DNA from: Candidatus Kapaibacterium sp.
GTDB lineage: Bacteria > Bacteroidota > Ignavibacteria > Kapaibacteriales > UBA2268
NCBI GenBank assembly: GCA_963665665.1
Contig: OY762428.1
Location: 1,152,001-1,216,000 of the forward strand
DNA: 64,000 bases
Direction: 5' to 3'
The translations under genes were made by a program, and so were the position numbers. Each line of letters opens with the position of its first letter. Position 1 is the stretch's first letter. Below are positions 1 to 64,000 of the stretch, in pieces. The notes beneath the pieces are model-generated. The model was not told the DNA's origin, did no database searches, and saw nothing but the letters and a program-made list of their open reading frames with translations.

Positions 1-11
1 ACCCCCCGGAT

Positions 12-20
12 TGTGGATAA
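12..20 (-). promoter_or_regulatory. Single perfect DnaA-box-like 9-mer (TTATCCACA)
   Basis: TGTGGATAA on + strand; only one copy is visible, at the window edge. Confidence 0.3.
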
Positions 21-128
21 ATAAAAACGGCGATTATTGTTAAAAAACAACGATTATTAGAAATTATTAAAGAAAATAAATTTTTTATAAAAAAATCCTT
101 TTAGAATTCAATTAAATATTGTTTATTT

Positions 129-163
129 GTGGGTGATAAGTGGGTGAAAGTGGGTGAAAGTGG
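129..163 (+). promoter_or_regulatory. MraZ-binding direct repeats
   Basis: GTGGG at 129, 140 and 150 and GTGG at 160 (10-11 bp period), directly upstream of mraZ; matches known MraZ operator architecture. Confidence 0.85.
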
Positions 164-210
164 AAAATGATGTGATATTAGTTCTTTAGTTATAATTCCG
201 GGTTGCTGAA

Positions 211-660
211 ATGGCTTCTTTCATTGGAGAAGAGACATATTCGATAGACAACAAGGGGCGTGTAAACATCCCGGCTAAAATGCGTAAGGACATATCACCC
301 GAAGCAAATGAAACTTTCGTCGTTACACAGGGCTTTGACAACTGCATTATTGCCTACCCGCACAATGTGTGGAAGGAAAAGTATGAAAAAGGCCTGGAAG
401 AACTTGACCCGTTTGATAAAAAAAGCAGAATGTTTCGCAGGAAATTCCTGCGCTGGGCAGAAGAAGTAAAACTGGATGGAAGCCAGAGAATTTCACTGCC
501 GCGTAAGCTCCTTGAAATTTTCGGAATAAAAGGAAAAGTAACCATCGTGGGCCAGATAGACTATATCGAATTCTGGAACCCCGATACCTACGACGAATTC
601 CTTGATGATTCCGAGCAGTCCTACGAAGAAATCGCCGCAGAAGTAATGGCGAGAAAATAA
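211..660 (+). CDS. mraZ: Division/cell wall cluster transcriptional repressor MraZ
   Basis: IDNKGRVNIP and LDGSQRISLP AbrB-like repeats, 149 aa, upstream of rsmH. Confidence 0.97.
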   Translation: MASFIGEETYSIDNKGRVNIPAKMRKDISPEANETFVVTQGFDNCIIAYPHNVWKEKYEKGLEELDPFDKKSRMFRRKFLRWAEEVKLDGSQRISLPRKLLEIFGIKGKVTIVGQIDYIEFWNPDTYDEFLDDSEQSYEEIAAEVMARK

Positions 661-661
661 G

Positions 662-1660
662 ATGGGACGCAAAAAGAAGAAAAAAGCGGCTTACAGCTAC
701 AAAAATATTGATCGTTCCAAGGCGGAAGAGTATGATTATCACCTTCCGGTACTAAGGGACAAAACAATTGAATATTTGATAACTGAATCTAACGCCTTCT
801 ATGTTGACGGTACTCTCGGAGGTGGCGGGCATGCAGCAGAGATCATGAAACGGCTTGATAATGGGGGAAAATTATTGGCCTTTGATAAAGATGAGGAAGC
901 TATAAGCCACTGCCGGGCAAAATTCAAAGAAGAACTTGATAAGGGCGAAAGCAGCAGAATTGCCCTATTCAATGATTCCTTCGAAGAATCGGCCGCCGTA
1001 GAAGGTATCAAAGGCAGAGTGATGGGGATCCTACTCGATCTCGGCGTTTCATCCATGCAATTGGACTCTGAAACGCGGGGATTCTCCTACAGGGTGGAAA
1101 CCGCGCTGGACATGAGGTTCAGTTCGGGGGGACCTTCCGCCGAGCAGCTCCTGAACGAAGCCAAAGAGGATGAACTGGCCTGGATTCTCCAGTCCTACGG
1201 CGAAGAACCCTATTCAAAACCGTTAGCGCGGCGTATTTGTGAATTGCGCCGCGCCACACCTCTTAAAACCACTCAGCACCTCCGCCGCATAGTGGAGGAA
1301 ATAGTTCCCGAAAGCCAGAAATACAAGGCTCTTTCCAGGGTGTTCCAGGCAATACGAATAGCCATAAACGACGAGCTGGAAGTATTAAAAAATACTATTA
1401 TCAGAATAGTTCCCATACTTGCCAAAGGCGGCAGGATTGTAATAATTTCCTACCATTCGCTGGAAGACCGGATAGTGAAGCAGCTTTTCCGCGAGATTTC
1501 CCGCCCTGTGCAGGAAGGACAAGCGAACAAATTCGAATTCCCATTACCCGCACTAAAATTACTCACCAAGAAACCCATCCTTCCCGACGCCGAGGAGCTG
1601 AAAAGAAACCCGCGTTCGCGCAGTGCCAAGCTACGCATAGCAGAAAAAATTATTGATTGA
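662..1660 (+). CDS. rsmH: 16S rRNA m4C1402 methyltransferase RsmH (MraW)
   Basis: HLPVL, DGTLGGGGHA, DLGVSSMQLD, SYHSLEDRIVK and NPRSRSAKLR motifs. Confidence 0.97.
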   Translation: MGRKKKKKAAYSYKNIDRSKAEEYDYHLPVLRDKTIEYLITESNAFYVDGTLGGGGHAAEIMKRLDNGGKLLAFDKDEEAISHCRAKFKEELDKGESSRIALFNDSFEESAAVEGIKGRVMGILLDLGVSSMQLDSETRGFSYRVETALDMRFSSGGPSAEQLLNEAKEDELAWILQSYGEEPYSKPLARRICELRRATPLKTTQHLRRIVEEIVPESQKYKALSRVFQAIRIAINDELEVLKNTIIRIVPILAKGGRIVIISYHSLEDRIVKQLFREISRPVQEGQANKFEFPLPALKLLTKKPILPDAEELKRNPRSRSAKLRIAEKIID

Positions 1661-1750
1661 TATTTTTAAGTTTTTTTGATATTTTAAAAAACTTAGTATA
1701 TTATATTTAATAATTTTTATGGAATTTTCTGGTAAGTGCATATATAAATT

Positions 1751-2050
1751 ATGATAGAAGCCAAAAGAATAATCAACTATTTGATTTCGAATAAAGAACG
1801 ATTTCAAAAAGAGTACCATCTAACCAAGATAGGCGTTTTTGGTTCTATTGCCCGAAATGAATTTTCTGATGATAGCGATATTGATATTATTGTAGAATTT
1901 GAAGACAATGTTCAGGATTTATATTCTGTTAAAAAAAAGTTGCGGAATGAGATAAGTCAGCACTTCAATCGGCAGGTTGATATTTGCAGGGAAAGATATA
2001 TCAAATCAATATTGAAGAAACATATCATCGCCGAGGCAATATATGTTTAA
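1751..2050 (+). CDS. Minimal nucleotidyltransferase (MNT/MntA-type antitoxin)
   Basis: GVFGSIARNEFSDDSDIDIIVEF (GS-x10-DxD), 99 aa, C-terminal VDIC...EAIYV. Confidence 0.88.
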   Translation: MIEAKRIINYLISNKERFQKEYHLTKIGVFGSIARNEFSDDSDIDIIVEFEDNVQDLYSVKKKLRNEISQHFNRQVDICRERYIKSILKKHIIAEAIYV

Positions 2051-2114
2051 AACTTCTCATAAAGATTTTAGCTGTCTGCTAAATATTATAGAATCTTCAT
2101 CCATTGGAAATTGA
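2043..2114 (+). pseudogene. Probable truncated HEPN/DUF86 toxin remnant
   Basis: ATG overlaps the MNT end; MFKTSHKDFSCLLNIIES resembles HepT N-termini, but it stops after 23 codons with no RxxxxH. Confidence 0.5.
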
Positions 2115-2181
2115 AATACATAAAATAATAGATTGATTTGATCAAATCAATATTTCTATCTCTAAATCACAATACATAAAA

Positions 2182-2330
2182 ATCCCAACTACATCCCTTC
2201 CAAATCCAGATGAACGGAGCCCTGACGGAGTATTTGCGGATTGTCGCCGCTGATATCAAGTACGGTGGAAACAAGGCCAATCGGAGCAAAACCGGAATCG
2301 AAAACAGCGTCGATTATGCCATTTAAATTA
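2182..2330 (-). repeat. Diverged duplicate of the tsaC 3' end (direct repeat with 4471-4619)
   Basis: 2182-2315 vs 4471-4604: 7 mismatches in 134 bp; encodes ...IDAVFDSGFAPIGLVSTVLDISGDNPQILRQGSVHLDLEGM*. Confidence 0.95.
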
Positions 2331-4412
2331 TTCCTTAAATAAAGCAATATTATAACTTGCACTTAGTACAAATTCTCTTGACAAGCCTGGTAATGGCAAG
2401 GCATATCCGGTTGCATCAGAGGGAGAATGTGTTGAATTGTAATCTTTAAACGGCAGTGTATAATCCTCGTTTGTGTTCAAAATATCATAAGCTCCCAGGC
2501 CAATCCTGAAATTTTTTGCAGGGAAATCATTAATATTTATGAAAACATTCAAATATAGATCGGGGTCTGTTTTGGTATAATAACCATAATCAATATATGC
2601 TCTCTCGATATAATATGCATTTCTTGACGAAAGATAAATCAACGATGAATTGAGTGATATTTGATTTGTCAGGCTAATCCCGGCAAATATTTTTGCAGTA
2701 ATTTCAGGACTTTCAATTCCCCTGAGACAAAACGCACCTGCTTCGGCGGTATTATCAGGAATTAAAACAAATCCGTCGTTACTTTGGTAAGTCAGGCTAC
2801 CGTTTATATATCCCCATTCCGGCTTCCAGTTGTATTCCAGCTCAAATCCCTGAAAACCTGAATTTTGATAGTTCTCAAATCTGAGCATTCCTGCAGTGAA
2901 GATTGTGATCGGATTTTCTACTTGGGTATGGAAAATATTAGCCCTAACAAGCATATCGTCTGCAAATAAATATGAAGCGCCAAATTCAATTGTCTTGAAG
3001 GTCTCCGGTTCAATTTCAGATTCCATATCATTGTCAATATAATATCTCTGATTTGCTAAAGCTATCCCGGGAAAGTTCCGAGACTGACCGTACCCGACCC
3101 ATAAACTAATATCCCCAATATTCTTACTAACACTGACAGCCGGAGAAATAAAAGAGCCATATTTCTCGTAGTTATCAAAACGGGCTTCAATGTTAATATC
3201 TGCAATATAATTTTTATATGAAGCAGATCCGAAGAAACTGGAATTTGTATAATCAATTTCTTTTTTTCCGTTATTGAAAAGCAAATCATCTCTGTTTGCA
3301 TTGTCTGTGGCTTTATCATTGAATAATTCTCCACCGCATATAATCTCTATTCCGTCAATTGGTTTGTAGTTTATTTCAAGCCCACCCGTAATTCTTTCAA
3401 CAGAGCGATTATAAAAACATTGGTCAAGTAATTCGTAGTTAACATTTTCCCAGTTGTCCTGATAGGGATAGAACGGATTGAAATATTTATAGCTTATCTT
3501 TGGTTTCACTACCAGGTTATCAAGTATATCCATTGAATATCCGATATTGGCAATTATTGTTTTGGATTCAATTTTTATATCGTTCATAGTGGATATTGAA
3601 AAATTATTGGCGGCAGTTGATCTATAATAGTCATATATGAAATCAATATCAAAATCATATATTTCCGATTTTAGAATCAGAGACGCCGGGTCGCTATCAA
3701 TTTTGAAGTTGTCTTTTAATTGTTTGCCGGGATTATAGACAAACGTTTTCTGTGTATTATGGCCGTCGCCGGCGAAGGCATGCAAAGCAAATGAAATATT
3801 TTCCGATACTTCAACTCCAGCAGAGAATCCTGCATTTGTTCTTTTTAATTCGTTCGGAAATAAACTCGTAGTTATGTTGGCAGAAATACCGTCTAATTCT
3901 TTAGCGGCCTTTGTAATAATATTAATTGCCCCTACCGTGGAATTTTGACTTGTAACCGAAGCGCCTCTATAAACTTCCACTCTCTGAATACTATGGATAT
4001 TGAAGTGATTTCCATGCTGATAGGAAGAAAACAAAAGCTCATTAATTTCTATACCGTTTATCAATATCGGAATTCTGCCATATCCTGATTTAAAACCCCT
4101 ATAGCTTATATTTCGTACGCCATCGTTATTTATATCAAAGCTGTATCCGGGAACCATATTCAACACATCGGTTAAATCCCGACATCCTTGCATTTCAATA
4201 TCTTTGGCAGCAATTATTGTAATATTGCCATTTTCAGAATGAGTGATATTTGTTGCAACTGAAACAGTGGTATCCACTATGGTTGAAAAAGTAATTTCCG
4301 GATGAAATAGAAATAAAACTAAAATTATCAGCAAAACATTTCGGTTAATTTTTACATTCTTACAGATGAAATGAAATTGTTCCATAATCCAACCCTTAAT
4401 TTTTGAAAACAA
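2328..4412 (-). CDS. TonB-dependent receptor (plug + beta-barrel); start uncertain, possibly 4385
   Basis: Plug motifs DLTDVLNMVPG, ILINGIEIN, IQRVEVYRGA and GAINIITK; alternating beta-strand C-terminal part. Confidence 0.85.
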   Translation of the reverse strand: MFSKIKGWIMEQFHFICKNVKINRNVLLIILVLFLFHPEITFSTIVDTTVSVATNITHSENGNITIIAAKDIEMQGCRDLTDVLNMVPGYSFDINNDGVRNISYRGFKSGYGRIPILINGIEINELLFSSYQHGNHFNIHSIQRVEVYRGASVTSQNSTVGAINIITKAAKELDGISANITTSLFPNELKRTNAGFSAGVEVSENISFALHAFAGDGHNTQKTFVYNPGKQLKDNFKIDSDPASLILKSEIYDFDIDFIYDYYRSTAANNFSISTMNDIKIESKTIIANIGYSMDILDNLVVKPKISYKYFNPFYPYQDNWENVNYELLDQCFYNRSVERITGGLEINYKPIDGIEIICGGELFNDKATDNANRDDLLFNNGKKEIDYTNSSFFGSASYKNYIADINIEARFDNYEKYGSFISPAVSVSKNIGDISLWVGYGQSRNFPGIALANQRYYIDNDMESEIEPETFKTIEFGASYLFADDMLVRANIFHTQVENPITIFTAGMLRFENYQNSGFQGFELEYNWKPEWGYINGSLTYQSNDGFVLIPDNTAEAGAFCLRGIESPEITAKIFAGISLTNQISLNSSLIYLSSRNAYYIERAYIDYGYYTKTDPDLYLNVFININDFPAKNFRIGLGAYDILNTNEDYTLPFKDYNSTHSPSDATGYALPLPGLSREFVLSASYNIALFKE

Positions 4413-4477
4413 TTTTAAATTGTTATTTCCTTTAAAAATAGTAAAATTTGTTTTTTAATGCAAAAGAAATATCCCAA

Positions 4478-5104
4478 CTACATCCCCTCCAAATCCAAAT
4501 GAACGGAGCCCTGACGAAGTATTTGCGGATTGTCGCCGCTGATATCGAGTACCGTGGAAGCAAGGCCAATCGGAGCAAAACCGGAATCGAAAACAGCATC
4601 GATTTGACCGTTGAAATTATCCATTATCTCCCCGGCGCTGATTGCCGGGTCTTGTCCGGAAAGGTTCGCACTTGTTCCGGCCAAAGGGTTGGGATAATAT
4701 TTCCCCAGTTCATGGAAAAAGGGATGTTCCGGATATCGAATGCCTATTGTGCCGCTATTGTTATTAACCACGGGCGGTACTGTTTCATTGGCTTTAACTA
4801 TCAGGGCAAGCGGGCCGGGCAGGTATTTTTTCATCAGTTTATCGAAAAGGATGTTTTCCCCGGCGATAAGGCTGCGGGCCTGGTCGCGCGAAGAAACATG
4901 AGCAGACATCGGTTTGGTGGAATCCCTGCCTTTCAGCTCGTAAATTTTCGATATTGCTTCCGTATCAAACAGATTGCATCCCAGCCCGTAAACTGTTTCG
5001 GTCGGGAATGCTATAATACCTCCGGCAGCCAGTATTTCAGAAGCCTTTTGTGCCGCTTCTGCAAAACTGAAATCAATATCTATTTTAAATAATTTAGTTT
5101 CCAT
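4478..5104 (-). CDS. tsaC: L-threonylcarbamoyladenylate synthase (TsaC/Sua5 YrdC domain)
   Basis: FPTETVYGLG, KGR..KPM, PGPL, TSANLSG, STVLD and ILRQG motifs. Confidence 0.95.
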   Translation of the reverse strand: METKLFKIDIDFSFAEAAQKASEILAAGGIIAFPTETVYGLGCNLFDTEAISKIYELKGRDSTKPMSAHVSSRDQARSLIAGENILFDKLMKKYLPGPLALIVKANETVPPVVNNNSGTIGIRYPEHPFFHELGKYYPNPLAGTSANLSGQDPAISAGEIMDNFNGQIDAVFDSGFAPIGLASTVLDISGDNPQILRQGSVHLDLEGM

Positions 5105-5149
5105 TTACAATAATACTATTACTCAGCATACATCAATATTATATTGTGG

Positions 5150-5157
5150 CAAATATA
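5150..5157 (-). promoter_or_regulatory. FCB-type -7 promoter box (TATATTTG) for tsaC
   Basis: Matches TAnnTTTG, about 45 bp upstream of the tsaC start. Confidence 0.45.
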
Positions 5158-5299
5158 AATTATTTGTTCCGGAAAATTTCTTTTTATTATTTTTTATTCT
5201 GACTATATTAAAAATCACAATTGGACTAATTTGAATTTTATTTGAATATAAATACTTACAATTGAAAATAAATAAAATTATATTAAAACGGAGACTGAA

Positions 5300-7849
5300 A
5301 TGAAACCCCTACACAGCTTTATTGTTACAGCAAGCCTGCCGCCAGAGATCGAGCAATTAAAAGAACTTGCCTACAATTACTGGTGGTGCTGGAATTCCGA
5401 TGCTAAGGAATTGTTCAACCGAATGGACAGAACGCTTTGGGAGGAAGTGCATCACAACCCGATAATGCTTATAAACAAGCTCGGTCCGGAAAGGCTTGAG
5501 GAATTATCCCGCCAGACTGATTTTACAAGCTTCCTTCATTATGTTCACGAAAAATTTCAGTCCTACATGGAAAGCTCTTCCTGGTTCAGCGAGATGACTG
5601 ATACCGGAAGCGCAAAGATAGCATACTTTAGCCCAGAATATGGAATTAATGAAAGCTTTCCCAATTATTCTGGCGGCCTTGGCATTTTGTCCGGCGACCA
5701 CCTGAAATCATCATCAGACCTTGGATTGCCGTTGGTAGGGGTTGGATTGCTGTACCAGCAGGGATATTTCCGTCAGCGCCTGAACCACAGCGGCTGGCAG
5801 AATGAAATATATAAATATAACGATTTCTTTTCCCTTCCGATTGTTCTTATGCGCGACGGAACGGGCTCGCCAATTGTTATTGACGTTGACCTGCCGCTTG
5901 GCAAAGCCTTCGCACAAATATGGAAGCTTCAGCTCGGAACGGTTTCCCTGTTCCTGCTTGATACCAATATTGATATTAACGGCATAGAAATGTACCGCGA
6001 TATAACCGACCAGCTTTACGGCGGTGACCGCGAAACCCGCATACAACAGGAGATGATACTCGGCATCGGCGGTATGCGCGCCCTGGAAAAAATCGGTATC
6101 GAGCCTGAAGTAATTCATATAAACGAGGGGCACGCAGCTTTTGCACTTCTGGAAAGAACCAGGATTTTCATGCAGAAATATTCTCTTGATTTCCGGACTG
6201 CCAAGCAGATTACAAGGGGTTCTTCGGTATTTACAACACATACGCCCGTGCCGGCTGGAAATGAAACTTTCCGACAGGACAGGATGGATAATTATTTTAG
6301 AAATTATCCCGGTATGCTTGGTTTGTCCCGCGAGGAATTCCTGGAACTCGGCCACGAGGGAAAATACAATAACGAGGAAAAATTTTCTATGACCGTGCTT
6401 GGTTTAAGACTGACATCATATCACAACGGTGTAAGCAAGCTGCACGGTGAGGTATCAAGAAATATGTGGCAGAGAATATGGAAATGCTTTCCTACAAATG
6501 AGATCCCGATTGGACATGTTACCAATGGAATACATACTCAAACATGGGTATCAAGGGAATTCACTCAGTTGTTTGACCGCTACCTGTCTCCTACCTGGAG
6601 AATAGATACAGATAATCCTGATATTTGGGAGGGCGTGGATAATATACCCTCCGAGGAGCTTTATCGCGAGAAACAGAGACGCAGAGTCAGGCTGGTTCTT
6701 TACGTAAGGGAATACTTGTCTAAGAGGCCGAAAAGCTATTTAAATTCAGAACAGTTGAACCAGATAAACGAATTCCTGAATACCGATGCACTTACAATAG
6801 GATTTGCCAGGCGTTTTGCCACTTACAAACGCGCCCAGCTTTTGTTCAGCGATATGGAGAAGCTAACAGCTATCCTGAAAAATATTGACAGCCCGGTTCA
6901 GATAATTATTGCCGGCAAAGCACACCCCCACGATATAGCCGGCAAGGAAGTAATTCAATCAATAATTCAGAAAGTGAAAGATTACGGCCTGGAAAGGCAT
7001 GTAGTTTTCCTTGAGGATTATGATATGGTGATAGCCCGACTGATGGTGAAAGGGTGCGATATTTGGCTTAATACACCGGTTCGCCCAATGGAGGCTTCCG
7101 GCACGAGCGGTATGAAAGCTGCCCTGAACGGAACTCTGAACCTTAGTATTCTCGACGGCTGGTGGGATGAAGCCTTTAACGGTTTGAACGGGTTCGCAAT
7201 TGGCAACGGCCAGGAATACGGCTCGCAGGAAGAACAGAATAATATTGAATCCGGTGATATATATGATATTCTTGAAAATACAATTATCCCGATGTTTTAT
7301 GATCGTTCCAGAACAGGCGTGCCCCAGAAATGGGTTAATTATATGAAGAACTGCATTAAAACTATTGCCCCGGAATTTTCAACAACAAGAATGATTCGCG
7401 ACTACGCCACAAAATATTATATACCGGCTTTAGCAAACTTCAGGGAATTTTCCGCTGAAAATGCCGATAAAGCACGGGAACTTCGCACGTGGAAGGATAA
7501 AATTAAATCAAACTGGGAAAGAGTGGAAGTGATCGACGCGTCAATTATTGGCAACGGGGAGGTATTTGTCGGTAAGGAAATAAAAGTCTCGGCGGTTGTT
7601 GCGCTGGGCGACCTTAGCCCTGATGATGTATTAGTTCAGGTTTATTACGGCTCAATAGATTCCCACGGCAATATAAGCGACGCCGAATATTCTAGACTTG
7701 AACGGGTTAATTCCCAAAATGACTACCATCATTTCGAAGGTATTTACGTTTGTCCCGGAACAGGAATGCAGGGCTTTACAATCAGGGTATTACCGACACA
7801 TCCGTTGATTGTGGAACCTGCTTCAATGTATTTGTGCGCATGGGCGTAA
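5300..7849 (+). CDS. glgP: Alpha-glucan (glycogen) phosphorylase
   Basis: YSGGLGILSGD, HINEGH, FARRFATYKR, EASGTSGMK (PLP site) and LDGWW motifs. Confidence 0.96.
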   Translation: MKPLHSFIVTASLPPEIEQLKELAYNYWWCWNSDAKELFNRMDRTLWEEVHHNPIMLINKLGPERLEELSRQTDFTSFLHYVHEKFQSYMESSSWFSEMTDTGSAKIAYFSPEYGINESFPNYSGGLGILSGDHLKSSSDLGLPLVGVGLLYQQGYFRQRLNHSGWQNEIYKYNDFFSLPIVLMRDGTGSPIVIDVDLPLGKAFAQIWKLQLGTVSLFLLDTNIDINGIEMYRDITDQLYGGDRETRIQQEMILGIGGMRALEKIGIEPEVIHINEGHAAFALLERTRIFMQKYSLDFRTAKQITRGSSVFTTHTPVPAGNETFRQDRMDNYFRNYPGMLGLSREEFLELGHEGKYNNEEKFSMTVLGLRLTSYHNGVSKLHGEVSRNMWQRIWKCFPTNEIPIGHVTNGIHTQTWVSREFTQLFDRYLSPTWRIDTDNPDIWEGVDNIPSEELYREKQRRRVRLVLYVREYLSKRPKSYLNSEQLNQINEFLNTDALTIGFARRFATYKRAQLLFSDMEKLTAILKNIDSPVQIIIAGKAHPHDIAGKEVIQSIIQKVKDYGLERHVVFLEDYDMVIARLMVKGCDIWLNTPVRPMEASGTSGMKAALNGTLNLSILDGWWDEAFNGLNGFAIGNGQEYGSQEEQNNIESGDIYDILENTIIPMFYDRSRTGVPQKWVNYMKNCIKTIAPEFSTTRMIRDYATKYYIPALANFREFSAENADKARELRTWKDKIKSNWERVEVIDASIIGNGEVFVGKEIKVSAVVALGDLSPDDVLVQVYYGSIDSHGNISDAEYSRLERVNSQNDYHHFEGIYVCPGTGMQGFTIRVLPTHPLIVEPASMYLCAWA

Positions 7850-7903
7850 TATTATTGGCGGCGAATTTTTGGCAATATCTCTTTATTCAAAATATTTACG
7901 ATT

Positions 7904-8020
7904 TGTCATTCTGAACAAAGTGAAGAATCCAGTATTCATGCAGGTTATGGACTCTTCGCTGCGTTCAGTCGAAGATCCCGGCTTGTCGGGAAATGACCGC
8001 TTTTCTTACTTTTAGAGACA
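7904..8020. repeat. Palindromic intergenic repeat (GTCATTCTGA...TCAG/AATGAC) with a nested 23-bp hairpin insert; copy 1
   Basis: Left arm tgtcattctgaacaaagtgaagaatcc; right arm ggactcttcgctgcgttcag[tcgaagatcccggcttgtcggga]aatgac; tail aatgaccgcttttctt shared with 57814-57829. Confidence 0.75.
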
Positions 8021-8040
8021 GCCCAATGAATAATCAAGCC

Positions 8041-11000
8041 CTACTTCATCACCACAACCTTCTCTACAACAAACTCATTCCCCACTTTTACCCTGATATA
8101 ATATACCCCGTCAGGCAGGTTGGATATATTCAGCGAAGATATACCCGGGAACTCGACAAGTCCGGTCACATCCTGACCCAGGCGGTTGTAAATAGTAGTA
8201 TTTGATTCATTCAGCGGCATTTCAAGCCCTGAGATATTGAGAATAGAAGAAGCTGGGTTTGGGAAGATCAGGGCTGATTGCTTCGTTTCTTTCGATACTT
8301 CAGGTGTTGAGGCAATAATATTATCCGGAAGCTTAACCCTGAAAAGCTTGGCTCGGGATTCATACTCATTTATCGTCTCGGTTAGGAAAACAAGAACGCT
8401 GGAGCTGTCCGAATGAACAATCTGGGCAATTTTTCCGCTCAGCCCCTGAATGTAATAATCGTTAAAAATATGCAGATTTTTATCAAGAATAGTCAGAATC
8501 AGCTTGCCGTCTGTATCATTTCCCCCTGCTATAAGCAGGCTATCATTCAGATTGATAATATAATCGTATCCGTTAATGTTATCTCTTACTATTTTATTGA
8601 AATATTCACCTGCCGGCCCGACAGCCATAAAAGTCCCCTTTCCCTCGGTATCCTTTAAGGTTTTTCCACAGAATACATAACCGAAGTCCTTAATATGGCA
8701 GCCCTCCTCGGGACAGAATCCTTCGTAATTCAGCGTTGTATGCCATCTCTCGCCATCCTCAATATCAATTTCACCGAGATATGAATCGTCCGGGCAATAC
8801 CTTTTGAATAAAATAATACTGCTTTCTGTTTTGTTCAAAACGTGGTAGTGGCTCCATTCCTTAGCAAAAACGGAGTGGTTTTTTAATTCAACTTTTTTCG
8901 ATGGGCTTTCAACAAATACGCTTATTTGATCCCAATTGAAAGGGATAAATGCATGAAAATAAATATCATCGCTAAATTGGTAATAGAAATAATCTTTATA
9001 AGCCTTGCCAAAATGCAAAGTATCATCAGGCCAGTACCACCAAACAATTTTTCTACTTTTAACTATTCCGGTATCATTTAAGGTATAAATACTTGCATCA
9101 TACCAATCAGAATCAGTACTCATATTGAAAAGATATTTATTAATAGTAATATTTACATTATTGTTGCCAGAACCTGTAAGTACTCCTCTCAATTCTTCGT
9201 AATAGGCATCAATCATTTCAGGTTCATCTGATTTTAGATTGATATACTTCTGAGCCAGGTTGATTGGTTGAATATTTTTTTTCTGTAAGTTATAATCCAT
9301 CCAAATCAATTTGTAGGCGCTGTTTACATAATAATTGTCCAATTTTCTGTCATTATACGCTAATGCAGCAATCTCTCCATTAGCTAATTGCACAACTGAA
9401 TGAGCGTAGGAATTTGCATTATTATCAGGTAAAGTTGTAAGAGCCCGAATTTCAAATCCATTGTTTCCCTTTACAACTATGAAGTCTTCCTTTTTCAAAG
9501 TTCTTTCGGCACCATTATCAAATTTAACTGTGAGTGTTACATCATATAAACCATGATATTTATATATATGGGTTGGATTTTCCTCAGCGCTTGTTTCGCC
9601 GTCTCCAAAATCCCAGTACAGACTTTTGATTTTTCCCTCGGACAAATTATAAAATTTTACCTGAAGCGGAGCCTGTCCTTTAACTAAATCAGATTCGAAG
9701 TCAGCCCATACCGGATCAATAACAATAATTTCTTTTTCTGTAGTTGCCAGGTATTGGCCCTTTTGCCCATATAAGCGGGTAGTAAAAGTTTTCGAAATAT
9801 TGTAACTATGAACCGGATTTTCTTCAGTACTTTTTATCACATATCCGAAATCCCACAGATATCCATCAAAATCTCCCCATGAGTAGTTGATGAATTGTAG
9901 AACTGAATCACGTATATACGGTTTTTCAATAACCTCAAATGCAAGCTCGTTTTTTCTCGGCAGAAAATCATGCTTTAATATGATTAAATTATTGCCGGAA
10001 CCTAAAGCCATTTCCTGGATTTTTAAGGGATTGTAGCTATATGAAATCTTCTCTTTTCCGGGTATATCAGTTGAATACATTACTTTGTTAAAATTGAAGT
10101 CATAATAAGAAAGTCGGGTATACTTCTCGTCATCCTTATCAATTTCCTCACCTACGATCAGGAAATCGTTATTCCGTGAAAAAAAACAATCCTTGACATC
10201 ATTGAAACCTAATTCAGAAAAATCGTTTTTAATTAATGTATCAATTTCATCATCGGCAAGATGCCACAGGTAAAGGAGCCTGTTTTCAATAATCGCTGAA
10301 TAATACTTATTATCAACGGATTGGCAGGAATAAGTAACGAAATTGACAACCGGTTCGTTGTAGTCCCTTGCAAAATGATCGCGATAAAGTTTGAAAGTTT
10401 TCCCGGATATTCTATCAAAAAGAGTCAACCTGGATTCGTAATCAAATGAATTCCACCAATGTGCTCCACCTCTGTCGTATCTGTTCATATAAGTCAGATT
10501 GAAATCAGAATTTGAATTTTCGCCCCAATATCCAATTATTGGTTGCTCATTATATATCGAATCACCAGTTTCCAGATTGAAAACCTTATGGAAGTAATCA
10601 GCATCAATTGAACTACCATTGCCTTCAATTGTCTTAATATTTCTGAAAGCTGAAATGTGAACAATGAGGTTGGAATTATCAATTATTGGTTGCAAATATT
10701 TTGCCCCCTGACTAAACTCATAGTTTGATTCATCAGGTTTTTCAAAAACATTTAATACATGTTCAAGGGTATCAATATCAAGCCTGTAAATAATCATTCT
10801 GGCAAATTCCCCGAATTGGCCGCCCATATCATCCGTAAAAACAAAATACTTCCCGTCGCCACTTATATCCACTCCCAGTATATGGCTTTTCAGATCTTCC
10901 CGATTGTAGTACAAATACTCCTTAAAATCCTTCTCGAAAAGAATTTCTCCAGTTTCCCTGTCCCAGAATCGGAGGGTGGAGCCGTCGCTGAAAGTATAGA

Positions 11001-11157
11001 TTTTCTTTCCGTCGGCAGAGTAGCGAATAAAGGATAAAATACCGGCGTCCTGATCGTTCACCAGGTATTGGCCTTTATCAATCCAGTGGCTGTCTGCATA
11101 ACTATAAGCTGTTGTTATAAGCAGGAAGGATAGGATAAGAATTGGCAGCGCTTTCAT
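8041..11157 (-). CDS. Secreted WD40/beta-propeller + two PKD domains + T9SS C-terminal sorting domain protein
   Basis: Signal peptide; DGSTLRFWD WD motif; WDFG..ENP.H PKD motifs twice; IFPNPASS...GVYYIRV...KVVVMK CTD. Confidence 0.88.
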   Translation of the reverse strand: MKALPILILSFLLITTAYSYADSHWIDKGQYLVNDQDAGILSFIRYSADGKKIYTFSDGSTLRFWDRETGEILFEKDFKEYLYYNREDLKSHILGVDISGDGKYFVFTDDMGGQFGEFARMIIYRLDIDTLEHVLNVFEKPDESNYEFSQGAKYLQPIIDNSNLIVHISAFRNIKTIEGNGSSIDADYFHKVFNLETGDSIYNEQPIIGYWGENSNSDFNLTYMNRYDRGGAHWWNSFDYESRLTLFDRISGKTFKLYRDHFARDYNEPVVNFVTYSCQSVDNKYYSAIIENRLLYLWHLADDEIDTLIKNDFSELGFNDVKDCFFSRNNDFLIVGEEIDKDDEKYTRLSYYDFNFNKVMYSTDIPGKEKISYSYNPLKIQEMALGSGNNLIILKHDFLPRKNELAFEVIEKPYIRDSVLQFINYSWGDFDGYLWDFGYVIKSTEENPVHSYNISKTFTTRLYGQKGQYLATTEKEIIVIDPVWADFESDLVKGQAPLQVKFYNLSEGKIKSLYWDFGDGETSAEENPTHIYKYHGLYDVTLTVKFDNGAERTLKKEDFIVVKGNNGFEIRALTTLPDNNANSYAHSVVQLANGEIAALAYNDRKLDNYYVNSAYKLIWMDYNLQKKNIQPINLAQKYINLKSDEPEMIDAYYEELRGVLTGSGNNNVNITINKYLFNMSTDSDWYDASIYTLNDTGIVKSRKIVWWYWPDDTLHFGKAYKDYFYYQFSDDIYFHAFIPFNWDQISVFVESPSKKVELKNHSVFAKEWSHYHVLNKTESSIILFKRYCPDDSYLGEIDIEDGERWHTTLNYEGFCPEEGCHIKDFGYVFCGKTLKDTEGKGTFMAVGPAGEYFNKIVRDNINGYDYIINLNDSLLIAGGNDTDGKLILTILDKNLHIFNDYYIQGLSGKIAQIVHSDSSSVLVFLTETINEYESRAKLFRVKLPDNIIASTPEVSKETKQSALIFPNPASSILNISGLEMPLNESNTTIYNRLGQDVTGLVEFPGISSLNISNLPDGVYYIRVKVGNEFVVEKVVVMK

Positions 11158-11355
11158 TTCAGCTCCGTTCGGGGTTTTGCATTATCATTTCATATAATAA
11201 CACTAAAATATGAAAAAGGTCTCAGGATTCCTTAAAAATAATTAAATCCTGTAATTGTTATTATTTATGATATCCTGCCACATATCCCACTTTTGAAAAG
11301 CTATACCAGCTGTGAGACGCTTAGAAAAAATTTTTGCACTTATTCCCAGCCTTAA

Positions 11356-12075
11356 TCAGAAAATTTTCTCAGCCTCCCGGAAATCTTCAACTGTATCAAG
11401 TTCCATACAATTCAGGCTGCCAACGCTAACGGCAAAGATATGTTTGCCGCTATTGATCAACCTCTGAAATGCCGCCTCGTAGAAAATATTTACCATTTTT
11501 TCTTCAATAATCATTTCGTCCAGGAGTTGAAAAAGGCCGGTAGAAAAGTTAGCGCAGAATTTCTCAATCCCTATTGACTCACCCGCAGCCTCGGCAGGAA
11601 TAACTTCCTTACTTATCTCGGCTATGGAATAATCAGCATTCAGCAGAAGTTTTATTTCTTCATCAGCAACTTCCCCCTCGTCACGCATGGCAAGGCAGTT
11701 AGAATAATCAGAACTCAGCAGCCTTCCAATAATTTTCTCTTCAAAAAGAATATCGCTGTCCAGAAGCAGGAAATCCTCTCCGTCAGCCATTTCTTTCGTA
11801 AGCCACAGGGAATAAATATTATTAGTAGAATCGTAAACATCATTATAAATAAATGTGAACTTGTAATCCTCGTAGCGGGAAATTAAAAAATCTTTTATCT
11901 GTTCCTGCAGATAGCCAGTTACCACAATAAATTCTTTAATACCATTATTTATCAAGGCATTTATAGTTCTTTCAAGAATTGTTTTCCCGGAAATTTTTAA
12001 TAAACACTTCGGGGTATTTTCAGTTAAGGGACGCAATCGGGATGCAATTCCCGCAGCTAAAATCACGGCTTTCAT
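11356..12075 (-). CDS. LicC-like phosphocholine/phosphoethanolamine cytidylyltransferase family NTP transferase
   Basis: ILAAGIASRLRPLT..PKCLL, TNNIYSLW, LLDSD and ELDTVED motifs. Confidence 0.85.
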   Translation of the reverse strand: MKAVILAAGIASRLRPLTENTPKCLLKISGKTILERTINALINNGIKEFIVVTGYLQEQIKDFLISRYEDYKFTFIYNDVYDSTNNIYSLWLTKEMADGEDFLLLDSDILFEEKIIGRLLSSDYSNCLAMRDEGEVADEEIKLLLNADYSIAEISKEVIPAEAAGESIGIEKFCANFSTGLFQLLDEMIIEEKMVNIFYEAAFQRLINSGKHIFAVSVGSLNCMELDTVEDFREAEKIF

Positions 12076-12989
12076 ATTATTCGTTCCCGTTTAGTGTGTA
12101 AAAAATAAGATTGATACGATGAGTCAATAATTTTTTGAATTACAAGCAATATAATAGCAATAGCATTGGCTGCGGTAAGTAAGCCAATAATATAAATATC
12201 CAGCCTGTTCAGCAAAATGCAAATTATCAGGAAACTTAGCTGGCTGGTAGGGCCGAGATAAGTCCAGAAATGGATGATCTTTTTATTCTTTGCAACAAAT
12301 AGTTCTGCATCAGGGAATTGCATGAAAACGGATTCTTTTCCTGATGCCATTTTCCTTTGAATGCCGGAATAAAAGAAATAGATTCTAAGCAGCATTTTTT
12401 TTCCGGCATTTCCCGGATATTCTTTAAGTTGTTCATATTCCTCGCTGAATTCCCTTAGTTCTTCATCAAGAACACTCTTGCGGCTAAGTTTTATATCAAG
12501 GAAGCGATTCCTGTAGTAGTCAAGTAATGATGCATGAAATACATTGCTAAGCCCGGCAGCAATCATTAATAGCCACCAAATTGCGGGATTATCGGTATTT
12601 TGGGCAAAACCGAAACCGATCCCCATATAAGCAATTAGATTTACTACATAATCAGAAAGCCCGTCCAATACCCTTCCGATTGGCGTACCGTTTTTGTTTA
12701 TTCTTGCAAGCTGCCCGTCAGCACAGTCAAGAACATCGTATAGTATAAACAATATAGCGGCATAAACAAACAGGGATTGAACTCCTGTTGCCAGAAAAAC
12801 TCCGCCAATCACACCAAGGATCATAGCCCAAAGCGTAACCTGATTTGGCGTAATATCTGTGTTTTTAATAATTTTTACAAAAACAAATGCAAGAGGCCTG
12901 TAAAAAATCAGGTCGAGTATTTCCTCGACCTCGATTGATTTTAAAGACCCGATATATTCTTTTACTACCGAACTTTTTTCATTTCTCAT
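12072..12989 (-). CDS. CDP-alcohol phosphatidyltransferase family protein
   Basis: TPNQVT and DCADGQLAR-x7-GRVLDGLSD signature; multiple TM helices. Confidence 0.92.
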   Translation of the reverse strand: MRNEKSSVVKEYIGSLKSIEVEEILDLIFYRPLAFVFVKIIKNTDITPNQVTLWAMILGVIGGVFLATGVQSLFVYAAILFILYDVLDCADGQLARINKNGTPIGRVLDGLSDYVVNLIAYMGIGFGFAQNTDNPAIWWLLMIAAGLSNVFHASLLDYYRNRFLDIKLSRKSVLDEELREFSEEYEQLKEYPGNAGKKMLLRIYFFYSGIQRKMASGKESVFMQFPDAELFVAKNKKIIHFWTYLGPTSQLSFLIICILLNRLDIYIIGLLTAANAIAIILLVIQKIIDSSYQSYFLHTKRERII

Positions 12990-14011
12990 GCAAAATATTC
13001 TTTCATAGCTTCAATCAATTCTTTATTCTGTTCCTGTGTTCCAAGCGTAATTCTAAGATGATGGTTCAGAACTTCCTCGTTCATGAATTTTATTATCAGG
13101 TTCCTGGAATCCAGGTGTTTTTTAAGTCCTTCTTTCACGCTTTCCGGAATTTCAACAAGCATAAAATTGGCATGAGATTCAAATACGGTAAATCCCGGGA
13201 ATTTACTTAATTCTTCAGTGAACATTTTTCTGTCAGCAGCCATTTTCTCTGCCACCTGTTTGTAATATTCTCCCGAATCCAGAGCAGCAATTGCAATTTC
13301 CTCGTTAAGTCGGTTATAACCCAGATAGCGGTTAGTAAATTTTACGAGCTTGCTGATATTATCGCCAATAACAGCGTATCCAATCCTAAGGCCTGCCAAA
13401 GCAAAATATTTTGAAAATGTCCTTACAACCATCAGGTTGGGATATTTCCGGACAAGGTTGGCCCTTTCCACGAACCCGTCATAAGCATAAGCCTCGTCTA
13501 TAACGATGATTGCATCATTTATTTCATCAAGTATCCTGAGCAACTGGCCTTCTTCTATTGCATTACCGGTAGGGTTGTTAGGAGCTGAAATAAAAACCAT
13601 ACCCGGCTTTTCTTTCCTGTAAAGGTCAAGCAGCTTATCAACGTTATAATAAAAAGTATTCTCTCCCTTTTCGATAGGATATTCAACATTCACCCCGTCA
13701 ACTTCGTCGGCAATAGCCTTGTAATACCACCAGGAATAAGTGGGCACAAGAAGTTTGGCACCGTTACTAAGGTAGCATTGAACAGCCTGCTTCAATATAT
13801 CTTCGGCTCCATAACCAAGAACGATCCTGTTCTCCGGAAGGTCGAATTCCTCTGCAAGCCTTGCAGCCAGAATGCTTTTACTGCCTTTGGTAAATGATTT
13901 GGAATAACAGCTTATTTTTGAAATATCAGCATTTTTTAAAATATCAAAACATGCCGGTGCAGGCCCGTAGTAATTTTCATTTCTGTCCAGATATAATATT
14001 TCGTCTCTCAT
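12986..14011 (-). CDS. HisC/CobD-like PLP-dependent aminotransferase or decarboxylase (class I/II)
   Basis: LDRNEN..GP, PNNPTG, IDEAY, RTFSK (PLP Lys), LAGLRIGY and LRITLG motifs. Confidence 0.88.
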   Translation of the reverse strand: MRDEILYLDRNENYYGPAPACFDILKNADISKISCYSKSFTKGSKSILAARLAEEFDLPENRIVLGYGAEDILKQAVQCYLSNGAKLLVPTYSWWYYKAIADEVDGVNVEYPIEKGENTFYYNVDKLLDLYRKEKPGMVFISAPNNPTGNAIEEGQLLRILDEINDAIIVIDEAYAYDGFVERANLVRKYPNLMVVRTFSKYFALAGLRIGYAVIGDNISKLVKFTNRYLGYNRLNEEIAIAALDSGEYYKQVAEKMAADRKMFTEELSKFPGFTVFESHANFMLVEIPESVKEGLKKHLDSRNLIIKFMNEEVLNHHLRITLGTQEQNKELIEAMKEYFA

Positions 14012-14298
14012 ATTTATCCAAAAAAGTAAAACAATTTTCAGACTTAACTTTTGTTAGTTTTACGTGTATTTTCCCTTAAAAGTTCCAATACATCAACAAT
14101 CTGCATAAACTCATTAAAATTAATAAAATAATTTTCTTTTTTCAAATATGTTTGCCATATTCTTAACAAAAAACAAATAAAAATTATATTTATAATCTTT
14201 CCTGCAATTAAGTAATTATTTGAAGCCGGAAAAATGGAAAAACCACATCGATGGTTTCAGAAGAATTAAAAAATTGAACTAAATTCCAACAATATTAT

Positions 14299-14306
14299 TA
14301 TCTTTG
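14299..14306 (+). promoter_or_regulatory. FCB-type -7 promoter box (TATCTTTG) upstream of lpxC-fabZ
   Basis: Matches TAnnTTTG about 60 bp upstream of the start. Confidence 0.4.
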
Positions 14307-14367
14307 TATTTTGTATTTGCCAATGAAGCAATATTGGTATTTTTTGCAAAAATTGAAATTTTGATTA

Positions 14368-15768
14368 ATGGAAAAACAAAGAACAATAAGCAAATCAGTA
14401 TCCTTTACCGGAACAGGGCTACATACCGGCAAGGATTCAACAATAACATTCAACCCTGCAGAAGCCAATACGGGTTATGTATTTATAAGAAAAGACCTTC
14501 CCGGCCAGCCGGAAATTCAGGCCATTGTAGATAACGTGGTTGATATTTCACGGGGAACAACAATTGCAAACGGAGACGTGAAAGTACTTACTGTAGAGCA
14601 TGTACTTGCAGCTCTTGCCGGGCTGAAGATCGACAACTGCCGGATAGAACTATCGGAAAGCGAACCACCTGTTCTGGACGGCAGCAGTATGCCCTACGTT
14701 GATGCATTACTTACTGCAGGCATAACAGAACTTGATGCTGAAAGAGAATATTTCGTTATAGACGAATCAATCAGCTATTCCAACGAGGACAAAGGCGTGG
14801 AAATAGTTGCCCTGCCACTTGACGACTTCAGGGTAACGATAATGATCGATTATTTCAATCCTGCTCTTGGCAGCCAGCACACGGGATTATTCGATTTAGA
14901 AAAAGAATTTGTTAAAGAATTTGCACCTGCCAGAACATTCTGTTTCCTGACCGAGGTTGAACAGCTTAGAAAATCTGACCTGATAAAAGGCGGAAAACTT
15001 GATAATGCACTGGTAATAGTTGATAAAGACATAACCGAAAATGAAGTCGGCTGGATGATGGATACTTTCAATTTGCAGGAAGCTCCCACAGTTGGCAACA
15101 ACGGATATTTAAATAATACAGAATTAAGATACAAAAACGAGCCGGCAAGGCATAAACTGCTTGATATGCTTGGAGATATGGCATTGATAGGCATACCTGT
15201 AAAAGCGCAAATTCTTGCTGCAAGGCCGGGCCATGAAAGTAATATTGAATTTTCAAAGCTGGTTCGCAGGGCCTATCTGGAACAAAAGCGTGATAACCGC
15301 CTGAAACCATGGAAAAACAAAGGTATTCTCTGGGATATAAATGCCCTGATGGAATTCCTTCCTCACCGTTATCCATTCCTGCTTGTTGACAGGGTTATGG
15401 AATATGACAGAGAAAAGAAAGTTATTCTCGGATATAAGAATGTTACTTTCAACGAGCCATTCTTCCAGGGACATTTCCCAGGGCAGCCAATCATGCCGGG
15501 AGTACTGATCCTTGAAGCATGCGCACAGATGGCAGGCTTGATAATGCTGAACGAAATAGACGAACCTGATAAATATCTTGGACTCTTCAGCACCATAAAA
15601 AATGCGAAACTTAGAAAACCGGTTGTTCCCGGAGACCAGTTGGTAATTGAAGCCAGGATGTCCGGAAAGAGATTTAATATTTACTCATTTACTGCCACCG
15701 CCTATGTTAACGGCCAGGTAGTGGCAGAATCTGATTTTACAGCAGCTTTAGTTAACAGGGAACTATGA
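14368..15768 (+). CDS. lpxC: Bifunctional LpxC deacetylase / FabZ dehydratase
   Basis: GTGLHTG, TVEHVLAAL and HKLLD (LpxC); LPHRYPFLLVD and GHFPGQPIMPGVL (FabZ). Confidence 0.96.
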   Translation: MEKQRTISKSVSFTGTGLHTGKDSTITFNPAEANTGYVFIRKDLPGQPEIQAIVDNVVDISRGTTIANGDVKVLTVEHVLAALAGLKIDNCRIELSESEPPVLDGSSMPYVDALLTAGITELDAEREYFVIDESISYSNEDKGVEIVALPLDDFRVTIMIDYFNPALGSQHTGLFDLEKEFVKEFAPARTFCFLTEVEQLRKSDLIKGGKLDNALVIVDKDITENEVGWMMDTFNLQEAPTVGNNGYLNNTELRYKNEPARHKLLDMLGDMALIGIPVKAQILAARPGHESNIEFSKLVRRAYLEQKRDNRLKPWKNKGILWDINALMEFLPHRYPFLLVDRVMEYDREKKVILGYKNVTFNEPFFQGHFPGQPIMPGVLILEACAQMAGLIMLNEIDEPDKYLGLFSTIKNAKLRKPVVPGDQLVIEARMSGKRFNIYSFTATAYVNGQVVAESDFTAALVNREL

Positions 15769-16544
15769 ACGAAACTTTAATTCATCCTACAGCTATTGTT
15801 TCTCCAAAAGCTGAACTGGGCACGGGGGTTAGCGTCGGGCCTTTCAGCATAATCGAAGACGACGTTCAGGTAGGAGACAACACAGAGATACGATCAAGTG
15901 TGGTATTGGCAAACGGCGCAAGGATCGGTAGCGATTGCAGAATTCATTCATCATGCGTAATTGCTACAGAACCTCAGGATTTGAAATACAAAAATGAGAG
16001 AACTTACGCCTTTGTCGGAGACAGAACAGTGCTCAGAGAATACGTAACTGTTAACCGCGGAACAGTGGAAACAGGAAAAGCCGTTGTCGGAGACGATTGC
16101 CTGATAATGACTTACTGCCATGTGGCACATGATTGCCGTGTCGGTAACAACGTAATTATGTCCAACGTGAGCCAGCTTGCAGGGCATGTAACCATAGAGG
16201 ACTGGGTAATACTTGGCGGTGTAGCAAAGATACATCAGTTCTGTACTGTCGGCAGCCACTCCATGATCGGGGCAGATGTAAAAATAGTGAAAGATGTTCC
16301 GCCCTTCACACTTGTTGGACGCCAGCCAGCTAAAGTTGAAGGTGTAAATAAGATAGGCCTTAGAAGAAGGGGATTCAAATCCAAAACGATCAGGGCCATC
16401 GAAGAATTTTATGATACAGTTTTATTTTCGGGTATGAACAATACCGAAGGTATTAAGCATTACAAAGCAAAAGGAGACCTATTAGAAGAAGTAGAATACT
16501 GCATCAAATTTATCGAGAATTCAAAACGGGGAATTCACAGGTAA
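15765..16544 (+). CDS. lpxA: UDP-N-acetylglucosamine O-acyltransferase LpxA
   Basis: Hexapeptide repeats, PQDLKY, HVAHDC, HQF and GLRRRGF; ATGA overlap with lpxC-fabZ. Confidence 0.96.
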   Translation: MNETLIHPTAIVSPKAELGTGVSVGPFSIIEDDVQVGDNTEIRSSVVLANGARIGSDCRIHSSCVIATEPQDLKYKNERTYAFVGDRTVLREYVTVNRGTVETGKAVVGDDCLIMTYCHVAHDCRVGNNVIMSNVSQLAGHVTIEDWVILGGVAKIHQFCTVGSHSMIGADVKIVKDVPPFTLVGRQPAKVEGVNKIGLRRRGFKSKTIRAIEEFYDTVLFSGMNNTEGIKHYKAKGDLLEEVEYCIKFIENSKRGIHR

Positions 16545-16624
16545 TAGTGTCGGCTTTATTTTAGAATTGCACTATGGTATCCTACAAGTTTTCCATTTTT
16601 TTCAAAATTCATTCATTTTGGATT

Positions 16625-16652
16625 TTGACAGCTAATTTTTTTTTCTTATATT
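16625..16652 (+). promoter_or_regulatory. Sigma70-like promoter TTGACA-N16-TATATT
   Basis: Near-consensus -35/-10 about 95 bp upstream of the WbaP-like gene. Confidence 0.45.
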
Positions 16653-16747
16653 CAATTAGTTGATTATGAACTAACCGGGAAAACGCCTATTGAAGGATTG
16701 GGTACCATTAAACACAACTGTTTTTTGGGTACAAATAAGAAGAGCTA

Positions 16748-18223
16748 ATGGAAACTCCAACTCTTAAGCAAATCTCAAAGATTCTTAATTCTCCTTCATG
16801 GGAGCCACTTAAACAAACAAGTATCGCATACAGGAAACTGATTGTTTCCATGATTTATATTTTTGTTGATATGTTTGTTTTGTCAGCATCAATTCTCGGA
16901 GCTGTTCTGATCAGGAATTTTTTCATGTCTCCCGAGATAATGCTTGCCGATTACCTTACTTTGATGCCATTTATTCTGCCAATTTTCCCACTTGCGTACT
17001 ACTTCAGGGGGCTTTATCCCGGTTTTGGTATTGACGTGATTGAAGAATTGCGCACGCTTACCTACAGCACGTCCGTAGTGTTTGCTGTACTTGCCACAAC
17101 TACTTTTTTCTTTAACGGAACATGGGAATATTCCAGGCTTGCATTCATTCTTTCCTGGCTGATTTCACTTCCTGCTGTTCCGCTGGCCCACGCCGGGGTA
17201 AGAAAAATTCTTGCAGGAAAAGACTGGTGGGGAATACCCGTTATGATAATTGGTGCCGGCAGGGCCGGTGAAATGGTGATCAAATCCCTGAACAAGCATG
17301 TTCAAACCGGCCTCAGGCCAATAATTGCCGTCGACGATGATGTTGACAGGTGGGGATATATCAAAGATATTCCCGTCGTTGGCGGTTTGGATATTGTTCC
17401 GGAAATTTCCCGAAAACTTGGTATAGACCATGCTATCATTGCTATGCCACGGGTTTCAGGAAAACGTCAGCAGGAAATTATAATGACATATTCCAAGTAC
17501 TTTGAGCATACAACTGTAATACCAGACCTGTTCGGTATTTCAAGCCTTTGGGTTTCAACAAGAGACCTTGGCGGTATTCTCGGGCTCGAAGTTCAGCAAA
17601 AACTTATCAGGAAATCCTCTCAGCTCAAAAAGCGGATTTTCGATATTATCCTTTCATCCATACTTGGTTTGTTGCTTTTCCCTATATACCTTGTGGTTTC
17701 TGCTGCAATTAAACTGGATTCAAAAGGCAAGGTTTTCTTCCGACAGCTTAGAATGGGCATGAATGATATAAATTTCCAGATCATAAAGTTCAGGACTATG
17801 CATCTGAATGCCGAAAGCAAACTAAATGATATACTTGATAAAAATGAAGACCTGCGCGAAGAATACAATGTTTATCATAAATTATCAAATGACCCCAGAA
17901 TGACACGAATTGGCCGCCTGCTCAGAAAGTTCAGCATTGATGAACTTCCTCAGTTCATTAACGTACTAAAGGGCGAGATGAGCCTTATCGGCCCCAGAGC
18001 ATATCTCCCGACGGAAAAGGAGAAAATGGCAGGCCTTGATGAAATGATTCTACAGGTAAAACCGGGAATAAGCGGTTTGTGGCAGGTAACTGACAGGAAT
18101 CAGTCCTCCTTCGAGGAAAGAAACAATATCGATGTGTATTATATCAGAAATTGGTCGATGTTCCTCGATTTTTATATTCTGGCCCGGACAATTGCAGTGA
18201 TCCTGACAGGTAAAGGGGTATAA
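16748..18223 (+). CDS. Undecaprenyl-phosphate glycosyl-1-phosphate transferase (WbaP/WcaJ family)
   Basis: 4 TM + CoA-binding-like domain + KRIFD, KFRTM, DPRMTRIG, DELPQ, GPRAY and PGISGLWQV. Confidence 0.93.
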   Translation: METPTLKQISKILNSPSWEPLKQTSIAYRKLIVSMIYIFVDMFVLSASILGAVLIRNFFMSPEIMLADYLTLMPFILPIFPLAYYFRGLYPGFGIDVIEELRTLTYSTSVVFAVLATTTFFFNGTWEYSRLAFILSWLISLPAVPLAHAGVRKILAGKDWWGIPVMIIGAGRAGEMVIKSLNKHVQTGLRPIIAVDDDVDRWGYIKDIPVVGGLDIVPEISRKLGIDHAIIAMPRVSGKRQQEIIMTYSKYFEHTTVIPDLFGISSLWVSTRDLGGILGLEVQQKLIRKSSQLKKRIFDIILSSILGLLLFPIYLVVSAAIKLDSKGKVFFRQLRMGMNDINFQIIKFRTMHLNAESKLNDILDKNEDLREEYNVYHKLSNDPRMTRIGRLLRKFSIDELPQFINVLKGEMSLIGPRAYLPTEKEKMAGLDEMILQVKPGISGLWQVTDRNQSSFEERNNIDVYYIRNWSMFLDFYILARTIAVILTGKGV

Positions 18224-18242
18224 ATTTAATATATATTACAAT

Positions 18243-18272
18243 GGCGGAATTTTTAATATTCCGCCTTTTTTT
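18243..18272 (+). terminator. Rho-independent terminator
   Basis: ggcggaat...attccgcc stem followed by a T-run. Confidence 0.75.
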
Positions 18273-18312
18273 ATTTAAAGTTCTGTGCAAAATTCTATTA
18301 CAGTTACTCAAT

Positions 18313-19122
18313 ATGAAAAATATTTATACAGTTATTATCACACTTATTTTTTCTTCAATAACCTGCCGGGCTGAACTTCTTTTTGCCCCACCCATTGCTT
18401 CTGTGATCGAGCCCAGAATCGGATCTTTTTACCAGGCAGATGATGAAAGGCTCAGGCTCGACATAGGCTATTCGATGGATATGGCCAGCATTTTAAAAAA
18501 GAATGACTACGAAATGAACTTCGGCGCTGATTTCTTTACTTTCACAAGATTGCGATCTGAAGGTAAAATGAAATTCCCCGTGGAAACAACAGATTTTTTC
18601 TTCGGTGTGAACGTTAGCGGTAAGCAAACTGCCAACAATAATTTTTTTGATTGGCGGCTTCGTCTGGCCCATATATCATCTCACCTTTCAGACGGATACT
18701 CCAACAGTGGAAAGTTTCACTTCGAACCTTACGTTTACAGCCGGGAATTTTTCGATCTGCTGATATCATACAATATGGCATTCGAAAAAAAAATCAATTT
18801 AAGGCCATACGCAGGTATTACATACATATTTTCAACAATACCGGACGATATTGTCAGCTTTATACCTCAGGCCGGAATCGAAACTGAATATTTTCTAACA
18901 GATAAAGTTACTTTGATTGCCGGAGCTGATGTTAAAACGGGTGGTACTGATAAAAACACTGAATTGATATCGAACGTGCAGGCCGGAATAAAGTTTAATG
19001 GCCTTGGCAATACATCCTTGCTTCTTTCTATGTATAAATACGACGGGCCTTCTTTGCACGGACTTTTTTTCCGGGAAAACGACAGCTATTTTGGAATCGG
19101 ATTTCAATTGCTTTTTTATTGA
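18313..19122 (+). CDS. Probable outer-membrane beta-barrel protein (DUF1207-like)
   Basis: Start moved to MKNIY (signal peptide); RLAHISSHLSDG and YSREF motifs; aromatic C-terminus. Confidence 0.65.
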   Translation: MKNIYTVIITLIFSSITCRAELLFAPPIASVIEPRIGSFYQADDERLRLDIGYSMDMASILKKNDYEMNFGADFFTFTRLRSEGKMKFPVETTDFFFGVNVSGKQTANNNFFDWRLRLAHISSHLSDGYSNSGKFHFEPYVYSREFFDLLISYNMAFEKKINLRPYAGITYIFSTIPDDIVSFIPQAGIETEYFLTDKVTLIAGADVKTGGTDKNTELISNVQAGIKFNGLGNTSLLLSMYKYDGPSLHGLFFRENDSYFGIGFQLLFY

Positions 19123-19189
19123 AATTTAAGCATATTGCAATATCATTTATACGCTAATAATATAAATCAGAATAAGGGAGTTAATTAAA

Positions 19190-19669
19190 ATGGCAAGAAG
19201 TCTTAACCGCGCACAGCTTATTGGAAATCTCGGTCAGGATCCGGAGATAAGATCAACTCCGTCGGGAGCATCGGTATGCAATATAAGTGTTGCAACCACA
19301 GATTCCTACAAAGACAGAAACGGCGAATGGCAGGAGCAAACAGAATGGCACAGGGTTGTTCTTTGGAACAGGCTTGCTGATACGGCCGGACAATACTTAA
19401 GAAAAGGAAATAAAGTTTTTATTGAAGGCAAAATTAAAACAAGAGCCTGGGATGACAGAGACGGAAATAAAAGATATACCACCGAAATCTGGGGAGACAG
19501 AATGATTATGATGGGCGGCGGCGGCCAGGACAGCAGCCCCTACGGCCAGGTTCAGCCCCAGCAGCAAAACAATTACAATCAGCAGCCCCAACAGCAGCAG
19601 CAGGGTGGTAATAGTGATTACCTTGCTCCGGATGCTTTCAATGATGAAAATGATGATGTTCCGTTTTAA
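19190..19669 (+). CDS. ssb: Single-stranded DNA-binding protein
   Basis: LIGNLGQDPE, TEWHRVV, Gln-rich linker, C-terminal DDVPF. Confidence 0.97.
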   Translation: MARSLNRAQLIGNLGQDPEIRSTPSGASVCNISVATTDSYKDRNGEWQEQTEWHRVVLWNRLADTAGQYLRKGNKVFIEGKIKTRAWDDRDGNKRYTTEIWGDRMIMMGGGGQDSSPYGQVQPQQQNNYNQQPQQQQQGGNSDYLAPDAFNDENDDVPF

Positions 19670-19686
19670 GGAATAAAGAATTGTTC

Positions 19687-19718
19687 AAAAATAGAGCGGC
19701 AATCCGCTCTATTTTTTT
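19687..19718 (+). terminator. Rho-independent (bidirectional-type) terminator
   Basis: aaaaatagagcgg-caat-ccgctctattttt. Confidence 0.8.
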
Positions 19719-19749
19719 CTTTGCATATCAAATTGCTGACATTTAAATT

Positions 19750-20202
19750 ATGAAAATACTTCAGTACAACGTAGAATTGAAACCAAGATCCCGCGGCTAT
19801 CATATCATCACCTCGGATGTTGAATATCAATGCCCCGGCCTCAGGAATGTGAAAGCAGGCCTGGCACATATTTTTATCATGCATACAAGCGCCGGATTAT
19901 CTATAAACGAAAATGCAGACCCTTCGGTCAGAGATGACTTCGAAACTTTTTTCAACAGGCTTGTTCCCGAAGATACGAAGCTTTTTCGCCATACAATGGA
20001 AGGGCCGGACGACATGACATCACACATAAAATCCTCTCTTACAGGTTCTTCGGTTTGTGTCCCCGTAAGTAACGGAAAATTTGCACTTGGAACATGGCAG
20101 GGAATTTATCTTTGCGAATTTAGAAATCACGGAGGCAGCAGAAATCTTACCGTTACGATAATCGGCGATGAAATGAATTCATTCAGGCGAAAAGATACTT
20201 GA
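19750..20202 (+). CDS. yjbQ: YjbQ / UPF0047 family protein
   Basis: HTSAGLSINENADPSV, EGPDDM.SHIKS and LGTWQGIYLCEF motifs. Confidence 0.92.
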   Translation: MKILQYNVELKPRSRGYHIITSDVEYQCPGLRNVKAGLAHIFIMHTSAGLSINENADPSVRDDFETFFNRLVPEDTKLFRHTMEGPDDMTSHIKSSLTGSSVCVPVSNGKFALGTWQGIYLCEFRNHGGSRNLTVTIIGDEMNSFRRKDT

Positions 20203-20214
20203 TTGGAATTGAAA

Positions 20215-20901
20215 ATGAAAAATAAAACAGCAGTAGTATTAATGAGTGGCGGTATGGACTCTGCTCTATGTGCAGCAATAGCAAGATCACGTGGTTTTAA
20301 TATTGCTGCTCTGCACACAAATTACGGACAAAAAACAGAATTGAGAGAATTAGAATCTTTTAACAGGCTATGCTCGTTTTATGAAATAGATAAAAAATTG
20401 GTTGTTGATATTAATTACCTGAAACAAATCGGCGATTCAAGCCTGACTGATGAAAGAATTAATATTGATGACGCTAATTTAGACAGCACTGATATACCTT
20501 CAAGCTATGTCCCATTCAGAAATGGCAACCTCCTATCCATTGCAGCATCATGGGCAGAATCAATTGGTGCCAGAGCAATATTTATTGGAGCAATAGAGCA
20601 GGACAGCAGCGGCTATCCCGATTGTCGTTTGTCATTCATAGAACAAATGGAAAAAGCCGTTAACCTTGGTACAAAGCCCGAAACGAATATAAAAATCATT
20701 GCTCCGCTTGTTGATATGGCAAAATCCGAAATTGTTACAGAGGGTATGAAACTTGGCCTTCCGTTTGAACTGACCTGGAGTTGCTACAAACAATCAGGAA
20801 AGGCTTGTGGTGTTTGTGACTCCTGCGCACTCAGGCTTCGCGGATTCAGAAAAGCAGGATTCCGGGACCCTCTGGAATACGAAACACGGCCACGATATTG
20901 A
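20215..20901 (+). CDS. queC: 7-cyano-7-deazaguanine synthase QueC
   Basis: SGGMDS, YGQK, YVPFRN, GYPDCR and TWSCY...CGVCDSC motifs. Confidence 0.96.
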   Translation: MKNKTAVVLMSGGMDSALCAAIARSRGFNIAALHTNYGQKTELRELESFNRLCSFYEIDKKLVVDINYLKQIGDSSLTDERINIDDANLDSTDIPSSYVPFRNGNLLSIAASWAESIGARAIFIGAIEQDSSGYPDCRLSFIEQMEKAVNLGTKPETNIKIIAPLVDMAKSEIVTEGMKLGLPFELTWSCYKQSGKACGVCDSCALRLRGFRKAGFRDPLEYETRPRY

Positions 20902-20957
20902 TTTTATCAATATTTATTATAATTTTAAAAAAAACTTAAAATTATTTACATAAACCA

Positions 20958-21017
20958 TTGTTTTTTTTGATAAAAAGATTTATATTTGTTTTCTTGTTTG
21001 AATAGAATGTTCAAACA
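20958..21017 (+). promoter_or_regulatory. FCB-type promoter (TTG-N20-TATATTTG) followed by palindrome TGTTTGAA-N7-TTCAAACA
   Basis: TATATTTG at 20981-20988; perfect 8-bp inverted repeat at 20995-21017, upstream of rpsD. Confidence 0.5.
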
Positions 21018-21067
21018 CTTTACAATTGAAGAACAAATTAAATATAAAATATTAAGAGCGTAATAAG

Positions 21068-21670
21068 ATGAATTACAACGGACCAAAAGTAAAAATTTCA
21101 AGAAAACTTAGCATCAACCTTTCAGCAAAGGCTGCCAAGGTAGCTCAGAAAAAATCATATCCTCCCGGACAGCATGGAAATTCCAGGCGTCGCATGAAAC
21201 AATCTGACTACGGCCGTCAGCTTCTGGAGAAACAGCGTCTGCGCCTGCAGTACAACATTTCAGAAAAACAGATGCGCAACTACTACAAAAAAGCTACAAA
21301 ACTTACAGGTAACACAGGTGAATTGCTTGTACAGCTGCTTGAATCAAGGCTTGATGCACTTGTTTATCGTTCAGGATTAGCCACTACAATTTGGGCTGCC
21401 AGGCAATATGTAAATCACGGGCACATAAAAGTTAACGGCAGAAGGGTAAATATTCCTTCCTATAACGTAAAAATTAACGACGTTATTTCTGTTAAAGAAA
21501 AAAGCCAGAAACTTGATTGTTTCCAGGATGCAATCAGGAATTCCGCCTGCCCGGCATATCTTGAAGTATCAAAAGCAGACTTTACTGCAAAATATCTTTA
21601 CAAACCGGAAAGAGAAGAAGTTCCGATTGAATGTGAAGTTCCACTCGTTATCGAGTTCTATTCACGTTAA
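21068..21670 (+). CDS. rpsD: 30S ribosomal protein S4 (stand-alone)
   Basis: YPPGQHG, SDYGRQLLEKQ, LESRLD, ARQYVNHGH and VIEFYSR motifs. Confidence 0.96.
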   Translation: MNYNGPKVKISRKLSINLSAKAAKVAQKKSYPPGQHGNSRRRMKQSDYGRQLLEKQRLRLQYNISEKQMRNYYKKATKLTGNTGELLVQLLESRLDALVYRSGLATTIWAARQYVNHGHIKVNGRRVNIPSYNVKINDVISVKEKSQKLDCFQDAIRNSACPAYLEVSKADFTAKYLYKPEREEVPIECEVPLVIEFYSR

Positions 21671-21685
21671 TTTCAACTTTTTTTT

Positions 21686-21723
21686 AAAAAAACCTTTCGA
21701 ATTTTAATTCGAAAGGTTTTTTT
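21686..21723 (+). terminator. Rho-independent terminator after rpsD
   Basis: aaaaaaacctttcgaa...ttcgaaaggttttttt. Confidence 0.85.
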
Positions 21724-21885
21724 ATTTGGATTATTCGCTAAAAATAATATTTTCGCAGAAAATAAAATACAACAATGTTGTTGAGTAGTTTTTTAGTTTT
21801 TAAATAATTTTCTTTTTTCTTGCTGCTTTAACAAAAATTGTTATTATCAAGATATACTTTTTTGAAATATTACGTGAGGCTGATT

Positions 21886-22125
21886 ATGTTTTGGACACCT
21901 GAATTGGCACAGAGCCTTGAGGATGCTCCCTGGCCGGCAACAAAAGAAGAACTTTTCGATTATGCCAGCAGGACCGGGTGCCCTATGCAAGTTCTTGAAA
22001 ATCTGATGGAATTGGACGATACTGACGAACTTATTGAAGGTATGGAAGACCTCTGGCCGGAATATGAAGATATGGCCAACGAGGAATACTTTTATAACGA
22101 TGACGAGGAAGAGCAATACTTCTAA
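21886..22125 (+). CDS. DUF2795-family small acidic protein
   Basis: MFWTPELA..LEDAPWPATKEEL.DYA.RTG.P..V.ENL; start moved to the ATG at 21886. Confidence 0.85.
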   Translation: MFWTPELAQSLEDAPWPATKEELFDYASRTGCPMQVLENLMELDDTDELIEGMEDLWPEYEDMANEEYFYNDDEEEQYF

Positions 22126-22194
22126 CTACTTTATCGCCGGCGGCGCTTATCTTAATTACATGCAGCCGGCCTTATTAATTTATATTATACATTA

Positions 22195-24495
22195 TTGCTT
22201 ATGCTGATCAGGATATCCAATATATTCATCCTGATGATATTATTATCATTTAGCACCATCGTTGCACAAAATAACAATGGTTCTTACGGGTTAATTCCGT
22301 CCCGTTATGAAAGCCTTCTGTACGAAATAGGGGAAATCAGGATTAGCGGTAATACGCACTTCAATTACGAGCAAATTTCAAACGTTATTAATTCCAGGGC
22401 CACAAGCCGAAGCATATCCCACAGGTTAATGCAATCTTTTTATAATGAGATCATCCGGATAAACTCCACACCGGACCAATTATTAACCATTCTAAGAAAA
22501 AACTTAAGGGGCAGGGCTGATGAAATTCGTTTTTTCAACAGTATAACTGCCGATGCAGATGCTGAATCCATAGAAAACCTGTATAGAAAAAACGGCTTTC
22601 ACGACGCAAAGGTCAGTTATTCTTTTCATGCAGATTCTTCGATTATGGAAAATATTTTGGAATTTCATGTTAACGAAGGTAAAAGAGCTTTCATTTCCAG
22701 CATGAATTTCCTTGGTTTAATGGATTTAAAACCTAACCTGCATAATAGAATAATATCTGCAATTAAAATTAAGGAAGGAGACCCGTTTAGTGAAAACTCC
22801 ATTATGTCTGATATAAACAGAGTCCGGAATATTCTTCTGGATAACGGTTATTTTTTTGCAACCTATACCTCGCCTCCGCTGGTCTTTCGCGATACTGCAA
22901 ATTATAAGGACAGTATAGTTGTAACTTTCAAAACAGGCAAACCTCAGAAAATCGGTGATATATCCATAATTGACAGCACCAGGGGACAACCGAAGATACA
23001 GGGGAAATTAATTCGTCAGCAATTGCTTATCGAACCCGGCGACCTTTACAAAAGAAGCAGGATATTGCAGTCCGAAGAAAACCTCAGGTTTCTGAACATA
23101 TTTGCTTTTGTTTCTATTGATACGAGTTCGGAATTCGAGCCGATGACCGATTCAACACTGAATTTCAAGGTACATACCCAATACAGGAAAATGAGAGACT
23201 GGGGATTCGGTTTATTTATTAACCGTACAGCTTTCGATAAAATCACGAACCTTGGCCTGGAAGGTTCATTCACACATAGGAATTTACTGAACAAAGCCCA
23301 GACATTCAATCCGTTTGTAAGGGTGGTTCTTAAAGACCTGTCAAGAACAATAGAAGGGCAAAAGCCCGAATTCGAAGTGCAGGCAGGTATTAAATACGGT
23401 CAGCCTGTTTTATGGACACCTTCGCATGCAAAGGTAGGAGTTTACGCTACACCACTTTTTTCTATTCGTTCTATAAGCCTGATTCAGGACAATTCATTTA
23501 ATCTTTATACTTTTTCATTTCCAATTAAATTTCCTGTTCAACAGCCTCAGTGGACATATTTCAACAACATATCCTTCGATTTTACATTCGAAAGGCAGTG
23601 GCCCTCAGGATTCCAGGAAGCAATCAACAGTTCACTGGATTCCGCAAGTACAGATGAAGACAGGGAGAAAATAATCGGCCCGCTGTTATTATATGATAAT
23701 CTCGACAAATATATTAACGGAAACAATTCAAAATGGTATGCCCTTACTGCCAATCTGATAGGTATCAGCCTGACAGCCGACCACAGGGACAACCTGTTTT
23801 CTCCTACCCGTGGAGATTTTGCATCAATTTCGGCTGATGCGTGGAACCCGCTTTTTATATTCTCGGATGAACTCGGAGGTATTGCCAAATATGTAAGACT
23901 ACAATTTGCATATTACTGGTTCAAAAAAATATCTAAACGAAACGTTTTTGCATTCAAAGGAAAATTCGGCGGTATCTGGCAGATAGATAAAGAAAATTCA
24001 TACGTGCCATTTGAAAGGCAATTTTTTGCAGGAGGAGCTAATAGTATCCGTGGCTGGTCTTCCAGAAAATTAAGATATTCCGTACTTCAACCCGATTCAT
24101 CTGATTTATATGAATTTGTACAGGATTTTGTAGGTAATGCCGGAATAATCGAAAGTTCAGCCGAATTCAGGTTTAAATTCACTCCTCCATCGAAATGGGG
24201 TAATTTCTGGAAAGAACAAATTTCAGCTCTCGGGCTGACAGTTTTTGTTGATGTTGGAAATGCATTCGACTGGTTTGCTGACGACGAAACAAAGATGGAA
24301 ATTTCTGATTACTTCACCAAACTTGCAGTTGCAGGAGGTTTTGGCCTTAGATATGACACTCCCGTCGGCCCTTTCAGAATTGATTTTGCCTGGCCTGTTT
24401 ACAATCCGAACAATCCGGATAACCCAACCATTTTCACCCAGGAAGGATTTATGAATAAAATGCAGTTCCATATCGCTCTTGGCCATGCATTCTAA
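22195..24495 (+). CDS. Omp85 family (BamA/TamA-like) outer-membrane protein
   Basis: POTRA-like repeats; FFAGGANSIRGW, GFGLRYDTPVGPFRIDFA and C-terminal HIALGHAF. Confidence 0.92.
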   Translation: MLMLIRISNIFILMILLSFSTIVAQNNNGSYGLIPSRYESLLYEIGEIRISGNTHFNYEQISNVINSRATSRSISHRLMQSFYNEIIRINSTPDQLLTILRKNLRGRADEIRFFNSITADADAESIENLYRKNGFHDAKVSYSFHADSSIMENILEFHVNEGKRAFISSMNFLGLMDLKPNLHNRIISAIKIKEGDPFSENSIMSDINRVRNILLDNGYFFATYTSPPLVFRDTANYKDSIVVTFKTGKPQKIGDISIIDSTRGQPKIQGKLIRQQLLIEPGDLYKRSRILQSEENLRFLNIFAFVSIDTSSEFEPMTDSTLNFKVHTQYRKMRDWGFGLFINRTAFDKITNLGLEGSFTHRNLLNKAQTFNPFVRVVLKDLSRTIEGQKPEFEVQAGIKYGQPVLWTPSHAKVGVYATPLFSIRSISLIQDNSFNLYTFSFPIKFPVQQPQWTYFNNISFDFTFERQWPSGFQEAINSSLDSASTDEDREKIIGPLLLYDNLDKYINGNNSKWYALTANLIGISLTADHRDNLFSPTRGDFASISADAWNPLFIFSDELGGIAKYVRLQFAYYWFKKISKRNVFAFKGKFGGIWQIDKENSYVPFERQFFAGGANSIRGWSSRKLRYSVLQPDSSDLYEFVQDFVGNAGIIESSAEFRFKFTPPSKWGNFWKEQISALGLTVFVDVGNAFDWFADDETKMEISDYFTKLAVAGGFGLRYDTPVGPFRIDFAWPVYNPNNPDNPTIFTQEGFMNKMQFHIALGHAF

Positions 24496-24567
24496 GATTT
24501 TGCAACAATTCATTCTAAAATGCGTAATATTTCCAGTAGGACTTTTTTTATTATCGGGGACATATTG

Positions 24568-25506
24568 ATGAAATACAGACACATACTTTTTTTATTGTTG
24601 GCCGGATTATTTATTGTTTCACCTGCAATTGCTAATGACGATGAAGAATTTGATGTAAAATTCGATGATGAAGAAAGCAATAAAAGCTGGGATGAGCATG
24701 TTTTTAACGAATGGGATTTTGACAGATTCAAGAGTTTCGAGCATCTGAAGGAATCCTCAACAATAGAGATCAGTTCAGGTATTGCCATACCTGACATACA
24801 TGATAATGTTTATAAACCGGATTTTAAAATGCCTGTTATTATGGACTTAAGGCTTGGATCCGTTCAGATCAGGGAATCAGGTAAAAAAAATGAACTCGTA
24901 AAATACAATTTTGATTATATCTTTATTGACAATGCAAATAAAGACATAGGAATATATGATGAAAAAGACGAACAATTAGGTATCCAGCTTTGGCGATTTG
25001 GATTTACTGACAGAACCGGATATGGCTGGTCTCTTGGAGACAATGCACACTTCGCCTTGTACAAAGGTGCCGGTTTTTCCTGGACAAAAATTGATTTAGA
25101 TAACATTGCAGATACAAATATGGCTATTCTTGCAATGCCTTTGGATAAATTTAATGACCGTTTCTCCTTTTCAAGGCATTTTGAAGCCGGAATGAATTTA
25201 AGATTTATGAAGAACCTTGCTTTGAATACCGGATTTGAAAGAACTGTGGTAATGCCCCGGCATTTATTCTGGTACTGGTCAGGTAGTGAAATAATTGAAG
25301 CTATAGGAAATGGCCTTCTTGATAGTTTTATAAGTAAAGTCAGAAAATCATCCCCGGAGCTGGCACCAATTGTCTATTTTGTATTAAAGAACGGTTTTGC
25401 TTACGGCATGTCCGAATTAAAAAGAAGCAACATGAATTGGCCGTTTTCAACTCCTGAGCCTTTTATTTATGATAATATCAAAGTTGGCATATCTTTTATG
25501 TTCTAA
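24568..25506 (+). CDS. Hypothetical probable outer-membrane protein (paralog 1)
   Basis: Signal peptide MKYRHILF..., beta-rich body, C-terminal VGISFMF beta-signal. Confidence 0.7.
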   Translation: MKYRHILFLLLAGLFIVSPAIANDDEEFDVKFDDEESNKSWDEHVFNEWDFDRFKSFEHLKESSTIEISSGIAIPDIHDNVYKPDFKMPVIMDLRLGSVQIRESGKKNELVKYNFDYIFIDNANKDIGIYDEKDEQLGIQLWRFGFTDRTGYGWSLGDNAHFALYKGAGFSWTKIDLDNIADTNMAILAMPLDKFNDRFSFSRHFEAGMNLRFMKNLALNTGFERTVVMPRHLFWYWSGSEIIEAIGNGLLDSFISKVRKSSPELAPIVYFVLKNGFAYGMSELKRSNMNWPFSTPEPFIYDNIKVGISFMF

Positions 25507-25584
25507 ACAGACCGAAAAAATATGATATTTTTCAAAAAATGATTACTTTTGTGGCGCTCATTGTTGGGCGCCATAAATATTTGT

Positions 25585-26466
25585 ATGAGGAAATTGTTAT
25601 ACATATCGATTATTATCTTATTATCTTCTGCAGCTTTTGCTGAAGAGAGAGGCGACACGTCCGAAACTTCATTCGATGCTTTCCTGAAAAAACTCTATGA
25701 AAAACCCAACTTTGTAAAAAACAGGACAACTCTTGACGTGCATTATGGTGCATCTGCTGTGAGCTATCCGGCCGGAGTCCTGAGAAATGATTTTGCTTCC
25801 GCTTACCCGGCAGGTTTGGGATATGGCTTTACCAGGTTTGATGATAAGCAGCCAATCGATGATATATTCTATTATGCTTCGGAATTTGTATTTATTAGGA
25901 ACAATTCATCACATTTCAAACCAGCAACGTTCGAAAAGGATGGAATAACAACGGACAGCTGGCATTTCGGCGGAGGGATTAGCAACGGCTACGGCTACGG
26001 AAGCGAAGAACATGAGTTTTTCTTTTTCCACACCGGACGCTTCATCTGGAGCAGAATTGATATCGAACTTTACCCCTTGAATCCTTTCGACAGTTCAGCA
26101 TTGAAGCAGGTAGATGAAAATTATAAATTTGGAAGCTCATGGAGCGGCGGTATCAAATATCATCTAACAGGGCCTGTATTTCTTAGCGCAGAATACGAGC
26201 ACGTACTTGTTAATACAGACTTTCATTTTGGTAAATGGTTTGGCTCCTGGGCAATTGAAAACCTGTCCCAACGATGGATAGACTTTTTTGAAGAAGGCAT
26301 GATGAAAAGTTATGGGAAAAATTGGCCCTGGGTGAACTGGGTAATAAAAAATTCCTTATCGCTGGCTTTGTACGAATTAAGAAGAAACAACGTCAATTGG
26401 CCTTTTGACTCCCGTGAAGCCCTTAGTTTTAATACTTTCAGGGCTGGTATTACATTTGTGTTTTAA
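25585..26466 (+). CDS. Hypothetical probable outer-membrane protein (paralog 2)
   Basis: Signal peptide MRKLLY..AFA, C-terminal AGITFVF; shares KN...EL.R.N.NWPF with paralog 1. Confidence 0.7.
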   Translation: MRKLLYISIIILLSSAAFAEERGDTSETSFDAFLKKLYEKPNFVKNRTTLDVHYGASAVSYPAGVLRNDFASAYPAGLGYGFTRFDDKQPIDDIFYYASEFVFIRNNSSHFKPATFEKDGITTDSWHFGGGISNGYGYGSEEHEFFFFHTGRFIWSRIDIELYPLNPFDSSALKQVDENYKFGSSWSGGIKYHLTGPVFLSAEYEHVLVNTDFHFGKWFGSWAIENLSQRWIDFFEEGMMKSYGKNWPWVNWVIKNSLSLALYELRRNNVNWPFDSREALSFNTFRAGITFVF

Positions 26467-26690
26467 ACTCCTTTAAGCGCTTTTTGAAGCTTAGCATCAT
26501 CAAATTCATACGAGAACAAAGACCTAAGTGGAAATTTTTTGGACGCCTGAAGTATTTCTATGCCCACCACTTCGTTTTTCTCTGTCATGTCAATCATTAC
26601 ACCCTCGACTATTTCCACAGCCCCTGAAGGTTCTTTTTCCGATAGCTGGATATATGCAGCATCTACTTCTTTGTCGTAATTAATTTTCAT
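26463..26690 (-). CDS. DUF2283-family protein (putative antitoxin)
   Basis: MKINYDKEVDAAYIQL...VVGIEILQAS pattern. Confidence 0.85.
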   Translation of the reverse strand: MKINYDKEVDAAYIQLSEKEPSGAVEIVEGVMIDMTEKNEVVGIEILQASKKFPLRSLFSYEFDDAKLQKALKGV

Positions 26691-26935
26691 TTCTTCTTTC
26701 CTTTTCTTAAAGGGTGTACGCTAATCAGTATAATTTTTTCCGGATTCACGAACCTGAAAACAACCCGTAGCGGATATTTTCTCATCCCGGAAGGCAATCC
26801 TTCAACCTGGAAACATATTCGGTTTTTATCAGGTTCTTCTTCGATAGCTTTATCAACTATCCGCAGTATATCATCATACTTTATATTGTATATATCTGCT
26901 CTTCTTTCTGCGTGCCTTGATAAAACCAGTTCCAT
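26687..26935 (-). CDS. DUF4258-like protein (putative RelE-like toxin)
   Basis: LSRHAERRA...LRVVF...ILISVHP; ATGA overlap with the DUF2283 gene. Confidence 0.65.
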   Translation of the reverse strand: MELVLSRHAERRADIYNIKYDDILRIVDKAIEEEPDKNRICFQVEGLPSGMRKYPLRVVFRFVNPEKIILISVHPLRKGKKK

Positions 26936-26997
26936 CTTGTATTGCTCATTGAAAAATCAACCATCTCAATTATAAACTTTAAAAATGTAAAATTATT

Positions 26998-28521
26998 TTA
27001 TTCTCCCAGCAGCCTTTTAATCATTACCCCGGCAGATACATCCTTAGGAGACGGTGCATTGGAAGAATAAATCTGAGAATAGCGATCAATTAACACATAC
27101 CGGGGAATGCCCGTTAAACTGAAGTATTTCGCAATCTCTGATTTCAACCCCTCAGGAACAACAACCACCCTGATATCAACAAGTTCTCTTTCTTCAAGAT
27201 ATTTTTTCACTTTACCGGCATCAGGCTCGAAAGCAATACTGATTATTTCCAGATCATCAGCTATATATGAATCATGCAATACTTTTAGGTATGGAATTGA
27301 TTCCACACAATACCTGCAGTTTGTTGACCAAAAGTTCAGATATAATACTTTTCCCTTCAGGTCTTTTAGTGTGAACTCATTTCCTTCGCTATCCTTCAAA
27401 ACTATATCATCGGGAACATCAGAACCGGGAACCAACCTTTTCATTTTTTCATACATGGCTTCCAGAGGCTTTAAATACTTTTCTTTGTCATTACATTTCT
27501 TTGCATACTGCTCTATAACCAGGCCTGCATGTTTGAACATACTTTTCGCCTTGGCCTTGTACATTATCTCCCTGCTCGGTTTTATTCTGAGAGTTTCATT
27601 TATCTGGTCACGAACTATCATAGCTCCGACAATATCATAGGCCTTACCTTTAAAAATATTTGCATACCTTTCCAATAAGAAATAATACCTTTTTGCCGGC
27701 GAAACATCCCTGCTGTTTTTAATTTTTTCGAGGCGGTCAATAAATTGCTTCTGATACATATACGACATAGCCATCATTACAAAGCGAATATTACTTTCAG
27801 GATCCGGATTGTTAAAATCTATTTCATAAATAAAATCAAAGAAATTACTGTCCAGTACGGGAAAATTATTTTTCAGATCAGCATCACGGTACTTTGCTGG
27901 ATACTGGGAAAGATTCATCACCCAGCGATAATCAATTTCGGCCCTGATAAATTTCAGGAAATCAGAGCTCAGATTCATTTCTCTGCGTTTTTTTTCAAGC
28001 ATGGCAAGCATTTTTTCACGGCGCAGATCAATATACTCCCGGAATTCATCCTGAGGCAGTGAAAATGATTTCTCGAATTCCTGCCTTTTAGCTCTGTCAA
28101 TATCGAATTCTTCAGAAAAGTAATGTAAAAACATATTGGCATCCGACCAATTGGCGGCAATATCCATAAAATATCCACCGCCGCTTTGAGCATTGATTTC
28201 AAGTTCAACACTATCACCCGGTTCAAGATATTTATTTCCGAAAACCCACCTGCGGCCATTTTTAAGATAAAATTCCACGGGCGCGTTGATATCCATCTTA
28301 ATTTCGAAACTCCCGTCAGTTGATATAACAGTTGAATCAATTGTCTGCTTCTGTAATATCCAGTTTATTTGGGAATCATAATAACCTGCATACATTTTAT
28401 CGAACTGGTAATTTCTGATATGCCCTTTTATTATTGTCTCTTTTGCAGAAACAAATACTGAAGCATAAGAAATAGTTAATAGCCAAATTAAAGCCTTGAG
28501 ATATAAGCTGTGATTGCCCAA
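26998..28521 (-). CDS. Exported TlpA/redoxin-domain protein
   Basis: Signal peptide; LKGKVLYLNFWSTNCRYC (CxxC) and GIPRYVLID. Confidence 0.85.
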   Translation of the reverse strand: MGNHSLYLKALIWLLTISYASVFVSAKETIIKGHIRNYQFDKMYAGYYDSQINWILQKQTIDSTVISTDGSFEIKMDINAPVEFYLKNGRRWVFGNKYLEPGDSVELEINAQSGGGYFMDIAANWSDANMFLHYFSEEFDIDRAKRQEFEKSFSLPQDEFREYIDLRREKMLAMLEKKRREMNLSSDFLKFIRAEIDYRWVMNLSQYPAKYRDADLKNNFPVLDSNFFDFIYEIDFNNPDPESNIRFVMMAMSYMYQKQFIDRLEKIKNSRDVSPAKRYYFLLERYANIFKGKAYDIVGAMIVRDQINETLRIKPSREIMYKAKAKSMFKHAGLVIEQYAKKCNDKEKYLKPLEAMYEKMKRLVPGSDVPDDIVLKDSEGNEFTLKDLKGKVLYLNFWSTNCRYCVESIPYLKVLHDSYIADDLEIISIAFEPDAGKVKKYLEERELVDIRVVVVPEGLKSEIAKYFSLTGIPRYVLIDRYSQIYSSNAPSPKDVSAGVMIKRLLGE

Positions 28522-29304
28522 TTATCTTCTCCGGAAATATTTTATGCTTGTAATATAGTCTTCAATATCCCGATGCCATTTTCTACGGATCAGCATCAGC
28601 TCGTAACCGTCTGAGTCATATTTATAATAAGAAAGAAGCCCGTCATTATTGTATAGCCTGAGAATATTGAAAGCATAATCCCAGCTTCCGCTTACAGTAC
28701 TCCAGCTTCCCCCGTTACGCGGCCTGGTCTGATTGAAAAAATCACCTCCGGCATTAAATTCATATACCTCATCTATCTGAACGTCAAGTACAGAGTAGCT
28801 ATTTGTATCAGTCCCACGGATGCTGTCAATTCTTGTCAAATCCCATAATCCGGCTAATGCAGGGTCAACATTTATCCTGTCGTAAGTGAACAGCCAGGTG
28901 GTTGAAGTCATATTTTCTCTATTGAAATCAGAAGTTATGAATGAGAATTGCTGGTTGGACATTGAAAAGGTTCCCTCAATATCCTGACCGTTAAAATCAT
29001 AAAATTTCAACTTATTGTCCCAGGCACGCCAGTTGCCAATTCCATCAATTAATAATGCCTTATCAATAATAACGTATTTATAGGATTCGTCATCGAACAT
29101 CTGCAAAAAAACATGATAGTCAGCATCGTCAGGCGAACTCGCCCAGTAGGTATTGTCATCATAATCCTCACGGATATTTGTCATCAGCCAGTCACCATCA
29201 AAATCGGCTATCAAATCAGGATCCGTTCCATTTTCAACACAGGAAGAAAAACCCAGAATAATGATCACAATTATTGTTAAAAAAGCATATTTTTGAATAA
29301 ACAT
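28522..29304 (-). CDS. Lipoprotein with two lipocalin-like domains
   Basis: Lipobox-like GFSSC; two GxW-start repeats (FDGDWLM, LAGLWDL); start moved to MFIQK. Confidence 0.65.
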   Translation of the reverse strand: MFIQKYAFLTIIVIIILGFSSCVENGTDPDLIADFDGDWLMTNIREDYDDNTYWASSPDDADYHVFLQMFDDESYKYVIIDKALLIDGIGNWRAWDNKLKFYDFNGQDIEGTFSMSNQQFSFITSDFNRENMTSTTWLFTYDRINVDPALAGLWDLTRIDSIRGTDTNSYSVLDVQIDEVYEFNAGGDFFNQTRPRNGGSWSTVSGSWDYAFNILRLYNNDGLLSYYKYDSDGYELMLIRRKWHRDIEDYITSIKYFRRR

Positions 29305-29412
29305 ATTTTTTCTCCTAATATTTTTTTCAAAGATAATTAACAATTGTCAAACTTCACAAACAAACATTTTTCTTATTATTACGTTAACAAGAATTTTAGG
29401 TTATAAATTATT

Positions 29413-30810
29413 TTGGCAAAAAGGATGAATAAGTCTCGGGAGCTTGGCGAGGAGAAGATCGGCAAATTGTTATGGAAATATTTCCTTCCATCATTCATAG
29501 GGATGACAGCCAATTCACTGTATAATATTGTTGACAGAATTTTTATCGGACGCGGAGTTGGGACTCTTGAGTTATCAGGAGTCAGCCTGGTTTTTCCGGT
29601 AATGATGATTGTTTTTGCAGTTGGGCTTTTGTTTGGTATCGGTACTGGTGTGCTGGTATCAATAAATATGGGTAGAAGGGACATGGGTTCGGCAGAAAAA
29701 GTTCTGGGAACCGGGACTCTCCTGATCGTTTTAGTAGCTTTGCTAACAACCGCGTTTGGATATTTAATTAAAACACCGCTACTCGAATCTTTCGGTGCCA
29801 ATTCTGAAACTATTGGTTTTGCACAGGAATACTTAGATATTATTCTTGCGGGAACAATACTCCAAATGCTGGGCATGGGCCTGAATATTGTTATCAGGTC
29901 GGAAGGCAATGCCAATATAGCCATGTACTCAATGCTTATCAGTGCCGGTTTGAATATTTTGCTCGACCCGATATTTATTTTCTGGTTTGATATGGGGATT
30001 TCCGGAGCAGCTATAGCAACCCTGATATCTCAGTCTGTCCTGCTAATATGGGTTCTGGCTCACTTCAGAAGCAAACGTTCAGTTGTTCATTTGAAGCCGG
30101 CTAATTTAAGATTTAATCCTGAATTCGCAAGAAAAATTTTAGCCATCGGAATGGCACCATTTGCCATGCATATTCTCGGCAGCCTGATAATGGCTGTACT
30201 CAACAGTCAGCTTATCAAATACGGAGGCGACATTGCAGTAGGTGCGATGGGCATAATTCAAAGTATTGCAATGATGATAATTATGTCCATAATATCCCTG
30301 AACATGGCTTCTCAGCCAATTATTGGCTTCAACCATGGTGCAGGGCTTGTTTCAAGAGTAAAAGAAACACTTGTGCTTGGTATGAAAGCAGCAACAGTAA
30401 TATCAATTGGAACTTTTCTCATTGTTCAGTTATTTCCTGAAAGTATAATATCACTGTTCAGTTCCGGCGATCAGAAATTACTTGATATTGGCTCAAGGGG
30501 AATAAGGATGTACTTACTTCTTTTGCCATTGATTGGCTTCCAGATTGTTGTTTCTAATTATTTCCAATCAATAGGAAATGCAAAAATCGCAATGATACTA
30601 ACCTTAATGAGGCAGGCAATAATACTTTTACCTGCATTATTCATACTTCCATTTTTCTATGGCCTTGACGGTATATGGCTTGCAGCTCCCATATCAGATT
30701 TTGCATCTTCAATTGTAGTTGTTTGGTTTCTGGTAAGGGAATGGAAGGTTCTTAACATTGAAGACAAGTTACCGGAAGAACTTGATCCTGTCCCTGTGAA
30801 AATAAGATAG
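29413..30810 (+). CDS. MATE family efflux transporter (MepA-like)
   Basis: LYNIVDRIFIG, IRSEGN, LNILLDPIFIF and QPIIGFNHGA; about 12 TM. Confidence 0.94.
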   Translation: MAKRMNKSRELGEEKIGKLLWKYFLPSFIGMTANSLYNIVDRIFIGRGVGTLELSGVSLVFPVMMIVFAVGLLFGIGTGVLVSINMGRRDMGSAEKVLGTGTLLIVLVALLTTAFGYLIKTPLLESFGANSETIGFAQEYLDIILAGTILQMLGMGLNIVIRSEGNANIAMYSMLISAGLNILLDPIFIFWFDMGISGAAIATLISQSVLLIWVLAHFRSKRSVVHLKPANLRFNPEFARKILAIGMAPFAMHILGSLIMAVLNSQLIKYGGDIAVGAMGIIQSIAMMIIMSIISLNMASQPIIGFNHGAGLVSRVKETLVLGMKAATVISIGTFLIVQLFPESIISLFSSGDQKLLDIGSRGIRMYLLLLPLIGFQIVVSNYFQSIGNAKIAMILTLMRQAIILLPALFILPFFYGLDGIWLAAPISDFASSIVVVWFLVREWKVLNIEDKLPEELDPVPVKIR

Positions 30811-30812
30811 AA

Positions 30813-31439
30813 TCAGATTTTTAGAAATTCAAAGATTTCATGCATTTGGGTAAAAGTAGAATTCGGGCTTAAAATATTAAATTTTGGTTGAATTTTCGCA
30901 TTCAACTTTGCATTTTCAAGATATGGTTTTAATCTTTGATAAATATCCTTATAATTTTTCTTGTAATATCTTTCTGATTTATTATAATCAGAGATCGGGG
31001 TATTTTCTAATTCACTAATAATTTTATCGCAATTATCAATATACTTGAAGCCATGCTTGAAGTACAACAAATACCAATATTCAAGACATGGAAAATTAAT
31101 AATGACACTAACATTGTCCATTTTTTTAATTTTTTCCAAATATTCAATAAATCTATTTATAGTTGATTTATCAGTCTTGCTTCTTTTGTGTTCCATCAAA
31201 ATTGTATCGAAATCAACAATCCAAAAAACCTGATCATAATGAAGACTATTTTCAACTACAATTTTATACAAATCACTAAGACTTTTTCTTTTTGGCAATT
31301 CCGGCTTGAATGCAATATGCCGTATATTCTCATTTTTCTTCATCATTTGAAGATACCAAATTTCAGTTTTCCCATCAACAACAAAGGAATATTTTTGAGC
31401 CGCGCTTTTCTTTCTTCTATGTTTTGATCTATTCATCAT
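30813..31439 (-). CDS. RloB-family (Toprim-like) protein, AbiLii-like
   Basis: VVDGKTEIWY, WIVDFD and NFPCLEYWYLLYF; start moved to MMNRS, overlapping the ATPase stop. Confidence 0.85.
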   Translation of the reverse strand: MMNRSKHRRKKSAAQKYSFVVDGKTEIWYLQMMKKNENIRHIAFKPELPKRKSLSDLYKIVVENSLHYDQVFWIVDFDTILMEHKRSKTDKSTINRFIEYLEKIKKMDNVSVIINFPCLEYWYLLYFKHGFKYIDNCDKIISELENTPISDYNKSERYYKKNYKDIYQRLKPYLENAKLNAKIQPKFNILSPNSTFTQMHEIFEFLKI

Positions 31440-32739
31440 CCATATCAATATAGTAATCACCAATATTCGGAACAGCTCCGAGTTTCCCGATTTTATATGC
31501 ATTATAAACAGAACTCGTGTTCCTGATTGTTGAAGAATCAAAATCAGCAAGCGAATATAATTCCGTACTGCTGCCTTCGTTTTTCTCTGCAAACCAAATA
31601 GAATCATTTCTGAATATATCCTTTTCCGTTAGCAACTCCCTGTAGTGGGTTGTGGCAATCAACTGTGATTTATTACTATTGACAAGAAAAGAAAGCAGAA
31701 AATGCCTAAGTAATTCAGGATGTAATGAAGATTCAATCTCGTCAATCACTATAATTGAACTCTTCTTTATCATTATATTCAATAATCCGGCAAGTTCGTA
31801 ATATTTTATAGTTCCTGCTGATTCGTCTTCCAATTTTAAATTATACTTTGAATTGTCAATATTATGGGCAAATAGAATTTCACCCACTTCCATTTTGCCT
31901 GTTTTTTCGTACTCTTGTATAATATTTTTCGGGAAAGGAGTAATAAATTGTAAAAAATCAATTTGAGATTTTTCAATATGCCTTTCGGATTTCTTTAAAA
32001 TAATATCAGAAATGTCAAAATCAGCTTTTCTAAGAAGCTCAATAATTATTTTTTTGTCTAGAATGTTTTCATCCAGTCCGCCTGAAATATTAGGATATAG
32101 TGGAGACGAAGGCTCAACAATTGGTTTAAGCAGGTTATTAAACCAATCTGATACATTCTCCAGTTGTTCAATATAAATATTTGTTTTCAGATAGCCGCCA
32201 AGCACCGTATTATTAGTCAATGTATTGGTTTCGAGAACATTTTTAGCTTCCTTGCTAATACTTATCTTACTTCCAAAGGAAATTTTTGATATCATTTTTA
32301 ATGTATCAGTTGTCCGGTTAAATACAATCGCCTTATTTGGATCATGGAAAAGAAGTGATTCTTTTACAATAGAAGTTTGATTAAATTCTAAATAATAGGT
32401 GTATTTTATTCCCTTATGAATAAAATCTATACCTAATTTAGTGTTTGCCTTTGACGTTACCGCGTTAAACAGAAAAGGTTTGTAGTAAAGTAAATCATTT
32501 TTCTTTTCAAGCGGTTGAGTTACAAGAACTCTAAGTAGTTCAATGGCCATTAAAATATTAGTTTTTCCCGATGCATTGGCCCCGTATATCAAGCCAAATT
32601 TTAATATCCTGATCTTCTTTCCATTTCCGCATTTTAAAATATAATAATCTTCGAGATCTTTTGACCTGTCTGCTTCAAAAGACAAGACAATCTCTTCCTT
32701 AATCGATTTGAAGTTCTCAACTCTAAAATTTAATATCAT
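31429..32739 (-). CDS. AAA_21/RloA-type ABC ATPase, AbiLi-like
   Basis: VENFKSI, YGANASGKTN, ESAGT, IDEIESSLHP, QLIATTH and GKLGAVP motifs. Confidence 0.9.
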   Translation of the reverse strand: MILNFRVENFKSIKEEIVLSFEADRSKDLEDYYILKCGNGKKIRILKFGLIYGANASGKTNILMAIELLRVLVTQPLEKKNDLLYYKPFLFNAVTSKANTKLGIDFIHKGIKYTYYLEFNQTSIVKESLLFHDPNKAIVFNRTTDTLKMISKISFGSKISISKEAKNVLETNTLTNNTVLGGYLKTNIYIEQLENVSDWFNNLLKPIVEPSSPLYPNISGGLDENILDKKIIIELLRKADFDISDIILKKSERHIEKSQIDFLQFITPFPKNIIQEYEKTGKMEVGEILFAHNIDNSKYNLKLEDESAGTIKYYELAGLLNIMIKKSSIIVIDEIESSLHPELLRHFLLSFLVNSNKSQLIATTHYRELLTEKDIFRNDSIWFAEKNEGSSTELYSLADFDSSTIRNTSSVYNAYKIGKLGAVPNIGDYYIDMDDE

Positions 32740-32988
32740 TTTTTATCTAATATTTGTAAATCAATTACATATATCAATATAATTATTATAATATAAAGAA
32801 TATTTGTTAAAATACAATGATTATTTCTACAAATTATCACAATAAAAAATATTTTATTTTCCATTTTTTCAGTTTCTTCTATTTGACTGATTTTACTATT
32901 CCTATTGTGAAATATTAAATTATTTTGATATTTTTGATACTTGATTGATAATCGGAAAAAAAACTATAAAACTGATTAGAATAAAACG

Positions 32989-33555
32989 ATGACATACAAC
33001 GGAGCAAAAATGATAAGGCCAGACTGGGATCAATTATACATTACAATGTGCTACCTTGTTGGTATGCGAAGCAGGGATTCACATACTCATGTGGGCTCGG
33101 TAATAGTGGATTCGGATAATGTTTTGGTATCCACGGGGTACAACTCCCTGCCACGTGGAATTGAAATAGACAACGAGGAAAAAAGGCTTTCCAGGGAAAA
33201 CGGTGAAAAATATTACTGGCTGGAACATGCCGAAAGAAACGCGATTTACAACGCTGCCCGGCGGGGAACCGTGCTAAAGGGATGCAAACTTTACGTACCG
33301 TGGACTCCTTGTGCCGATTGTGCCAGGGGTATCATCCAGTGTGGTATTTCCGAGGTAATTATCCATAAGAACGGCCAGGATTTTTACGATGAACATACAA
33401 ATGGCAAATGGGTTGCCCAGCACGACAGAACCAATGAAATGTTCAGTGAAGCAGGCGTGAAAGTTCGTATGCTTGAATGTGACGTAGTAATACCGGAAAT
33501 TTATATGAATGCGAAAATCCACGATGCACAGGTATATCTTAATAAACAGACTTAA
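32989..33555 (+). CDS. dCMP deaminase (ComEB-like)
   Basis: RPDWD, STGYN, HAERNAI and PCADC zinc motifs. Confidence 0.9.
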   Translation: MTYNGAKMIRPDWDQLYITMCYLVGMRSRDSHTHVGSVIVDSDNVLVSTGYNSLPRGIEIDNEEKRLSRENGEKYYWLEHAERNAIYNAARRGTVLKGCKLYVPWTPCADCARGIIQCGISEVIIHKNGQDFYDEHTNGKWVAQHDRTNEMFSEAGVKVRMLECDVVIPEIYMNAKIHDAQVYLNKQT

Positions 33556-33576
33556 ATTTTATTTGAATTTGATATT

Positions 33577-33609
33577 AAAAACGGGACTTTTTAAAAGCCC
33601 CGTTTTTTT
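33577..33609. terminator. Bidirectional terminator between convergent genes
   Basis: aaaaacggg...cccgttttttt. Confidence 0.7.
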
Positions 33610-33615
33610 AATTTT

Positions 33616-36600
33616 TTATCTGACTATAAATTTTGATACTTTGAAATTCTTTCCTGATGAGACCCTTATAAAATATATCCCGGGGGAAAGCTTTAAGTTC
33701 AGGTTTTTGGAATAAACCAAATCCAACTTTTTAAATTTACCCTTATCAATAATATATCCTTTTAAATCAGATATTTCATAATGAATATCACCAATAAACC
33801 CATTAGATAGTTTAAGCGCAAATTCACCATCATTAGGATTGGGAATTATTTCAATATCACTATTTGATTGAAGATTATCTTCAACACCCAAAATATAATC
33901 ATAAGCCTCGGATTCTGCATCACAACCATTTTCATCATAAATTACTACCGTAACCAGGCCACTACTTTGAGGCTGAAAGGTAGATGACTCCTCACCCTGA
34001 ACCGGCTCGCCGTCAAGATTCCACTGATATCCGGTTGCCGGAGTAGAATAAAGAACCCCGTCGGTTTCCGATATTTCTGGTTTATCCGGGTTGGGAACCA
34101 CCGTCACTTCCAGGCTGTCAATAGCTTTACAGCCATCTTTTGTCCAGGCCGAAAGAGTATATATACCTGCTTCAGTAATAAATCTTTTTTTATCAGTAGA
34201 GCCGTCCTCCCATTCGAAATCAATAAATCCAAGCCCGGATTGCAGCATAAGGGTATCTCCTTCACACAATGGATTATTGCCATTTGTCCGGATTTTTAAT
34301 TCAGGAACGCCATAAACAGTTACGTGGATAGTTTCTGACTTGGCAAAACAGTTTTTCTCGTTAGTGATCTTAACATTGTAAAGTCCGTTATCTTTTACAA
34401 CAATCGACCTTGTCGAGTCGCCTGTTGACCATTCAAATACCAGGTTATCAATATCATCGCGATCTGCAATATCAATTACCAGGCTGTCGCCTTCACAAAA
34501 ATCAGTTTCCCCGAGAAGTACAAGTTCCGGAGCATCAAGGTCGCAGTCAATAATCTCTGTTTCCCAAACTCCCCTGCCAAATGTAGCAGCTCTTAATTTT
34601 CCGGAACCATAGTGAATCTCAACTTCATTAACAACAACAGATGGCATACCATCGAAGAACGGTTCCCAATCCGAGGAATTATTATCCCTGTAAAACACTC
34701 CAATATCAGTACCTATATAAAGCCTGTCATCCGAGCTCTTCTCGTAAACAATAGAACTAACAGGAATATTCGGAAGTGTTCCTGTAATATTTATCCACTC
34801 GCTGCCATCATATTCAAAAACTTTATTTATTGCCGAGAACCCAGACAGGCAAACCCAAAGGCGCTCCGGATTCTCAGGATGAACTGCTATCTGAGAAATA
34901 TTGCCGGGAGGAGTAAACAATACTTCCCAGCTATTGCCACCATCACTTGTATAATATAGCCTTGAACTATTAGCTGCAAAAATATACTCAGAATTTGAAG
35001 GAGCTACAGCCAAAGCAGCCATAGTACGGCTCTGATTCAGATCGGATATCTTTTCCCAGTTATTCCCACGGTTTGTCGATTTCCAGACATTTTGAAAACC
35101 TGCGTAAATTATCCGGGGATCGGATGGGTCAATTAGAAATGGTGTAATCCATGCACCATTTTCATTAGTAATATTTCCGTTTAGAATCCCGGTTGCACTA
35201 TAACCGCCGTCAGTTGTTCTGGTAAGATTACCATAATACTGGGCATAATAAGCAATTTGCGAATTAGCCGGATCAACAGCACATTCCATACCGTCTCCAC
35301 CGACAATATGTGCCCATTCACCGTTGGAATATCTCTGCACACCATTGTCCTGTGTTCCGCAATAAATTATGCTTTCATCTGTAGCAGCATTGCCAAACCT
35401 GTATATCTGATGAATACTCATCCCGTCAGTAATATCTTCCCAATTTTTGGCATTATCGGAAGTTACATATACGCCGCCATCATTGGAATTGAAAAGTTCA
35501 TTAGTTCCCGGCCTGAATTCCAGGTAATGCTGATCAGCATGAACATAGGGCCTTTTGCTGCCCGTCCAATGAGTAACACTTTCCCAGCTGCCTCCGCCAT
35601 CCTGTGTTCTCCAGATATTTATTCCGCCAACATAAACAACATTATCTTCAGTTGGAGAAGCCGCAATGCAAAGATCATAGAACCCCTGCCCACCATCGTC
35701 TCCCCCGTTCCTGTTCCTGCCAAGAATATTGGGTTCAGTAGCTGTAACAGCCCAGGTATCACCGGCATCAGTAGAACGCACAAAAGAATGAAAACCCGAA
35801 TCATAAGAATTGGCTATAACAGCAAAAAATTTATCAGTGTCGAACGGACTTGAAGTCAACTCAATCCTTGAAGCTCCATTTGCCTGAAATATATGATCCC
35901 ATTCCACTCCTCCGTCAGTTGACTTAAAAATGGCACAATTACCTGCATTATAAGATACAGTGGCAACAATAATATTCGGGTCGTCGGTTTTGAATTCCAT
36001 ATCTTTAAAAAATCCGGCAGATGAGCGCTGCTCCCATGAATCACCACCATTTGTCGAACGGTAAACACCACCCTTACCCCCGGCAAGAATAATATCAGGA
36101 TCATCCGGGTTTATCAACAATCTTGCTATCAAATGGCCATCATCTATTTCTCTCTGCAAGCCTGTTAGCTTCCAGGTCTGTCCGCCGTCTGTCGATTTGA
36201 TAACACCAATGCTGTAGCCACGCGTCATGGAATACCCGTTTGCATCGCCTGTGGCAATATAAATTTCATCTGAATTATCAGGATTAATGGCAACATCAGT
36301 AATTCCCATAGCAAGAAAATCAGTTGTAGGCAGCAGTTCCCAATCCTGCCCGAGATTTGTTGAACGCCAGCAACCTCCGCCAGCCGAACCTGCATATAAA
36401 ATATTATTATTGTTAGGATCAAACCTTAACACATTTACCCTGCCAAGCCCGGAAGATTGATACCCCAATTTATTAACCGGCACATCAACAGGCCCGATCT
36501 CTTTCCAGTCAGCCACTGAGGATAATTTAGATTCTTTTCTTTTCTTCTGCATGTAAGAATCTATTTCCATCTTCACACTGAGCATATCAGGAAAAGAACC

Positions 36601-36828
36601 ATCAGGCAACAAACGCTGGCTCCAGAACCATTCCCATCTTTTAAACTGCTTCCAGCCTTTGCCTTTCTGAATTTCTTTGTCTTTAAAAAATTTGTTGAAC
36701 GAACTACTGATTTCCTGGAAATTTTCTCTCTGGTCGGGGCTGATATTGTAATACCAGCTTTGGCCGAAAGAATAAGAAAAAAAGCTAAAAAAGAAAACGA
36801 TTATCAATAAACTTGTAATTTTGGTCAT
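33616..36828 (-). CDS. Secreted VPS10/BNR (Asp-box) beta-propeller protein with Ig-like repeats and T9SS CTD (paralog A)
   Basis: KGWKQFKRWEWFW, many S.DGG.TW repeats, HADQH, GGDGM, ATFGRG.W; PNPNDG...KFIVR CTD. Confidence 0.9.
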   Translation of the reverse strand: MTKITSLLIIVFFFSFFSYSFGQSWYYNISPDQRENFQEISSSFNKFFKDKEIQKGKGWKQFKRWEWFWSQRLLPDGSFPDMLSVKMEIDSYMQKKRKESKLSSVADWKEIGPVDVPVNKLGYQSSGLGRVNVLRFDPNNNNILYAGSAGGGCWRSTNLGQDWELLPTTDFLAMGITDVAINPDNSDEIYIATGDANGYSMTRGYSIGVIKSTDGGQTWKLTGLQREIDDGHLIARLLINPDDPDIILAGGKGGVYRSTNGGDSWEQRSSAGFFKDMEFKTDDPNIIVATVSYNAGNCAIFKSTDGGVEWDHIFQANGASRIELTSSPFDTDKFFAVIANSYDSGFHSFVRSTDAGDTWAVTATEPNILGRNRNGGDDGGQGFYDLCIAASPTEDNVVYVGGINIWRTQDGGGSWESVTHWTGSKRPYVHADQHYLEFRPGTNELFNSNDGGVYVTSDNAKNWEDITDGMSIHQIYRFGNAATDESIIYCGTQDNGVQRYSNGEWAHIVGGDGMECAVDPANSQIAYYAQYYGNLTRTTDGGYSATGILNGNITNENGAWITPFLIDPSDPRIIYAGFQNVWKSTNRGNNWEKISDLNQSRTMAALAVAPSNSEYIFAANSSRLYYTSDGGNSWEVLFTPPGNISQIAVHPENPERLWVCLSGFSAINKVFEYDGSEWINITGTLPNIPVSSIVYEKSSDDRLYIGTDIGVFYRDNNSSDWEPFFDGMPSVVVNEVEIHYGSGKLRAATFGRGVWETEIIDCDLDAPELVLLGETDFCEGDSLVIDIADRDDIDNLVFEWSTGDSTRSIVVKDNGLYNVKITNEKNCFAKSETIHVTVYGVPELKIRTNGNNPLCEGDTLMLQSGLGFIDFEWEDGSTDKKRFITEAGIYTLSAWTKDGCKAIDSLEVTVVPNPDKPEISETDGVLYSTPATGYQWNLDGEPVQGEESSTFQPQSSGLVTVVIYDENGCDAESEAYDYILGVEDNLQSNSDIEIIPNPNDGEFALKLSNGFIGDIHYEISDLKGYIIDKGKFKKLDLVYSKNLNLKLSPGIYFIRVSSGKNFKVSKFIVR

Positions 36829-36911
36829 TTTTCTGCCCGGTTAATTGTAATACTCCCTGCTAATTGTTCCCTTCGAATATCAGATGGCACCTGATATCAT
36901 ACTTAAAAATT

Positions 36912-36941
36912 GCCGTCCGAATAATATTATATCCGGACGGC
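36912..36941 (-). terminator. Hairpin/terminator between the two VPS10 paralogs
   Basis: gccgtccg...cggacggc 8-bp stem. Confidence 0.5.
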
Positions 36942-36959
36942 TGATAACTAAAAGATTAT

Positions 36960-39900
36960 CTATTCTTTCACAAATCTTGTATTCAACAGTTTTGAACCTG
37001 ATTCCAGGATAATAATATAAACACCCGGCTCCAGATTCGATATATCAATTTTCTGCCTGATCATCTGAGAATTAGAATTGTACTCTCCGCTATAACAATT
37101 CTTGCCCAGAATATCAGTTATTCTGATCCGGTAATTATTAATACCATCAGCAAATGATTCAACAGTTATCTGTTCGGATGCCGGATTCGGCCTGACCACA
37201 AGGTAAGAACTAACTACTTCCTGATCATCTACCGAGGAAACGATTACCTCCATTGGTTCAGATACTGCCTTGCAGCCGTTTTCAGAACTTATTTCCACGT
37301 AATATATACCGTTTTCAATTACTGTATAATCACGGGATGTAGCTCCGCTGATTTTTTTGCCGTCTTTGTACCACTGATAGGCTTGTGCTTCTGAACTTGT
37401 AAGAGTAGTTTCATTCTTAGTAACAACCGGTTTGTCCGGAGCATCAAGCATTTCAACCATAATTGTATCAATTTTTATACAGCCGGCATCTGTTGTTCCT
37501 TTACAGCTATATTCTCCGGGCTGCCAAACTTTAATATTTCTATCTGTTTCACCTGTTGACCATAGAAACTCTTCAAAGGAAATACTGGCTGTAAGTGTGA
37601 TTGTATCACCCTGGCAGAATGGATTTCCGCCAAGTGCCCTTAGCTTTAAGTCCGGAACGGGATTAACCGTAACTGAAACTGTTTCCGTACTGGCTTTGCA
37701 GTTTTGATTATCTGTAACAGTACAATAATAATCTCCGGTTTCATCAACAACAATCGAATTAGTTGTTTCACCGTTATTCCATTCATAAGATTTATAAATA
37801 TCCGGAACGGATAAAGTTGTTGTTTCTCCTTCACATAAAGAGGTTTTTCCCTGAATTTCCACATCCGGTGCTTGAAGGCTGCAATTGGATACAGGAACTT
37901 CCCATAAGCCGCGGCCATAAGTTGCCGCCCTCATAACACCATTTGAATAAACAATATCAAGGTCGTTAATTACTACATTCGGAAGATTAACCCCATACAG
38001 TTCCCAATCTTCCATATTGTTATCTTTATAAAGAACACCAATATCAGTGCCGATATAAAGCCTGTCGGGTGTATCATTCTGATAGGCAATACAGTTTACC
38101 GGAACATTAGGTAATGATCCTGATACATTCACGAATTCAGTTCCGGTAAATTCATATACTTTTTCCCCATCTCCGTAACCGCCAAGAGTAAACCAGAAAT
38201 GCTCCGGTGATTTAGGATCAACAGCCACGGAGCTGAAAGGAAGCCCTGCTGTTATTAAAATACCCCAATTCCGGCCTCCGTCAGTTGTCCTGATCATTTT
38301 ATAACTCTCCCCATCCCAATTCATCAATACATATATAAAATCGGAGTTGGAAGGTGCTACAGAAATATGCCTGACAGTTGTGGGCAGACCAAAATTTGAT
38401 AACCTTTCGCCTGTTTCTCCCCTGTTTTCCAGTTTAAAAATATTCTGATATCCAATGTAAATAGTTTTTGTATCCTGAGGATCGAACACATAAGGTGTTA
38501 CCCAGGCACCCGCTTCATTAACAGCAGCCTGGTTTACCAATGGCAGAAAGCTGTCGCCACCGTCAGTGGAACGCCAGACAGAACCATAATAAAGCGATGT
38601 ATAAATATATCTTTCGTCTTCCTGATCTATCAGGCAGTCCATTCCGTCACCACCAAGGATGGTTTTCCACTGCCCGTTTTTCAGCATACTGGTTCCGTTA
38701 TCCTGTGAGCCGGCAACAATTAGATTCTTATTTTTTTCTGTTCCGGTTGATTTATAAAACTGAGTTATCTCAAGGCCGTCAGATAAATCAGACCACGAAG
38801 TCCCCCTATCCGTTGTTTTATGAATTCCACCGTCATTTCCACTATATAAATTTCCATTGCTGTCAAATACAAGGCAATGCTGATCGGCATGAATCCAGGG
38901 AGCGCCTACCCCCGTCCATGATGTAAGGATACTAAAACTAACGCCGCCGTTAACAGATTTCCAGAGGTTAACGCCGCCAATATATACTTCATTTTCATTA
39001 TATGGAGAAATTGCTATTGCAAGATCATAAATACCCTGGCCGCCTTCACCACCTCCGTCAATATCACTATGAAGGTAATTTGGTGTTTCAGCGCCGTCAG
39101 CAACAACAAACCAGTTCTTCCCGGCATCAGTTGACTTAAGCAGGGAATGGAATCCCTGATCGTTGTTGGCATTCAGCATATACACATAATTTGCATTAGC
39201 TTTTGTAACTGCTATTTCAGGTCGTCCAACACCAGGAAGCGGCAGAGGATCGCTTACGCTCGTATTACTCAAATTCACAGTTCTGAAAGTGTACTGGTTA
39301 TTCTCGATAAAACAGGCGAACAGAGTAGTAGGGTCGTCAACCTTGAATTCCATGTCACGGCAGATACCCTGAACATACTGATACCAGTTAGAGCCGCCGT
39401 CCGTTGTACCAAGAATACCGGCATTTGATGCAATAAAAACAATATTTGGATTCGAGGGGTGTACTAACATCCTGTTAATAAGAAGGCCGTTTGCCGGTTC
39501 AATATTCAAATTAGTCCTTGTCCAGCTTGTACCGCCGTTAGTAGTTTTCATTACTCCAACACTAAAACCTCGAACAACACCAAAAAATCCTCCTGCATCG
39601 GAATCGCCTGTGGCTGCGTAAACAATGTTTGAGTTATTAGGTGCAATTTGTATATCAGATATTCCTATAGACATTATACTGGTAAAAGGAAAAGTAAACC
39701 AGTCGGTTCCGCCGTTTGTTGATTTCCATACTCCGCCTGTTGCAGCGCCGGCCCATATTATATTATCATTATCAGGATCAAATGCAATAGTATTTATCCT
39801 CCCCATACCAGACTGTGGTGTCTGAGGTTTCAAAGCAGGCCTTCTTGTAGGGCCGAGCAATGTCCATTCAGGCTCGTCATCAAGCAGCTGATCCTTTTTC

Positions 39901-40184
39901 TTTTTTGAATTCAGGAAGCTTTCAACTTCTTTGAAAACATCTATTTGATTGGGGAATTTGCCGTCAGCGCCAATTCTTTGCGACCAGAAATTCTCAAGTC
40001 GCTTGAATGGCTTCCAGCCCATTCCCTTGCCGGGAGACTCATTCCCCCAGTAATTAAAATAACTCTCACTTATTTCATGCATGTTCTTAGGTGAATTTTC
40101 AAATTCCATCCATACCTGCGAACTAAGGTTGGAATATGAAAAGAGAAAAAGCAATGTTGCCAAAATTGAAACAAATTTCATCAA
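36960..40184 (-). CDS. Secreted VPS10/BNR beta-propeller protein with T9SS CTD (paralog B)
   Basis: GWKPFKR, STDGG repeats, HADQH, GGDGM, ATYGRGLW; PNPASEQ...RFVKE CTD. Confidence 0.9.
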   Translation of the reverse strand: MMKFVSILATLLFLFSYSNLSSQVWMEFENSPKNMHEISESYFNYWGNESPGKGMGWKPFKRLENFWSQRIGADGKFPNQIDVFKEVESFLNSKKKKDQLLDDEPEWTLLGPTRRPALKPQTPQSGMGRINTIAFDPDNDNIIWAGAATGGVWKSTNGGTDWFTFPFTSIMSIGISDIQIAPNNSNIVYAATGDSDAGGFFGVVRGFSVGVMKTTNGGTSWTRTNLNIEPANGLLINRMLVHPSNPNIVFIASNAGILGTTDGGSNWYQYVQGICRDMEFKVDDPTTLFACFIENNQYTFRTVNLSNTSVSDPLPLPGVGRPEIAVTKANANYVYMLNANNDQGFHSLLKSTDAGKNWFVVADGAETPNYLHSDIDGGGEGGQGIYDLAIAISPYNENEVYIGGVNLWKSVNGGVSFSILTSWTGVGAPWIHADQHCLVFDSNGNLYSGNDGGIHKTTDRGTSWSDLSDGLEITQFYKSTGTEKNKNLIVAGSQDNGTSMLKNGQWKTILGGDGMDCLIDQEDERYIYTSLYYGSVWRSTDGGDSFLPLVNQAAVNEAGAWVTPYVFDPQDTKTIYIGYQNIFKLENRGETGERLSNFGLPTTVRHISVAPSNSDFIYVLMNWDGESYKMIRTTDGGRNWGILITAGLPFSSVAVDPKSPEHFWFTLGGYGDGEKVYEFTGTEFVNVSGSLPNVPVNCIAYQNDTPDRLYIGTDIGVLYKDNNMEDWELYGVNLPNVVINDLDIVYSNGVMRAATYGRGLWEVPVSNCSLQAPDVEIQGKTSLCEGETTTLSVPDIYKSYEWNNGETTNSIVVDETGDYYCTVTDNQNCKASTETVSVTVNPVPDLKLRALGGNPFCQGDTITLTASISFEEFLWSTGETDRNIKVWQPGEYSCKGTTDAGCIKIDTIMVEMLDAPDKPVVTKNETTLTSSEAQAYQWYKDGKKISGATSRDYTVIENGIYYVEISSENGCKAVSEPMEVIVSSVDDQEVVSSYLVVRPNPASEQITVESFADGINNYRIRITDILGKNCYSGEYNSNSQMIRQKIDISNLEPGVYIIILESGSKLLNTRFVKE

Positions 40185-40387
40185 TTACTCCGTACAAATA
40201 TTAATCACAACACTCTATCAAATAAAACATTGCAGTTTAAGGAAATATTTAATAATATTCAAGGAATATCGGAAAATAATGACAGGATTTATATTAATAC
40301 CCGCAGTTAGCATTATAAACAAACAAAAAAGCCCCGATTAAAACCGGAGCTTATAATATAAATTTTAGAATATTTCAGAATAAAATT

Positions 40388-41350
40388 TTATCTGCTGATA
40401 GAAAGTATTTCCTGCCTTGTAATACCGTTCATTTCCAGGTTCAAATAGTAAATACCTGTAGGAATATTCGGAGCCATAAGATTATATATATACTCTCTTC
40501 CCGTATTTTGAATATTATCTGACAAAATCAAGGTTCCGTAACTGTCATATAATTCAATACTGATATTACCCGGTTGCAATGTCTGTATGTTTAGTTTTGT
40601 ACTTCCGGTAAATGGATTGGGGGCTATAGTGCAGGTAAAGTTTTCACTTCTGTCAGACACGGAATTTATCAAATCCAATACCATTAAACTGATCTTTATT
40701 TCCTCACCGCTATTCATTTTAATAAACAACTGATATTTGTTAGCATAGCCATAATAGGGTGATTCGTCAATAAAAGGGCCATACAGTTCCGTAGAATCAG
40801 AATTTCCTTTTGCTTTAACCGCAATAATTACTTCGTCGTCATATACTCCCTGAACCCCTCGCGTTACTTTGAAGCTGTCAATTTCGGCTTCATAGATCGT
40901 ACCCCAACTGATTACAACTCTATTATCCTCTTTTTTCGGGAAAAAAATATTATGGCAGTCGAAAAACACATAATCAATATCAACCATCAATATTTCAGAT
41001 GTTTCAAAACTACCATCCTTATCATGAATTTCCAGTTTGTATGCATTTTCTGCTCCTGGAATAAAATCAGTATCATTAATAGTATATTCCTTTATCTCCG
41101 CACTTGACCCGGCAGCCTGAACTTCTGCAACAACTTCATAAGGCCCGATAGCTCCCTGCTCAGCAACTGCCCTTTTCACAACAAATTTATCAGTATTTTC
41201 TTCAGAATTTGTTGCCCAGTCAATTTTAACTGATTCGTCCTGCCAGCTTGCTTTAAAATACGATAGCTCCGCCGGACATATTTTCTTACCGTTTCCGGCA
41301 AATAATAAAAAGGGAATAAAGAAAAATATTAGCATTGTTAAATATCTCAT
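40388..41350 (-). CDS. Small T9SS cargo: two PVEL-type Ig-like domains + CTD
   Basis: Start MRYLT (signal peptide); PAELSYF...W.T.SE.N...F.V.R pattern occurs twice; APNPFTG...GIYYL CTD. Confidence 0.8.
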   Translation of the reverse strand: MRYLTMLIFFFIPFLLFAGNGKKICPAELSYFKASWQDESVKIDWATNSEENTDKFVVKRAVAEQGAIGPYEVVAEVQAAGSSAEIKEYTINDTDFIPGAENAYKLEIHDKDGSFETSEILMVDIDYVFFDCHNIFFPKKEDNRVVISWGTIYEAEIDSFKVTRGVQGVYDDEVIIAVKAKGNSDSTELYGPFIDESPYYGYANKYQLFIKMNSGEEIKISLMVLDLINSVSDRSENFTCTIAPNPFTGSTKLNIQTLQPGNISIELYDSYGTLILSDNIQNTGREYIYNLMAPNIPTGIYYLNLEMNGITRQEILSISR

Positions 41351-41516
41351 TGTTCCTCGCTCCGGATAATTGTGATTGAAATCAATTCGTTTTATAAATG
41401 TAACAATCAAATTTATGAAAATAATTTTGTATAACAAAAATTCCTGATATACCAGCCACCACAATCTACAAATTCAGACGCAGAGCAGAGAAAGGATTTC
41501 CCGGGCCTTTTCAGAA

Positions 41517-41682
41517 TGTCATTCCCTGTCCCGCTACGGATAAATCCCCGATAAATCGTGTCAGGCAGGTTCAGGCTGCCGGAGCGAAACAACTGAAAAT
41601 CCCATATTCTATATCAGATAATGTTGAAGAGCGGACTGTAATCTTAGCTTAGTCAAAGATCCCGTTCTGTCGGGGAATAACA
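41517..41682. repeat. Degenerate nested palindromic repeat; copy 3
   Basis: tgtcattcc... left end with cccg hairpin fragments; right end tag[tcaaagatcccgttctgtcgggg]aataac resembles 7966-7997. Confidence 0.5.
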
Positions 41683-41969
41683 AACTGCTAAATGATCTGA
41701 ATAACAAAACATCCCGCTAAGAGTTTTAAGCCTTTTCCTGATACGAGCATTAGCCTGCCGGATTTTATGCTTTGTGCCGCATTTCCCAGTTTTGTTCCCG
41801 AATGCAATATTGAACCTTCCCCGCGAAGTCCCTGAATTCCTGCCCGAAAAAGCAAAATTATTTCTCATATATAAATTTTCCCGCTGCTGCACTTGCTCTA
41901 TGGCCTCCGGGATATTTAATTTCACCCTTGTATTTGCCATTGTTTGGCAGACATATCCAAGCTTTTCTG

Positions 41970-42470
41970 CAATAATATAAATTCTAATATTTGAATAATT
42001 ATATTATTATTCCAAATTATACTATTATCTATATAAATTACTATATTTTATATTGTTATAATAATATAACCAATCAGTCTTACCCTTGATATAGTTCATC
42101 TAACTAAATTATTAATATAAATTATTATATAATTATTACATATTATTAAATAATATTTGTAATCGATATAATTATTGATTTATCCTATAAAATATATTAT
42201 TAATTTTATCATTTATATAGTATATCTTTTTTGTTAGATATATTGAGTATTTTATAATTTATGTTATTTATTTTATTGCTTTAATCAATAATCTTATAAT
42301 TTGTTATGATAATATTTTTGAATGCGTCAAATTAATTATTATATGGATCGCTAATATTCTAATTTATATCATTAATTCCATAATTAGTAATAATTATATT
42401 ATAGTTTGATTTAGATATTTTATTTGACAGTTCAAATATTTACTTATTTATATAACTTATTCGATATTAT
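41970..42470. other. Extremely AT-rich non-coding tract
   Basis: About 500 bp with very few G/C and no ORF of 60 aa or more contained in it. Confidence 0.8.
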
Positions 42471-42757
42471 TAATTCAGGAATCTGTATTGACAGGCAAAC
42501 AGAGATTATTACGAAGCAATACAAAGCCATTTTTTGTTCGAATTTTGCTGAAGTAAATGATCGGATCGATATTATATGTAAGGAAAATCCTGTACAAGGG
42601 AATTAATTCAATATTTTGGAACTTCTAAACGCATTGTTCTGACCTACGAATTATAATATACGTTGGATAAAAGACTTCCCAAGCCTTTATTTCTATCGGA
42701 TTAAATGATCGAAAGAGCTTTTAGTGTGAATAAATTCAACTTTCCTATACAATAACA

Positions 42758-42787
42758 GAAAACTTCCGACTGTTGCCGGAAGTTTTC
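42758..42787 (-). terminator. Terminator hairpin downstream of gldA
   Basis: gaaaacttccg-N8-cggaagttttc perfect 11-bp stem. Confidence 0.7.
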
Positions 42788-42889
42788 CATAAACTATCAG
42801 TAGGGATAATTCTATTTGCAGTCAAGCTTCAGAGCTTCGGCAATTTTTTCCCAGGATAATGTCAGCCACATGCCTTTTTACTTCTCATA

Positions 42890-43999
42890 TCAGAAAATTA
42901 ATCGGTTTTTCCTTTTCCTGCCAGTGGCGTCTGCTGCAATCAATGCATTCAAAACTTTATCCGGCGAAATAATTCCGGCTTCTTTATGAATTGATTCCTG
43001 TGGTTGGCATGCTTTTCGGGCAGCATCCGGCAATAAAGCCATTTTATCGCTGTTGATTCCAATTTCAGCAAATGTTGTCGGAAGGCCTAGTTCTTCACAG
43101 AAAGAATATACTTCCTCGATTTCTTCAATTGGCGCATCATTCAGATGCAATCCGGTAAGTGTTCCGAAGGCCACTTTCTCACCGTGGTAATAGTCCCGGG
43201 TTTCGGGAATTGCAGTTAACCCGTTATGAATTGAATGTGCAGCAGCAAGGCCTGAGCTTTCAAAACCAATACCGCTCAGCAGAATATTCGCTTCTATAAC
43301 ATGATCCAGTGCGGGAGTAACAATATTGTTTTCACATGCTGTTTTGGCTGCCGAACCATATTCAAGCAGAATATCATAACAAAGCCCGGCAAGATTCATT
43401 GCTGCCAGAGTGCTGTATCCACCGCATTCATTTGCAGATTTGCTACGGTTGCAGGAAGAAGCTTCGAACCATGTGGCCAGGGCATCACCCATACCGGCAA
43501 GAAGAAAACGCACCGGAGCCATAGCAATAACCTTAGAATCAACCAACACAACTTCGGGATTCATCTTCTGGTAATAAACCGATTCAAATTTTCCGTCCTC
43601 TGAATAAATAACAGCGCACCCGCTGCAAGGTGCATCCGAAGATGCAATTGTCGGAACAATAATGACCGGCAAACCGGCACGGTCGGCAACAATCTTAGCG
43701 GCATCAATAACTTTTCCGCCTCCCATACCGATAACAATATCTGCATTATTAGTTTCGATTACATTGCTGATACGTTGCAACTCACTCTCACAGCATTCTC
43801 CGCCAAAACCGGAATATACATTATTTGCCGGTAGAGTAATTTTAGGTAAAATATCTCTCATTACTGTCGGGGAGGCAATTGTTATCGGACTACTGCCCAG
43901 CAGGCTGATCAAATCGGGAAGCTGATCAATTGCATTTTCTCCCTGGATATACTTTCCTGGAAATGCTGCTTTGAATATTTCTCTGTTCCCTGATTCCAT
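42890..43999 (-). CDS. gldA: Glycerol dehydrogenase
   Basis: PGKYIQG, GGECC..E, GGGK..D, PTIASSDAPCS, AGMGDALATWFEA, AAAHSIHNGL and HGEKVAFG. Confidence 0.93.
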   Translation of the reverse strand: MESGNREIFKAAFPGKYIQGENAIDQLPDLISLLGSSPITIASPTVMRDILPKITLPANNVYSGFGGECCESELQRISNVIETNNADIVIGMGGGKVIDAAKIVADRAGLPVIIVPTIASSDAPCSGCAVIYSEDGKFESVYYQKMNPEVVLVDSKVIAMAPVRFLLAGMGDALATWFEASSCNRSKSANECGGYSTLAAMNLAGLCYDILLEYGSAAKTACENNIVTPALDHVIEANILLSGIGFESSGLAAAHSIHNGLTAIPETRDYYHGEKVAFGTLTGLHLNDAPIEEIEEVYSFCEELGLPTTFAEIGINSDKMALLPDAARKACQPQESIHKEAGIISPDKVLNALIAADATGRKRKNRLIF

Positions 44000-44025
44000 G
44001 ATGGTCTTTCAAAATTTATTAATTA

Positions 44026-44784
44026 TTAAATTGATTTTATTGCATCCGATGGCAGCCAGCCGACGTCTCCGTTTGCAAGTTTTATTTTCAGCCATTCATT
44101 CACCTTATCAAGAACTTTTACTTTAGCGCCCTCGTGCAGGATGAAAAGATCAGTACTATTCTCATCGGGAGAGCTCTTCACGTAAACGTTAACTGCAAAT
44201 ACAACGCCGCCACTGTTATCATTTTCAATCTGATTCGACTGATATCCCAGGTATGTTGAAATCCCGAAAAGCACTATCATCATAAAAGCTCCGGCAAAAA
44301 GTATTTTTTTAATCGCAGGCGACCAGATAAACATGAACCCGACGAGCATAAGGAATGCAAGCCATATAAATATAACAGCCGAAACGGCCCATCCTGTTGA
44401 AGACATCATACCAATAAATGATTCAAGCCACTCGGTAAGGAAGAATTTCGGTACGGGTGGAATTTTATCAATAGTACGAAGCATTGCCACATTTCTGTTA
44501 AAATCAATATCCTCATCTCCGGGAGATAGTTTTGCCGCTTTTTCGAAATATAAAATTGTCTCCGGAATTTTCCTCAGCCTGTAATAACAATTACCCATGT
44601 TATAATACAGATCAGCGGATTCTATCCCGTTTTTTTCAAGTTGGCTGTATAATTCCAGAGCCTGGGAATATTTGCCATCACTATAAAGATCATTAGCTTT
44701 TTTGAATGTATCAGTATTGCTTTCCGCTAAAAGCGAAACAGTAGCAAGTATTGTTATCAATATTATTATCAATGTGTTTCTCAT
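44026..44784 (-). CDS. batE: BatE (TPR + SH3b) protein
   Basis: YYNMGNCYY TPR, 2 TM, LFILHEGAKV..W.KI.L..G.VGW; position in bat operon. Confidence 0.88.
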   Translation of the reverse strand: MRNTLIIILITILATVSLLAESNTDTFKKANDLYSDGKYSQALELYSQLEKNGIESADLYYNMGNCYYRLRKIPETILYFEKAAKLSPGDEDIDFNRNVAMLRTIDKIPPVPKFFLTEWLESFIGMMSSTGWAVSAVIFIWLAFLMLVGFMFIWSPAIKKILFAGAFMMIVLFGISTYLGYQSNQIENDNSGGVVFAVNVYVKSSPDENSTDLFILHEGAKVKVLDKVNEWLKIKLANGDVGWLPSDAIKSI

Positions 44785-46589
44785 TTTAACCAGCCCTCCA
44801 TGTCAGTTATCAATGAAGCCGCGTTATCATAGGTTTTCTGCATAGCGCCGCTCTCACCGGAAGGTGAATAGCGAGCAAACTCGCATTCGTCAATTGTTTC
44901 CATATACAGTTCTGCTTTTTCGAGTGATACTTTGCGTTTATGCAATTCCTCCAGGGCAACATCTTTATTCAGATCGGCAAATTGAATTCCAAGTTTATCA
45001 CTTAGATATCCCCAGAGAGCTTTACTTGTCTCTTCATAAAATTTATCCCTGTCGTTTGCCGTCAGATGTTTCTTCGCGGCTGACAATCTTGCTTTCGCAA
45101 CTTTTGTAGCTTTTTTATTTCTTAAAAGGCTTTGATTCCTATTTTCTTCCTCTCGTTTTTTCCTGAAGAAAAACAGGAGAAAAAACAATGGAACAGGAAG
45201 CAGGGTGAGAATAATAAAGCCGAAAGATCCGAAAAATGATGGTTCCGATTTTGCTAAATCTGATGCATCAGTTTTAATAAACCTGATATCTTTACCAAGG
45301 TATTTCACATTTTCTTTCCGCACCCCTTCAACAACAGCCGATGAAGTACCGCCTTTACCTTTTGTAACTTTAATAGTAAATGGTTCGGAAGTGAGTGTAA
45401 CATACTTCTTTTTATCCAGGTCGAAATAAGTAAATTCTACAGGTTCAATATCGAACTCACCCGGATTGCGGGGAATCAGTAAGTATTCAAAAGTTTTATT
45501 ACCCTTGAAGCCGCCTGCAGAAACAGAAAGATTATCGGATTCCTTGGGTTCGTAGGATTCAATATCCGGTGGTAATTCAACTGCTATAGGGTCAATCAAT
45601 TTGATATTACCACTGCCGCTGATTCGGATTTTCAGGCTAACAGGCTCATTGGATTTTGTTTCGGTTTTGTCCAGCCAGGCTTTCATTTCAAGCCGGCCAA
45701 CACCGCCTGCAAAACTTGCAGGAGGATTATCAGGAAGTGGTTTAACCGTTATCGAACCTGCCCTGGAACGCACGGTATGATCAAAATTCTTATAATTCCT
45801 TGATCCGAAGAATGATTCAAACGGATCGCGAGACCTGCGGCCACCGTTTACCTGAAGCTGAGCCACGGCATTAAGTTCAACAGGATCGATAGACAATTTT
45901 CCAACCTGTTGCGGCAGAAGCATAACTTTCTGAATAGTAACAGCCTCATAACGTACTCCGTCAAGTACTTCAGCCCGCCAGTTCTGCTTTGCCCCCAGGT
46001 CCTGAGCCCAGAATCCGTTGAAAGCAGGCATTTTAGGAAGATCAAGATCTGCAAGACGCAAATCGGGATGCTTGTATAATGTGTAAGTTACCATAACAGG
46101 TTCGCCAAGATACACGGTCTTTTTACTTTGGCTGAGCCTGACAAAAAGATTATCTGCAATTATTTTCCTTGCCTGGCTGGTTTGATCCTTTTCCTGCTGC
46201 TGTTTTGCTATCTGAGCCTTCGTCGGGTCTGTTACCCGGATAGTTATTGAATTCGATCTGACAGTTTTACCATCAACTTTTACCGTAGCAGGTTTTATTG
46301 TATAAGTTCCCTTTTTGGGTGCCTGCAGGACATAAGTAAATGATTTCGACTGGCTCATCCTGCCGTTTATAATACTCGTACTCGAGGATTGGCTGGGCCC
46401 CATCAATACTTTGAAAGGCGAAAAGCGTGGCGGGCTGAAATTTGAGCCGTTCCCTTCAATATTAAAAGTCAATTGGAATCTTTCACCCTGCGATACCGGA
46501 TTCTTGCTGACCGATGCCGTGAATTTCGCGGCAAATAAATTGGTCAGAGCCAGTGTAAATATTACTAATATTAATGATAATCTTTTCAT
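44781..46589 (-). CDS. batD: BatD oxygen-tolerance family protein
   Basis: GPSQSSSTSIINGR, F.GGVG, DIRFIK, late TM and CEFARYSP. Confidence 0.9.
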   Translation of the reverse strand: MKRLSLILVIFTLALTNLFAAKFTASVSKNPVSQGERFQLTFNIEGNGSNFSPPRFSPFKVLMGPSQSSSTSIINGRMSQSKSFTYVLQAPKKGTYTIKPATVKVDGKTVRSNSITIRVTDPTKAQIAKQQQEKDQTSQARKIIADNLFVRLSQSKKTVYLGEPVMVTYTLYKHPDLRLADLDLPKMPAFNGFWAQDLGAKQNWRAEVLDGVRYEAVTIQKVMLLPQQVGKLSIDPVELNAVAQLQVNGGRRSRDPFESFFGSRNYKNFDHTVRSRAGSITVKPLPDNPPASFAGGVGRLEMKAWLDKTETKSNEPVSLKIRISGSGNIKLIDPIAVELPPDIESYEPKESDNLSVSAGGFKGNKTFEYLLIPRNPGEFDIEPVEFTYFDLDKKKYVTLTSEPFTIKVTKGKGGTSSAVVEGVRKENVKYLGKDIRFIKTDASDLAKSEPSFFGSFGFIILTLLPVPLFFLLFFFRKKREEENRNQSLLRNKKATKVAKARLSAAKKHLTANDRDKFYEETSKALWGYLSDKLGIQFADLNKDVALEELHKRKVSLEKAELYMETIDECEFARYSPSGESGAMQKTYDNAASLITDMEGWLK

Positions 46590-46624
46590 AATACCGATTC
46601 AATATTGATTGACAATAGTTGAAA

Positions 46625-47437
46625 TTACCAGTTCTTTTCAAGTTTTCTTTTATTACCTTTTTTCTTTTGCAGTTTTTTCAGAACATTTTTCTCATCCCTT
46701 TGCAATGCCTGGAGAATCCTGCGCGCTTCCTCGTCAGAGATTTTTTGATCTTTTCTTTCTCCCTGCTGAGCCTGCTGCTGGTCTTTCTTGTCTCCCTGCT
46801 GCTGTTGCTGCTGCTGCTGCTCTTTTTTATCCTGGTTTTGCTTGTCCTGATTTTGCTGCTGCTGGTCCTGTTTATCTTTATTCTGGTCTTTTTTATCCTT
46901 ATTCTGCTGATCTTTGTTCTGTTGGTCTTTGTTTTGATCTTTATTCTGGTCTTTTTTGTCCTGATCTTTCTGATCCTTATTCTGCTGTTGCTGCTGTTGT
47001 TGTCTCATTTTTTCAAGGGCATACTGAAGGTTATATTTCGTATCCATATCTTTGGGATTAAGTTTCAATGCATTTTTATATGCATCTATACTTTCCTTGT
47101 ATTTCTGCGCCTGTAAAAAAGAGTTCCCAAGATTATGAAATACTTTTGCTTTAGTATCATCATCAAGGTTGAGATTTGATACATTGGCAAAATGTTTTGC
47201 AGCATCCTCGTAATTTCCCTGCTTATAAATAGCGTCGCCCAGGTTGAAGGAACCTTTAGTATTCAACGGGTCTTCCTCCAAAGCCTTTCGGTATTTTATT
47301 TCCGCTTCATTGTATTTTTTTTCTTTATACTGCTTGTTGCCTTCGCTGATCTGGCTTTTTACTTCGTCAGCTTCGGCATAAGAAAACAGAATAAAAATTG
47401 ATAATAACACAGGAACAAATATTTTCATTTTACTCAT
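46625..47437 (-). CDS. batC: BatC TPR protein with Q/D/K-rich linker
   Basis: GNKQY..KKY.EAE..YRKAL, FNLG, HNLGN, low-complexity linker, C-terminal EKNW; start moved to MSKMK. Confidence 0.9.
   Translation of the reverse strand: MSKMKIFVPVLLSIFILFSYAEADEVKSQISEGNKQYKEKKYNEAEIKYRKALEEDPLNTKGSFNLGDAIYKQGNYEDAAKHFANVSNLNLDDDTKAKVFHNLGNSFLQAQKYKESIDAYKNALKLNPKDMDTKYNLQYALEKMRQQQQQQQNKDQKDQDKKDQNKDQNKDQQNKDQQNKDKKDQNKDKQDQQQQNQDKQNQDKKEQQQQQQQQGDKKDQQQAQQGERKDQKISDEEARRILQALQRDEKNVLKKLQKKKGNKRKLEKNW
46770..47005 (-). repeat. Low-complexity coding repeats (poly-Q, KDQNK units) in batC
   Basis: Imperfect 15-bp units and CAG/CAA runs. Confidence 0.8.
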
Positions 47438-48494
47438 TTTCTTCCCTCCTTTGATTACCACCTGCAAATACATTTAGTGCTGTCAGGTATTTGTTTCTCT
47501 TGTCGGAAACAACAAATTCAAAAACAATAAATACCAGCGCTGCCGCTATCGGATATTGGAATCGGTCTTCATATTCGGTAAACATTTTGGACCCGTATTC
47601 CTTCTTTTCCATTTTATCAATATCCTGAAGCAGTTTTTCCAGGTCCGGATCAGGGCCGTCGGCGCTGATAAACCTTCCGTTTCCGGCTGCTGCAACCTGC
47701 TGAAGCATTCCTGGATCAAGTTTAGTCAGAATGGTCTCCCCGTATTTATCTTTTCTGAATCCAACCCTGTTACCGCCTTTGTAAATCGGAATTGGCGCGC
47801 CACCGGCCGAACCCATTCCTATTGTATGAATAACTACTCCCTGCTCGGCGGCTTTTTTGGCAGTACCAAGGGCATCATCTTCATGATTCTCGCCGTCAGT
47901 AATAATAATCAGGACTTTATGCTTCTCATCATCCTTCTCGAAAGCGCTTAAAGCCGTTTCGATAGCACCACCAAGGGCTGTTCCCTGTGTTTCTATCATA
48001 TCCGTATCGATTGTTGACAGCAGAAGCTTTGCGGCACTGTAATCAGTTGTTAAAGGAAGCTGCATGAAGGATGTTCCAGCAAAAGCCACAATACCAATAC
48101 GGTCATTTCTTAACTTATCAATTAGCCTTGAAATTGATTTCTTTGCCCTTTCAAGCCTGCTTGGCTTTATGTCTTCGGCTTCCATACTATTTGATACGTC
48201 AAGGGCAATTACTACATCAACACCCTCTCTTTTTACTTCCTCCATCTTGGAACCTATCTGCGGATTGGCAATACCGAGAACGATAAATAATATCGTAATC
48301 ATAAGAAGAACAAACCTGAACCAGGGCTTGAATCGGGATACATCCGGCTGGAGCCGCCTTATAAGCCTTGTTTCACCATACTCTTCCATCAGTTCCCGCC
48401 TTCTGTGGCGAACAAAAATAAACAACAGAATGAAAAAGGGTATTAATGCCAATCCATAAAGGAAAACATCGTTTTCAAATCTGAATATGTCCAT
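47430..48494 (-). CDS. batB: BatB VWA-domain protein
   Basis: ANPQIG, DVSNSM MIDAS, PLTTDY, TDGENHE and DRFQY motifs. Confidence 0.92.
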   Translation of the reverse strand: MDIFRFENDVFLYGLALIPFFILLFIFVRHRRRELMEEYGETRLIRRLQPDVSRFKPWFRFVLLMITILFIVLGIANPQIGSKMEEVKREGVDVVIALDVSNSMEAEDIKPSRLERAKKSISRLIDKLRNDRIGIVAFAGTSFMQLPLTTDYSAAKLLLSTIDTDMIETQGTALGGAIETALSAFEKDDEKHKVLIIITDGENHEDDALGTAKKAAEQGVVIHTIGMGSAGGAPIPIYKGGNRVGFRKDKYGETILTKLDPGMLQQVAAAGNGRFISADGPDPDLEKLLQDIDKMEKKEYGSKMFTEYEDRFQYPIAAALVFIVFEFVVSDKRNKYLTALNVFAGGNQRREENE

Positions 48495-48654
48495 TAATTC
48501 TTTCTCCTATAATATACATTTATTATAATTGTCATAAACAGTTTTGCAAGTTATGAATATTCTAATAATAATAAAACACTCTGCTATCAAAAAGGATTAG
48601 CCTTTTTGCGTTATTTATGACGAAGATTTCTGCAAAAATGTTTTAAATTTTTTT

Positions 48655-48681
48655 TGTAACCAAACAGGATTTTCAAACGAC
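48655..48681 (+). promoter_or_regulatory. Putative ECF autoregulatory promoter TGTAAC-N17-CGAC
   Basis: AAC -35 and CGAC -10 typical of ECF promoters, immediately upstream of the ECF gene. Confidence 0.6.
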
Positions 48682-48687
48682 ATCCTG

Positions 48688-49266
48688 ATGTATTTGGAAT
48701 TAAGAGAATTGAAAATGGATAATCCGGATTATACAAAGCAATTTTTTGACTTACTTGAACCGGTTTACAGAAAACTGGAAAGGTTCGCCCTGGCAATTTC
48801 GCGGGATGAACATCAGGCAAAGGACATTGTAAGCGAAACTGTGCTTACAGCTCATGCCGGCTTCTCGAAATTGAGAAACAAACAAGCCTTCCTCAGTTTT
48901 CTGTTTACAATAGCAAGGCGGGCTGTCGTGAATGAATTTAGAAAAAACAGGCCTGACAGGTTTGACTATGAAATCGAACCCGACAACTTTGCTAAAGATT
49001 CAATGCTTCCTGACGTAAGGACTGATATCACCCTGCTGAGAGAGGCAATTAATAAGTTGAAAACTAAGGACAGGGAAGCAATTGTTCTTTATGAAATAAG
49101 CGGTTTTTCCGTGAAAGAACTTGCTGACATTCAGAATTGCTCGCTAACAGCAGCAAAAGTGAGGCTGTTCAGGGCAAGAAAAAAACTGGCCGGAATTCTC
49201 GGTGTTCCGGATATTAAAAAGAATGAAACAATAACCTTACAGGCTGGCGCCGGAGGTAAAATATGA
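48688..49266 (+). CDS. ECF-family RNA polymerase sigma factor (start 48688 or 48715)
   Basis: Region 2 AKDIVSET...FLSFLFTIARR; region 4 REAIVLYEISGFSVKELA...KVRLFRARKKL. Confidence 0.93.
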   Translation: MYLELRELKMDNPDYTKQFFDLLEPVYRKLERFALAISRDEHQAKDIVSETVLTAHAGFSKLRNKQAFLSFLFTIARRAVVNEFRKNRPDRFDYEIEPDNFAKDSMLPDVRTDITLLREAINKLKTKDREAIVLYEISGFSVKELADIQNCSLTAAKVRLFRARKKLAGILGVPDIKKNETITLQAGAGGKI

Positions 49267-51227
49267 AAAACAAAAAAAATCTACAGACATATTTGAATAA
49301 ATTGAATAGTGAAATAGACAACAAAAGTCTTTTCACGCAAGATGAACTCCATGGATTAATTAGTGAAAACAGCGGTACCGCGACAAAAAGCAATAGAACT
49401 TTTAAAACAGGAAAATTTAAAATGATAACAAATTCGGGAATTTTTAAAATGTTAAGTATATCAGCTTTAATTGTCGCAGCAGCATCCTTCCTGACTTTCA
49501 ATGGTTTCTTTGGCTCGGGAAGCAACAATGAAAACACGGAAACCGGACCAACGGTAAAAATTCCGATAATCAAATTGTCGGAAAGCGAATTAAAAAAAAT
49601 TGGAATCACAAAAATTGAAAATGGCTACAGCTTTTTATCCCAAAGTTGCGCGGACGGCGCTGAAAGCTATGAGAAGGAAATGCTTATAAAGGGATACCCG
49701 TCCAATGACGATGAAGATATATTTCGTTCAACTGAAATACTGACCTTCACGAAAAAAGAATACTTTGATATGAGTGGCGGTATGATAGACTATGCTGGCT
49801 GGGATTTAAGAAAGCCATCTCCGATAATGCCCTTGGGGCTGAATTTTACTTATCATACTTCTGGCGGATGTGGTTCCGGCAGTTCATGCTTTGGATTTGC
49901 ACCTCTTATTGAGGAAAGAAGAGATTTCTTCAGAGAGATCGGTGATTTCTTTACCATTAAATTTATTAAACCAAAAATTAATCCCGAAGAAATTGAATTT
50001 CTTACTATAAATACAGAGAAAAATCCATACGCAGCTCAGATAATACCTGTATTTATTCCATTCTATGACGAAGACGGAAACAGGGGCGATTGCATACTGT
50101 GGTATCTGCCAACGCCGGAATTCGTTGATATGCTGCCCGAAAGATATTCTTCATATATTAGAGAAAATTTGAACATCATATCTTATCTTGAAGATACCGG
50201 CAGTGGCGACTTGGAGATAAAACCCGAAATGAACATGAATTACCAAAATCAAAAGGAAATTGCAGGTATTAAATATATTGAACTGAGTGAAAATGAATTA
50301 CTGCAATTGAATATCAGGTATAAAGACAATTCATGGCTGATACCGGCAAGACATCAGGAAGTTAAAAAATCCGAAACTGATGGGGCACTGCTTTCGGAAC
50401 TGAAAAAATCAGGTATTTCAATCAGCAGGGCAGTCCTGAATTTTGATGAAGTAATTTCTGCCGGCTTAAAAGAAAACAATACGGAATATATTTCATTTGA
50501 TAATAGTAAAACCAAAATTTTCCCTCTTGTAATATCATCATTAGGAAAGTTTTGGAACTACAGAAAAGATATCGACTACTGGGAACCGGCTTCGAGGCAG
50601 TCTGTAATTACCCTTCTTGACGAATATAAATCAGACGATGAAGAAATAAAGGCTGTAAATTCAGTAATTAAGAACAATGCGCTTAATTCAATCGCCGGAA
50701 TTGAAAATTTAATCAATGTCAGGATTTTAAAAAACTATTCTTCACCTGATGATAAAAAGCACCCTGTAATTCATGAAATAAACCTCTGGTATGAGATCAC
50801 TCCCGAATTCATCAACGCATTGCCGGACCGATACAAAGTACCATTATCAAAAGAGTTCAATATAATGAAGAAAATTGAGCAGGGAACTATCAAACCGGAA
50901 AAAGCCTGCGATGAATTGAATAATGATACTAGCTATATGAACGTATGCGAGACAGCAGCAGCAAAAGAATTCAAGCTCCTTGTTTCCCCTAACCCGGCTA
51001 CGGATAAAATTACAATAGGATTTCATCTTCCGGAAGCCTCAGGTATAAGTCTGGGATTGTACGAAATTACCGGTAATAAAATTATGGACTTCATTCCATT
51101 CGATAATATGAGTGCCGGCATTCATGATAGAAACTTCAACCTGAATGGTTTGAGTCAGGGAGTTTACCTGCTGATTCTAAAACTGGAAAACGGCAAAACT
51201 GCAATGAAAAAACTGATCATACAGTAA
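49263..51227 (+). CDS. Membrane-anchored putative anti-sigma factor with duplicated extracytoplasmic domain and T9SS CTD
   Basis: ATGA overlap with sigma, GGAGG RBS; about 60-aa polar N-terminus, one hydrophobic helix, two internal repeats; VSPNPATD...GVYLLIL...KKLIIQ CTD. Confidence 0.75.
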   Translation: MKNKKNLQTYLNKLNSEIDNKSLFTQDELHGLISENSGTATKSNRTFKTGKFKMITNSGIFKMLSISALIVAAASFLTFNGFFGSGSNNENTETGPTVKIPIIKLSESELKKIGITKIENGYSFLSQSCADGAESYEKEMLIKGYPSNDDEDIFRSTEILTFTKKEYFDMSGGMIDYAGWDLRKPSPIMPLGLNFTYHTSGGCGSGSSCFGFAPLIEERRDFFREIGDFFTIKFIKPKINPEEIEFLTINTEKNPYAAQIIPVFIPFYDEDGNRGDCILWYLPTPEFVDMLPERYSSYIRENLNIISYLEDTGSGDLEIKPEMNMNYQNQKEIAGIKYIELSENELLQLNIRYKDNSWLIPARHQEVKKSETDGALLSELKKSGISISRAVLNFDEVISAGLKENNTEYISFDNSKTKIFPLVISSLGKFWNYRKDIDYWEPASRQSVITLLDEYKSDDEEIKAVNSVIKNNALNSIAGIENLINVRILKNYSSPDDKKHPVIHEINLWYEITPEFINALPDRYKVPLSKEFNIMKKIEQGTIKPEKACDELNNDTSYMNVCETAAAKEFKLLVSPNPATDKITIGFHLPEASGISLGLYEITGNKIMDFIPFDNMSAGIHDRNFNLNGLSQGVYLLILKLENGKTAMKKLIIQ

Positions 51228-51260
51228 AAAAACTGTTTCTTATAAAAAAATCCAAAGATT

Positions 51261-51291
51261 ACCCGGGATAATTTATTCCGGGTTTTCTTTT
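51261..51291 (+). terminator. Terminator after the sigma/anti-sigma pair
   Basis: acccgggataa-t-ttattccgggt followed by a T-rich tail. Confidence 0.6.
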
Positions 51292-51402
51292 GAGTTTAAT
51301 GCATTCGCAGAATAAAATTGTTTTTTCTGTAAATTCTGATTATTTTTAAGTACGGATTCTGTTTAATCTGAATCCTTATAGTAGTAATCAAAAAGGTGAA
51401 TC

Positions 51403-53886
51403 ATGTCAGGTATAAAAAACAATCCGGAAAAAATTGATATGACTAAAAATATTGTTCCTGTTGCAAAGCTTAAATGGAAATGTCCGGCTTCAAAATTAAA
51501 ATTAAAATCAACTGAAGAAATTGAACCGCTTGATAAAATCGTTGGCCAGCCGCGAGCTATTAATGCATTGAAATTAGGCTCGGAATTATTTTCGAAAGGT
51601 TATAATATTTTTGTTTCCGGTATATCAGGTACCGGCAGGCTTACCACTGTAAAAAAACTATTGCAAAAGGTATCCACACATAACCCCGACCTGTTTGACT
51701 ACTGCTACGTGTATAATTTCAGCGCACCGGACCACCCGAGATTATTAAAACTAAAGAAAGGCGAGGCCTGTAAATTCAGAACCGCTGTTGAAGAAGCCGT
51801 TACATTTACCAAAAGACGCCTTCCCAAACTTTTTGAGGATGAAAATTTCAGAAGGAACAGGCAAAAAATAATTGAAGATTACCAGGAAAAAGAAAGGCAA
51901 ATATTAAATAAGTTCGATAAAAAAATTGAGCCTTTCGGATTTATAAGGGGCCAGATTGAAAATGAGAACGGAACCACACAGCCTGAAGTATTTCCGATTA
52001 TAAACGAAAAACCTATTCAAATCGAAGATATTGACCAGTTTGTTGAATCGGGTGATATTGATATTAACATTGCAAATGAAAAAAGAGAATTATACAGGAA
52101 ATTTCACAACGAAATATTTGATATTGCCCGCAAAGGTATGAAACTGATGCAGGAATTCCGCCGGGCAATATCCAAAAGTGATAAAAAAGCTGCATCTGTG
52201 GAAGTTGAAGCCGCCTTTGACGAAATACCCGATAATTTTAATTACCCTGAAATAGAGATATTTATTAATGAAGTAAAGGATCATATTCTTGATAATCTAA
52301 GCGTTTTTGTACCTTCAACCAACCCTTTCCCGCAGCTGTCGGATAACGGCAAAACCAATGTTGAAGATCATTTACACCTGTTCAATGTTAATATTGTTCT
52401 CGACAACTCATCTACATCTGCCGCACCGGTTGTGATTGAAACAACCCCATCATATAATAACTTGTTTGGAACTATCGAAAGAATTCTCGATTCACGGGGA
52501 TTCTGGAGGTCGGATTTCACAAAGATAAAAGCAGGTTCGATTCTAAAAGCAGATCAGGGCTACCTGATTGTCAGCGCTGGCGACCTGTTTTCGGAGCCCG
52601 GCGTATGGCAGGCGTTAAAAAGAGTGCTTTTATATGATAAATTGGATGTACAGCCACTTGATTCGTATTTCAATTTATCGCAGACTCATTTGAAACCGGA
52701 ACCAATAAAAGTAAATGTTAAAGTTATCATTATAGGCGGGCAAACGCTTTATAGGATGCTCTACCTGCATGAGAAAGGATTTAAGAAAATTTTCAAAATC
52801 AATGCTCAATTTGATTATGAAACCAGGCGAACTGATGACATGATTGAGCATATCAGCCGGTTTATCGCTAAAATATGCAGGGATGATAATCTTTGTCCGT
52901 TTGCCCGTGACGGAGTTGCATCAATTGTAGAGTGGGCTATTGCTCATGCCGGCAGCCAGGAAAGAATTACCCTGAAATTCTCAGACATTGCAGATATTAT
53001 AAGGGAATCAGCCTATGCATTCAAAAATTCAGGAGATAAGGATTTTATTACTTCCATTCATGTAGACAGAGCAATTAAAGAAAGACGCTTCCGGAACGAC
53101 CTGGTTGACGAAAAGGTTAAGCACCACATTCTAAACGGCAATACTTTTATTGATACAGAAGGCAGCAGGATAGGACAGATTAACGGCCTTACAGTTTATG
53201 ATACCGGCCTGCTGTCATTTGGCAAACCTGCCAGGATAACCTCCACAATTTCTGCAGGAAATGCGGGAATTGTTAATATCGAACGCGAAGCTGATATGAG
53301 CGGAACAATACACAACAAAGGTGTTCTGATTATCACAGGGCTGCTTCAGGAACGATTTGCTTATAAACATCCCTTGTCATTAACAGCATCAATTGCTTTT
53401 GAACAGTCTTATGGAGGTATTGACGGAGACAGTGCCTCGGCTGCAGAGATTTATGTCCTGCTCTCAGCCCTGACAAATACTCCGATCAAGCAGGACCTTG
53501 CAATTACAGGTTCGGTTAACCAAAAGGGAGACATTCAGCCTATTGGCGGAGTAAATGAGAAAATCACCGGGTTCTTCGAGATTTGCAGGGACAGAGGCCT
53601 TACAGGAAAGCAGGGAGTAATAATTCCATCTCAAAATGTGAAAGACCTGATGCTGACAGACGATATCCTAAACGCAGCAAAGAAAAAGAAATTTTTTATC
53701 TATTCAATCGAAAAAATTGAAGACGGAGTACCACTGCTAATGGGAATAGAAGCCGGAATAAGAGGCAATGACGGTTCTTATCCCAAACAAAGCCTGTTTG
53801 GGCTGGCAGAAAGAAAACTTGAAGAGTATTATAAGCTATCGCGAAATATTAAGGACAAAAATTCGAAAAAGAAAAAAAACAGTTAA
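51403..53886 (+). CDS. Lon-family protease, LonC/AAA_32-like
   Basis: GQPRA, DYCYVYNF..P..P, GQINGL, EQSYGGIDGDSAS (catalytic Ser) and TGSVNQKG..QPIGGVNEKI (Lys). Confidence 0.92.
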   Translation: MSGIKNNPEKIDMTKNIVPVAKLKWKCPASKLKLKSTEEIEPLDKIVGQPRAINALKLGSELFSKGYNIFVSGISGTGRLTTVKKLLQKVSTHNPDLFDYCYVYNFSAPDHPRLLKLKKGEACKFRTAVEEAVTFTKRRLPKLFEDENFRRNRQKIIEDYQEKERQILNKFDKKIEPFGFIRGQIENENGTTQPEVFPIINEKPIQIEDIDQFVESGDIDINIANEKRELYRKFHNEIFDIARKGMKLMQEFRRAISKSDKKAASVEVEAAFDEIPDNFNYPEIEIFINEVKDHILDNLSVFVPSTNPFPQLSDNGKTNVEDHLHLFNVNIVLDNSSTSAAPVVIETTPSYNNLFGTIERILDSRGFWRSDFTKIKAGSILKADQGYLIVSAGDLFSEPGVWQALKRVLLYDKLDVQPLDSYFNLSQTHLKPEPIKVNVKVIIIGGQTLYRMLYLHEKGFKKIFKINAQFDYETRRTDDMIEHISRFIAKICRDDNLCPFARDGVASIVEWAIAHAGSQERITLKFSDIADIIRESAYAFKNSGDKDFITSIHVDRAIKERRFRNDLVDEKVKHHILNGNTFIDTEGSRIGQINGLTVYDTGLLSFGKPARITSTISAGNAGIVNIEREADMSGTIHNKGVLIITGLLQERFAYKHPLSLTASIAFEQSYGGIDGDSASAAEIYVLLSALTNTPIKQDLAITGSVNQKGDIQPIGGVNEKITGFFEICRDRGLTGKQGVIIPSQNVKDLMLTDDILNAAKKKKFFIYSIEKIEDGVPLLMGIEAGIRGNDGSYPKQSLFGLAERKLEEYYKLSRNIKDKNSKKKKNS

Positions 53887-53962
53887 TTGTCAGAAGGGCA
53901 ACTTTTTGTTAATTTGAACGTTGAATAAATGAGTATTTTGAAAATAATATTTGGAAAATATT

Positions 53963-54439
53963 ATGCCGGTTTTTGCAATTGAAAGCAACGGACGAATAGA
54001 AAAAACCGCTATTTATTATAACGGGGAACAGATTGGCGGTGTCAGAGAAATTTTCCTGAACCTTGACGAAGACGGTACTTTCGATGCCGTTATGCAATAT
54101 CAGGGCCACGACGGGGAAATATATACCAAACAGATATTTGCAGACAACCTGCCTAAACTTCGCTATGTGGAGCCTTCGTTTACCGAAGATGAAGCTCAAC
54201 ACCTTGTGCTATTCGAACTGGAAAGCGACGGAGATATTGAAAGCTGCCTTCTGTTACTGAATGAAGAAGAACTTGAAGGCGTTGTTAATGTTTTACTTCA
54301 TGTAAAAGCAGAGCCCGGAAAATCCGGTTTTGGGAACCTGTTTAAAAAAAGAAAAACCGAATCGGAAGAACCTGTTTTCAAGGCTCAGATAACTTATAGA
54401 AATGATGATGATTCAATTGAAACGGAGGATATATTTTAA
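53963..54439 (+). CDS. Hypothetical acidic protein with two internal repeats
   Basis: FAIESNGRIE...KQIF and FELESDGDIE...EDIF repeats; stop overlaps next ATG. Confidence 0.7.
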   Translation: MPVFAIESNGRIEKTAIYYNGEQIGGVREIFLNLDEDGTFDAVMQYQGHDGEIYTKQIFADNLPKLRYVEPSFTEDEAQHLVLFELESDGDIESCLLLLNEEELEGVVNVLLHVKAEPGKSGFGNLFKKRKTESEEPVFKAQITYRNDDDSIETEDIF

Positions 54440-55065
54440 TGAAAATGCTAAAATTCAGATTACCCGGAATAATGCTGATTATTGCCCTGATAATTTTATT
54501 TGTTGCTCCGGAATTTGCTGACGCAAGACGTGGCGGCAGAAGTTTCGGAGGGCGCAGAAGCACGTCAAAATCTTATAAAAGCAATACACGAAGCAAAACA
54601 AGTACGGCACGAAAACCTACAAGTTCGATGAATGCCAGTAAATCTACTAATCCTGCAAAAAGGACAAGTTTCGGCGGGAGCCGAATGACAAGTTCCAAAG
54701 CGTATACAAGCAAGTACGGCACCCCGAGAAAGAAAACCGAATATACCGGAACCAATGCTGCAGGACAACAGCAGCGCTATGTAATGCATGGTTATGGCGG
54801 TTACGGAAGCGGCCTTATGACCGGATATATGATGGGAACAACAAGCTGGATGTGGTCGATGCCATTCCACCCTGCTTTCTATTATTCCCGCCCCTATTAT
54901 GTAAACAATCCCGACGGAAGTATGGGGGTTTACCCTCCCACATTTTCATTTACCCGACTTCTGTTTACCCTGATTGTTGTAGCAATAATACTTTATATTA
55001 TAGTAAGGCTGATAAAACGCAAGAGCAGGAATTCACGTTCCTACTCGCAATCATCATTTTCATAA
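54439..55065 (+). CDS. Hypothetical exported basic Gly/Ser/Tyr-rich protein with C-terminal TM
   Basis: Signal peptide ADA|RRGGRSFGG, low-complexity body, TM, basic tail. Confidence 0.75.
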   Translation: MKMLKFRLPGIMLIIALIILFVAPEFADARRGGRSFGGRRSTSKSYKSNTRSKTSTARKPTSSMNASKSTNPAKRTSFGGSRMTSSKAYTSKYGTPRKKTEYTGTNAAGQQQRYVMHGYGGYGSGLMTGYMMGTTSWMWSMPFHPAFYYSRPYYVNNPDGSMGVYPPTFSFTRLLFTLIVVAIILYIIVRLIKRKSRNSRSYSQSSFS

Positions 55066-55091
55066 TAATCAGCTGAAAAAAAATTTCTTAC

Positions 55092-55123
55092 AAGTTCCAA
55101 AGCCCCGCTTTGGAACTTTTTTT
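55092..55123 (+). terminator. Rho-independent terminator
   Basis: aagttccaaagc-ccc-gctttggaactt plus T-run. Confidence 0.8.
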
Positions 55124-55520
55124 ATTTTATAAAATATTTCAATTTCCTGATTCTTTGAGAGTTTTTATTGCTATCCTGATTCTACCGGAAAGAATAGATT
55201 ATTAAACTTATTTGATAGTTCCAAACAAGTTCTTAGTACTGTTTGTCAATATCAATAATAGCGAATATATTGCGCGCTTTAACTATGAAAATAGTTTTTT
55301 TTGATTTCTTATCCTGCTGTATATATTAACATCCTGATTCATTTAATATTATGTTTTTTTATGAATTTTTCTTATCTTATAGAATATTTAACTATTTATA
55401 TAATATTAAAATTATTGTTCAATTGAATTATTATTTGAATATAATGATTTCATCAGGGTTCAATAATAAAAAGTAGCAACTACGCTAACAGAAATTTTCA
55501 ATATATATTGCAGGTAACAA

Positions 55521-57611
55521 ATGAAGACCGTAAAACTTTTATTTTTGGCAATATTTTTTCCGTCATTCTTATTTGCACAATACTCCGGTGGTAATGGTTC
55601 TTCAGATAACCCTTACAAATTATCTACTTGTGCTGATCTTGAAAAGCTTATGAATAGCAATTCTGATTGGAACAAGCATTTTATAATGACATCGAATATT
55701 GATCTATCCGGCTACACGCCAACTCAGGGTGGTATTAAACCAATTGGAGATGGTATCTCGGATTTCTCTGGCAGTTTTGACGGGCAATCCAAATGTATAT
55801 CAAATCTTGCAATAAATACTTCGTCTAATTCCTACGTCGGACTATTTGCTTGTACTGCTTCATCAGCAACAATTACTGATTTGTCACTTCAGAATATCAA
55901 TATTACCGGCAATAAGCGTATAGGCGGTCTTGTTGGTGAAAATTTTGGCATTGTGACAAATTGTTCCTCCAACGGAATAGTTTCAGGAAATGAACATACA
56001 GGCGGACTAATTGGTTACAATTATGGCTCTGTATCTAATTGTGATTTCACAGGTTCAGTTTCCGGAAAATCTGAAGTTACTGGCGGATTGGTTGGTTTTA
56101 ATAGCCGTTTTAATGGGTATGTGAGCAATTGTTATTCGGGAGGAACTGTTTCGGGAACATCCCATGTAGGGGGATTGATTGGTTATAATGATACTTTTGT
56201 AAGTAACTGCTATTCAACAAGTACTGTATTGGGAAGCTTAATATACACAGGCGGATTAATTGGAAGTAATCGTTCTACTGTAAGTTCTTGTCATTCTTCA
56301 GGTAACGTTGTCGGGATTGGCGAATATGTTGGCGGATTAATTGGTGCAAATGATTATGGTAGTGTTGAATTCTGTTATTCCACAGGTAATGTGACAGGTG
56401 ATGCCTATGTTGGCGGATTAATTGGTGAAAATATTGATGGTAGTGTTGATTTCTGTTACTCCACAGGTAATGTGACAGGTAGTTTAACGCGCTCTTATTA
56501 TACCGGCGGATTGATTGGCTATCATGAAGACGCTGAAGTAAGTAATTGCTATTCTACCGGAGATGTGACAGGATTATATTTTTCAGGCGGTTTTATAGGC
56601 CAAAATTATGGTGTTGTTGACAAATGTTATTCAACCGGAAGCGCTTCCGGTAGTTATGCCGGTGGTTTGATTGCTGATAATATTGGCCGGGTAAGAAATA
56701 GTTTTTGGGATACAGAAACTTCAGGAAATACTACAAGCTCCGGTGGCACCAGCAAAACTTCTGCTCTGATGAAAACACAATCTACATTTACCGGAGCCGG
56801 ATGGGATTTTACAAATGATTGGGCAATTTGCCAGGGATATCCTGAATTAATACACAACAGGCCAAAAAATACAGAGGCAGTATATATAAATAGCTCATAC
56901 ACTGAGGGCAGCACCGGAGGATATGTTTACAATTGTAATGCATTTTCAAATATTGAAAATGCAAAAGAAGTGCTTAGCCCTGGTGGTAAAATTTATATTT
57001 TTGGTAACTACGATTTTGAAACAGACCCTTCTCTTGATGGTTATCAAATTTATATTTCCGGATCCATCCTAAATGCTGACGAAGATAATTTTTTTAATCT
57101 TGGCAGTACCGGGTCGCTGACTCTTTCCACTGCAAGTCCTGTAACTTTTCCCGTCGGAACGGACGTAGTCGGCTACGCTCCTGTAGTAATTAATGCACCG
57201 TCCAGCAACACTTTTACAGTATCAATTACTGATAGCACATCGAATTATCTTGCCAAGGTATTCTATTCAAAATGCTGGTGGGATATTGAACACACAGGTG
57301 GTAACGATCCGACAGATATTGATTTCGTATATAATAAATCATTGTTTACACGCAGTAATCCGTTAAAGGCAAGTTATGTGCTGCACTTTGATGAACAATG
57401 GGAGAATCTCACTCCGGACGGAGCTGCTACTTTGGGCAATTGGAATGGGGACGAAAATTATTTCTGTACCAGTATAACCAATGTTTCTTCGTTTTCTCCA
57501 TTCTCAGTACACTTTCTGCCAAAAATTCCTTCTGTTTCGGTATGGGCTTTGATTATTCTTGGAATAACACTTGCTATAAGCGGTGGATGGATTTTGTGGA
57601 AAAGGTTTTAA
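55521..57611 (+). CDS. GLUG-motif surface protein with IPTL-CTERM-like C-terminal anchor
   Basis: YSGGNGS..NPY start, about 9 GGL(I/V)G.N...V.NCYSTG repeats, SFWD.ETSG; tail IPSVSVWALIILG...WKRF. Confidence 0.85.
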   Translation: MKTVKLLFLAIFFPSFLFAQYSGGNGSSDNPYKLSTCADLEKLMNSNSDWNKHFIMTSNIDLSGYTPTQGGIKPIGDGISDFSGSFDGQSKCISNLAINTSSNSYVGLFACTASSATITDLSLQNINITGNKRIGGLVGENFGIVTNCSSNGIVSGNEHTGGLIGYNYGSVSNCDFTGSVSGKSEVTGGLVGFNSRFNGYVSNCYSGGTVSGTSHVGGLIGYNDTFVSNCYSTSTVLGSLIYTGGLIGSNRSTVSSCHSSGNVVGIGEYVGGLIGANDYGSVEFCYSTGNVTGDAYVGGLIGENIDGSVDFCYSTGNVTGSLTRSYYTGGLIGYHEDAEVSNCYSTGDVTGLYFSGGFIGQNYGVVDKCYSTGSASGSYAGGLIADNIGRVRNSFWDTETSGNTTSSGGTSKTSALMKTQSTFTGAGWDFTNDWAICQGYPELIHNRPKNTEAVYINSSYTEGSTGGYVYNCNAFSNIENAKEVLSPGGKIYIFGNYDFETDPSLDGYQIYISGSILNADEDNFFNLGSTGSLTLSTASPVTFPVGTDVVGYAPVVINAPSSNTFTVSITDSTSNYLAKVFYSKCWWDIEHTGGNDPTDIDFVYNKSLFTRSNPLKASYVLHFDEQWENLTPDGAATLGNWNGDENYFCTSITNVSSFSPFSVHFLPKIPSVSVWALIILGITLAISGGWILWKRF
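56325..56480 (+). repeat. 81-bp-period tandem duplication within the GLUG repeats
   Basis: 56325-56399 and 56406-56480 are nearly identical at DNA level. Confidence 0.85.
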
Positions 57612-57727
57612 CGATTTGAAAAATGAATATTGTTAGACTTGCTGGATGACTATATCAGCGACACTTGATAAAAAAGTTATTTTTCATATCTTTTAGCATA
57701 TTGCGTTATCTCATAAGATTGTAATAC

Positions 57728-57829
57728 TGTCACTCCCCGTCAAGCCGAGAGCAGTCTGAGCATAGTGAAAAGAGCATAAACTACATTAATACCGGATTCT
57801 TCGCTGTGCTCAGAATGACCGCTTTTCTT
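57728..57829. repeat. Nested palindromic repeat; copy 2
   Basis: tgtcact[ccccgtcaagccgagagcagt]ctgagcatagtgaa...ggattcttcgctgtgctcagaatgaccgcttttctt. Confidence 0.75.
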
Positions 57830-57860
57830 GCTTTCAATGCAACCTGATTTTTTTACAACC

Positions 57861-58406
57861 TCAAATATCTACTGTCACATCTTCAAGGCCTTCGAGTTTA
57901 TTGGCAAACCTTGCAGCAGTAAAGAAATAATCAGATAATCTATTCAAATATTTTACAGGAATACTTCCAATATCCTGAGTAGCACTTAGTTTTACAGCCA
58001 GCCTTTCGGCTCTGCGGCATATTGTCCTGGCATGATGTAAATGAGCTGCAGCCCTGCCTCCGCCGGGAAGAATAAACTTTGTAAGTTTCGGAAGGCCGGC
58101 TGTATATTCGTCGATTTTATTCTCCAGCCAGTCAATACTACTTTCATCCATTCTTTTTACAGGAAATTTTGGTTCCGGATCGCGCGGTGTGGCAAGGTCG
58201 GTTCCAAGGCTGAAAAGAGTTTTGCTTACCTTGCAAAGATCCGACAGCAGGGGTTCCCCGGGTTTGGAGGCACATGCTATCCCGATTACGGAATTCAGCT
58301 CATCAACAGTTCCGTAAAGCTCCACTCTCGGGTTGAATTTTTCAACTCTCTGCCCGTTAAATAATCCTGTTTCTCCTTTATCTCCGGTTTTGGTATATAT
58401 TTTCAT
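57861..58406 (-). CDS. ATP:cob(I)alamin adenosyltransferase, PduO type
   Basis: MKIYTKTGDKGET, GTVDELNS, FILPGG, ARTICRRAER and YLNRLSD. Confidence 0.95.
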   Translation of the reverse strand: MKIYTKTGDKGETGLFNGQRVEKFNPRVELYGTVDELNSVIGIACASKPGEPLLSDLCKVSKTLFSLGTDLATPRDPEPKFPVKRMDESSIDWLENKIDEYTAGLPKLTKFILPGGGRAAAHLHHARTICRRAERLAVKLSATQDIGSIPVKYLNRLSDYFFTAARFANKLEGLEDVTVDI

Positions 58407-58552
58407 TTCATCCTTAATTATTATCAGCAACATCTTTGAATATAGAAAGACGTAAAATTAAAAAATCATTTTGATTAATCGTAATTTTTCCTGTTTTTTA
58501 GGGTTTGAGAAACATTTATTTTTGAATATATTGATATTTATTTGGATTATTT

Positions 58553-59830
58553 ATGAGAACTATCCCATTTCTTCTGATTCTATTACTTTCAGCCACAATA
58601 GTATTGTCTGAAGAAGTCCGGAAAGATACGAAGGTATCTGCGCTAATAAAGCAGATAAAACCGGCCGAACCAAGCCCGGGAGATACTATCAGGATACAGG
58701 GCCTTAATTTCGGGCAGGAGCAAACTAACAGAAAATTGAATTTCGGATCCGTGCAGGCAGATAACATCATGTCCTGGAGCGATACACTTATAACATCAAT
58801 TGTCCCCTTAAATGCCGAAAGCAATATCTTTATCAGCTGCCATGTCAGCAATGATTACGAAGCTGAAATTAATGATACTTTATTCATTGCAATATTGAAA
58901 TTCCTTATCAAAATTTCTCTGTTTATCACTGTTCTTTTTATCTACCTGCAGGTGAACAAAATATGGAAAAGAAAGCACGAGCAGGAAGTAGCTGATTCCC
59001 AGTCGCTGTCCGGGCTTTTCATCTATGTGCTGAACTGCATACTATGGGTGCTGTTCTATGTTTTCGTGGAATATAATGTAGAAAGTATTATCGATACATC
59101 CGTGTATATTTTCCAGGGCGGCATTTTATTCCTGATAGGAACGGGCGTGTTCGTGAAAGGGCTTAGCAGGAAGACATTTACCGACCTGATAAAACGCTCT
59201 CTGCGCATTGAACGAAACGAGGCGGACTACTTGTGGAAAAGGATGTTCCGTCCTGTGGATGCCAAAAAGATTCTCGTACTACTCCACCAACTGGCAATGA
59301 TTGACGATCACCTTGATAAAAAGGAAATAAAAATACTTAAAAAATTTGCCGATGAATGGGGACTTGAATATAATCCGGACCAGATAAACCAAAACAGGAA
59401 GAACGGATCGCATAATTTTATTCAACTCAGGAATGACCTGCGGGATTATCTCGAAGATTTTCCCCCGAAGGAGCAAATATCCCACTTGCGTGAAATGATC
59501 GAAAAACTGATAATGGCAGATAAAAAAGTCAGCGAGGAAGAAGAACTGATCCAGGCGGAACTGCTTGGCCTGATCGATTCTTACCTGAACGGGGGCAATG
59601 GAGGAGATCTTTTCAACGTGGTGATAATTCCCCAGCAAACCGGCGACGACCAATCAATCAAAGTTCAGTACCCGGAAGCCGTGAAAATTGATTTCTGCGG
59701 AGGATATGCTTATTCAGTAGGCGAGTATCATTCAAAGGAATATGCCGCTATGGTCTGTGACGAATACAAGAAAAACCGTTTTCTCAGCGTGGTTAAGCTT
59801 CCTTTTAACGGCAACGAGGGTGTGATTTAA
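58553..59830 (+). CDS. Membrane protein: IPT/TIG-like + PQ-loop-like TM + TerB-like domains
   Basis: PGDTIRIQGLNFG...WSDTLI..IVP; YLQVNKIWKRK...S TM bundle; AMIDDHLDKKE and MADKKVSEEE TerB-like motifs. Confidence 0.65.
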   Translation: MRTIPFLLILLLSATIVLSEEVRKDTKVSALIKQIKPAEPSPGDTIRIQGLNFGQEQTNRKLNFGSVQADNIMSWSDTLITSIVPLNAESNIFISCHVSNDYEAEINDTLFIAILKFLIKISLFITVLFIYLQVNKIWKRKHEQEVADSQSLSGLFIYVLNCILWVLFYVFVEYNVESIIDTSVYIFQGGILFLIGTGVFVKGLSRKTFTDLIKRSLRIERNEADYLWKRMFRPVDAKKILVLLHQLAMIDDHLDKKEIKILKKFADEWGLEYNPDQINQNRKNGSHNFIQLRNDLRDYLEDFPPKEQISHLREMIEKLIMADKKVSEEEELIQAELLGLIDSYLNGGNGGDLFNVVIIPQQTGDDQSIKVQYPEAVKIDFCGGYAYSVGEYHSKEYAAMVCDEYKKNRFLSVVKLPFNGNEGVI

Positions 59831-59890
59831 TGATTAATATTGTTGCTTAGAATTAATTTCTTCTTCGTTAAAGAATTTTTCCAAAAAATT

Positions 59891-59914
59891 GCCCGGCATT
59901 TTTAAAAACCGGGC
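59891..59914. terminator. Hairpin between convergent genes
   Basis: gcccgg...ccgggc. Confidence 0.45.
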
Positions 59915-59948
59915 TTATTGAAAAATTAATATGAAACCTGAAGCTTTT

Positions 59949-60645
59949 TTATTCGCCGTAACCCTGGCCTTCGCACTCCCCATCCTCACAAGGTAATGGA
60001 TCGCCGGTAAGACAGTCGGTACATCCCGAATCAGAATCACATGTGGTTATTGATTCTACCACCGGTTCAGATACAGATGTTAATGTTTCGCCGGAAACTG
60101 CATCATAATACCTCGTACAATGATATACCCGGGCACAGCACTTATAACCGCATGTCTGCCAGTTATAAACATCCCAACACCAATGTACTTCTCCTTCAAC
60201 AATTCTTTGGGAATATTCTGCGTTAAATTCCGTTCCTTCGGAACAGCACGCTAATTGTTTATCTCCATCAAGCCTCATTACTGTTTTTACTTTGACTCTA
60301 CATTCTGAATAATAGTAAACCCTAACATCACAAGAATATGGGTCGGCATTATTTGGAACCAGATTTCGTACAGCTACTTCCTCAAGTAATTTTTTTAAAG
60401 CCAAATCAGGAGCAAAGTCCGAATCGTTATTAAATGATGTCCAATCCATTACGATTCTAAAACCATTATTATCGGTATTATAGAAGTAACCTACGTTTCC
60501 GCCGGAACCGCAATCATCAAAACCAAGATTAGCTGTTCCGTAATTCCAATTGGTAATGCCGGGAGGGCAGTCATCTTGCGCATTACAAATATTAAATGAT
60601 ATATAAATTATTAACCATATAATAAATAAACTTCGATACTTTCAT
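59949..60645 (-). pseudogene. Cys-rich secreted protein with a +1 frameshift just after the start codon (or a sequencing error)
   Basis: Removing one A from ATGAAAGTAT gives MKYRSLFIIWLIIYISFNICNA|QDDCPP... continuous with ORF 59949-60449; paralog of 62180-62860. Confidence 0.7.
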
Positions 60646-60662
60646 TACTATAAACCTTTAAA

Positions 60663-62171
60663 TTAATTATCTAATTTAATAAAATTCTCTGTTTTAATTT
60701 CACCTGCCGCGAACTGCAAGCGAATATAATAGCTCCCATCCGACAGGGAAGATATATCAATTTCAGAAGAGCGTGCTTTGCCCTCCAGCAGTTTTTCACC
60801 TATGGTATTAAATATCGAATAGGAATACTCCATACCCGAGCCGTTGATATTAATTATATCGCCAGCAGGATTAGGATAAAGCAAAGCTTGTACATTGGCT
60901 TTGTTTTCTTCCACGCCTGTAACAACGGATTTTGGCAATATAAGTATGCCGGATCCCAAAAGCAGCCAGAAAGCGTCGCCATGATCAATTAGTTTAATCC
61001 TTTTAGATTGAAGGGACATATCTTTGTAAAAAAACTCGAATGATTTTGTTAATGAAGCAATCCCTTCCTCTGTTTTATAGTAAGAATGAGACAGGATAAA
61101 CTCCGAATTGGCAATTATATCTTCCCAATTCAGTTCAATTAGCCTGTTACTCCTGTCGATATTATAAACTCTTTTTCTGCCAATAGCAAATAATCTATCT
61201 TCGTCAAGCCTTGCCATCATATATATTGGTTCTGTGGTTGAATCCTTGCCGCGTACAAGCCCGTCGGTTTCGTTGAATATTTTCCACGATCCGTCATCTC
61301 TTAACATTGACAATCCTGAGCAACAGCGATACACTCTATCCATTTGCAGAGATTTATAATAATACAAAGATCCCATGGCAAACCATATCTTGTTCTTGTC
61401 AGGGAATATCTGAGCCACTTTCCTGCTGTATAGCTTGCCTTCAGGCCATGTATCTGTTTGTAACCTCAGTCTTTGGAAACTGAAATCCTGGTTAATAAAA
61501 TATATATCATCGAGGATACCCTGTTGAATATCCTCGTCATCGTCGGAAAGTTTTCGGCTAAGAACAATTCGTCCGTCGGGCAGTGCGGCCATAACATAGC
61601 CAGAAAATCCGTCGGCGCCACATCTTTGAAAAATACCAGAGTTATTGATTCTTATAACTGTTTCAAACCGCTTCCCGTCGTAACGCAACAGTTCGCTGTA
61701 TTTCTCCGGTGATCCTGAACTAAAAATTTCGGTTGTCACCCAAACATTATTAAATTTATCAATACAAATTTCACCGTATGAACGGATATTCCTGAAACTG
61801 TCGTCAATAAATATCTCCCGCCATTTTCCATCATTATAATTATAAAGCGAATAACCGGAAACCCAGATACTTCCGGTTGAATCGTAATTAATCGTTGACT
61901 GAGAGCCGCTCACCTTTAAATACCCTACCGAATCGCCTGTAATAACATCTGAAGGAAGTTCAGTCCATTCATCATTTTTATTTATAATGACACCTCCCTG
62001 ATCAAATCCTGAATAATATTTCTTGTAAAATAAAACAGCTGTTTCTCCGCTTTTATATGCCATATTATAAAAACCGATATATTCAAGCCCATAATCAAGC
62101 ATTTTGGGTAATTGGCCGCAATTTAGAATTCCAAAACTCAAAAATAAAAATAAAATAATTATTTTATACAT
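60663..62171 (-). CDS. Secreted beta-propeller-like protein with T9SS CTD
   Basis: Signal peptide; D..G.IWV and DKFNNVWV propeller blades; LYPNPAGD...GSYYIRL...NFIKLDN. Confidence 0.85.
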   Translation of the reverse strand: MYKIIILFLFLSFGILNCGQLPKMLDYGLEYIGFYNMAYKSGETAVLFYKKYYSGFDQGGVIINKNDEWTELPSDVITGDSVGYLKVSGSQSTINYDSTGSIWVSGYSLYNYNDGKWREIFIDDSFRNIRSYGEICIDKFNNVWVTTEIFSSGSPEKYSELLRYDGKRFETVIRINNSGIFQRCGADGFSGYVMAALPDGRIVLSRKLSDDDEDIQQGILDDIYFINQDFSFQRLRLQTDTWPEGKLYSRKVAQIFPDKNKIWFAMGSLYYYKSLQMDRVYRCCSGLSMLRDDGSWKIFNETDGLVRGKDSTTEPIYMMARLDEDRLFAIGRKRVYNIDRSNRLIELNWEDIIANSEFILSHSYYKTEEGIASLTKSFEFFYKDMSLQSKRIKLIDHGDAFWLLLGSGILILPKSVVTGVEENKANVQALLYPNPAGDIININGSGMEYSYSIFNTIGEKLLEGKARSSEIDISSLSDGSYYIRLQFAAGEIKTENFIKLDN

Positions 62172-62179
62172 GAATCACC

Positions 62180-62860
62180 TCAATTAATTATCTCACAATT
62201 GGAATTACAAGGTATTAAATCGTCATTCAGACAGTCGGTATCACCATCCTCGCATTCATCAAAAGGATATTTTATGATATTTAGAATATCAACCCCAGCC
62301 AATCCGATGCCCTCGATATAATTGCACATTACAGAATATTGATACAAGCAACATTGGACATCACAAACTTCTTCATATTCAACTTTGTAGTACTTAGATC
62401 CGTCCTTTTCATACACAGTCATATCAGGCCCTGTCCAGCAATCGTCCTGGCATTCTATATAAGTATCATAGTATAACTTAAGGTAACAACGTTTTTTTAC
62501 AATACATGGGGTTTCCTCATAAAAAATAAATTCTTGACTTGGAAATGTGCAACCGGTAGAAAGTATATCCACAATTATTGCTTTATACATCATCTGCCTC
62601 AACTCATTATCAGTTAGATATGCTTTGTATTTGTTCAATTTCGACCAATCAACTATTACTTCAAATCCGTCTGAAAATTCCCTAATTTTAACATCAGAAA
62701 TTTCTCCAATTTTTTCAAGCGAATTTTCACCCAAGGTAACTGTTTCAATTACTTCCCACCCGGGATCACCTGATGACGGAGGACAATCCTGGGCAATAGC
62801 CGGATATGCACCCGCTACCAAAATAAAAAATAAACATACGACCGCAATTAGTTTTTTCAT
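62180..62860 (-). CDS. Cys-rich acidic secreted protein of unknown function
   Basis: Signal peptide AIA|QDCPP; 14 Cys in the mature part; GAGG RBS. Confidence 0.8.
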   Translation of the reverse strand: MKKLIAVVCLFFILVAGAYPAIAQDCPPSSGDPGWEVIETVTLGENSLEKIGEISDVKIREFSDGFEVIVDWSKLNKYKAYLTDNELRQMMYKAIIVDILSTGCTFPSQEFIFYEETPCIVKKRCYLKLYYDTYIECQDDCWTGPDMTVYEKDGSKYYKVEYEEVCDVQCCLYQYSVMCNYIEGIGLAGVDILNIIKYPFDECEDGDTDCLNDDLIPCNSNCEIIN

Positions 62861-63079
62861 AAAAACCTCTTACCAAAAATTAATAAAATATTCGCCAAAT
62901 AAGGCAATTTATTATGTTAATATTTTCAATTTATATTATGTCTTCCCAAAAATAATTAGGTCAACAAATTCATAACAGCGCTTATTTCATAAAACGTTTC
63001 AATTATTTATTAAATATGATATTTAAGTTTATATGCATCAAATGTAATAAATATATTTCTATATAACAAGTATTTTGTT

Positions 63080-63865
63080 TTATAATCTTACTAATATCCT
63101 TTTAATCATTTTCATCAATCTTTTTATTATGCTTTTCTTCTTTTTTTCATAAACCAATTTACCGGGCCATGCCCTGCGTACCTGCATTTTCCCTTTTATC
63201 ACATTGATGTTTTCCGGCGGCAGGCCGTGAGAATGCCATATTCGTACCAGCCCGCTAATTCTTTCACCAAACCCCCGGTAGTTATATGATATCGACAAAG
63301 TATATGGGTTGAAATCAAGCAATTCCATTGCCAGGGTAAAGAATGGCTGGTCATGCCTGTATCTATCCCGGTAATTGCTTGCAAGTTCTTTCCACTTGCT
63401 CAGAACAGCAGATACTTCCGGAGCAACGCTAAAGAAAATAACGCCTGAATTGTATTGAAGCTGTCCCTTGCAATCAATGTTTTCACTTTTCATAACGAAA
63501 TCAAATTTCATAAAGTAATCCAGGCTGTAGGCAGGAGCAGGGGCAACTGCAATTCCGAATTTCTCGGCTTTCTCAAATCCCAGGCTAATATCCTCTGTAA
63601 CCTGTGTATCGCTATCCAATAATAAAAATGAATCGTAGCCGGATGGCAGAATATCTATCAATTCCGTTTTTCTTAAGTGCCCGGATTGCTTAAAATCCAC
63701 CCTGGCCACTTTGGAAAAATGATCCTCCACCCTGACTGTATCGCTATTTTTATCGGTAATCAGAATTGTATCATAATTATCAAGCCATCTGCTTTTGGCA
63801 GACAATGCCGCCTGATTAACAAATTTCTCTCCCCAGGCTATATATAATACCGCCCTTCTTTGCAT
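63080..63865 (-). CDS. GT-A fold glycosyltransferase-like protein (GT8-like)
   Basis: LYIAWG, LITD, LLLDSDT (DxD), YNSGVIFF, DQP and YN motifs. Confidence 0.75.
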   Translation of the reverse strand: MQRRAVLYIAWGEKFVNQAALSAKSRWLDNYDTILITDKNSDTVRVEDHFSKVARVDFKQSGHLRKTELIDILPSGYDSFLLLDSDTQVTEDISLGFEKAEKFGIAVAPAPAYSLDYFMKFDFVMKSENIDCKGQLQYNSGVIFFSVAPEVSAVLSKWKELASNYRDRYRHDQPFFTLAMELLDFNPYTLSISYNYRGFGERISGLVRIWHSHGLPPENINVIKGKMQVRRAWPGKLVYEKKKKSIIKRLMKMIKRILVRL

Positions 63866-63869
63866 TATC

Positions 63870-64000
63870 TTATTTATCAAGGTTTAGTGTTTCAAGAATA
63901 TGATTTATCCTCAGTTCGTTATTTTTCTCGATATCGCCCTCGACAAACATCGGAACCTCCACAACATCATACCCGAAACGCTGATACATAGTTTTTGCCT
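63870..64000 (-). CDS. C-terminus of a gene truncated by the window edge (possibly AAA_28-like ATPase)
   Basis: Open frame AKTMYQRFGYDVVEVPMFVEGDIEKNNELRINHILETLNLDK*. Confidence 0.5.
   Translation of the reverse strand, partial: AKTMYQRFGYDVVEVPMFVEGDIEKNNELRINHILETLNLDK

Follow-up and report, generated by a model that had tools for sequence, protein, structure and literature searches.

What does a type IX secretion system (T9SS) sorting domain do at the end of a protein that is encoded directly behind an ECF sigma factor? The question is raised by a two-gene unit in the window, the whole 64,000-nucleotide stretch of Candidatus Kapaibacterium sp. DNA analysed here, in which an ECF sigma ORF (48688-49266, + strand) is followed by the gene of a 654-residue partner (49263..51227, + strand). 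A sequence-only reading had taken the partner for an anti-sigma factor tethered to the inner membrane, whose distal end might be engaged or exported by the T9SS and might in this way control release of the sigma factor. We therefore ask whether the partner is the anti-sigma factor of its neighbour, and what its sorting domain would then be for.

Results

The sigma and partner genes form a compact unit

The product of the first ORF carries sigma regions 2 and 4 only, within the size of about 170-200 aa that defines ECF sigma factors. It matches Sigma70_r2 (PF04542, 44.1 bits), Sigma70_r4_2 (PF08281, 54.1 bits) and NCBIfam TIGR02937 (70.9 bits, cut-off 42.9), and a profile of 23 of its relatives matches solved ECF sigma factors with E down to 1.7e-28. 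It scored below the cut-off of all named NCBIfam ECF families (for example NF058625, 74.3 bits vs 130). Translation probably begins at ATG 48715 (MDNPDY) instead of 48688, because the alignment of the 23 relatives begins near residue 10 of the window ORF and because the putative -10 element would place the transcript start at ~48692. As noted from the sequence alone, the sigma stop and the partner start overlap (ATG 49263-49265 over TGA 49264-49266, giving ATGA), and the same 4-nt overlap is found in 13/19 loci of a family locus set. The GGAGG proposed as the ribosome-binding site is indeed present (Table 1); it is not kept in the four paralogs of this genome.

Upstream of the sigma gene, a family motif TGTAACC(TTTT)-N16-17-CAC(T/A)TAC is present in 13 of 19 loci with a score of at least 15/19, above the maximum of 14 among 380 shuffles. 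The window's own site was found by regular expression only and did not beat the shuffles under this scoring; its -10, read from the sequence, agrees with the family consensus at 5/7 positions. Downstream of the partner gene, a terminator-like hairpin may mark the end of a two-gene operon, and the pair is flanked by one promoter-like site and one such hairpin. The operon is probably self-regulated. Across the genome, matches to the promoter motif were not in excess of those in reversed-genome controls (9 vs 12, 8 vs 4 and 42 vs 91), and no sigma regulon linking to the T9SS or to T9SS cargo was found in these scans.

Table 1. Features of the two-gene unit, in window coordinates.
Feature	Position	Strand	Basis or remark
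-35-like element TGTAACC, family ECF-type promoter	48655..48661	+	family motif; window site by regex only
-10-like element GACATCC	48679..48685	+	17 nt past TGTAACC; weakly supported on its own
ECF sigma factor ORF	48688..49266	+	Pfam r2 + r4_2, TIGR02937; probable true start ATG 48715
GGAGG	49252..49256	+	6 nt 5' of partner ATG
Partner gene, 654 aa, candidate anti-sigma factor with T9SS CTD	49263..51227	+	ATGA overlap
Residues 1-37, two-helix cytoplasmic domain (H4-18, H26-35), predicted sigma-binding part	49263..49373	+	AF2, complex model
Residues 59-79, predicted single transmembrane helix, N-terminus inside	49437..49499	+	hydropathy, AF2, charge
Residues 97-302, first copy of unnamed alpha/beta module	49551..50168	+	AF2; motifs IPIIKLSESELKKIGI and LWYLPTPEFVDMLPERY
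Residues 338-540, second module copy, family's conserved core	50274..50882	+	AF2
Residues 545-569, helical neck with conserved C549/C562	50895..50969	+	conservation, AF2
Residues 575-653, T9SS type A C-terminal sorting domain	50985..51221	+	PF18962, TIGR04183, Foldseek
Terminator-like hairpin and T run	51261..51283	+	10 pairs, 5 of them G-C; tail TTTCTTTTGA

The partner combines a predicted membrane-anchored N-terminus, a family-specific module and a sorting domain

The polar N-terminus followed by one hydrophobic helix, as first read from the sequence, was recovered by hydropathy (residues 1-58 polar, Kyte-Doolittle maximum 1.95 at 59-77) and by the AlphaFold2 (AF2) model, which has a helix at 59-79. 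The first 62 residues contain 11 K+R and 5 D+E. An internal start at MITNS would instead leave a signal-peptide-like N-terminus, but this start is used in one public gene call only, for a 96% identical protein. The long start is the real one, since conservation of the first ~40 residues (family consensus MKxxLxxYxxxA...ExR) extends through the 5 paralogs and 110 of the 150 best database matches. These 110 relatives have a polar N-terminus and a hydrophobic segment that begins at residue 35-85, with an uncharged run of median 20 residues and a net charge of +3.0 before and -0.7 after it (positive-inside). The segment, which is as long as a membrane anchor, is thus predicted to be a membrane helix with the N-terminus in the cytoplasm. 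A polar linker follows it in the family (median 111 aa, quartiles 72-200, in 93 relatives). In the window protein only about 17-23 residues separate the helix from the first module, so that its periplasmic reach depends on the two folded modules.

The two copies of one domain noted earlier were borne out. A LWY..PEF..LP.RY stretch aligns with itself (E 6e-07, 14/32 identical) and AF2 builds two modules; BLAST did not pair the first proposed motif pair, IPIIKLSESELKKIGI / IKYIELSENELLQLNI, in register; each of the two fits the family motif IxGIxxLELTxxELxxLGI. Besides the sorting domain (CTD), the family module is the most conserved part of the protein (W509, F516, L520, P521, Y524 and E531), together with the C-x12-C pair seen earlier, C549/C562. 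Conservation of each cysteine is 90% or more among 60 relatives and complete in a set of 12, and the two may form a disulfide. No Pfam family matched the module, a single-module AF2 model (pLDDT 77.4) had 0 matches in the PDB at E <= 0.001 (best probability 0.21), whole-protein Foldseek gave worthwhile matches to the CTD only, and the Atlas held no usable match for the module.

The C-terminus is the canonical sorting domain that it had been taken for: PF18962 scores 40.1 bits (cut-off 27) over residues 575-653 and TIGR04183 30 bits (cut-off 23), and Foldseek matches the CTDs of mirolase (8qb1_A) and RemA (8gl6_D) with probability 1.00 each. The domain is present in all 4 paralogs, where it passes the curated T9SS-specific models, and it is kept in 59/60 relatives, in every case at the very end of the protein. 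Among the T9SS components, SprA (956.6 bits) and PorU (853.4 bits) are encoded in the genome, with a PorV-like gene adjoining PorU (164 + 79 bits, below cut-off), and there are at least 150 Pfam CTD matches; the GldM model had no match in the genome and was equally silent in all controls. Among the cargo CTDs of the genome, that of the window protein is mid-range (43.5 bits in the cargo list), and in a FastTree of 278 CTD tails it falls among cargo CTDs.

We also considered the family CTDs as a separate kind. A family-built CTD model scores the five of them at 84-95 bits, vs a maximum of 59.8 for the other 273 tails, yet the FastTree of the 278 tails groups only 4/5 (support 0.85, with one outsider) and places the window CTD elsewhere, which gives no clear answer.

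Sigma factor and partner are inherited together

Five pairs of an ECF gene and a CTD-bearing partner occur in this genome, all of the same build and with sigma factors of one clade. The genome has 30 ECF genes that score over cut-off, and CTD tails end 278 of its 4501 frames of 150 aa or more; about 2 such neighbours would be expected by chance. The check suggested earlier, whether homologs always follow an ECF gene, came out in favour of linkage: the sigma gene lies directly upstream, on the same strand, in 31/31 assessable loci, drawn from this genome and from Ignavibacteria/Kapabacteria-labelled MAGs (the 5 own loci, L002, 18/19 of one locus set and 7/9 new loci; three further loci, cut by contig ends, stand outside the count). 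Around these 31 loci, only a DUF1573 gene recurs as a neighbour (8/31, and absent from the window), and no T9SS gene is a conserved neighbour. In a sigma tree, all 23 CTD-linked sigma factors and one more form a single 24-row clade (support 100/100, stem length 1.97), separate from the genome's other 24 ECFs. Sigma factor and partner are inherited together as one clade, and the operon belongs to an undescribed clade in Ignavibacteria/Kapabacteria-type genomes.

The family comprises 237 clusters at E <= 1e-10 in a 50% identity library, with up to five copies per genome. These were found by exhaustive search; a word-indexed homolog search gave 1 match among 7999 scored candidates, a limit of that method. 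Loci were searched with a 12-row partner alignment, as no stretch of the 60-row alignment was conserved enough. A phylum-wide genome search with the full alignment was swamped by CTD matches and gives no family count; among the matches listed, those extending beyond the CTD were in genomes G000, G077 and G081 only. A single-query search with the module without its CTD found, class-wide, at least 21/201 genomes and at least 7/100 genera, a lower bound since the known members G077 and G081 were missed.

The one clade member without a CTD is the partner on L055, whose C-terminus has outer-membrane beta-barrel proteins as its nearest Atlas clusters (score 0.94-0.95, a lead only). That the distal module of the family is exchangeable is likewise a lead only. 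No outer-membrane-barrel family was found in Pfam or NCBIfam for the partners on L054, L055, L056 and L057, and the L055 partner was not similar to the L054 partner by BLAST. One relative has a TonB_C match; this relative lay outside the set of 10 long members that were rescanned.

The partner is very probably the cognate anti-sigma factor

When the sigma factor was modelled with the partner N-terminus, the complex reached an ipSAE of 0.84, against 0.00 for the best control; the mark is attained by 58/80 solved complexes and by 2/110 mismatched pairs. Three runs had at least 71% of contacts in common, with a partner pLDDT of at least 64, and placed partner residues 5-37 between sigma region 2 (16-56) and region 4 (113-176). 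From this model, the cytoplasmic domain is predicted to bind both regions. In sequence, the 58-aa N-terminus resembles no chain of solved structure (best E 0.41), so that the model is unlikely to have passed by having memorised this chain; solved ECF/anti-sigma complexes are numerous, and memorisation may have helped the sigma side of the prediction.

Class I anti-sigma domains have four helices in about 80-90 aa, often with HxxxCxxC, and are covered by Pfam zf-HC2 or RskA. Residues 1-58 of the partner matched no such domain (ZAS or RskA-type) in Pfam or NCBIfam, their model has two helices only, and no Cys occurs in the first 128 residues. In the literature, no description was found of an ECF group with such a partner. 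Altogether, the five pairs, the 31/31 linkage, the single sigma clade, the conserved N-terminus and the complex model make it very probable that the partner is the cognate anti-sigma factor of the adjoining ECF sigma.

Discussion

Relation to known systems

CnrY, the partner of CnrH (solved chain 4cxf_A, among the matches to known structures), is a class II anti-sigma factor. The partner described here resembles it in its very short predicted sigma-binding domain, with two helices, no zinc site and contacts to regions 2 and 4, followed by one membrane helix, but its N-terminus has no detectable sequence similarity to any solved chain. Little of CnrY lies in the periplasm, and it acts together with CnrX, whereas the partner described here has an ectodomain of about 500 residues that ends in a CTD. 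In the FlgM / sigma-28 checkpoint, a soluble anti-sigma factor is exported whole via the flagellar type III apparatus. The likeness to FlgM is one of logic only, that of an anti-sigma factor bearing an export signal, through which the status of a machine could set sigma activity; the partner is predicted to be anchored in the inner membrane, and the T9SS takes its cargo from the periplasm. With ordinary T9SS type A cargo, the partner shares a CTD above both curated cut-offs, in a genome with SprA and PorU; here, however, a conserved 58-aa cytoplasmic domain and a helix of anchor length appear to replace the N-terminal signal peptide.

The initial statement that no described system has this architecture stands in so far as none was found, but two published systems, Dma and PorA, are close in design. 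According to the available part of the Dma paper, in which the T9SS has 0 mentions, Dma anti-sigma factors are dual membrane-spanning, end in a C-terminal eight-stranded outer-membrane beta-barrel and are partnered with sigma group ECF21; 40 N-terminal residues of Dma1 suffice for sigma binding, and its linker is disordered (PMC10927553). In Dma as here, sigma factor and anti-sigma factor share an operon in which the ECF gene comes first, and the second gene encodes a short N-terminal sigma-binding region (here predicted), one inner-membrane helix, a long periplasmic connector (in the window protein, mostly folded modules) and a distal module that belongs at the outer membrane. One member of the sigma clade, on L055, has a partner with a barrel-like end in place of a CTD, a lead only. 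The distal end here is, however, a type A sorting beta-sandwich and not an eight-stranded barrel, a folded family-specific module stands ahead of it, and the sigma factors are a clade of their own. The family helix also lies at about residue 50-60, vs about 90-100 in the barrel-type-looking partners of this genome.

The PorA-PorY/PorX-SigP pathway of Porphyromonas gingivalis likewise uses a sorting domain as a periplasmic signalling element with an ECF sigma as its output (PMC7712824, PMC12152298). As described in the available sections, the PorXY-SigP cascade is switched on when the PorA CTD binds periplasmically to PorY, and PorA tethered to the inner membrane still signals and is not transported to the surface (PMC12152298). 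PorA differs in that it is a free cargo with a cleaved signal peptide and acts by a two-component route, SigP being under PorX and not under an anti-sigma factor (PMC7712824, PMC12152298), whereas the CTD here lies within the anti-sigma polypeptide itself.

A proposed docking tether and its rivals

We favour a reading in which the anti-sigma factor is a periplasm-spanning tether that docks on outer-membrane parts of the T9SS, and give this proposal as a whole a probability of roughly 45%. The short two-helix N-terminal domain would hold the sigma factor at the inner membrane in a class II-like manner; the protein would cross the membrane once and span the periplasm by its linker and/or one or two copies of the family-specific module. 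Its distal end, taken as a genuine type A sorting domain, would dock, from within the periplasm, on the SprA translocon or a shuttle of the PorV type, and the anti-sigma factor would thereby signal in what state, or how heavily loaded, the secretion machine or outer membrane is. When this changes, the tether may be cleaved and the stub degraded by intramembrane proteolysis, which would set the sigma factor free. The long polar linkers of the family, which resemble the disordered linker of Dma1, speak for a tether, and PorA, which still signals when tethered, is a published precedent.

The main rival is release coupled to export. That the anti-sigma factor is itself a T9SS substrate, with the translocon pulling on the sorting domain so that a cut in the tether is exposed or caused, the ectodomain exported and the sigma factor freed, strikes us as rather unlikely. 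In its FlgM-like form, which we consider unlikely, the ectodomain would be true T9SS cargo. Signal peptidase or a site-1 protease would sever it from its anchor, perhaps not until the CTD is pulled by the translocon, and it would then be exported; the stub would be degraded to free the sigma factor, whose activity would be a report of successful secretion. The CTD fits such a role, being canonical, over the curated cut-offs, mid-range among cargo CTDs and among these in the 278-tail tree, as does a small-residue stretch VAAAS, read by eye within the hydrophobic segment. There is precedent, as far as the available parts of the sources go, in the site-1 cleavage of RsiP by signal peptidase (PMC8844934) and in Dma1, which is processed and of which only C-terminal pieces depart with vesicles (PMC10927553). 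On the other hand, the uncharged segment has the length of an anchor (median 20 residues) and not that of a signal-peptide core, the long polar linkers (median 111 aa) would be needless for a simple cut and export, and tethered PorA is not exported, so that release would have to precede export (PMC12152298).

It is improbable, though less so than the last reading below, that the protein is an ordinary single-pass anti-sigma factor whose module senses a periplasmic or envelope cue, the CTD being merely a structural Ig-like beta-sandwich with no T9SS role. The module is the most conserved part apart from the CTD (W509, F516, L520, P521, Y524, E531 and the Cys pair) and, as a conserved folded unit, suggests a ligand sensor that may act without the T9SS. 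Neither the conserved neighbours nor the promoter-motif scans tie the family to the T9SS, and CTD-like beta-sandwiches are a common fold. The sensor-like module and the missing links to the T9SS also weigh against the tether, as do a sigma binding that is predicted by modelling and the short stretch behind the membrane helix of the window protein. However, the window protein and all 4 paralogs pass models specific to the T9SS, the CTD is retained in 59/60 relatives at the extreme C-terminus, where a sorting signal must be, and the family occurs in genomes rich in T9SS cargo (here at least 150 CTDs, SprA and PorU).

Least of all do we expect the partner to be no anti-sigma factor but a sigma-dependent protein, secreted or at the surface, that has an unusually long signal anchor and is co-transcribed with its regulator. 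In favour of this, 'T9SS type A sorting domain-containing protein' and 'hypothetical protein' are the only names that relatives bear in public records (4/23 listed cluster members named), one gene call at an internal Met gives a signal-peptide-like N-terminus, and no anti-sigma family known to Pfam or NCBIfam was matched by the N-terminus. Against it, the N-terminal ~40 residues are conserved, cytoplasmic by charge and predicted to lie between sigma regions 2 and 4, the linkage is 31/31, mostly with overlapping stop and start codons, and sigma factor and partner are co-inherited.

Implications

These records are an annotation trap, as the public names follow the sorting domain alone and at least one gene call drops the predicted sigma-binding N-terminus. 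The family is readily testable, being a two-gene unit with a recognisable promoter. If the anti-sigma factor is a T9SS substrate, this would be a type IX secretion checkpoint comparable to FlgM export in flagella, and the five paralogous pairs could be five such channels in this genome. A widespread family that carries the secretion tag on the anti-sigma polypeptide would wire the T9SS to transcription more directly than anything so far, and it would widen the recent idea, derived from Dma, that single polypeptides which extend from cytoplasm to outer membrane serve Bacteroidota-type bacteria as signal lines.

An ECF sigma gene overlaps the gene of a putatively membrane-anchored protein with a T9SS sorting domain

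In the two-gene unit, the sigma stop codon shares bases with the start codon of the 654-aa partner, and GGAGG lies 6 nt 5' of that ATG. The sigma ORF scores 70.9 bits against TIGR02937 (cut-off 42.9) and stays under cut-off with all named NCBIfam ECF families. The partner begins with 58 polar residues and a single hydrophobic helix (residues 59-79), followed in its AF2 model (mean pLDDT 79.6, pTM 0.68) by two alpha/beta modules (97-302 and 338-540), a helical neck holding C549 and C562, and a beta-sandwich (573-653). The C-terminal sorting domain (CTD) passes both PF18962 (40.1 bits, cut-off 27) and TIGR04183 (30 bits, cut-off 23), and Foldseek matches it to the mirolase and RemA CTDs of known structure. 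These data confirm what the sequence-only reading had described: an ECF gene overlapping, with GGAGG, the start of a membrane-anchored partner composed of a polar N-terminus, one helix, a repeated unnamed domain, a cysteine pair and a T9SS CTD.

Features of the window and of other fetched loci
Feature	Sequence	Position	Strand	Remarks
Row of membrane-protein ORFs	window	44026-48494	-	includes the 282-aa ORF
282-aa ORF	window	46625-47473	-	C-terminal half a long Q, K, D, N run (QQQQQQNKDQKDQDKK...)
Promoter-like site, TGTAACC	window	48655-48661		regex match
Promoter-like site, GACATCC	window	48679-48685		regex match
ECF sigma factor ORF	window	48688-49266	+	Pfam Sigma70_r2 + Sigma70_r4_2, TIGR02937; TGA 49264-49266
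Partner ORF	window	49263-51227	+	654 aa; ATG 49263-49265
Terminator-like hairpin	window	51261-51283		closing end of two-gene unit
LonB/LonC-like AAA+ protease	window	51403-53886	+	827 aa; PF13654 142 bits, Lon_C 42.7 bits; 120 nt past hairpin, 176 nt past partner stop
696-aa ORF	window	55521-57611	+	many GGLIG-type repeats; hydrophobic C-terminal segment, no CTD
DUF1573/HYDIN-like Ig gene	L002 (same-order genome)	2438-3259	+	PF07610, 89.3 bits; directly 3' of partner
CTD-less partner	L055 (own genome)	1018-2274	-	418 aa
Its sigma	L055	2271-2897	-	
Partners of 380-463 aa (examples)	L054 (own genome)	1428-2639	+	
	L056 (own genome)	2891-4282	-	
	L057 (own genome)	1473-2759	+	

The pair is conserved and its sigma factors form one clade

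A pattern search across one genome for each species yielded 19 loci, in MAGs whose titles name Ignavibacteria, Kapaibacterium or the like. A same-strand ECF gene lies directly upstream in 18/19, with a 4-nt stop/start overlap in 13 of these 18; the nineteenth has merely 247 nt of upstream DNA. The pair is arranged identically in L002. A class-wide search gave 20 further regions, 11 of them duplicates of earlier loci and 9 new, among which the sigma gene was directly upstream in 7 and contig ends cut the other 2. Whether homologs always follow an ECF gene, a question raised by the sequence-only reading, can be answered affirmatively for all 31 assessable loci (31/31), the five pairs of this genome included. 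Matches to a single-sequence query without the CTD occurred in 7/100 genera and 21/201 genomes of the class, both lower bounds because this query misses members found by profile.

The genome itself holds 30 ECF genes above cut-off and about 278 frames with a CTD (at least 150 by Pfam), from which one or two chance neighbours are expected. We observed five ECF genes whose downstream neighbours, 522-662 aa long, share one build (polar N-terminus, helix near residue 52-59, CTD); all four paralog partners pass PF18962, and their N-termini can be aligned (MK..L..L....s.dEl..li). In a maximum-likelihood tree of the genome's 30 ECFs and 18 partner-linked sigmas of other genomes, 23/23 CTD-linked sigmas and one extra form a single clade with 100/100 support and a long stem (1.97).

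Sigma genes of the family are preceded by a promoter motif, TGTAACC(TTTT)-N16-17-CAC(T/A)TAC, scoring at least 15 of 19 in 13/19 loci (no score above 14 in 380 shuffles). The window site did not outscore shuffles under the scoring used for the 19 loci; its use would place the sigma start at ATG 48715, and relatives of the window sigma begin at the matching position. Genome scans for further sites of the motif gave no excess over controls. Self-regulation of the operon through this promoter is probable.

As for neighbouring genes, DUF1573 genes occur directly downstream of the partner in 8/31 loci (L002, L033, L034, L043, L062, L068, L070 and L077), the window not being one of them. The LonB/LonC-like protease gene is not a conserved neighbour in the loci compared.

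The partner N-terminus is predicted to bind sigma

With an E-value cut-off of 1e-3, an exhaustive protein search found 2672 partner relatives; 237 remain at a cut-off of 1e-10, and 22 at 1e-30. Among the best 150, a hydrophobic segment starts at residue 35-85 in 110, earlier in 6 and is missing in 34, mostly short pieces; in the 110, the uncharged run has a median of 20 residues, and the preceding 15 residues carry a net charge of +3.0, against -0.7 beyond the run. The six early-segment matches include the public protein P0003 (601 aa, 96% identical), which starts at the internal MITNS, its gene call leaving out the 53-residue N-terminus predicted to bind sigma. A true start at MITNS had been considered earlier as an objection, but the long N-terminus is kept in the paralogs and in those 110/150 relatives; the P0003 start is a gene-calling choice and no evidence for a signal peptide.

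The complex suggested by the sequence-only reading was modelled from sigma residues 10-180 and partner residues 1-58, with a separate alignment for each chain. It reached an ipSAE of 0.84, a level attained by 58/80 solved complexes and 2/110 mismatched pairs, versus 0.00 in the top-scoring one of three controls; runs had at least 71% of contacts in common and a partner pLDDT of at least 64. Two helices of the partner (residues 5-37) are modelled as lying between sigma regions 2 (16-56) and 4 (113-176), and the model supports sigma binding by the partner N-terminus. The window sigma has sequence relatives among solved chains, and the 58-residue N-terminus has none there (best E 0.41). Being short, cysteine-free and two-helical, this N-terminus differs from class I anti-sigma domains and is similar to those of class II, for example CnrY. 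Altogether, linkage, clade, N-terminus and complex model lend good support to the anti-sigma part of the sequence-only reading, and we regard it as very probable that the partner is the cognate anti-sigma factor; the T9SS-coupling part is plausible.

Ectodomain and distal modules

The core module of the family is marked by IxGIxxLELTxxELxxLGI and LWYxPTxEFxxALPxRY...KEL...AC...CR. It belongs to no Pfam family (60 relatives gave PF18962 in 59, TonB_C in one, FlgD_ig in one and nothing else) and matched no PDB fold. A typical relative has a single module behind a polar linker (median 111 aa, quartiles 72-200). Two strict LWY motifs occur in 4/111 proteins, including the window partner, whose linker is short. 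The TonB_C domain (PF03544, E 8.1e-18), found in a relative outside the 10 long members rescanned, is another domain that touches outer-membrane proteins from the periplasmic side.

The extra clade sigma (genome position 2134399) is paired with a protein that shares the family type of N-terminus and lacks a CTD. Among Atlas clusters, those closest to the last 190 residues of this partner carry outer-membrane beta-barrel names (score 0.94-0.95, a lead only); neither Pfam nor NCBIfam recognises a barrel in it. Given this CTD-less partner with barrel-like nearest clusters, the distal module of the family may be exchangeable between barrel and sorting domain.

Most other ECF genes of the genome (about 20 loci) are followed by 380-463-aa partners with an LxDGEL-type N-terminus, a membrane helix near residue 90-100 and a C-terminus in which an alternating pattern leads up to an aromatic residue (...YGISYNLK, ...GVIFKF). 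The barrel-ended Dma anti-sigma factors are similar to this large paralogous expansion; for the L054, L056 and L057 partners, neither Pfam nor NCBIfam assigns a barrel family, the matches being weak zf-HC2 and anti-sigma ones.

A possible role for the sorting domain

The genome encodes SprA (956.6 bits) and a PorU sortase (853.4 bits) adjoined by a PorV-like gene scoring under cut-off; the GldM model found no match, and was equally silent in all control genomes. Dma1 binds sigma through its 40 N-terminal residues, spans the periplasm with a disordered linker and ends in an outer-membrane barrel (PMC10927553). In P. gingivalis, the PorXY-SigP cascade is driven by the CTD of PorA, which binds PorY on the periplasmic side; PorA tethered to the inner membrane keeps signalling but loses export (PMC12152298). 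In length, the family connector suffices to bridge the periplasm, as in Dma1. The CTD is retained across the family, at the extreme C-terminus. CTD retention, the long connector and the PorA precedent together favour a periplasm-spanning, tethered anti-sigma factor whose CTD would dock on T9SS outer-membrane parts (probability roughly 45%, docking included), with proteolysis as the step that would release sigma.

The main rival couples release to export, the ectodomain being cleaved and then secreted; we consider it unlikely. A simple sensor of ligands, its CTD idle, would suit the unnamed ectodomain module; it is rather improbable in view of CTD retention. That the partner is cargo and no anti-sigma factor is very improbable given the linkage and the complex model.

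A proposed envelope-spanning anti-sigma factor with a secretion tag

Full-text searches on anti-sigma factors, T9SS, ECF and C-terminal domains found no description of this architecture, and searches combining ECF, anti-sigma and Ignavibacteria found nothing. ECF sigma with Por_Secre_tail led only to a Cytophaga T9SS review. In its main text, the paper re-classifying ECF sigma factors mentions no T9SS, Ignavibacteri or Chlorobi (PMC7826278). An existing ECF group with this partner, which the sequence-only reading had allowed for, was found in neither these full-text searches nor that main text.

What would distinguish the family is an envelope-spanning anti-sigma factor using a secretion tag where others have a barrel, and a link between the window pair and the T9SS is plausible. 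Publicly, relatives are named 'T9SS type A sorting domain-containing protein' or 'hypothetical protein'; P0003 as called looks like common cargo with a signal peptide, a pitfall in annotating this family.
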